Translations under genes and position numbers: made by a program
The notes under the pieces: model-generated
Seen by the model: the letters and a program-made list of their open reading frames with translations, nothing else
Told to the model about the DNA's origin: nothing
Databases searched by the model: none
Assembly: GCA_050183505.1 (NCBI GenBank)
Contig: JBFXBG010000099.1
Span: 1 to 14,718 of the forward strand
Reading direction: 5' to 3'
DNA from: Gemmatimonadales bacterium
Lineage (GTDB): Bacteria; Gemmatimonadota; Gemmatimonadetes; Gemmatimonadales; GWC2-71-9
DNA length: 14,718 bases
Part shown: piece by piece, positions 1 through 14,718 of the stretch
How the letters are laid out: each line of letters begins with the position of its first letter
How positions within the stretch are numbered: the first letter of the stretch is position 1

Positions 1-1005
1 GGCCGCCTTGGGGAAGCAGGAATTGTCCCGCGGGTCAGGCAGGATCCCCGGGAGCGGGTTCAGCTCGACCACCATCGGGGCGCCGTCGGCGTCGCAGCGG
101 ACATCGACCCGGCACCAGTCGCGGCAATCCAGCGCGCGGTAGGCGGCGAGGGCGGCGGCCTCGATGCGGCGCGCCTGGGTCTCCGGCACCCGCGCAGGGC
201 ACTCGAAGATCTGGAGCGGATGCTCGATGGTGTCCCAGAGCCACTTCGCCTCGTACCCGTAGATCGGGGGCGCCCCGGAAGGCAGGTCGCCAAAGTCCAT
301 GCCGACGATCGGCAGGCAGCGGGCCCGGTCCCCGTTCCCCAGGATCGCCACGGTGTATTCCGGTCCCGGGAGGTAGGTCTCGACCAGGACCGGCTCGTGG
401 TAGGTCTCCAGCAGGTAGCCGACCTGCTGTTCGAGCTGCTTCCGGTCGCGGCAGAGGCTCCGGACCGAGACACCCTTCCCGGACCCCTCAAAGGCCGGCT
501 TGGCGAACAGCGGGAAGGGCAGGGAACAGGTCCTGGCCTGCTCAACCGAGGCAGCCAGGATAAACGGCGCGGTCGGCACACCCCGCACCTGGAGTACCTC
601 CTTGGCCCGGCCCTTGTGCAGGGCGAGGGCGAGCGTGAGCGGATCGGACCCGGTATAGGGGATCCCGAAGAACTCGCAGATCGCCGGGACATGCCCTTCC
701 CGGTTCACCCCGAAGAGTCCCTCGGCAACGTTGAACACCAGATCGGGCCGGGCCGCCTCGAGCTTCATCGGGAACCCGGTGTCCGCCTCGAGCCGGATGA
801 CTTCACCCAGCGGCTGGAGCGCCCGCTCGACCGCGTCGATGGTGGAAGGCTCATCCCACTCGGCGTACAGATCCGGCTGCTCCAGGTCGGACCGGAGCGA
901 GCGGGAAGGGTTGATGTTGTTTGAGGGAGACTCTAGAACCACGCCGGCAGAGGGTGCCGGCGTAAGGGGCTTCAGGTTGAAAGCGAGTCCTATTCGAACG
1001 CTCAA
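1..1005 (-). CDS. D-alanine--D-alanine ligase family ATP-grasp protein (Ddl-like paralog). Partial: C-terminus runs off the window start. Probable TTG start at 1003-1005.
   Basis: Hand translation of the minus strand, in a frame absent from the ORF track because it is incomplete, gives SVRIGLAFNLK...AEWDEPSTIDAVERAL...GIPYTGSDPLTLALALHKGRAKEVL...PLFAKPAFEGSGKGVSV...EPVLVETYLPGPEYTVAILG...YEAKW...FECPA...AYRALDCRDWCRVDV...VVELNPLPG. These are canonical Ddl/ATP-grasp motifs. An in-frame TGA lies just upstream of the TTG. A GAGGA sits 4 nt before the TTG. Confidence 0.75.
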   Translation of the reverse strand, partial: MSVRIGLAFNLKPLTPAPSAGVVLESPSNNINPSRSLRSDLEQPDLYAEWDEPSTIDAVERALQPLGEVIRLEADTGFPMKLEAARPDLVFNVAEGLFGVNREGHVPAICEFFGIPYTGSDPLTLALALHKGRAKEVLQVRGVPTAPFILAASVEQARTCSLPFPLFAKPAFEGSGKGVSVRSLCRDRKQLEQQVGYLLETYHEPVLVETYLPGPEYTVAILGNGDRARCLPIVGMDFGDLPSGAPPIYGYEAKWLWDTIEHPLQIFECPARVPETQARRIEAAALAAYRALDCRDWCRVDVRCDADGAPMVVELNPLPGILPDPRDNSCFPKAA

Positions 1006-1177
1006 ACGATCCTCATCGACGGGTCACCTCGACGCGCGAAGCTAACGACCTGCGTGAGTCACCGCTCTAAAGTAAGAAATGTACGACCGACGAGCAATAG
1101 ATTTTTTCGGATTCTTGGCACGAAATTTCAAACGGAAGGACCGATCGGGGGGAAGCCGGATGGATGGAAGGCCCGCG
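1006..1177 (-). promoter_or_regulatory. Relatively AT-rich spacer between the folA stop and the Ddl-like start. Probable promoter/leader for the ligase gene.
   Basis: Locally low G+C (ctctaaagtaagaaatgtacgaccgacgagcaatagattttttcggattcttggcacgaaatttcaaacgg). Minus-strand TTGAAA...(17)...GAAAAA and TTGCTC...(17)...TACTTT are weak sigma70-like candidates. None is convincing. Confidence 0.3.
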
Positions 1178-1213
1178 TCAGCCTTCCGTCTTTCCATCCT
1201 TCCGTCGTTCCAC
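1166..1213. other. Hairpin GGAAGGC-N8-GCCTTCC enclosing the folA stop codon, followed by CTTCCGTC-type tandem octamers within the folA 3' coding end
   Basis: ggatggatggaaggcccgcgtcagccttccgtctttccatccttccgtcgttccacc. The folA stop (tca at 1178-1180) lies in the loop. Confidence 0.35.
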
Positions 1214-1693
1214 CCGCTCATAGGTCCGGAAGGTGAACGAATGCTCGTGCCGTTCGTCCGCCGGGTGGAAGCGCTCGGCGGTCAGGACCCAGTCGGCAGG
1301 TTCGAAGTCGGGGAAGGTGGTATCGCCCGGGACCCGGGCGTGCACGACGGTGAGCTCCAGCCGGTCGGCCACCGGCAGGGCGGCACGGTACAGCTCGCCG
1401 CCGCCCAGGACGAAGACCAGCTCGGCCGGCCGGGCCAGCGCCAGGGCAGCGGGAAGGTCCCGGGCCACCTCGACCCCGGCGGGATGGAACCGGGGGTTGC
1501 GGGAAACCACGATGCACCGGCGCTCGGGAAGCGGCTTGCCCACCGACTGCCAGGTCTTCCGGCCCATGATCACGGTGTGGCCCGTGGTCATGGCCTTGAA
1601 CCGCCGCAGGTCGTCCGGGAGGTGCCAGGGCAGGTCGTTCTCCCGGCCGATCACCCCGTTCTCGGCCACCGCGGCGACCAGGCTGACGATCAT
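1178..1693 (-). CDS. folA: Dihydrofolate reductase
   Basis: 171 aa. [48 protein letters not shown]...LGGGELY matches the DHFR signature region. Overlaps thyA by 4 nt (ATGA), the classic thyA-folA arrangement. Confidence 0.95.
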
Positions 1694-2484
1694 ACCGCGA
1701 TGGCGGCGGGGATCCGGGGGTGGGGCGAGTAGTTCTCCAGGGTGAAGTCCTCGAACTGGAAATCGAACAGGGACGTCACCCCCGGATTGAGCCGCAGGGT
1801 GGGCAGGGGGCGGGGATCCCGGGTCAACTGCAGCCGGGCCGCCTCGAGGTGGTTCTGATAGAGGTGGGCATCCCCGAAGGTATGGATGAACTCACCCGGC
1901 TCGAGCCCGCTCACCTGGGCCACCATCATGGTCAGGAGCGAGTAGGAGGCGATGTTGAACGGAACGCCCAGGAATACATCGGCGCTCCGCTGATACAACT
2001 GGCAGGAGAGGCGGCCGTCGGCAACGTAGAACTGGAAGAGGGCATGGCAGGGAGCCAGCGCCATCGCGGGGATCTCGGCGACGTTCCAGGCGCTGACGAT
2101 AAGCCGCCGGCTGACGGGGTCGGTCCGGATCTGGTCGAGGACCAGCCTGATCTGATCGATGTGCCGGCCATCGGGCGCGGGCCAGGAACGCCACTGCCGG
2201 CCGTAGACCGGACCCAGGTCGCCCGACTCATCCGCCCATTCATCCCAGATCGTCACGCCGTGATCGTTGAGATACCGGACGTTGGTATCCCCCTTGAGGA
2301 ACCACAGCAGCTCGTAGATGATCGACTTGAGATGGAGCTTCTTGGTGGTGACCAGCGGGAATCCCCGGGCCAGATCGAACCGCATCTGGTGGCCGAATAC
2401 GCTCAGGGTCCCCGTCCCGGTACGGTCGGCCCTGGGCCGGCCCTGATCCAGGATGTGGCGCATGAGGGAGAGGTACTGGCGCAT
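1690..2484 (-). CDS. thyA: Thymidylate synthase
   Basis: 264 aa. [85 protein letters not shown] is near-identical in motif content to ThyA, including the active-site PCH. Confidence 0.97.
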
Positions 2485-2521
2485 GGGACTAATCTAAGGC
2501 GATGCCGGGGAATTGCAGTAT

Positions 2522-2666
2522 GGGATGATTGGGTGATTGGATGATTGGGGATTGGATGATTTGGTAGACCGCGGCCTTCCGCGAGGACTGCGCACCTCGC
2601 CAGCGTGCAAACCATGACCAATCATCCAATCCCCAATCATCCAATCACCCAATTCCAAATCATCCC
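2522..2666. repeat. Intercistronic inverted-repeat element A (TGATTGGA/GGATTGG octamer type). Arms about 2522-2564 and 2618-2666, roughly 90% complementary. A 53-nt centre contains the mini-hairpin GCGAGG-N8-CCTCGC.
   Basis: Read directly. Left arm gggatgattgggtgattggatgattggggattggatgatttgg. Right arm ccaatcatccaatccccaatcatccaatcacccaattccaaatcatccc. The right arm contains the oxidase stop codon. The left arm ends about 37 nt before the thyA ATG. Confidence 0.85.
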
Positions 2667-4291
2667 TTGTCCTCTCCCGCCAACCCCAGCCGGTCCGTTC
2701 GGTAGCCGCCTCTCTTCTCGATCTCCCGCAGGGCAGCCGCGATGTCGTCCGGAATCGGGACGCTCCGGATCCCGGCCTTGAGGTCCGAAACCGGTTCCCG
2801 GGCGTCGGGCAGCATGATCCCCGGGTTGAAGATCCCGGCCGGATCGAAGGCGTCCTTCACCCGGCGGAACAGGCCCATCATCTCCGGCCCGTAGATCCCC
2901 TCCAGATACCTGGCCCGGAGACGGCCGGTGCCATGCTCTCCGGACGGCACCCCGCCGAGGCCGGCCACCAGGCGGGTGACCGAGTCCAGCAGGCGGGCGG
3001 CGTCGTCTTCCCATCCGGGTCGAGTGATATCCGGCAGGATGTTCACGTGGACGTTGCCGTCTCCGGCGTGTCCGAAGATCACGACCGGTATCTCCAGCTC
3101 CGCCGCCGCCTGGCGGACCCCGGCGATGTACTCACCGGTGCGCTGGACCGGGACGCAGCCGTCTTCGATGACCTGAAGCGAGCGTCGGTCCGGCGGGAGA
3201 TCGGCGATGATCGGGCTCGCGGCGTGGCGCAGAGCCCAGAGGCGGCGTTCCTCCTCCGGGGTGATGGCCGTTTCGACGTCGCTCGCCAGGGTGCGCAGCC
3301 GTCGGACGGCGTCACCCACGACTCCCCGGATGGTCCGTGGGTCGGACCCTTCGAACTCGACCAGGAGAATCACCTGACCCGGCAGGCCGGCCACCTCCGC
3401 GGCATGGCCGGGTGAGGCACGGACCAGGTCCAGGAAGCTGCGGTCGAGCAGTTCAAGGGCGGAAGGGCCGAGCGGCAGCAGCGCCTCGACCGCCTCGGTC
3501 AGATCGTCGAGCCGGGCCAGAGACACACGAAGGCCGGCGCGGACTTCGGGGACCCGATCCAGCCGCCATTCGACCTCGGTGACGAAGCCCAGGGTTCCCT
3601 CGGCCCCGATCACCAGGTCGATCAGGTCCCCCGATGCCAGGTATTCCCCCAGAGCATAGCCCGAGGAGTTCTTGCGTACCCGGGGGGTGCGCTGTGCGAC
3701 GAGGGACCGGCCGGCCTGAATGAACGGGTCGGCTTCCGCGAACCGCGCCGTTGCCCCGGAGGCGGGCACCGGCTCGCCCCGGGCCAGTCGGATGGTCTCG
3801 GCGTCGGCGGTCACGAGGGTAAGCGCCGTGACCCACCTGCGCACGCTGCCGTACTTGACGCTGCGGGCACCGGCCGCGTTGGTCGAAACGGCGCCGCCGG
3901 CCGTCGCAAAGGCGCTGCTGGAAGGATCCGGTGGGAGGCGAAGGCCGTCGCGTCCGGCGGCGGTGTTGAGGTCCGCCAGGCGGATGCCGGGGGAGGTGGC
4001 CGCGGAGCGGCGGGCCGGGTCGACGCGCAGCCGGGGGCCGTCCATGGCGGTCAGATCGACCATGACGCCGCCGCCGATATTGTCGCCCGGCATCGCACTG
4101 CCGGCGCCGCGGGGAATCAGCTGTTTGCCCGCCCGGCCTGCCCAGCCGGTCAGGACCAGTACGTCGCTGGTGTCGGCCGGGACGGCGACGGCTTCGGGCA
4201 CCACCCGGTAGATCCCGCCGCCTTCGGCGTAAGCGGCGCGTGCCCGCAGGTCTGTCCGGAACGGGCCGCGGAACCCGGGTGGTGAGGTCAT
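2660..4291 (-). CDS. FAD-linked oxidase, GlcD / D-lactate dehydrogenase family (FAD-binding PCMH domain plus C-terminal oxidase domain)
   Basis: Motifs PRGAGS..GGGV (FAD-binding) and GEHGTG near the C-terminus. Preferred start is ATG at 4289-4291 (MTSPPGF...). It is preceded by the GAAAGGTAAG leader motif shared with other starts in the window. The ORF-track start, GTG at 4378, would add an R/G-rich low-complexity extension overlapping the upstream gene by 32 nt. Confidence 0.85.
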   Translation of the reverse strand: MTSPPGFRGPFRTDLRARAAYAEGGGIYRVVPEAVAVPADTSDVLVLTGWAGRAGKQLIPRGAGSAMPGDNIGGGVMVDLTAMDGPRLRVDPARRSAATSPGIRLADLNTAAGRDGLRLPPDPSSSAFATAGGAVSTNAAGARSVKYGSVRRWVTALTLVTADAETIRLARGEPVPASGATARFAEADPFIQAGRSLVAQRTPRVRKNSSGYALGEYLASGDLIDLVIGAEGTLGFVTEVEWRLDRVPEVRAGLRVSLARLDDLTEAVEALLPLGPSALELLDRSFLDLVRASPGHAAEVAGLPGQVILLVEFEGSDPRTIRGVVGDAVRRLRTLASDVETAITPEEERRLWALRHAASPIIADLPPDRRSLQVIEDGCVPVQRTGEYIAGVRQAAAELEIPVVIFGHAGDGNVHVNILPDITRPGWEDDAARLLDSVTRLVAGLGGVPSGEHGTGRLRARYLEGIYGPEMMGLFRRVKDAFDPAGIFNPGIMLPDAREPVSDLKAGIRSVPIPDDIAAALREIEKRGGYRTDRLGLAGEDKG

Positions 4292-4346
4292 GTAATGAAA
4301 GGTAAGCGGAGCGCCAGAGGCAGATTGCCGCCCCGGTCCTCCGGTC

Positions 4347-4892
4347 CTACCTCGCTCCGGTCTCTCCGTACTCCTCACCCAGCCGCTTGAGAATCTGAGT
4401 CAGCTTCAGGGCCACGGGATGATCGGGAGGGAGCGGCCGGTCCAGTTCGCGGCCGGGCAGGGAGGGATCAGCCAGAAGGCGGTAGACGCCTTCGAGCGTG
4501 ACGATACTGTGGCCCGCCTGGGCCGGGTCGATCCAGGCCCGGACACGGACAACCCTCTGGCCCAGGGGGCGGGCGGTGGTCCGGGCATAGCCGGTGGTAT
4601 CGAACCAGGGAGTCTCGATGTACCCGTCCCGGGTCACGACCTTCTCCACCGGAATGCTGTCGGCCTTGAGCGCATCGGCCAGGGTCGTGGTGGCCGCGGC
4701 GATGGTCAGGTGAACCGGCAGCTGCGTCGCCGCCGGCAACGGCTCGAACGCCGGCCGGGACGTGTACGGCTGACACGCGAGAAGAAGGAGGAGCGGAAGG
4801 ATGCGCCGGAAAGGCAGACGGACCCCGGTGCCCGTCCTGGAGGGGGGGGCTTTCCGCCTTTCCGCCTTTCCGTCCTCCCGCCTAGTCCTCAT
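4347..4892 (-). CDS. Putative lipoprotein with a twin-arginine-like signal: long charged n-region, FRRILPLLLLLAC, lipobox LLAC
   Basis: 181 aa. ATG at 4890-4892. The RR motif is followed by a hydrophobic stretch and a lipobox Cys. The mature part has no motif I recognise. The N-terminal coding region contains a C8 tract and three tandem GCGGAAAG octamers, as read on the minus strand. Confidence 0.65.
   Translation of the reverse strand: MRTRREDGKAERRKAPPSRTGTGVRLPFRRILPLLLLLACQPYTSRPAFEPLPAATQLPVHLTIAAATTTLADALKADSIPVEKVVTRDGYIETPWFDTTGYARTTARPLGQRVVRVRAWIDPAQAGHSIVTLEGVYRLLADPSLPGRELDRPLPPDHPVALKLTQILKRLGEEYGETGAR
4842..4882. repeat. G8 homopolymer (4842-4849) followed by tandem octamers CTTTCCGC x3 plus one degenerate copy (4850-4882)
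   Basis: aggggggggctttccgcctttccgcctttccgtcctcccgcc. On the minus strand it lies in the first 15 codons of the lipoprotein ORF (K A P P S ... RREDGKAERRKA), directly after the DUF2231 stop. Confidence 0.8.
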
Positions 4893-5568
4893 GTGGCGGG
4901 GTTCCGGGGGCGTGGGTGTGGCCGCCCGCCGTGGGTGCGGCGGCGGTGCTGTCCGGCATCCCGTCCACCATGCTGTCGGTCATGGCCGCAGTGGAATCGG
5001 GCATCGCCTGGACCGGTGCGCCGTCGTCATGGTGTTCCTCTCCCTCCTCGTGCTCGTGCCCGAGCGCCCGGTTCCGGACCTCGGCCTCCAGTTCGGCCGT
5101 CGGGATCCCGGCGGCGTGATCGAAGACCATCTCGCCGCCCTCGCGCCCGGTGGCGACCAGGAACCCGGCACCGGCGAGCGCCAGGACCAGCGCGGCGATG
5201 CGCTCTCCGCCGGCCATGGCCCGGCTCCGGAGCAGGTGCCAGAGGGTAAGGAAGCCGAAGATGCCGAGGGTCACGAAGGCCAGTTTCTCATGGGTTTCCA
5301 TGATTTCGTGAATGGCCTGGCCATGCTCGATGGCGTCTTCGGCGCGCAGGCCGGAAAGGACGGCCACTCCGGCGCCGATCGTCCCCAGAATCAGGACCCA
5401 GAACGAGGCGGAGCGGAAGCTTTCCCGGTTCGTCAGGATCGCCAGAACCTCGAAGATGACGAAGGCGGCGAGCAGTGCCGAGGGCAGGTCGTTGAGCATG
5501 GCATGCAACCGGACCGCATCATATCCCAGAAACGAAGCAGCCGCTTCGCCGCCGTGGAGGAAGAGCAT
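4882..5568 (-). CDS. Integral membrane protein, probably DUF2231-like (about 4 TM helices), with an acidic His-rich C-terminal tail
   Basis: 228 aa. Hydrophobic segments LLAAFVIFEVLAIL, FWVLILGTIGAGVAVLSGL, LAFVTLGIFGFLTLWHLL and IAALVLALAGAGFLV. Tail HEHEEGEEHHDD...GHTHAPGTPPHED. An internal MPDSTAA(M/A) duplication. A GGAGTT Shine-Dalgarno lies about 11 nt upstream. The stop overlaps the next gene's start by 11 nt. Confidence 0.7.
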   Translation of the reverse strand: MLFLHGGEAAASFLGYDAVRLHAMLNDLPSALLAAFVIFEVLAILTNRESFRSASFWVLILGTIGAGVAVLSGLRAEDAIEHGQAIHEIMETHEKLAFVTLGIFGFLTLWHLLRSRAMAGGERIAALVLALAGAGFLVATGREGGEMVFDHAAGIPTAELEAEVRNRALGHEHEEGEEHHDDGAPVQAMPDSTAAMTDSMVDGMPDSTAAAPTAGGHTHAPGTPPHED

Positions 5569-5606
5569 GGAATCGAACTCCGATCAGGTGTTGAGAGACG
5601 ATTAGT

Positions 5607-5729
5607 GTATTGGATGATTGGAGGATTGGATGATTGGATGTTTGACCGATCTCATCGTGTGGGAGCGCCCACCGGTGAGCCCGAATCATCTCCCGATCAT
5701 CCAATCCCCAGTCCTCCGATCACTGATCC
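5607..5729. repeat. Intercistronic inverted-repeat element B (ATGATTGG/GGATTGG type). Arms about 5607-5645 and 5683-5729.
   Basis: gtattggatgattggaggattggatgattggatg ... gaatcatctcccgatcatccaatccccagtcctccgatcactgatcc. It sits between the hbd stop (5731) and the DUF2231 start (5568). Confidence 0.8.
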
Positions 5730-5730
5730 A

Positions 5731-6618
5731 CTAGAGGCCCAGGTCCACCGGGGCCGGGGGATTCTGGGAATAGTCGTAGAACCCCTTGCCGCTCTTGCGG
5801 CCGAAGAGGCCCGCCAGGTACATCCGCTTGAGCAGCGGCGGAGGAGCGTAACGGGATTCCCGGTATTCCGCAAACATGATCTCGGCGATCTTGTAGGTCG
5901 TGTCGTTGCCCACGAAATCGAGCAGGGTAAACGGCCCCATGGGGTAGCCGCAGCCGAGCTTCATGCCGTTGTCGATGTCGACAATCGAACCGACGCCGTG
6001 TTCCAGTGCCCGGATGGCGTCCAGCAGGTAGGGGACCAGCAGCAGGTTCACGATGAACCCGGAGTTGTCCTTGGCGGCCACGGCCTGCTTTCCGAGTCCC
6101 CGGGCGAACTTCATCGCGCGATCGAAGGTCTCCGGCGTGGTGGTCACGGTCCGGACCACTTCCACCAGTTGCATCAGGGGCACCGGGTTGAAGAAGTGCA
6201 GCCCGACGAACCGATCGGGCCGTCTGGTTGAGGCGGCCATGGCCGCGATCGTAAGGCTCGACGTGTTGGAGGCGAAGATCGTATGGACCGGGCACATGGC
6301 GTCGAGCTGCTTCCAGAGGTCGTTCTTGAGCTCGAGGTCTTCGGTGATCGCCTCGATGATGATGTCGCAGTCCTTCAGGGCGCCGACATCGGTCACGAAA
6401 CTCAGCCGCCCCAGCGTGGCGTCCTTGTCGGCCGCCTGGAGTTTGCCCTTTTCGACGAACTTCTCCAGTGATTTGACGATGCCGGCCTTGCCCTTGTCGA
6501 GCGGGGCCTGCGCCACTTCCCGCACGATAGTGGTATGTCCCGCAGCGGCGGCGACCTGGGCAATGCCGCTGCCCATCAGGCCGCAACCGAGAACGCCGAC
6601 ACTCTTGATATCTTGCAT
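5731..6618 (-). CDS. hbd: 3-hydroxybutyryl-CoA / 3-hydroxyacyl-CoA dehydrogenase (NAD-binding)
   Basis: 295 aa. N-terminal Rossmann motif VGVLGCGLMGSGIA. The remainder is typical of the 3HCDH N- and C-domains (..IIEAITEDLELK...FFNPVPLMQLVEVV..). The other minus frame, 5720..6586, is a shadow. Confidence 0.95.
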   Translation of the reverse strand: MQDIKSVGVLGCGLMGSGIAQVAAAAGHTTIVREVAQAPLDKGKAGIVKSLEKFVEKGKLQAADKDATLGRLSFVTDVGALKDCDIIIEAITEDLELKNDLWKQLDAMCPVHTIFASNTSSLTIAAMAASTRRPDRFVGLHFFNPVPLMQLVEVVRTVTTTPETFDRAMKFARGLGKQAVAAKDNSGFIVNLLLVPYLLDAIRALEHGVGSIVDIDNGMKLGCGYPMGPFTLLDFVGNDTTYKIAEIMFAEYRESRYAPPPLLKRMYLAGLFGRKSGKGFYDYSQNPPAPVDLGL

Positions 6619-6619
6619 G

Positions 6620-6728
6620 AAAAGAACTCCGATGCTGAGGGTAAGGGTCAGGGGTCAGAAGGGGGCGTGGAGGCTGCTGCGCCCGGCCGTCCTGATGCCT
6701 GATCGCCGGTTCCTGATCCCCGGTTCGA
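6620..6728. repeat. Purine-rich/pyrimidine-rich imperfect inverted repeat G (GTAAGGG/GTCAGGG units against CCTGAT units) between the hypothetical-protein stop and the hbd start
   Basis: catgaaaagaactccgatgctgagggtaagggtcaggggtcagaagggggcg ... ccgtcctgatgcctgatcgccggttcctgatcccc. Complementarity is weaker than in elements A-D. Confidence 0.5.
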
Positions 6729-7559
6729 TTACTTCAGGGCCTTTCGTACTTCTTCCGCAATCAGCCCCATGATGCCGGCCTTCTCCGGCAACTGATGACT
6801 GGGCTTGACGACGCCGCGCTCCAGGTGATCCAGCGGCCGTTCGAGTCCCATCTGCACCCGCGCGGCGACCGGCCGGTAGCGCCGGCCGATTCCCCAGGCG
6901 ATGCCGAAGCCGAAAGGCAGGGGCGCGACGGCAATGAGCAGGAAGGGAGACATCACCGCCAGCGCCGCGCCGGCGGCGACGCCTGCCAGGCTGGCCGCCG
7001 CGGCGCCCCCGATGAAGCTCCCCCGCTCCTTCCTGACCGAGGCGGTGAGCAACACGTTGCAATAGCCCGGCTCCAGGGGGACGATGGTGGCGTTGACCGC
7101 GTCGGTACGGGCCAGCATGAACGGCTTGCGACCGCCGCCCAGCGCCGCCGCCGAGCGCCGCATGGCGGCCTGAAAGCCGCGCAGCGGCTCCCAGGCGAGC
7201 CGGCCCGACTGCTGGCGGGTGATGGTGAGCAGTTCGTTCTCTTCCATCCAGCGCAGCAGACCGTCCTGAATCTCCTCGAGTGTGCCCCGCACGACGCGCT
7301 GGGCGGACACCTGCCCGGGACCGATGGCCCGGTCCCAGAATCCCTCCCCGCCTCCCAGATCCACCCTGGATGTCTCCTCCAGCAACGCCTGCTGCAGATA
7401 CCCCTGCGGTATGCCGACCTCGGTTCCCAGCCGGATCACCTCGTCCGGGGTGAGCACGTCTCCGATGTCCCGCGAGCCGGCCTGCAGCTCCGCGGCGCGC
7501 TTGATGATTCGCTCAAGCGCGGCGCGGTCGATCCGGGCGGGAAGAGGAGAAGGCGGCAT
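6729..7559 (-). CDS. Hypothetical membrane-anchored protein. About 170 aa of soluble N-terminal domain, then two glycine-zipper-like TM helices and a short basic tail.
   Basis: 276 aa. ATG at 7557-7559. The hydrophobic region FIGGAAAASLAGVAAGAALAVMSPFLLIAVAPLPFGFGIAWGIG has small-xxx-small repeats. No family recognised. Lies immediately downstream of the SPFH gene on the same strand. Confidence 0.65.
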   Translation of the reverse strand: MPPSPLPARIDRAALERIIKRAAELQAGSRDIGDVLTPDEVIRLGTEVGIPQGYLQQALLEETSRVDLGGGEGFWDRAIGPGQVSAQRVVRGTLEEIQDGLLRWMEENELLTITRQQSGRLAWEPLRGFQAAMRRSAAALGGGRKPFMLARTDAVNATIVPLEPGYCNVLLTASVRKERGSFIGGAAAASLAGVAAGAALAVMSPFLLIAVAPLPFGFGIAWGIGRRYRPVAARVQMGLERPLDHLERGVVKPSHQLPEKAGIMGLIAEEVRKALK

Positions 7560-7560
7560 G

Positions 7561-7702
7561 AAAAGCGAGTAAGGGGTAAGAAGTGAGAAGCAAGAAGGGG
7601 GGAACGCCGCGGTGCGGGGTCGGGGGCCGATCTCCAGCCGTCTCCTCCGTTCACCGGTTCCGGACCCCGGCTACTTCACCCCCCCTTCTTCTCCGACTTC
7701 TC
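7561..7702. repeat. Purine-rich/pyrimidine-rich inverted repeat F (GTAAGAAG/GTGAGAAG units). Left arm 7561-7602. Right arm about 7674-7702, inside the last codons of the SPFH gene.
   Basis: aaaagcgagtaaggggtaagaagtgagaagcaagaagggggg against cttcacccccccttcttctccgacttctc. The centre carries the short palindromes ccgcggtgcgg and ccggttccgg. Confidence 0.55.
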
Positions 7703-8533
7703 GGGAACCCGGAACTGGGGCAGCGCGAGCGACGCGTCCGGGGGTGAGAGTTTGGCCGGCTCCCCCGCCTGTTCCGGGCCGCCGGCCCGGCCTTCCATGG
7801 CCTTGATGAACGGCTTGAACAGTTCGATCGGAATCGGAAATATCGTGGTCGAGTTGTTCTCCGCCGCGATCTCGGTCACCGTCTGCAGGTAGCGCAGCTG
7901 GATGGCGCTCGGCTCGCGGGCGAGAGTATGCGCCGCCTCCGCCAGCGTCTGGGAGGCCTGCAGTTCCCCCTGGGCCGCGATGACCTTGGCGCGGCGCTCC
8001 CGCTCGGCTTCCGCCTGCCGGGCCATGGCGCGCTTCATTTCGGTCGGCAGGTCGACGTCCTTCACCTCGACCGCGGAAACCTCGATGCCCCAGGCGTCGG
8101 TGCGCTCGTCGATGATCCGTTTCAGGATGCCGTTGATCTTCTCCCGGTCGGCCAGCAGCTCGTCCAGCTCCACTTCACCCAGGACCGAGCGAAGGGTGGT
8201 CTGGGCCAGCTGGCTGGTGGCATAGCGGTAGTCTTCAATTTCGATGATCGCTTTTCCGGGCTCGCTCACCTTCATGTACAGGACGGCGTTCACCTTGACC
8301 GAGACGTTGTCCCGCGTGATCACGTCCTGCGGCGGGATGTCCAGCGCCATGATCCGCAGGCCCACCCGGCGCATGTGGGCGAATCCGGCGGGCACGAACA
8401 CCAACCCGGGGCCCTTGGTCCCCCAGAAGCGGCCCAGAAAGAAGGTGACGCCCCGTTCATACTGCTTGATGATCCGCAGGCTGGCGAAGGAGTAGGCCAC
8501 CGCGCCGGCCAGAAGGGCAAGCATGACTTCCAT
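7676..8533 (-). CDS. SPFH / Band-7 domain protein (stomatin/prohibitin/HflKC family, QmcA/YbbK-like)
   Basis: 285 aa. N-terminal TM segment, then [16 protein letters not shown].., [23 protein letters not shown]..., and a coiled-coil [20 protein letters not shown]. This is typical SPFH architecture. A GGGGAGTTTCC leader lies 8 nt before the ATG. Confidence 0.93.
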
Positions 8534-8545
8534 AGGAAACTCCCC

Positions 8546-8639
8546 GGATTGAGGGATTGCGGATTGCGGGATCGAGAGACCGGGATCGCGAAGCCGGGCA
8601 ATCCGCGGAATCCCTCAATCCCCCGATCCCTCAATCCCC
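8546..8639. repeat. Intercistronic inverted-repeat element C (GGATTGAG/GGATTGCG octamer type), nearly contiguous arms
   Basis: ggattgagggattgcggattgcgggatcgagagaccgggatcgcg aag ccgggcaatccgcggaatccctcaatcccccgatccctcaatcccc. The right arm contains the thiolase stop codon. The left arm ends 12 nt before the SPFH ATG. Confidence 0.8.
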
Positions 8640-9839
8640 GTACGCTTCCACGATGACCGCCGCGCCCTGTCCGCCGCCGATGCAGGCGCTTCCCAGTCCG
8701 TACCGGAGTCCGCGGCGCCTGAGGGCGTACAGCAGGTGCAGCGTGATCCGGGTGCCGCTGGCGGCAAGCGGGTGGCCGATCGCGATGGCGCCGCCATCGA
8801 CGTTGGTCCGTGCGCGGTCCAGCCCCAGTTCCTTTTCCACCGCCAGGTACTGGGCCGAGAAGGCCTCATTCACCTCAACCAGGTTCATGTCCTTGATCGA
8901 CATGCCGGCCCGGGCCAGCGCCTTGGTGGCGGCCGGGGCCGGTCCGATCCCCATGTACTTCGGTTCCACCCCGGCGACTGCCCAGGCCACGAGCCGGCCG
9001 AGCGGCTTCACCCCGGCGGGGACGGCGTCTTCCCCCGCGATCACGACGGCGGCACCGCCATCGCAGATTCCGGAGGCGTTCCCCGCGGTGACGACTCCGT
9101 CCTTCTTGAAATACGGCGGCAGTTTGGCCAGAGCTTCCGCCGTCGTGTCCGGCCGCATGTGTTCGTCCTTGCCCCAATCCACCATCTGGCGGCTCTTCCG
9201 GTCCTTGACCGGCACCGGCGCGATCTCGTCGGCAAAGGCGCCCGAGGCCCACCCGTCCCGGGCCCGGGTCTGGCTGGTCAGGGCGTACTCGTCGACTGCC
9301 GCCCGGGGGATCTGATACTTGTCCGCCAGGTTCTCCGCCGTTTCGGCCATGGAGAATCCGCACTGGGGGTCCTTGAGCGACTCCCAGAGCAGGTCTTCGA
9401 ACGGCGGCGCCGGGCCAAGCCGCAGGCCCCACCGGGCGCCTCGTACGACGTGCGGCGCCTGGCTCATCGATTCCGCGCCGCCGGCCAGCACGATCTTCGA
9501 TTCACCCAGCAGGATCTGCTGAGCGCCCTGGATGATGCTCTCGAATCCGGAACCGCAGAGGCGGTTGACCGTGACCGCCGGCGTTTCCGTGGGCAGGCCG
9601 GCCCGGAGAGCGACATGCCGGGCCAGGTAGATGGCATCGGCCGAGGTCTGCAGCGCGTTGCCGAAGACCACGTGGTCGATGGCGTCCGGCTTCACCCCGG
9701 CCTGGGCCAGCGCGGCCTTGGAGGCGAACACGCCGAGCTCGGTGGCGGTGAAATCCTTGAGTGTCCCCCCAAAGCTGCCAAACCCGGTGCGGGCGCCGGA
9801 GAGGAACACCACGTCCCGGGACTGTCCTTGAGTCTTCAT
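8631..9839 (-). CDS. Acetyl-CoA C-acetyltransferase (thiolase II)
   Basis: MKTQGQSRDVVFLSGARTGFGSFGG..NRLCGSG (active-site Cys)...GNASGICDGGAAVV..AIGHPLAASG..CIGGGQGAAVIVE. ATG at 9837-9839 is preferred over the ORF-track TTG at 9854, which adds only MPQNT. Confidence 0.95.
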   Translation of the reverse strand: MKTQGQSRDVVFLSGARTGFGSFGGTLKDFTATELGVFASKAALAQAGVKPDAIDHVVFGNALQTSADAIYLARHVALRAGLPTETPAVTVNRLCGSGFESIIQGAQQILLGESKIVLAGGAESMSQAPHVVRGARWGLRLGPAPPFEDLLWESLKDPQCGFSMAETAENLADKYQIPRAAVDEYALTSQTRARDGWASGAFADEIAPVPVKDRKSRQMVDWGKDEHMRPDTTAEALAKLPPYFKKDGVVTAGNASGICDGGAAVVIAGEDAVPAGVKPLGRLVAWAVAGVEPKYMGIGPAPAATKALARAGMSIKDMNLVEVNEAFSAQYLAVEKELGLDRARTNVDGGAIAIGHPLAASGTRITLHLLYALRRRGLRYGLGSACIGGGQGAAVIVEAYGD

Positions 9840-9863
9840 TGTATTCTGTGGCAAGAGTTTAGA

Positions 9864-9882
9864 CGCGTTCAGAACGAACGCG
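9864..9882. promoter_or_regulatory. Perfect 7-bp inverted repeat CGCGTTC-N5-GAACGCG in the thiolase 5' region. Candidate operator.
   Basis: acgcgttcagaacgaacgcg lies 10-28 nt upstream of the TTG/ATG of the thiolase gene. A G8 tract (9897-9904) lies a further 15 nt upstream. Confidence 0.3.
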
Positions 9883-9951
9883 AAATATGCCCGGAAGGGG
9901 GGGGCGATTCACGGAAACCGGTCTGGGGGTGCTGCGGGAGGGGAAGGGGAT

Positions 9952-9978
9952 CCGGCCGGCGGTTACCCCGCCGGCCGG
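9952..9978 (-). terminator. GC-rich perfect hairpin (11-bp stem CCGGCCGGCGG, loop TTACC) 10 nt downstream of the secreted-protein stop. Candidate intrinsic terminator or RNA-stabilising stem without a U-tract.
   Basis: ccggccggcgg ttacc ccgccggccgg read directly. It is followed by the thiolase upstream region, so it plausibly separates two transcription units. Confidence 0.5.
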
Positions 9979-9988
9979 ACCGGACCGC

Positions 9989-10405
9989 TTACTCGTGCGG
10001 TTCCTTGGGAACGGGCCGCTTCTCGTAGAGGGTCAGGGTTGCGGTGTTGCCGGCGGGGAAATCCCGCACCCGGATCTCGTACATGGCCGTTTCGTAGGGC
10101 CGGAGGTCCCAGAGGGTCCCGCCGGTGACCGAACTTCCGGGCACCGTGGTGTTCAGGTATGGCTGCTGAACCGAGCTCTTGACCGGCGACACGGTGAAAC
10201 GAACCCGGCCGTAGTTGGTTGACAGCCGGTACTGGTGGCCCTGAACGAGTTCCACCCGGAGGTATTCCCCACTGCCTCCGGTAAAGCTCTGGGCGATAAT
10301 CGGAACGTAGGTGCTGTCCTGAGAGGCCGCCGCGGCGTCCTTCTGGGCGGCGGCCGGTACCGCGATCAATGACGCAAACGCAAGTGTCGCAATGGCTTTC
10401 CGCAT
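9989..10405 (-). CDS. Small secreted protein of unknown function (Sec signal peptide MRKAIATLAFASLIAVPAAAQ, mature part about 117 aa)
   Basis: The strongest Shine-Dalgarno in the window is GGGGAGGT, 5 nt before the ATG. Noticeably more A/T-ending codons than neighbouring genes. A perfect 11-bp hairpin lies 10 nt after the stop. Confidence 0.8.
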   Translation of the reverse strand: MRKAIATLAFASLIAVPAAAQKDAAAASQDSTYVPIIAQSFTGGSGEYLRVELVQGHQYRLSTNYGRVRFTVSPVKSSVQQPYLNTTVPGSSVTGGTLWDLRPYETAMYEIRVRDFPAGNTATLTLYEKRPVPKEPHE

Positions 10406-10437
10406 ATATACCTCCCCGACTTCGTTTCAGACGATGC

Positions 10438-11502
10438 CTAGCCCACACTCTCCAGGAGGGCGGCGGCCACCTCGTGGGTCGTGTTCGATCCGCCAATATC
10501 CGGGGTGGTCGGACCATCATCCAGGACCCGTCTGACCGCGTCCTCCAGCCTTCTGGATGCACCAGGATGTCCCAGCGACTCAAACAGGAGGGCGCCGGTC
10601 AGCACCGTGGCCATCGGGTTGGCGACGCCTTTGCCGGCGAGAGGGGGAGCCGAGCCGTGAACCGGCTCGAAGAGGCCGGCCCGGCCGGGATGCAGGTTGG
10701 CGCTCGCCGCCACGCCCAGGCCGCCGACCAGCCCGGCCCCGAGGTCGGAGAGGATATCCCCGTAGAGGTTGTTGGCGACGATGACCTGATACCGGTCGGG
10801 ATCCCGTACCAGGTCCATCGCCAGGGCGTCGACGTACCGATGCTCCCGGGCGATTTCGGGAAACTGTTCGCCGATCTCGGCGAAGATCCGTCCCCAGATC
10901 CGCTGAAACGGTACCGCGTTCGACTTGTCGCACAGGGTTATCCGGGAGCGACCCCGGCGCGCGGCCCATTCGAACGCCGCCATGATGATGCGGTGGACGC
11001 CCTTGCGGCTGTGAATCTCCTCCGAGATCTGTTTCTCGTCCGCGGTGCCCTCGGCCTCCGCCCGGCCGAATCCCTGATACTGGCCCTCGGTGTTCTCTCG
11101 AAAAATGGCGATGTCGATATCGTGTTTCCCGGCCAGGGGCGTGAGCCTCGGGTGCAGCAGCTGGACCGGCCGGAAGTTGATGTACAGGTCCAGCCGGAAC
11201 CGGAGTCCCAGCAGGATGTCCCGGGCGTGCTCATTGTCCGGTACCCGGGGATCGCCCAGCGCTCCGAGCAGGATGGCGTCGACGTCGTCCCGGAGATGCC
11301 GGAAGGCATCCTCGGGCAGGGTCACGCCGGTCTGGAGGTAGTGATCCGCCGAGTAGGGGAGCATTTCGAGGGCGAGCTGGACGTCCTCGAGGGAAGCCGC
11401 CCGCTCGATCACCGGCAGAGCCGCATCGATGACTTCAGGACCGATCCCGTCACCGGGGATCACCGCGATGTGTAGTGTGGGCATCAGAAGGGTAAGAGGC
11501 AT
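10438..11502 (-). CDS. Isocitrate/isopropylmalate dehydrogenase family enzyme (3-isopropylmalate- or tartrate-dehydrogenase-like)
   Basis: HIAVIPGDGIGPEV N-terminus and the family signature NLYGDILSDLGAGLVGGLGVAASANL. An alternative start at the ATG ending at 11484 (MPTLHIAVIPGDGIG) fits family N-termini better than the ATG at 11502. Confidence 0.9.
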   Translation of the reverse strand: MPLTLLMPTLHIAVIPGDGIGPEVIDAALPVIERAASLEDVQLALEMLPYSADHYLQTGVTLPEDAFRHLRDDVDAILLGALGDPRVPDNEHARDILLGLRFRLDLYINFRPVQLLHPRLTPLAGKHDIDIAIFRENTEGQYQGFGRAEAEGTADEKQISEEIHSRKGVHRIIMAAFEWAARRGRSRITLCDKSNAVPFQRIWGRIFAEIGEQFPEIAREHRYVDALAMDLVRDPDRYQVIVANNLYGDILSDLGAGLVGGLGVAASANLHPGRAGLFEPVHGSAPPLAGKGVANPMATVLTGALLFESLGHPGASRRLEDAVRRVLDDGPTTPDIGGSNTTHEVAAALLESVG

Positions 11503-11603
11503 TCAGTGAGAGGTGAGAAGGACCGGTCAATGGCATGCCGCGCTGGGCGGAGCGACAAGGGTCCGGCGATTCCTTCCCGCTCCTTCTGTCTCACTTCTCA
11601 CTG
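11485..11603. repeat. Purine-rich/pyrimidine-rich inverted repeat E (GTAAGAGG/GTGAGAGG/TGAGAAGG units) between the zinc-ribbon gene stop and the dehydrogenase start
   Basis: cagaagggtaagaggcattcagtgagaggtgagaaggaccgg ... ccggcgattccttcccgctccttctgtctcacttctcactg. The right arm includes the stop codon at 11598-11600. The left arm includes both candidate start codons. Confidence 0.6.
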
Positions 11604-12455
11604 CTCGATTGGGTGTCCACAGGTCACGCAGAACTGCCAGCCGAGTTCGACCTCGCTGTCGCATCCGGGGCACTTGATGGACGACTGACTCTCCCCGCAG
11701 TGGGGGCAGAACTTGATGTCGCGCCGGGTGGGCAGGGAGCCGCCGCAGAAGGGACAGCGGCCGGGCGTACGCGGGGGCGGGCTCTCGGCAATGCCGCCGG
11801 CCGGAGGGTCTTCCATGGCAACGGGCTCGATGGTGGCACGGGTCCAGCGCACGGAATCGAGTGAGTCGGCGTCGTCGCGGGCCTGGTTGTCGGCCGTCTC
11901 GTGTTCCGGCGGAGCGAAGGCGGTCTCGGGGTCGGGACCGAGGGCGAAGGCGAGTCGATCGGTCGCCAGGATCAGGCTGGTCCCGCCCAGTTGTTCCAGG
12001 ATCCTGAGATCGGGATTGGGGCTGCCGGCTTCCGTGGCGAACGCTTCCTGGATGTCGGCCGGATCGGTACGCACGAATTTCCCCTCTCCGGCGCACAGCC
12101 GGAGGACCAGCATGTCGTAGTCCTCATTGCTGGCCAGACCCAAGGCGCGCCGATTGGTCCGGTAGGGGACGATCGTCTCGATGATCTCGCCGATCGGAAC
12201 CGGCCGGTGCAGCCGGGCCGGATCGATCGCGATGAGATTGTCGACCAGCCGGCGGAAGAATCGCTCGAGGTCGGTCACGGGCCGTGAGGGAACGGGGAAT
12301 CGATCGGTCGCTGCAATTTCCACTTCCTCGGGGCGTCCAGCAAGCGCCCGGACGGAACCTGTCTCGGCCGGTGCCGGGGTGAACTCAGCGTGCCTCCGCC
12401 AGCGGCAGGCGCTCGCCGGCAGCGAGCCGATCGGCGAGGACGTCGAAGGCGGCAT
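11598..12455 (-). CDS. Hypothetical protein with a C-terminal double zinc ribbon (four CxxC pairs) and an uncharacterised N-terminal domain
   Basis: C-terminus CPFCGG..(14)..CPHCGE..(6)..CPGCDS..(9)..CVTCGH. The ORF-track start at 12455 overlaps rnhA by about 70 nt, with a low-complexity N-terminus. An in-frame GTG at 12321-12323 is a plausible alternative start. The true start is uncertain. Confidence 0.6.
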   Translation of the reverse strand: MPPSTSSPIGSLPASACRWRRHAEFTPAPAETGSVRALAGRPEEVEIAATDRFPVPSRPVTDLERFFRRLVDNLIAIDPARLHRPVPIGEIIETIVPYRTNRRALGLASNEDYDMLVLRLCAGEGKFVRTDPADIQEAFATEAGSPNPDLRILEQLGGTSLILATDRLAFALGPDPETAFAPPEHETADNQARDDADSLDSVRWTRATIEPVAMEDPPAGGIAESPPPRTPGRCPFCGGSLPTRRDIKFCPHCGESQSSIKCPGCDSEVELGWQFCVTCGHPIEQ

Positions 12456-13014
12456 CGGGATCGTACTGCAGGTATTTCCCCCGCTCCCGCTGTACCTCCA
12501 GCCAGGCCGCGAAGCCCGACCCCACCGGCCCGGCGGAACTCTCCTGCCGGCGGGCCGCCCCGACGGCCAGGCTGTCGGCGTATTCGTTCTTGGGATGCCC
12601 CGCGTGGCCCCGGACCCAGGTCCACTGCACGTCGTGGGACCGGGCCGCCTCCACCAGCCGCTGCCAGAGTTCCAGGTTCTCTATGGTGCCGCCCTTCCGG
12701 CGCCAGCCCCGGGCCTGCCACGAGGGTACCCACTCCCGGATCCCCTTGACCAGATACTCCGAGTCGGAGACCATCAGCACCCGGAGCCGCCGGCCCCGGG
12801 CTGCCAGCGTCTCGAGCGCCAGGGCCGCCCCCGAGAGCGCCATCCGGTTGTTGGTCGTGGCCGGGGAATGAAGGAAGAGGTCCCGCCGCTGAACGCCGCT
12901 CCGGGTACGCAGCTCGATCAGTGCGCCCGCCCCGCCGGGGTTTTCGCCCTCGCGGCCGTTGCCGAGACAGCTCTCGTCGAGGTGGAGGACAGCAATGGGA
13001 TGTTGGACGGACAT
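12385..13014 (-). CDS. rnhA: Ribonuclease HI, with a C-terminal extension of about 55 aa
   Basis: MSVQHPIAVLHLDESCLGNG..GAGALI..TTNNRMALSGAALALE..VSDSEYLVKGIREWVPSWQARGWRRKGG..ENLELWQRL..VQWTWVRGHAGHPKNEYADSLA matches RNase HI end to end, including the DEDD catalytic positions. Start taken at ATG 13012-13014. The track's TTG at 13068 only adds a translation of the repeat element. Confidence 0.9.
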   Translation of the reverse strand: MSVQHPIAVLHLDESCLGNGREGENPGGAGALIELRTRSGVQRRDLFLHSPATTNNRMALSGAALALETLAARGRRLRVLMVSDSEYLVKGIREWVPSWQARGWRRKGGTIENLELWQRLVEAARSHDVQWTWVRGHAGHPKNEYADSLAVGAARRQESSAGPVGSGFAAWLEVQRERGKYLQYDPDAAFDVLADRLAAGERLPLAEAR

Positions 13015-13094
13015 TGAGGGATTGAGGGATTGAAGGATCGAGGGATTCGGCCGACCGGGCTCCCTCAATCCCTCAATCTATCAATCCCTCAATC
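13013..13094. repeat. Intercistronic inverted-repeat element D (GGGATTGA x4 octamer type), wedged exactly between two genes
   Basis: cattgagggattgagggattgaaggatcgagggattcgg ccgaccggg ctccctcaatccctcaatctatcaatccctcaatcc. The left arm begins with the reverse complement of the rnhA ATG. The right arm contains the phosphoesterase stop codon (tca at 13089-13091). Confidence 0.85.
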
Positions 13095-14261
13095 CAAGTA
13101 CATCGCAAACCCCTCCACCGCCTCCCCATCTTCTCCGACCTCCAGCACGCCCAGCCGGGTCCGGCCGTCCCGGAGCAGGTCGATGCGCATGAAGCCGGCG
13201 CGCGCCGAAGCGTAGAGGGTGTAGTCGCGATAGCCCGCCGGCCCCTCGTGTCCGAAGATGCCCGCGCCGCTCACCAGCTGGTAATGGACCCCGTCGAGCT
13301 TCAACACCTGCAGGTTGTGGTCGTGACCTGAAGCGTAGACCAGCGGCCGGTAGATCCGGAAGACCTGCTCCAGGCCGTCCCGGAGTTCCTGGTAGAGCGG
13401 GCCGGAGACATCCTGATTGGTGGCGCCGCCCTTGCGGAGGACCTTGTCGTACGATCCCACGATGGGCAGCGGGATCCAGAGCCAGGGGGCCAGCCGCCGG
13501 AGCGGGAAAAGGTGGGCCGTGAGCCCGTAGTAGCCGCCGTGTTCCGCCACGCTTTCCAGCGGGTGGTGGCCGGCGACGATGACAACCCGGTCACCGGCGT
13601 TGGCGAGCGCCGCCGCGAGGGAGTCGGCGATCTGATCGGGCGTGTCCGTGGGGCAGCCCGATCCGCCCACCGGCTTGGCGAACTCGTGGACCCACCACTG
13701 GGTGTCGAGGAAGACGAGCCGGAGACGCGGGCCCGGATCCCGCACCACCGGCCCGGGGCAGCCGCCGGCCGGGTACATCCGGACCAGCGGCGCCCCGACG
13801 CTGTCGATGAAGGCCGATTGCCGCCGGATGGCGTTCCAGCCGTCGCGGCCCATGCGTCCCCAGTCGTGGTTGCCGGGGATGAAGACGGTCGGAGTGCCGG
13901 TGCCGATTCCGACCGCGATCTGCGCCAGCAGCCTCCCGGAGGCCTCGGCGTAATCCTTCGCCTCGGGGGCCGGCAGCCCCGACGGGTAGAGGTTGTCGCC
14001 CAGAAAGACAATCAGGCGCCGGGTGGGAGCCGTCGAGGCGAGTCGCGCCAGGGCGCGAAGGACCGGCTCATCCGGGCCGGGTTCCCCGGCATCCCCGATG
14101 AGAAACACCGAGGTCTCGATCGCGGAATCTTCCGGAACCGGGACGAGCGATGGCGCCGGCCGCTGCGGGCCGCAGGCCGCGGCCCAGAGGCCGGCGAGCG
14201 CGACCGCCTGCCACCGGAATCCGCGGCGGCGGTTCAGCGCCACCGGTAGACCGTGAGCCAC
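13089..14261 (-). CDS. Calcineurin-like metallophosphoesterase, probable lipoprotein
   Basis: Metallophosphatase motifs GDAGEPG, GDNLY, GNHDW, GHHP and GHDH. N-terminal signal with a ...ALAGLWAAAC lipobox-like Cys. GTG start at 14261, or GTG at 14243, which would give a cleaner signal peptide. Confidence 0.88.
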   Translation of the reverse strand: MAHGLPVALNRRRGFRWQAVALAGLWAAACGPQRPAPSLVPVPEDSAIETSVFLIGDAGEPGPDEPVLRALARLASTAPTRRLIVFLGDNLYPSGLPAPEAKDYAEASGRLLAQIAVGIGTGTPTVFIPGNHDWGRMGRDGWNAIRRQSAFIDSVGAPLVRMYPAGGCPGPVVRDPGPRLRLVFLDTQWWVHEFAKPVGGSGCPTDTPDQIADSLAAALANAGDRVVIVAGHHPLESVAEHGGYYGLTAHLFPLRRLAPWLWIPLPIVGSYDKVLRKGGATNQDVSGPLYQELRDGLEQVFRIYRPLVYASGHDHNLQVLKLDGVHYQLVSGAGIFGHEGPAGYRDYTLYASARAGFMRIDLLRDGRTRLGVLEVGEDGEAVEGFAMYLD

Positions 14262-14718
14262 GGGGTACGCCCCCGGGCCTCGTCGATGATGAGGAGCATC
14301 CCGTCCAGGGTGAAGGTCACGCCTTCAGGCTGGGCGTGGCGGGCCGGGGGGAGGGCCAACGCCCGCACCCGGCGGCCGTCCGGAGTGATCTCGATCAAGG
14401 CATGATCCAGCGAGGAGATGATGACGTAATCGCCGGTCCGGGGATCGACCTCGATCCCTGAAGGATGGAACTCGCGCCAGGTCGTCTGCCGCAGCAGGTC
14501 CGGAAGACTCACCATCAGCGATGTGAGCCTGCTGTCCTTGTCTCCCCACAGGGCCCAGCGGTAGACGACCAGCTTCCCGCGCTGCCGCCGGCCCACGTGT
14601 TTGCAGGCCAGCAGCAGCGCGTCGAGTGACGGGTCGTAGGCCAGTCCTTCGACCTCGCAATCGACCCCGGTCCGGTGCCGGGTGTAGTTCACCCGCGCGC
14701 CGTCCCGGCCTTCGGCGG
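14234..14718 (-). CDS. Beta-propeller protein of the SdiA-regulated/YjiK or esterase-like-phytase type. C-terminal part only: the ORF probably continues beyond the window end.
   Basis: Repeated D..EG(L/V)(A/T)(Y/F) blades: EVEGLAYDPSLDALLLACKH and HAQPEGVTFTLDGMLLIIDEA. No in-frame stop between 14692 and the window end. Overlaps the phosphoesterase start by 10-28 nt. Confidence 0.55.
   Translation of the reverse strand, partial: AEGRDGARVNYTRHRTGVDCEVEGLAYDPSLDALLLACKHVGRRQRGKLVVYRWALWGDKDSRLTSLMVSLPDLLRQTTWREFHPSGIEVDPRTGDYVIISSLDHALIEITPDGRRVRALALPPARHAQPEGVTFTLDGMLLIIDEARGRTPWLTVYRWR

Follow-up and report, generated by a model that had tools for sequence, protein, structure and literature searches.

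About half of the longer spacers between genes in the window (the whole 14,718-nt stretch of DNA analysed here) contain long inverted repeats that fold over the stop codon of the upstream gene, and these stem-loops appear, from comparison of their sequences, to have grown in place rather than to have spread as copies. We tentatively favour the reading, at a probability of about 0.42, that the elements are locally grown 'hairpin microsatellites' acting as REP-like RNA stem-loops inside operons, and are not copies of a mobile element. The preliminary description had placed such repeats at nearly every gene junction. A supported element is present in 7 of the 12 spacers of at least 50 nt (A, B, D, E, F, G and one at the DHFR gene), which is about half of them and not nearly all, at a density of ~0.5 per kb.

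Inverted repeats in the intergenic spacers

The minus strand carries all genes of the window. The spacers and elements are as follows.

2522..2666, minus strand: element A, FAD-oxidase to thyA spacer
5607..5729, minus strand: element B, 3-hydroxyacyl-CoA dehydrogenase to DUF2231 spacer
6620..6728, minus strand: spacer C, unk276 to 3HCDH, with 7-nt words GATCAGG / CTGACCC
7561..7702, minus strand: element D, Band7/SPFH to unk276 spacer
8546..8639, minus strand: element E, thiolase to Band7 spacer, with octamers GGATTGAG/GGATTGCG
11485..11603, minus strand: element F, zinc-ribbon protein to isocitrate/isopropylmalate dehydrogenase spacer
13013..13095 (about), minus strand: element G, metallophosphoesterase to RNase H spacer
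1147..1214, minus strand: DHFR element, at the DHFR 3' end, absent from the earlier listing
4807..4883, minus strand: marginal candidate, in which a (CTTTCCGC)4 array is accompanied by a short stretch complementary to it

The source of the window is a Gemmatimonadota MAG (a soil bacterium). The elements are identical in independent assemblies, GCA_050248135.1 and Logan contigs (sequence 99.9-100% identical, with no differences inside the elements), and are therefore not assembly artefacts.

The 5' half of each spacer was aligned to the reverse complement of its 3' half, and the score was compared with those of 500 shuffles. Five of the seven spacers first described as inverted repeats (2522, 5607, 8546, 11485 and 13013) are so far beyond chance, with 0/500 shuffles equal: the arms match at 37/37 positions in A (z=20.6), 42/50 in B (z=7.6), 22/22 in E (z=9.7), 14/15 in the core of F (z=5.7; arms about 11504-11519 / 11589-11603) and 29/33 in G (33-nt arms, 88% complementary, z=14.1). 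A repeat search also returned perfect 34-nt arms in A (2528-2561/2620-2653), whose loop encloses a GC-rich inner hairpin. Element D is marginal (32/38, z=2.9, 9/500), and C has no significant inverted repeat (arm z=-0.1, 273/500; fold z +0.4/-0.4), its membership of the family being doubtful. Arm complementarity that dissolves on alignment, which the preliminary description had named as evidence against itself, was found for C and for a degenerate copy proposed at 4292-4363, which is not supported (107/500 shuffles equally good), and not for A, B, E, F or G. The arm test against shuffles gave nothing in two other long spacers, 12279-12384 and 9840-9988. The DHFR element scored 23/27 (z=7.1, 0/500; fold z -2.9), with an inverted repeat of 23 nt, 78% complementary, in the repeat search. 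The candidate at 4807-4883 (10/500; fold z +0.7) is placed either at the 5' end of a putative lipoprotein gene or ahead of it; the start of this gene is ambiguous, as gene calls differ.

Folding of the sense-strand RNA gave z values of -10.3 for A, -8.3 for G, -4.8 for B, -3.2 for E, -2.0 for F (-1.7 antisense), -1.0 for D and +0.4 for C. Whole stop-to-start spacers have stem-loop energies of -47 to -93 kcal/mol (A, -93; G, -58.8), with stems of 30-60 pairs that are not especially GC-rich and loops of 15-80 nt. The sense RNA was the more stable in 7 elements and the antisense RNA in 6, without consistent bias (B folds much better as antisense, z -9.7), so nothing points to selection on the mRNA strand over the DNA, or to any selection.

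Tandem units and stop-codon anchoring

Arms made of tandem units, described earlier as two subfamilies, were borne out by octamers with a GATTG core in four elements, the only listed spacers with clear tandem 8-nt units; in these, a purine-rich arm does face a complementary one, as proposed. The second subfamily has a 7-nt unit and is much weaker than claimed, because F shows no significant period, and among the arms only the left one of D (p=0.02) and the right one of C (p=0.004) have a significant period of 7 nt. A, E and G showed a significant 8-nt period in each arm and B in its left arm, and two right arms (1182-1214 and 4850-4883) showed it as well; TRF reported period 8 for B (89% matches), both arms of G (85%) and 4807-4883 (80%), and the DHFR element likewise has period 8. 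In A, the octamers GGATGATT/GGGTGATT/GGGGATT stand in tandem opposite their own complement. The left arm of B is (ATTGGATG)4.5 and its right arm a degenerate complement, G reads (ATTGAGGG)4, a 15-nt loop, (CCCTCAAT)4, and F has two units only (GTGAGAG/GTGAGAA; periodicity not significant). The count of GATTGNNNGATTG is 11, against 0.04 expected by chance.

The GATTG core is common to four elements and a GTRAG-type word to three, several unrelated words lie side by side within one 15-kb stretch, and arm lengths, unit variants and unit periods vary between elements. No similarity was found between the central parts (loops) of the seven elements (all 21 pairs |z|<1.5); only the 5-nt core word and the architecture are shared. 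Since the loops are mutually unrelated, the elements do not descend by copying from a REP-, ERIC- or MITE-like master, and the idea of dispersed related copies is not supported, on this point and on the orthologous junctions, which are empty or hold other words. Growth in place leaves the GATTG core shared by four junctions unexplained.

The arms of A and E are complementary throughout, though successive units are just 0.64-0.69 identical; under independent drift, the chance of such matches is about 1e-6 for A and 5e-5 for E. A population-level test of mirrored unit variants gave 47/55, not exceeding the same-threshold null of 0.80-0.86.

In the DHFR element and in six of the seven spacers first listed, the stem-loop span takes in the upstream stop codon, and start codons fall -15 to +28 nt relative to the stem 3' base. 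For A, E, F and G, a TGA belonging to a repeat unit serves as the stop: at 2660-2662, inside the stem span of A; at 8631-8633, where the thiolase stop is the TGA of the first unit of E, inside the stem; at 11598-11600, inside the stem of F; and at 13089-13091, in the first unit of G. At the stem 3' base of G, directly opposite the stop codon in the helix, is the RNase H start codon (13012-13014), and a Shine-Dalgarno-like GGGGAG follows the stem 3' base of E. In the DHFR element, the (CCTTCCAT)n array spans the last DHFR codons and its complement GGATGGATGGAAGG comes just past the stop (1178-1180). The sense-strand 5' arm of D (7679-7702) is the Band7 coding tail (...EKSEKKGG*), and ahead of the next start codon comes the complementary arm of heptamers, which on the plus strand reads GTAAGGG GTAAGAA GTGAGAA GCAAGAA.

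Orthologous junctions and other phyla

Gene order is conserved across six Gemmatimonadota relatives, whose orthologous junctions are closely spaced (-1 to 28 nt) or else contain a hairpin composed of other unit words. Elements of the window were thus gained, in a lineage-specific way, at junctions that are tight elsewhere. The Band7 to unk spacer is 116 nt in the window and -1 to 6 nt in the six relatives; thiolase to Band7 is 97 nt, against -1, 13 or 15 nt or other-word hairpins (GGGATTTT/GGGACTCT in L125, GATTAGC in L129); and DZR to IDH is 113 nt, where relatives have 4-28 nt or a GGGATT-type hairpin within 99 nt. Protein lengths, including that of Band7, are unchanged between the window and relatives. 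The C junction also differs in length between strains, being 71 nt with fewer words in a 98.8%-identical strain.

Confinement to the window had been named as a finding that would count against the family. The same architecture occurs in the relatives and was seen across many phyla, with 82 elements of period 7-8 nt in 968 kb, and the G-rich arm is 5' in 69 cases versus 6. A strict detector gave 0.27 per kb in the window versus 0.085 per kb in a sample pre-enriched for such repeats. Among loci with gene calls, the spacers of at least 50 nt that were occupied numbered 14/38 co-directional, 2/10 convergent and 1/15 divergent (Fisher p=0.05); with the window left out, the depletion of divergent spacers was not significant (p=0.25). 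This location bias is like that of REPs and Xanthomonas arrays.

Probable co-transcription and a proposed model for hairpin growth

One further feature bears on transcription.

9882..9892, minus strand: promoter-like motif of TTATATTTC type, ~45 nt upstream of the thiolase start, conserved

This motif precedes thiolase only, and seven Gemmatimonadota loci share its ATATT without variation. It probably serves as a -10-like promoter element at the start of a transcription unit with E, D, C and B. That the same genes overlap or lie 0-6 nt apart in relatives argues for an operon. If the genes are co-transcribed, the stem-loops would lie inside a polycistronic mRNA.

We propose that replication slippage at the 3' end of a gene multiplies a purine-rich 7-8-nt word, which contains or abuts the stop codon, into a tandem array. 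A reverse-complement copy of the array would arise 15-80 nt downstream, so that the whole stop-to-start spacer could fold as one long stem-loop. Intrastrand template switching from one side of the hairpin to the other may create or preserve the complementarity of the arms, as may selection for pairing, and the two may also combine. Within the mRNA, the stem-loop might act like enterobacterial REP/BIME, as a barrier to 3'-to-5' exonucleases; it would also be a likely RNase III substrate and might occlude the next start codon. The stability and translation of neighbouring cistrons could in this way be uncoupled, with transcription not fully terminated.

Alternative explanations

Nearly as likely as such REP-like stem-loops is a neutral or slightly deleterious by-product of mutation, in which slippage and hairpin-templated copying leave structures that persist where they are harmless, past stops and outside promoters, and have no RNA or DNA function. 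Fold stability lacks sense/antisense asymmetry, unit words and occupancy change freely among relatives at the same junction, and the -1 to 28 nt junctions with which relatives manage imply that the elements are dispensable. Degenerate, decaying examples exist (C, 4292-4363, 4807-4883), and reporter work on the Xanthomonas arrays found no function (PMC4692102). This account fits less well with the very high density in the window, by either measure of elements per kb and with 7/12 long spacers occupied, or with the perfect arms of A and E despite heterogeneous units, and the 69:6 polarity requires an extra assumption, either stop-codon seeding or survivorship.

It is unlikely that the hairpins are terminators or attenuators lacking a U-tract, which end or weaken the upstream gene's transcript. 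Like intrinsic (Rho-independent) terminators, they begin right at the stop codon, and in L125 they occur at convergent junctions (3331-3455, 13128-13217). Short T runs (T3-T4) follow C, D and E, and in one relative (L123, 7733-7796) a heptamer hairpin followed by T7 resembles a true terminator, so some members may terminate transcription. However, the stems of 30-60 pairs and loops of 15-80 nt have no T-tract, unlike intrinsic terminators, and lie within operons to judge by relatives, bearing out the earlier view that they are not ordinary terminators. A scan of the window placed no consensus promoter or terminator sites at the elements; terminator hits were at shuffle level, with a single weak site near an element. 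T-rich tails were not enriched after the 82 hairpins (12+8 versus 7 in the control). The stems of D and G touch or include the next start codon, leaving no room for a promoter, and the conserved promoter-like motif upstream of thiolase alone, together with the near-zero spacing of the same genes in relatives, also speaks against termination.

Quite improbable, too, is a DNA-level element: a cruciform, a G-quadruplex, a BIME-like array of sites for a nucleoid- or topoisomerase-type protein, or a break-repair scar with G-rich units added at both 3' ends. The elements are strand-symmetric, without sense-strand bias; their fixed polarity, in which the G-rich sequence of either strand points 5'->3' to the centre, belongs to the duplex and has the geometry of 3'-end addition at a break; and genome-specific words (GATTG here, GGGAATC in Xanthomonas) suit a sequence-specific protein or template. 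Yet canonical G4 motifs occur in just 2/7 elements, several unrelated words coexist within 15 kb, the perfect mirrored arms of A are unexpected from independent addition at two ends, and we know of no binding protein.

A mobile REPIN- or MITE-like family spread in trans by a transposase such as RAYT, as the preliminary description suggested, is very improbable: the shared GATTG and GTRAG-type words and the insertion-like occurrence at junctions with zero spacing in relatives are outweighed by unrelated loops, differing arms, unit variants and periods, the lack of any terminal motif or target-site duplication visible in the sequence, the absence of a transposase from the window, and the fact that the upstream gene's own coding tail forms one arm both of D and of the DHFR element, something that insertion cannot account for.

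Comparison with known repeats

Rfam has no family for the elements, which the preliminary description did not recognise either. This kind of repeat is nonetheless already on record: X. campestris and X. axonopodis have convergent pairs of tandem GGGAATC heptamer arrays, usually of ~4 copies, with 70-75 plus/minus-strand pairs per genome (Rehm et al. 2015, PMC4692102). These arrays are ~90% intergenic, at a mean of 28 nt from the 3' end of the upstream ORF, mostly between co-directional genes (7-8% divergent); they vary in length and sequence between related species and have no known function, and only a few inverted heptamer pairs were found in Nostoc (PMC4692102). The Xanthomonas pairs share the G-rich-arm-first polarity of our elements. 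Here, in contrast, the phylum is Gemmatimonadota, units are mostly 8 nt, several words coexist, the stop codon is typically inside the first unit, the local density is far higher, at about half of junctions, and G4 potential, the property stressed for Xanthomonas, is limited to 2/7 elements.

REPs are extragenic imperfect palindromes at gene 3' ends and between operon cistrons, as are our elements. Their stem-loops in mRNA shield upstream segments from 3' exonucleases, and those no more than ~15 nt from a stop codon can influence how the preceding gene is translated. RAYT transposases spread REPs, which are copies of one conserved 20-40-nt consensus that has a GTAG-type head, whereas here the consensus is the 5-nt core only, loops are unrelated and the arms are tandem repeats. 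The work on REP/BIME/REPIN in enterobacteria and pseudomonads is said to run through Higgins 1982, Gilson 1984, Newbury 1987, Bertels and Rainey 2011, and Liang, Rudd and Deutscher 2015.

Our elements also resemble the cyanobacterial STRR / GGGGA(C/T)T repeats in being tandem short words in intergenic positions, and differ in their paired inverted arms. The cyanobacterial heptamers are mostly unpaired direct arrays in genomes low in GC. STRR, reportedly described by Mazel et al. in 1990, are said to be tandem heptamers that draw on a small set of words particular to each genome, to be strongly intergenic and often adjacent to the ends of ORFs, and to have no known function. MIRUs of Mycobacterium tuberculosis, reportedly described by Supply et al. 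in 1997, are likewise said to be tandem units in operon spacers that overlap flanking stop and start codons. MIRU units are direct, 46-101 bp long and contain small ORFs. Spacer position and stop/start overlap are alike, and the hairpin architecture is absent from MIRUs.

In marine Beggiatoaceae, intergenic spacers contain amplified copies of the single heptamer word TAACTGA, which gives stop codons in every frame and has no known mechanism of spread (MacGregor 2015, PMC4679880). These are direct repeats, with a single inverted case among 170, and point to the downstream start codon, often ending 1 nt before it or overlapping the upstream ORF end (PMC4679880). They form no hairpins, in contrast to the elements described here.

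Gene context and integrity of the repeats

The window has a G+C content of 68%, and its minus strand carries all of the genes, which in window order are as follows.

D-Ala-D-Ala-ligase-like gene, minus strand
1178-1693, minus strand, DHFR
1690-2484, minus strand, thymidylate synthase
FAD-linked oxidase, putative lipoprotein and DUF2231, following in that order, minus strand
5731-6618, minus strand, 3-hydroxyacyl-CoA dehydrogenase (3HCDH)
6729-7559, minus strand, 276-aa protein without assigned identity
7676-8533, minus strand, Band7/SPFH protein
8631-9839, minus strand, thiolase
138-aa protein, between thiolase and IDH, minus strand
10438-11484, minus strand, isocitrate/isopropylmalate dehydrogenase (IDH)
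Double-zinc-ribbon protein, between IDH and RNase H, minus strand
12385-13014, minus strand, RNase H
Metallophosphoesterase, then SdiA-regulated-like protein, minus strand

The same DNA is carried at 99.9-100% identity, with identical repeats, by the MAG GCA_050248135.1 and by Logan assemblies. Five positions differ between two assemblies, none of them inside an element. Because the repeats are identical in separate assemblies, they are not assembly artefacts. One public Logan contig (L003, SRR27751816, corresponding to window 1218-2557) terminates within the left arm of element A, and its initial 30 nt correspond to the right arm; it is broken there because the inverted repeat disrupts short-read assembly, an example of how such repeats break assemblies of this kind.

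Homologues of the 276-aa protein, which is lineage-specific, are labelled Gemmatimonadota or Gemmatimonadales, the best non-self match being 69% identical. The start of the lipoprotein gene is ambiguous (window 4739-4892): the public call is 130 aa, and a longer ORF has a lipobox-like signal (RRILPLLLLLLAC). A (CTTTCCGC)4 array sits within this disputed stretch.

Inverted repeats built from tandem units

The preliminary description listed seven stop-to-start spacers (elements A to G) as imperfect inverted repeats. Each spacer was split in two, one half was aligned to the reverse complement of the second, and the score was set against those of 500 shuffles. An element that was absent from that list, at the 3' end of DHFR, was scored in the same way.

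Arm complementarity of elements in the window
A, 2522-2666: arms 37/37 matched, z=20.6, 0/500 shuffles
G, 13013-13094: arms 29/33 matched, z=14.1, 0/500 shuffles
E, 8546-8639: arms 22/22 matched, z=9.7, 0/500 shuffles
B, 5607-5729: arms 42/50 matched, z=7.6, 0/500 shuffles
DHFR element, 1147-1214: arms 23/27 matched, z=7.1, 0/500 shuffles
F, 11485-11603: core 14/15 matched, z=5.7, 0/500 shuffles
D, 7561-7702: arms 32/38 matched, z=2.9, 9/500 shuffles reach the score

Inverted repeats were therefore upheld for A, B, E, F and G, less firmly for D, and not for C (6620-6728; 273/500 shuffles). A proposed degenerate copy at 4292-4363 also fell away, with 107/500 shuffles as good and no inverted repeat beyond chance. 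The concern that complementarity might dissolve on exact alignment thus proved justified for C and 4292-4363 and unfounded for A, B, E, F and G. The stretch 4807-4883 was a marginal candidate by the shuffle test. RNA folding gave z-scores that followed the same ranking as the arm test. A supported element was present in 7/12 spacers of at least 50 nt, a more modest occupancy than the "nearly every gene junction" first reported.

The arms had further been described as tandem 7-8-nt units, and for the group sharing a GATTG core this is solid. By TRF and autocorrelation a period of 8 nt was found in both arms of A, E and G, in the left arm of B and at 1182-1214, and a period of 7 nt in the left arm of D and, weakly, in the right arm of C; in F neither method found a period, and its tandem structure is weak. 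The word GATTGNNNGATTG occurs 11 times against 0.04 expected. In A, B, E, F, G and the DHFR element the G-rich arm comes first. What the elements have in common is this architecture and a 5-nt core word, which is GATTG in four of them.

Anchoring to the upstream stop codon

The span of the stem-loop includes the upstream stop codon at 6/7 listed spacers and likewise at the DHFR element; for A, E, F and G this stop is a TGA belonging to a repeat unit. The next start codons lie -15 to +28 nt from the 3' base of the stem, and in the predicted fold of G the three bases immediately preceding the RNase H start are paired with the stop codon. The upstream gene's own lysine/glutamate-rich coding tail serves as the 5' arm in D and in the DHFR element, with the complementary arm downstream, and the FAD oxidase-thyA junction of a related locus (L123) likewise uses a coding tail as its 5' arm. 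An arm that is native coding sequence excludes insertion; reverse-complement copying of the gene end can produce such an arm.

Comparison with related loci

Six related Gemmatimonadota loci (L123, L125, L127, L129, L130 and L131) preserve the arrangement RNase H - zinc ribbon - IDH - x - thiolase - Band7 - unknown (the 276-aa protein) - 3HCDH and, further on, FAD oxidase - thyA - DHFR - ddl. We compared the spacers at conserved junctions.

Spacer lengths at conserved junctions
Band7 to unknown: window 116 nt (D); relatives -1, 3, 0, 2, 6 and 1 nt
Zinc ribbon to IDH: window 113 nt (F); relatives 28, 18, 4 and 9 nt; L125 99 nt, hairpin with GGGATT-like words
Thiolase to Band7: window 97 nt (E); relatives 15, -1 and 13 nt; L125 109 nt, GGGATTTT/GGGACTCT words; L129 82 nt, GATTAGC heptamers; L130 125 nt, ordinary GC-rich structure

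Protein lengths are equal across loci, and the elements therefore lie strictly between native stop and start codons. The tight junctions and conserved synteny of the relatives would imply operons, and comparison with their operon shows hairpins gained and remade in place.

The only 99% match found, a Logan contig (L128, SRR27751815, corresponding to window 6481-8225), represents a mosaic strain, matching the window exactly across Band7, D and most of the 276-aa gene and diverging from ~6845, which places junction C at a recombination breakpoint. Junction C is 71 nt there, with fewer words; since the flanking 3HCDH gene is just 86% identical to that of the window, it is a divergent allele and does not represent a clean slippage event.

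Other spacers of the relatives are filled differently. In L131 (8288-8462) the 175-nt unknown-3HCDH spacer is one long hairpin with ~21-nt perfect arms and no tandem units, another way to fill this junction. A 636-nt spacer in L127 (14831-15466) holds three copies of a ~150-nt unit, each with CGCAGATTA 9-10-mers, and an inverted TAATCTGCG array at 15428-15455, making a more complex repeat. The usual alternation of thyX with thyA-folA occurs in L130 at a conserved position: thyX, without DHFR, stands at 14588-15346 where the other loci have thyA-DHFR.

Paired tandem-word elements across phyla

When one genome per species was scanned for four GATTG-core units, at least 119 loci in many phyla matched, and among the matches listed about one quarter of the arrays had a reverse-complement partner within 250 nt. 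We then applied a detector that calls a TRF array (period 6-9) followed by a complementary partner (within 220 nt) to these 119 listed loci, the window and its syntenic relatives. The architecture is not confined to the window: this 968-kb sample contains 82 elements, met in Gemmatimonadota, Acidobacteriota, Chloroflexota, Bacteroidota, CPR bacteria and proteobacteria. Periods of 7, 8 and 9 nt account for 34, 36 and 8 of them. Many use unrelated words, and one Uhrbacteria locus has four elements with four words. T-rich tails were not enriched after the 82 elements (12+8 vs 7 in the control).

The G-rich arm lay 5' of the C-rich arm 69 times vs 6 in the survey including the window, on both strands, and 22 times vs 3 among elements lacking GATTG (p=1.6e-4). 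Hairpin stability alone does not explain this polarity. Stop codons in all three frames were fourfold more frequent in 5' arms (45/164) than in 3' arms (11/164). Counts by gene context come solely from loci whose gene calls were supplied; a simple caller based on GC3, intended for placing all 82 elements, was dropped because it was only ~80% right where the calls were known. Elements occupied 14/38 co-directional, 2/10 convergent and 1/15 divergent spacers (p=0.05; p=0.25 without the window). We found no description of the cross-phylum architecture or its polarity in the open-access literature.

Over-represented heptamer repeats have been known in bacteria since 1990 (the cyanobacterial STRR), and genome-wide confirmation followed in 2007; the cyanobacterial heptamers are mostly direct repeats. 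To our knowledge, neither the origin nor the function of such repeats is understood.

The TAACTGA repeats of Beggiatoaceae are also mostly direct repeats (PMC4679880). Closer to the window are the 183-186 GGGAATC heptamer arrays per Xanthomonas genome (Rehm et al. 2015; PMC4692102), which include 70-75 convergent plus/minus-strand pairs capable of forming stem-loops. About 90% of these arrays are intergenic, and their mean distance to the upstream ORF is 28 nt; few lie between divergent genes, they vary among species, and no function was found for them (PMC4692102). Window elements have the same architecture and polarity as the GGGAATC pairs: a 6-9-nt tandem array, a convergent partner and an intergenic position near where the upstream ORF ends. 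The G4 potential of the Xanthomonas type comes from four or more G3 tracts, a feature present in only 2/7 elements. The window further differs from Xanthomonas in that its units are octamers, several words occur together and the density is extreme.

Origin and possible roles

Growth in situ, by slippage and reverse-complement copying, is reasonably supported as the origin of the elements. A purine-rich word bearing the stop codon would be amplified in place by slippage, and a reverse-complement copy of the amplified word would then arise downstream. In A and E the arms are far more complementary to each other than their own units are alike, with chances of ~1e-6 and 5e-5 under independent drift of the arms. 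Arms also mirror each other's unit variants in 47/55 heterogeneous elements, a result that does not exceed a simulation of independent arms with the same detection threshold (0.80-0.86); being within the null it was dropped as population-level evidence, and individually only A and E hold up.

By position the elements resemble REPs, being extragenic, at 3' ends or between cistrons, with a predicted mRNA stem-loop. We infer that they could play a REP-like part in mRNA, in which stem-loops within an operon might act as barriers to exonucleases, be targets of RNase III or occlude the next start codon. That the elements are a neutral by-product of their growth is almost as likely, given that the mirrored-arm test stayed within its null and that, in a comparison aimed at selection acting on the mRNA strand, the sense RNA did not fold better than the antisense (7 vs 6 elements).

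Mobile-element, terminator and DNA-level readings are less likely than these. Mobility was implicit in the first account, which took the elements for related copies of the REP/BIME, ERIC or MITE kind. This kinship did not survive comparison: the central parts showed no similarity in 21/21 pairs (|z|<1.5), there is no 20-40-nt palindromic consensus, and units and periods differ. The unrelated loops led us to reject a MITE or REPIN reading; in addition, no target-site duplication is visible, and native coding sequence supplies one of the two arms of D and of the DHFR element. No REP-type GTAG or GT[AG]G head was seen at arm ends, the GTAAG/GTGAG strings of D and F being internal repeat units, and the window encodes no RAYT (TnpA-REP) transposase. 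Rfam 15, searched as originally proposed, has no family at or above its gathering score; at E<=1 it returned only miRNA-precursor models (22-36 bits against gathering scores of 80-100), which respond to generic long hairpins.

As intrinsic terminators the elements fare poorly, with 7 sites against 6.3 expected in the scan and only one weak site touching an element. The consensus scan of the window for promoters and terminators gave no signal over shuffles, and neither a sigma-70-type promoter nor a canonical terminator was found at the elements. A G-quadruplex reading was rejected, the canonical G3+N1-7 x4 motif being present in only 2/7 elements (E, 8612-8639, minus strand; C, 6639-6665, plus strand).

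Growth in situ with a REP-like role accounts neither for the G-rich-first polarity nor for the few words that one genome favours. A bolder proposal, which we think improbable at roughly one chance in eight, is that these stop-anchored polar stem-loops are a largely overlooked operon punctuation spanning phyla, written by a dedicated process and used to tune cistrons. At gene ends, synthesis templated by the hairpin or proceeding by 3'-end addition might be that process, and the cell could use the stem-loops to adjust how stable and how well translated each cistron is relative to the others; element G, whose stop and next start face each other at the helix base, would be an example. If REP-like punctuation were real, it would have consequences for annotating operons and predicting expression in many environmental lineages. 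The window is an unusually dense example from an uncultured phylum, and the relatives' operon, without elements or with other words, provides a natural comparison. In-place gain, the tie to the stop codon and the strong cross-phylum polarity narrow the mechanisms and offer experimental designs for tractable hosts such as Xanthomonas.

Promoter-like motifs and conventional hairpins

The motif C(G/T)(C/T)TTATATTTC, with ATATT invariant, precedes the thiolase start by ~45 nt in 7/7 Gemmatimonadota loci (window 9882-9892, minus strand; L123 ~7870, L125 ~7795, L127 ~7905, L129 ~4710, L130 ~7765, L131 ~5340). It is probably a -10-like promoter element; with a promoter ahead of thiolase, E, D, C and B would share one transcription unit. 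The thiolase ORF as called in L129 has an N-terminal extension that contains the motif, which points to a mis-called start.

A second conserved motif, GAAAAAATCTATTG ... TTTCTTA(C/A)(T/C)TTAG, lies in the long spacer upstream of D-Ala-D-Ala-ligase-like genes (window 1067-1108, minus strand; L123 ~16985-17030; L130 ~15385-15430). It has no Rfam match and may be a promoter or leader element.

The only conventional 3' hairpin in the window is a perfect GC-rich stem-loop at 9952-9978 (ccggccggcggttaccccgccggccgg), 10 nt past the stop of the 138-aa gene and ahead of the thiolase promoter-like motif; it has neither a T-tract nor tandem units. Just upstream of the same motif in L123, at 7733-7796, is a heptamer-built hairpin, (GGTCAAA)3 - loop - (TTTGACC)3 directly followed by T7, which resembles a canonical intrinsic terminator.

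Follow-up and report, generated by a model that had tools for sequence, protein, structure and literature searches.

The closest described counterparts of the element studied here are the paired G-rich heptamers of Xanthomonas (GGGAATC) and Nostoc (GGGGA(C/T)T), for which no function was found (Rehm et al. 2015, PMC4692102). A Xanthomonas genome carries 70 to 75 convergent inverted pairs of GGGAATC/GGGGAYT. The G-rich strand lies 0 to 50 bp after a stop codon or overlaps it, or else occupies the non-coding strand immediately before an ORF; 16% of the repeats are found between convergent ORFs, they are depleted between divergent ORFs, and their length varies widely among relatives (PMC4692102). 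REP/BIME sequences are also abundant intergenic imperfect palindromes that follow stop codons, lie between convergent or co-oriented genes and yield stem-loops when transcribed. Protection of mRNA 3' ends, termination and DNA supercoiling have been proposed as their roles (PMC3733652, PMC12306157). Mycobacterial MIRUs are repetitive intergenic units of operons whose ends fall on the flanking stop and start codons (PMC12548453), and the TAACTGA heptamers of Beggiatoaceae, cyanobacteria and Bacteroidetes are short tandem repeats placed directly before start codons, in genomes and regions poor in canonical ribosome-binding sites, for which a role in translation was suggested (PMC4679880).

Here, we analyzed element D, a palindrome located between a metallophosphoesterase gene and rnhA in a 14,718-nt stretch of DNA, referred to below as the window. 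The DNA of this organism covered by the analysis comprised the 14.7-kb contig and a 7.9-kb twin contig. We read D as an addition to the kind of paired G-rich repeat described in Xanthomonas and Nostoc. Indeed, tandem G-rich units of 7 to 8 nt, in at least two copies and in intergenic position, make up D and its sister elements E, C and A (4 to 6 copies) as well as the ZnRib-IsoDH palindrome; the two arrays are in inverted (convergent) orientation in the window and in metagenomes; the G-rich strand abuts the stop codon of the 5' neighbor at seven window junctions; and such repeats also occur between convergent ORFs, a given junction keeping its repeat type while length and sequence vary. Unlike the published repeats, the units are mostly octamers (GGATTGAG, GGATGATT), with GTGAGAA and others, a single genome contains several unit families, and the host belongs to an uncultured Gemmatimonadales lineage. 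Moreover, the canonical G-quadruplex motif (four G3 tracts, four units being preferred) is absent here from the hairpin 5' arms other than that of E.

The elements share with REPs the character of imperfect intergenic palindromes that follow stop codons between convergent or co-oriented genes. However, REPs are unique-sequence palindromes of 20 to 40 nt with a GTAG or CGTC tag, whereas the arms in the window are tandem arrays of 30 to 50 nt without such a tag; among the relatives, only L003 has units containing GTAG. REPs are associated with a RAYT transposase. D also differs from MIRUs, which are direct repeats of 40 to 100 bp with a small ORF sharing 4 nt with the downstream start, in being a palindrome of 8-nt units without a bridging ORF, and from TAACTGA repeats, which have another unit, are almost always direct arrays and bear no relation to the upstream stop codon. 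A literal literature search for octamer arrays gave no matches.

Element D is a stable palindrome of octamer repeats

Element D is built from the octamer GGATTGAG, repeated in tandem in two arrays of opposite orientation (Table 1). TRF detected both as arrays of period 8, ATTGAGGG at 13013-13047 and TCCCTCAA at 13061-13095, and an inverted-repeat search returned arms of 33 nt (13013-13045 and 13061-13093) that are 88% complementary and separated by a 15-nt loop. In the mRNA sense, the 5' arm is entirely devoid of C and harbors stop codons in all three frames. Its first repeat unit makes the phosphoesterase stop codon (TTG GAT TGA), the mRNA reading ...UAC UUG GAU UGA GGG AUU... at this end, and the resulting C terminus, YLD*, agrees with that of orthologs (YLD*/YLE*). 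The 3' arm contains a single G and terminates in ...CAAUCCCUCAAUG, running into the rnhA AUG. The same rnhA start was chosen when genes were called independently on a near-identical contig (209 aa); no SD-like motif precedes it, and positions -25 to -1 hold a single G. Domain matches were obtained for both the upstream gene (Metallophos, 1.1e-8) and rnhA (RNase_H, 4.4e-29). The spacer from stop to start is 74 nt long, and no ORF bridges it in the phosphoesterase frame.

On the minus-strand mRNA, D folds into a stem of about 35 bp with an MFE of -58.8 kcal/mol (z = -8.71). This is far beyond chance, as none of 200 dinucleotide shuffles folded as well. The stem is made of 19 and 18 consecutive pairs flanking a 2-nt internal loop. 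The initial annotation had thus been right in placing the upstream arm on the phosphoesterase stop and the end of the downstream arm on the rnhA AUG, and the stability of the predicted minus-strand stem, which it had proposed to compute, is high.

Sister palindromes share the stop-adjacent plan

Seven junctions within the 14.7 kb, that of D included, are built on one plan (Table 1). At six junctions besides D, the C-free arm begins at or on the upstream stop codon, which lies inside or directly against the 5' arm (A, E, ZnRib-IsoDH, Band7-hyp276, C and DUF2231-hyp181). The claim that the geometry of D recurs elsewhere is therefore borne out on the stop side, but not on the start side: at the non-D junctions, the G-free 3' arm ends 12 to 43 nt before the next start. 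For IsoDH, we placed the true start at ATG 11484 and not 11502, because L171, a close relative, lacks the upstream ATG and the N termini of orthologs agree. At DUF2231-hyp181, the hairpin even lies within the N-terminal coding region of hyp181, and at hyp276-3HCDH a C-poor stretch of the GAUCAGG type follows the stop while a G-poor stretch of the CUGACCC type precedes the start.

Table 1. Coordinates of element D, of the other repeat palindromes of the window and of one conventional hairpin
Feature	Coordinates	Strand	Units or sequence	Upstream stop	Next start and its distance from the 3' arm
D, 5' arm (mRNA sense)	13061..13095	(-)	4.4 copies of octamer GGAUUGAG
Phosphoesterase stop TGA	13089..13091	(-)	metallophosphoesterase gene, 14261-13089
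D, apical region	13048..13060	(-)	GC-rich (GCCCGGUCGGCCG); 3-bp mini-stem in MFE structure
D, 3' arm (mRNA sense)	13013..13047	(-)	4.4 copies of UCCCUCAA-type units
rnhA start ATG	13012..13014	(-)	rnhA gene, 13014-12385
ZnRib-IsoDH palindrome	11504..11603	(-)	GUGAGAA/UCUCAC units	TGA 11600-11598, in first unit	ATG 11484, ~19 nt
Conventional short GC-rich hairpin, for contrast	9949..9981	(-)	CCGGCCGGCGG/CCGCCGGCCGG
Element E (thiolase-Band7)	8546..8639	(-)	octamer of D	TGA 8633-8631, in first unit	ATG 8533, 12-18 nt
Band7-hyp276 palindrome	7575..7705	(-)	GAGAAGAAGGGGGGG pairs with CCCCCCUUCUU..CUUCUC	TGA 7678-7676	ATG 7559, ~27 nt
hyp276-3HCDH spacer	6640..6728	(-)	weak pairing, z ~0
Element C (3HCDH-DUF2231)	5605..5731	(-)	GGAUGAUU-type octamers	TAG 5733-5731, just before 5' arm	ATG 5568, ~40 nt
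DUF2231-hyp181 palindrome	4800..4881	(-)	(GGCGGAAA)3 units	TAG 4884-4882, directly before palindrome	ATG 4892 (sole canonical start)
Element A (FAD-oxidase-thyA)	2521..2668	(-)	GGAUGAUU/UGGGUGAU units	TGA 2662-2660, in arm	ATG 2484, 36-43 nt

Element A has arms of 34 to 39 nt that are 92% to 100% complementary, and its stem is as exceptional as that of D (z = -8.7). The stems of E, ZnRib-IsoDH and C reach z-scores of -2.3 to -3.8, and two junctions are near 0. In a cross-complementarity matrix, the arms paired best with their own partner or with partners of the same family, and the arms of the window sort into at least three unit families. The 5' arms of the window carry stop codons in two or three frames. 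The two arms had been described as purine-rich and CU-rich; they are better described as C-free (G/A/T) and G-free, respectively. A GGAG-like string quoted for the first of them (GAGAAGUCGGAGAAGAAGGGGGGG) is where the coding sequence of Band7 ends at its 3' side; GAGAAGAAGGGGGGG is coding 3' end plus stop codon. The reading of the start-side arm as anti-SD found no support, since the GGAG motifs of Band7, 3HCDH and DUF2231 lie 3' of the stems and 7 of the 12 starts have none. At element E, for instance, the SD-like GGGGAG and the ATG are both outside the stem.

Several other classes of element were considered. A consensus scan for intrinsic terminators gave 7 sites against 6.3 expected. None of them amounts to a complete repeat palindrome; a site of 5 bp extends over the outer end of the 3' arm of E. 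Scans of the window for sigma-70 promoters and U-tract terminators yielded nothing above shuffles, and Rfam at a permissive threshold returned only miRNA-precursor models far below threshold, i.e., generic long hairpins. A single mobile element with a unique sequence was rejected, as the copies share no internal sequence and their arms belong to at least three unit families; D and E, like A and C, have units in common but not unique internal sequence. A conventional hairpin (9949-9981) follows the stop codon of a 138-aa ORF and is not built of tandem repeats. Between this hairpin and the thiolase gene lies a promoter-like motif, for which the evidence is weak, and an alignment of thiolase upstream regions made to find an internal promoter was unconvincing. 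From the hairpin and the motif, the window is probably not one single transcript.

The G-quadruplex was likewise rejected as a common denominator, because among the 5' arms of the hairpins that of E (8612-8639) alone carries the canonical motif (G3+N1-7, four times). A DNA-level structure, quadruplex or cruciform, acting on transcription, replication or genome stability has been proposed for the Xanthomonas and Nostoc repeats, and oligonucleotides of related repeats form quadruplexes in vitro (PMC4692102). Here, the E arm and mismatches that are symmetric between strands are consistent with such a structure. However, the arms of D, of A, of C and of the GTGAGAA type lack four G3 tracts with short loops, and the unit families are diverse yet all complementary, which points to pairing rather than to quadruplexes. 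We thus find action at the DNA level hardly likely at all.

The repeats are widespread and follow a strict polarity

Arrays of the D-type octamer were found in at least 120 metagenome stretches, on contigs of 31% to 71% GC. The G-rich array almost always comes first: strict pairs were 4 G-first against 0 C-first in the window, 14 against 1 among metagenome arrays of the D octamer, and 11 against 1 among high-GC metagenome loci. In the metagenome arrays, the TGA that closed the ORF belonged to the first GATTGA unit seven times, and to the second and the third once each. Adjacency to a stop codon is therefore a property of the whole repeat class. The class also occurs at convergent junctions, where each arm has a stop codon, in L121 (ORFs 19-1302 on the plus strand and 1463-2293 on the minus strand) and L091; gene orientation was called crudely from the flanks, and these two loci alone were checked against ORF lists. 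The G-first polarity is the opposite of that of canonical bidirectional terminators in other loci, and a pure stem-loop function does not account for it. The repeat palindromes are thus abundant and strictly oriented.

Junctions keep the repeat while units and lengths turn over

We then compared the window with its relatives. In L171, whose coding DNA is 91% to 94% identical to that of the window, the same junctions carry arrays, though their units and lengths are different; in the four junctions compared, length and sequence varied while the repeat was kept. Window and L171 differ by about 7% in coding DNA, yet at thiolase-Band7 the units of both arms are different, and the cognate duplexes (-57.9 and -45.1 kcal/mol) are more stable than the non-cognate ones (-32.8 and -38.7 kcal/mol). 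At ZnRib-IsoDH, GTGAGAA/TCTCAC arrays were found in the window, in L171 and in the more distant L047 (IsoDH 75% identical in amino acids), a G-free array alone in L174, and no array in L002. The single arrays in relatives such as L174 suggest that pairing is dispensable.

The contact between D and the rnhA start is not conserved. The initial annotation had asked whether orthologous junctions keep arms that overlap both stop and start; in L171, a repeat of another type lies upstream of rnhA and stops 11 nt short of the AUG. This arm is of the unit type of window junctions A and C, and it forms a far stronger duplex with the 5' arm of A (-40.2 kcal/mol) than with that of D (-18.0 kcal/mol). A D ortholog was found only in the L171 and L172 contigs, both of which end inside a repeat palindrome. 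The phosphoesterase-rnhA junction is absent from the closest of the other loci, L002, L047 and L174, in which one or two genes intervene or rnhA is inverted, and a search for phosphoesterase orthologs gave relatives of at most 51% identity among genome contigs and 55% among proteins.

These data bear on the possibility that the palindromes have no selected function and are by-products of slippage combined with template switching or gene conversion, or small mobile elements, which would pile up where they are least harmful, beside stop codons, their orientation being filtered by what ORF ends tolerate. The very fast turnover of units and lengths between close relatives, the lost geometry and the foreign unit type upstream of rnhA in L171 argue for it, as does the patchy occurrence among Gemmatimonadales loci (no palindromes in L002 or L015). 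Across nine hairpins, sense-strand mismatches comprised 21 G.U and 26 A.C; this lack of G.U excess gives no specific pointer to RNA over DNA structure, nor to selection for fine pairing. The published repeats, too, occupy contexts near the intergenic background, apart from their depletion between divergent genes (PMC4692102). On the other hand, the polarity is nearly universal, convergent junctions included, arrays persist at the same junction over deep divergence (window, L171 and L047), and the two arms change in concert, preserving their pairing. Furthermore, by eye, neither flanking direct repeats, as in transposon-type target-site duplications, nor terminal inverted repeats were seen at D. 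We regard the absence of any selected function as unlikely, although it is a serious contender.

Occlusion of the start codon is predicted at D alone

The initial annotation had interpreted the stop/start geometry as structure-enforced translational coupling: the initiation region would be buried in the stem, and a ribosome terminating on the upstream gene would melt it. Spelled out as a model, termination would open the base of the stem and allow downstream initiation; the G-free arm would be a place where ribosomes land without an SD, and the G-rich arm on the stop codon would mask it. Coupling through RNA unfolding is an established mechanism, known from phage f1 VII/IX and MS2 coat/lysis (PMC12548453). 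D resembles these cases in that the predicted stem buries the initiation region and that ribosomes completing the upstream gene arrive at its opposite strand. We modelled the cost of opening positions -20 to +12 in free mRNA and with a ribosome footprint on the upstream stop codon, in purely thermodynamic terms. At D, where the base of the stem brings stop and start opposite each other, the modelled cost fell from 36.4 to 16.9 kcal/mol, a relief of 19.5 kcal/mol. Burial of the start is thus supported in silico at D. About 17 kcal/mol would nevertheless remain to be paid, indicating that the rnhA site would stay partly covered even with a ribosome terminating upstream.

The other junctions behaved differently. 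Opening costs there were 5 to 20 kcal/mol and independent of the stop-side arm, and the modelled relief at the other eight window junctions was -2.7 to +5.0 kcal/mol. It was near 0 at every hairpin-bearing junction but D; the repeated units let the 3' arm re-pair in another register. Coupling-like relief is therefore sporadic: we found it at D in the window and, with 9.9 kcal/mol, at Band7-hyp276 of L171, but nowhere else. Occlusion thus fits D in silico, while coupling fails as a general account of these junctions.

Further observations weigh on a selected coupling or occlusion device. In agreement with it, rnhA, hyp276 and IsoDH have G-poor leaders without SD-like motifs, and G-poor arrays recur beside starts in L171, L174 and L002 despite differing sequence. 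Against it, the geometry of D is lost at about 92% DNA identity, the SD-like motifs that do exist lie outside the stems, the DUF2231-hyp181 hairpin is inside the downstream ORF, and the same repeat class occurs between convergent genes, where coupling is impossible. In the known cases, moreover, the spacing is short or negative, or else it is the upstream ORF that contains the masking strand, whereas D has a stem of about 35 bp, a 74-nt spacer and a predicted relief that is only partial, and is neither conserved nor common to its sister elements. Spacers of about 20 nt already leave almost no coupling by termination-reinitiation (PMC10666635), and that of D is far longer. Overall, we hold a selected coupling device to be quite unlikely.

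We would put very little weight on one further idea, a widespread "stop-gated" intercistronic device of SD-poor bacteria, in which a G-free, S1-type landing pad would be held by a stop-rich G arm, with the polarity as its signature. The stem would set the stop codon beside the start, and a terminating ribosome would either cross from one foot of the hairpin to the other, a prokaryotic counterpart to ribosome shunting, or transiently unmask the pad.

A stop-adjacent stem-loop as the tentative reading of the class

Our preferred, still tentative reading is that D is one copy of a fast-evolving family of paired short-tandem-repeat palindromes, a REP-like, stop-adjacent stem-loop whose contact with rnhA is incidental. 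[quoted passage not shown] We infer that D is transcribed together with its flanking genes into the RNA stem-loop described above; every functional step beyond this has the same conditional standing. The class would most likely serve as mRNA punctuation, as a barrier to 3' exonucleases, and might in addition act as a pause, partial-termination or double-strand-RNase site. Against this reading, no U-tract follows the repeat stems. The D stem runs into the rnhA coding sequence.

The orientation of the arms may be constrained by translation signals. A C-free arm carries TGA or TAG in two or three frames, and ORFs consequently end in its first unit, while a G-free arm without SD-like or start-like strings would be the one tolerated beside a start codon. 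The complementarity of the arms would be kept by concerted change, through either selection for pairing or templated correction. The 3' arm that touches the rnhA AUG would then be a locus-specific and evolutionarily transient accident. Its predicted side effect is a strong repression of rnhA translation, resulting in very low rnhA expression that would be tied in part to translation of the upstream gene; this effect is not conserved.

Cleavage, the alternative named by the initial annotation, was also considered as the main role. An RNase III-type processing site would separate the cistrons and, at D, would free the rnhA initiation region. The genes flanking the elements are all co-oriented with short spacers, and D (19 and 18 pairs around the 2-nt internal loop) and A (34 to 39 bp) exceed the approximately 20 bp taken as the lower limit. 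Stems as long as those of D and A suit RNase III. Conversely, at several junctions the stem is short or pairs weakly (z ~0), the partner arm is lost in relatives, and the copies at convergent junctions cannot separate cistrons. A processing site as the shared function has, in our opinion, a small chance of being right.

A lineage with a palindrome at nearly every operon junction would be a good test ground for roles in mRNA-end formation or translation. The palindromes also have practical consequences. They mislead gene callers by supplying stop codons and spurious starts, such as TTG 13068 and ATG 11502, and they break assemblies, as seen at the ends of the L171 and L172 contigs.

Element D and its gene context

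All identifiable genes of the window lie on the minus strand. The contig is a whole record from a MAG of an uncultured 'Gemmatimonadales bacterium', and the sole sequence nearly identical to it, a 7.9-kb contig of GCA_050248135.1, differs by four mismatches, none of them in the repeats.

Features of the window in minus-strand gene order
Feature	Position	Strand	Remark
SdiA-regulated-domain protein		minus	first in gene order
Metallophosphoesterase	14261-13089	minus	
Element D	13013-13095		
RNase HI (rnhA)	13014-12385	minus	
Zinc-ribbon protein		minus	
Isocitrate/isopropylmalate-type dehydrogenase		minus	
138-aa ORF		minus	
Conventional GC-rich hairpin	9949-9981		after stop of 138-aa ORF (region 9855-9990)
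Thiolase		minus	
Band-7 protein		minus	
276-aa protein		minus	
3-Hydroxyacyl-CoA dehydrogenase		minus	
DUF2231 protein		minus	
Putative lipoprotein		minus	
FAD oxidase		minus	
thyA	2484-1690	minus	
folA	1693-1178	minus	
thyA/folA overlap	1690-1693		4 nt; canonical ATGA-type coupling geometry, without hairpin
Period-8/16 repeat	1182-1212		in folA's 3' coding portion
Small G-first hairpin, GGAAGGC-TGACGCGG-GCCTTCC	region 1160-1212		folA stop TGA (1180-1178) in its loop
AT-richest stretch	1050-1150		GC 0.47; upstream of ATP-grasp-like gene; looks promoter-like
ATP-grasp-like gene	region 1-1150	minus	runs off window start, hence missing from ORF list; by eye, translation resembles an ATP-grasp/D-Ala-D-Ala-ligase-type protein

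Element D, at the phosphoesterase-rnhA junction, consists of two period-8 arrays, ATTGAGGG and TCCCTCAA (4.4 copies each), that form an inverted repeat of 33 nt with 88% complementarity and a 15-nt loop. On the mRNA strand, the 5' arm opens with GGAUUGAGGG, and the phosphoesterase frame stops on the TGA of the first unit (TTG GAT TGA). The 3' arm terminates in ...CAAUCCCUCAAUG, whose AUG starts rnhA. The same start was chosen in an independent gene call (209 aa) and puts the catalytic DESC motif 12 residues from the N terminus. The initial annotation, which had placed the arms of D on these two codons, was thus accurate. The RNA was predicted to fold at -58.8 kcal/mol, with none of 200 shuffled sequences as stable (z about -8.5 to -8.71). 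Processing of the stem by RNase III is a minor option that we consider quite improbable.

An in-frame TTG at 13068, inside the 5' arm, would add 18 residues to rnhA, read from the loop and 3' arm (13015-13068). The mechanical ORF list gives this longer ORF (12385-13068), a likely source of mis-annotation.

The hairpin after the 138-aa ORF and a TATATT-like motif roughly 50 nt ahead of the thiolase ATG suggest an internal terminator and promoter, so that the window probably comprises more than one transcript. The motif is found in three of three genomes (the window and two other loci, L002 20230-20290 and L047 10060-10125), in an alignment that is unconvincing.

A common plan at seven junctions

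Recurrence was judged from every window spacer printed in mRNA sense (X>Y, upstream to downstream gene). Seven junctions share one plan: a C-free G/A/T stretch of 7- to 8-nt units, beginning on or directly against the upstream stop, then a GC-rich middle, and then a G-free C/T/A stretch reverse-complementary to the leading one. The unit family is GGATTGAG in D and E (thiolase>Band7) and GGATGATT/TGGGTGAT in A (FAD oxidase>thyA) and C (3-hydroxyacyl-CoA dehydrogenase>DUF2231); the units are GTGAGAA between the zinc-ribbon and dehydrogenase genes (ZnRib>IsoDH), GAAGAAGGGGGG between those of the Band-7 and 276-aa proteins (Band7>hyp276) and GGCGGAAA at DUF2231>hyp181. By cross-complementarity, each 5' arm finds its best complement in its own or a same-family 3' arm. 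Stem stability is outstanding in D and A (z -8.7 for A), moderate in E, C and ZnRib>IsoDH, and nil at two junctions. Elsewhere than in D, the 3' arms end 12-43 nt ahead of the next start. Given this common plan, the stop-side half of the claim that stop- and start-placed arms recur is general, but the start-side half is not.

A 3' arm abutting the IsoDH start was rejected as an annotation artefact, since the close relative L171 has no ATG there and all orthologs begin at the equivalent of ATG 11484. The DUF2231>hyp181 palindrome lies within the downstream ORF. The hyp181 product resembles a lipoprotein (LLLLAC lipobox; region 4800-4892), with the (GGCGGAAA)3 palindrome coding for its K/R-rich N-region; its only canonical start, ATG 4892, gives an 11-nt overlap with the DUF2231 stop.

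Predicted coupling is confined to D within the window

For each start, we computed the ensemble cost of single-stranding positions -20 to +12, with and without a ribosome block covering -15 to +14 on the upstream stop. At D, opening cost 36.4 kcal/mol without the ribosome and 16.9 kcal/mol with it, a partial relief. This did not extend to seven other window junctions, where relief was -2.7 to +2.6 kcal/mol, and a 32-nt spacer lacking any palindrome (IsoDH>sm138, ahead of the 138-aa ORF) gave +5.0 kcal/mol. At the junctions without relief, either the start falls beyond the stem, or the reiterated units permit the 3' arm to shift its register. Among relatives, the same calculation yielded one coupling-like junction, Band7>hyp276 of L171 (9.9 kcal/mol) rather than its rnhA junction, and none in L047 or L174. 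The supposed 'anti-SD' character of the 3' arm has no target, since no more than 5 of 12 starts have SD-like motifs, and these are located 3' of the stems. Translational coupling is a possibility for D alone, and one that we regard as improbable.

Arms change together among relatives

In homolog searches, the phosphoesterase had no homolog above 55% identity besides itself, and its adjacency to rnhA was found in this lineage only among the loci compared. The dehydrogenase query retrieved Logan contigs L171-L173, 91-94% identical in coding DNA, which carry repeat stretches at the same junctions as the window, differing in unit type and length. Ahead of its rnhA, L171 has UCCAAUCACAAAUCCUCCAAUCAUCCAAUUACC, then 11 nt and the AUG; the array is of the A/C type, not the D type, and the contig ends within it. 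The contact of the 3' arm with the rnhA start codon is not kept in L171. Both L171 (1-43) and L172 (1-43), which are independent Logan assemblies, end within this array ahead of rnhA; short-read assemblies are broken by such elements.

At thiolase>Band7 in L171-L173, the stop TAG lies 1 nt ahead of a 5' arm of GAUUGGAU type, with a 3' arm altered correspondingly. Duplex energies are -57.9 and -45.1 kcal/mol for cognate arms versus -32.8 and -38.7 kcal/mol for non-cognate ones; both arms were replaced together within ~7% coding divergence. The main rival reading gives the elements no selected function, with slippage and templated correction maintaining them; we consider it rather unlikely. At ZnRib>IsoDH, L171-L173 retain the outer arms and lack 49 nt of the window's middle, L047 (IsoDH 75%) still has GUGAGAA/UCUCAC arrays, poorly paired, L174 (80%) retains just one array, G-free (CCCGCAUU)x3, ahead of the AUG, and L002 has a 30-nt spacer without repeats. 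Exact codon placement is thus not conserved. The compositional polarity does persist, with few C past the stop and few G ahead of the start, and usually also the pairing of the arms.

In L002, a 290-nt spacer upstream of rnhA (15040-15290) contains an octamer array, (GGCCCTCT)n, together with CTCTGAC repeats, which reach a likely TTG/GTG start and have no obvious G-rich partner. Palindromes of this kind, built of other units, also occur in two further Gemmatimonadales MAGs: GGGAGTA (containing GTAG) around a GC-rich central hairpin in L003 (1-132), and GTGAGAA in L022 (3726-3810), each starting at a stop codon.

Relation to known repeats

The anatomy of the window elements matches that of the Xanthomonas GGGAATC and Nostoc GGGGA(C/T)T repeats (Rehm et al. 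2015, PMC4692102). Xanthomonas genomes hold 70-75 convergent inverted pairs each, and the arrays lie near the 5' neighbouring ORF in either ORF orientation, with the G-rich strand 0-50 bp past the stop or overlapping it, or else lying on the non-coding strand just ahead of an ORF. Their context is co-oriented ORFs in 65-70%, convergent in 16% and divergent in 7-8%, and their length differs greatly between Xcc and Xac. G4 formation was observed in vitro, and the study found no function for them (PMC4692102). The window elements differ in unit length and sequence, and E alone has a 5' arm that is a canonical G4 motif; DNA-level G4 or cruciform effects seem to us very improbable. They are not strict REPs, because the GTAG/CGTC tag (PMC3733652) is missing, nor U-tract terminators by a terminator scan, and no Rfam family matched. 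MIRUs contact flanking stop and start codons via a small bridging ORF (PMC12548453), which D lacks. From this comparison, we read D as a further member of the already known Rehm-type paired-repeat kind.

Polarity of the class

An inverted repeat of a G-arm and a C-arm reads G-arm first on either strand, so polarity is intrinsic and independent of gene direction. Strict pairs in the window were all G-first, with the C-free arm leading (4, against 0 C-first). A scan of metagenome contigs with GATTGRRKGATTGRRKGATTG gave at least 120 stretches, and 80 contigs (GC 31-71%) were taken from it. Among 86 arrays, the reverse-complement partner lay downstream in 14 and upstream in 1; skew pairs in high-GC loci were G-first in 11 cases versus C-first in 1. 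The upstream ORF ended on the TGA of GATTGA unit 1 in seven arrays and of units 2 and 3 in one each (binomial P ~0.008 under random phase, our own calculation on crude gene calls). Roughly one in three paired copies sits between convergent genes; this was verified for L091 and for L121, whose stem has an ORF ending at either foot (427 aa and 276 aa). The function of such copies cannot be translational coupling, and the G-first rule holds there too.

Tentatively, and at somewhat below even chances, we favor D as a generic REP-type stem-loop in RNA adjoining a stop; we infer both transcription through the elements and all functional steps. Translation signals would filter element orientation: the C-free arm, rich in stop codons (2-3 frames), would end ORFs at its first unit, and the G-free arm would be the one able to adjoin a start. 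The contact of the 3' arm with the rnhA AUG would then be a transient accident that would throttle rnhA translation.

A 4.3-kb metagenome contig, L114, carries four G-first palindromes (700-3600); two of them, at 741-819 and 3477-3557, are copies, in inverted orientation, of an element of the GGGAGAGGG...GGGTGAGGG type. It also has, at 1937-2360, a super-palindrome of ~420 nt made of two octamer hairpins.
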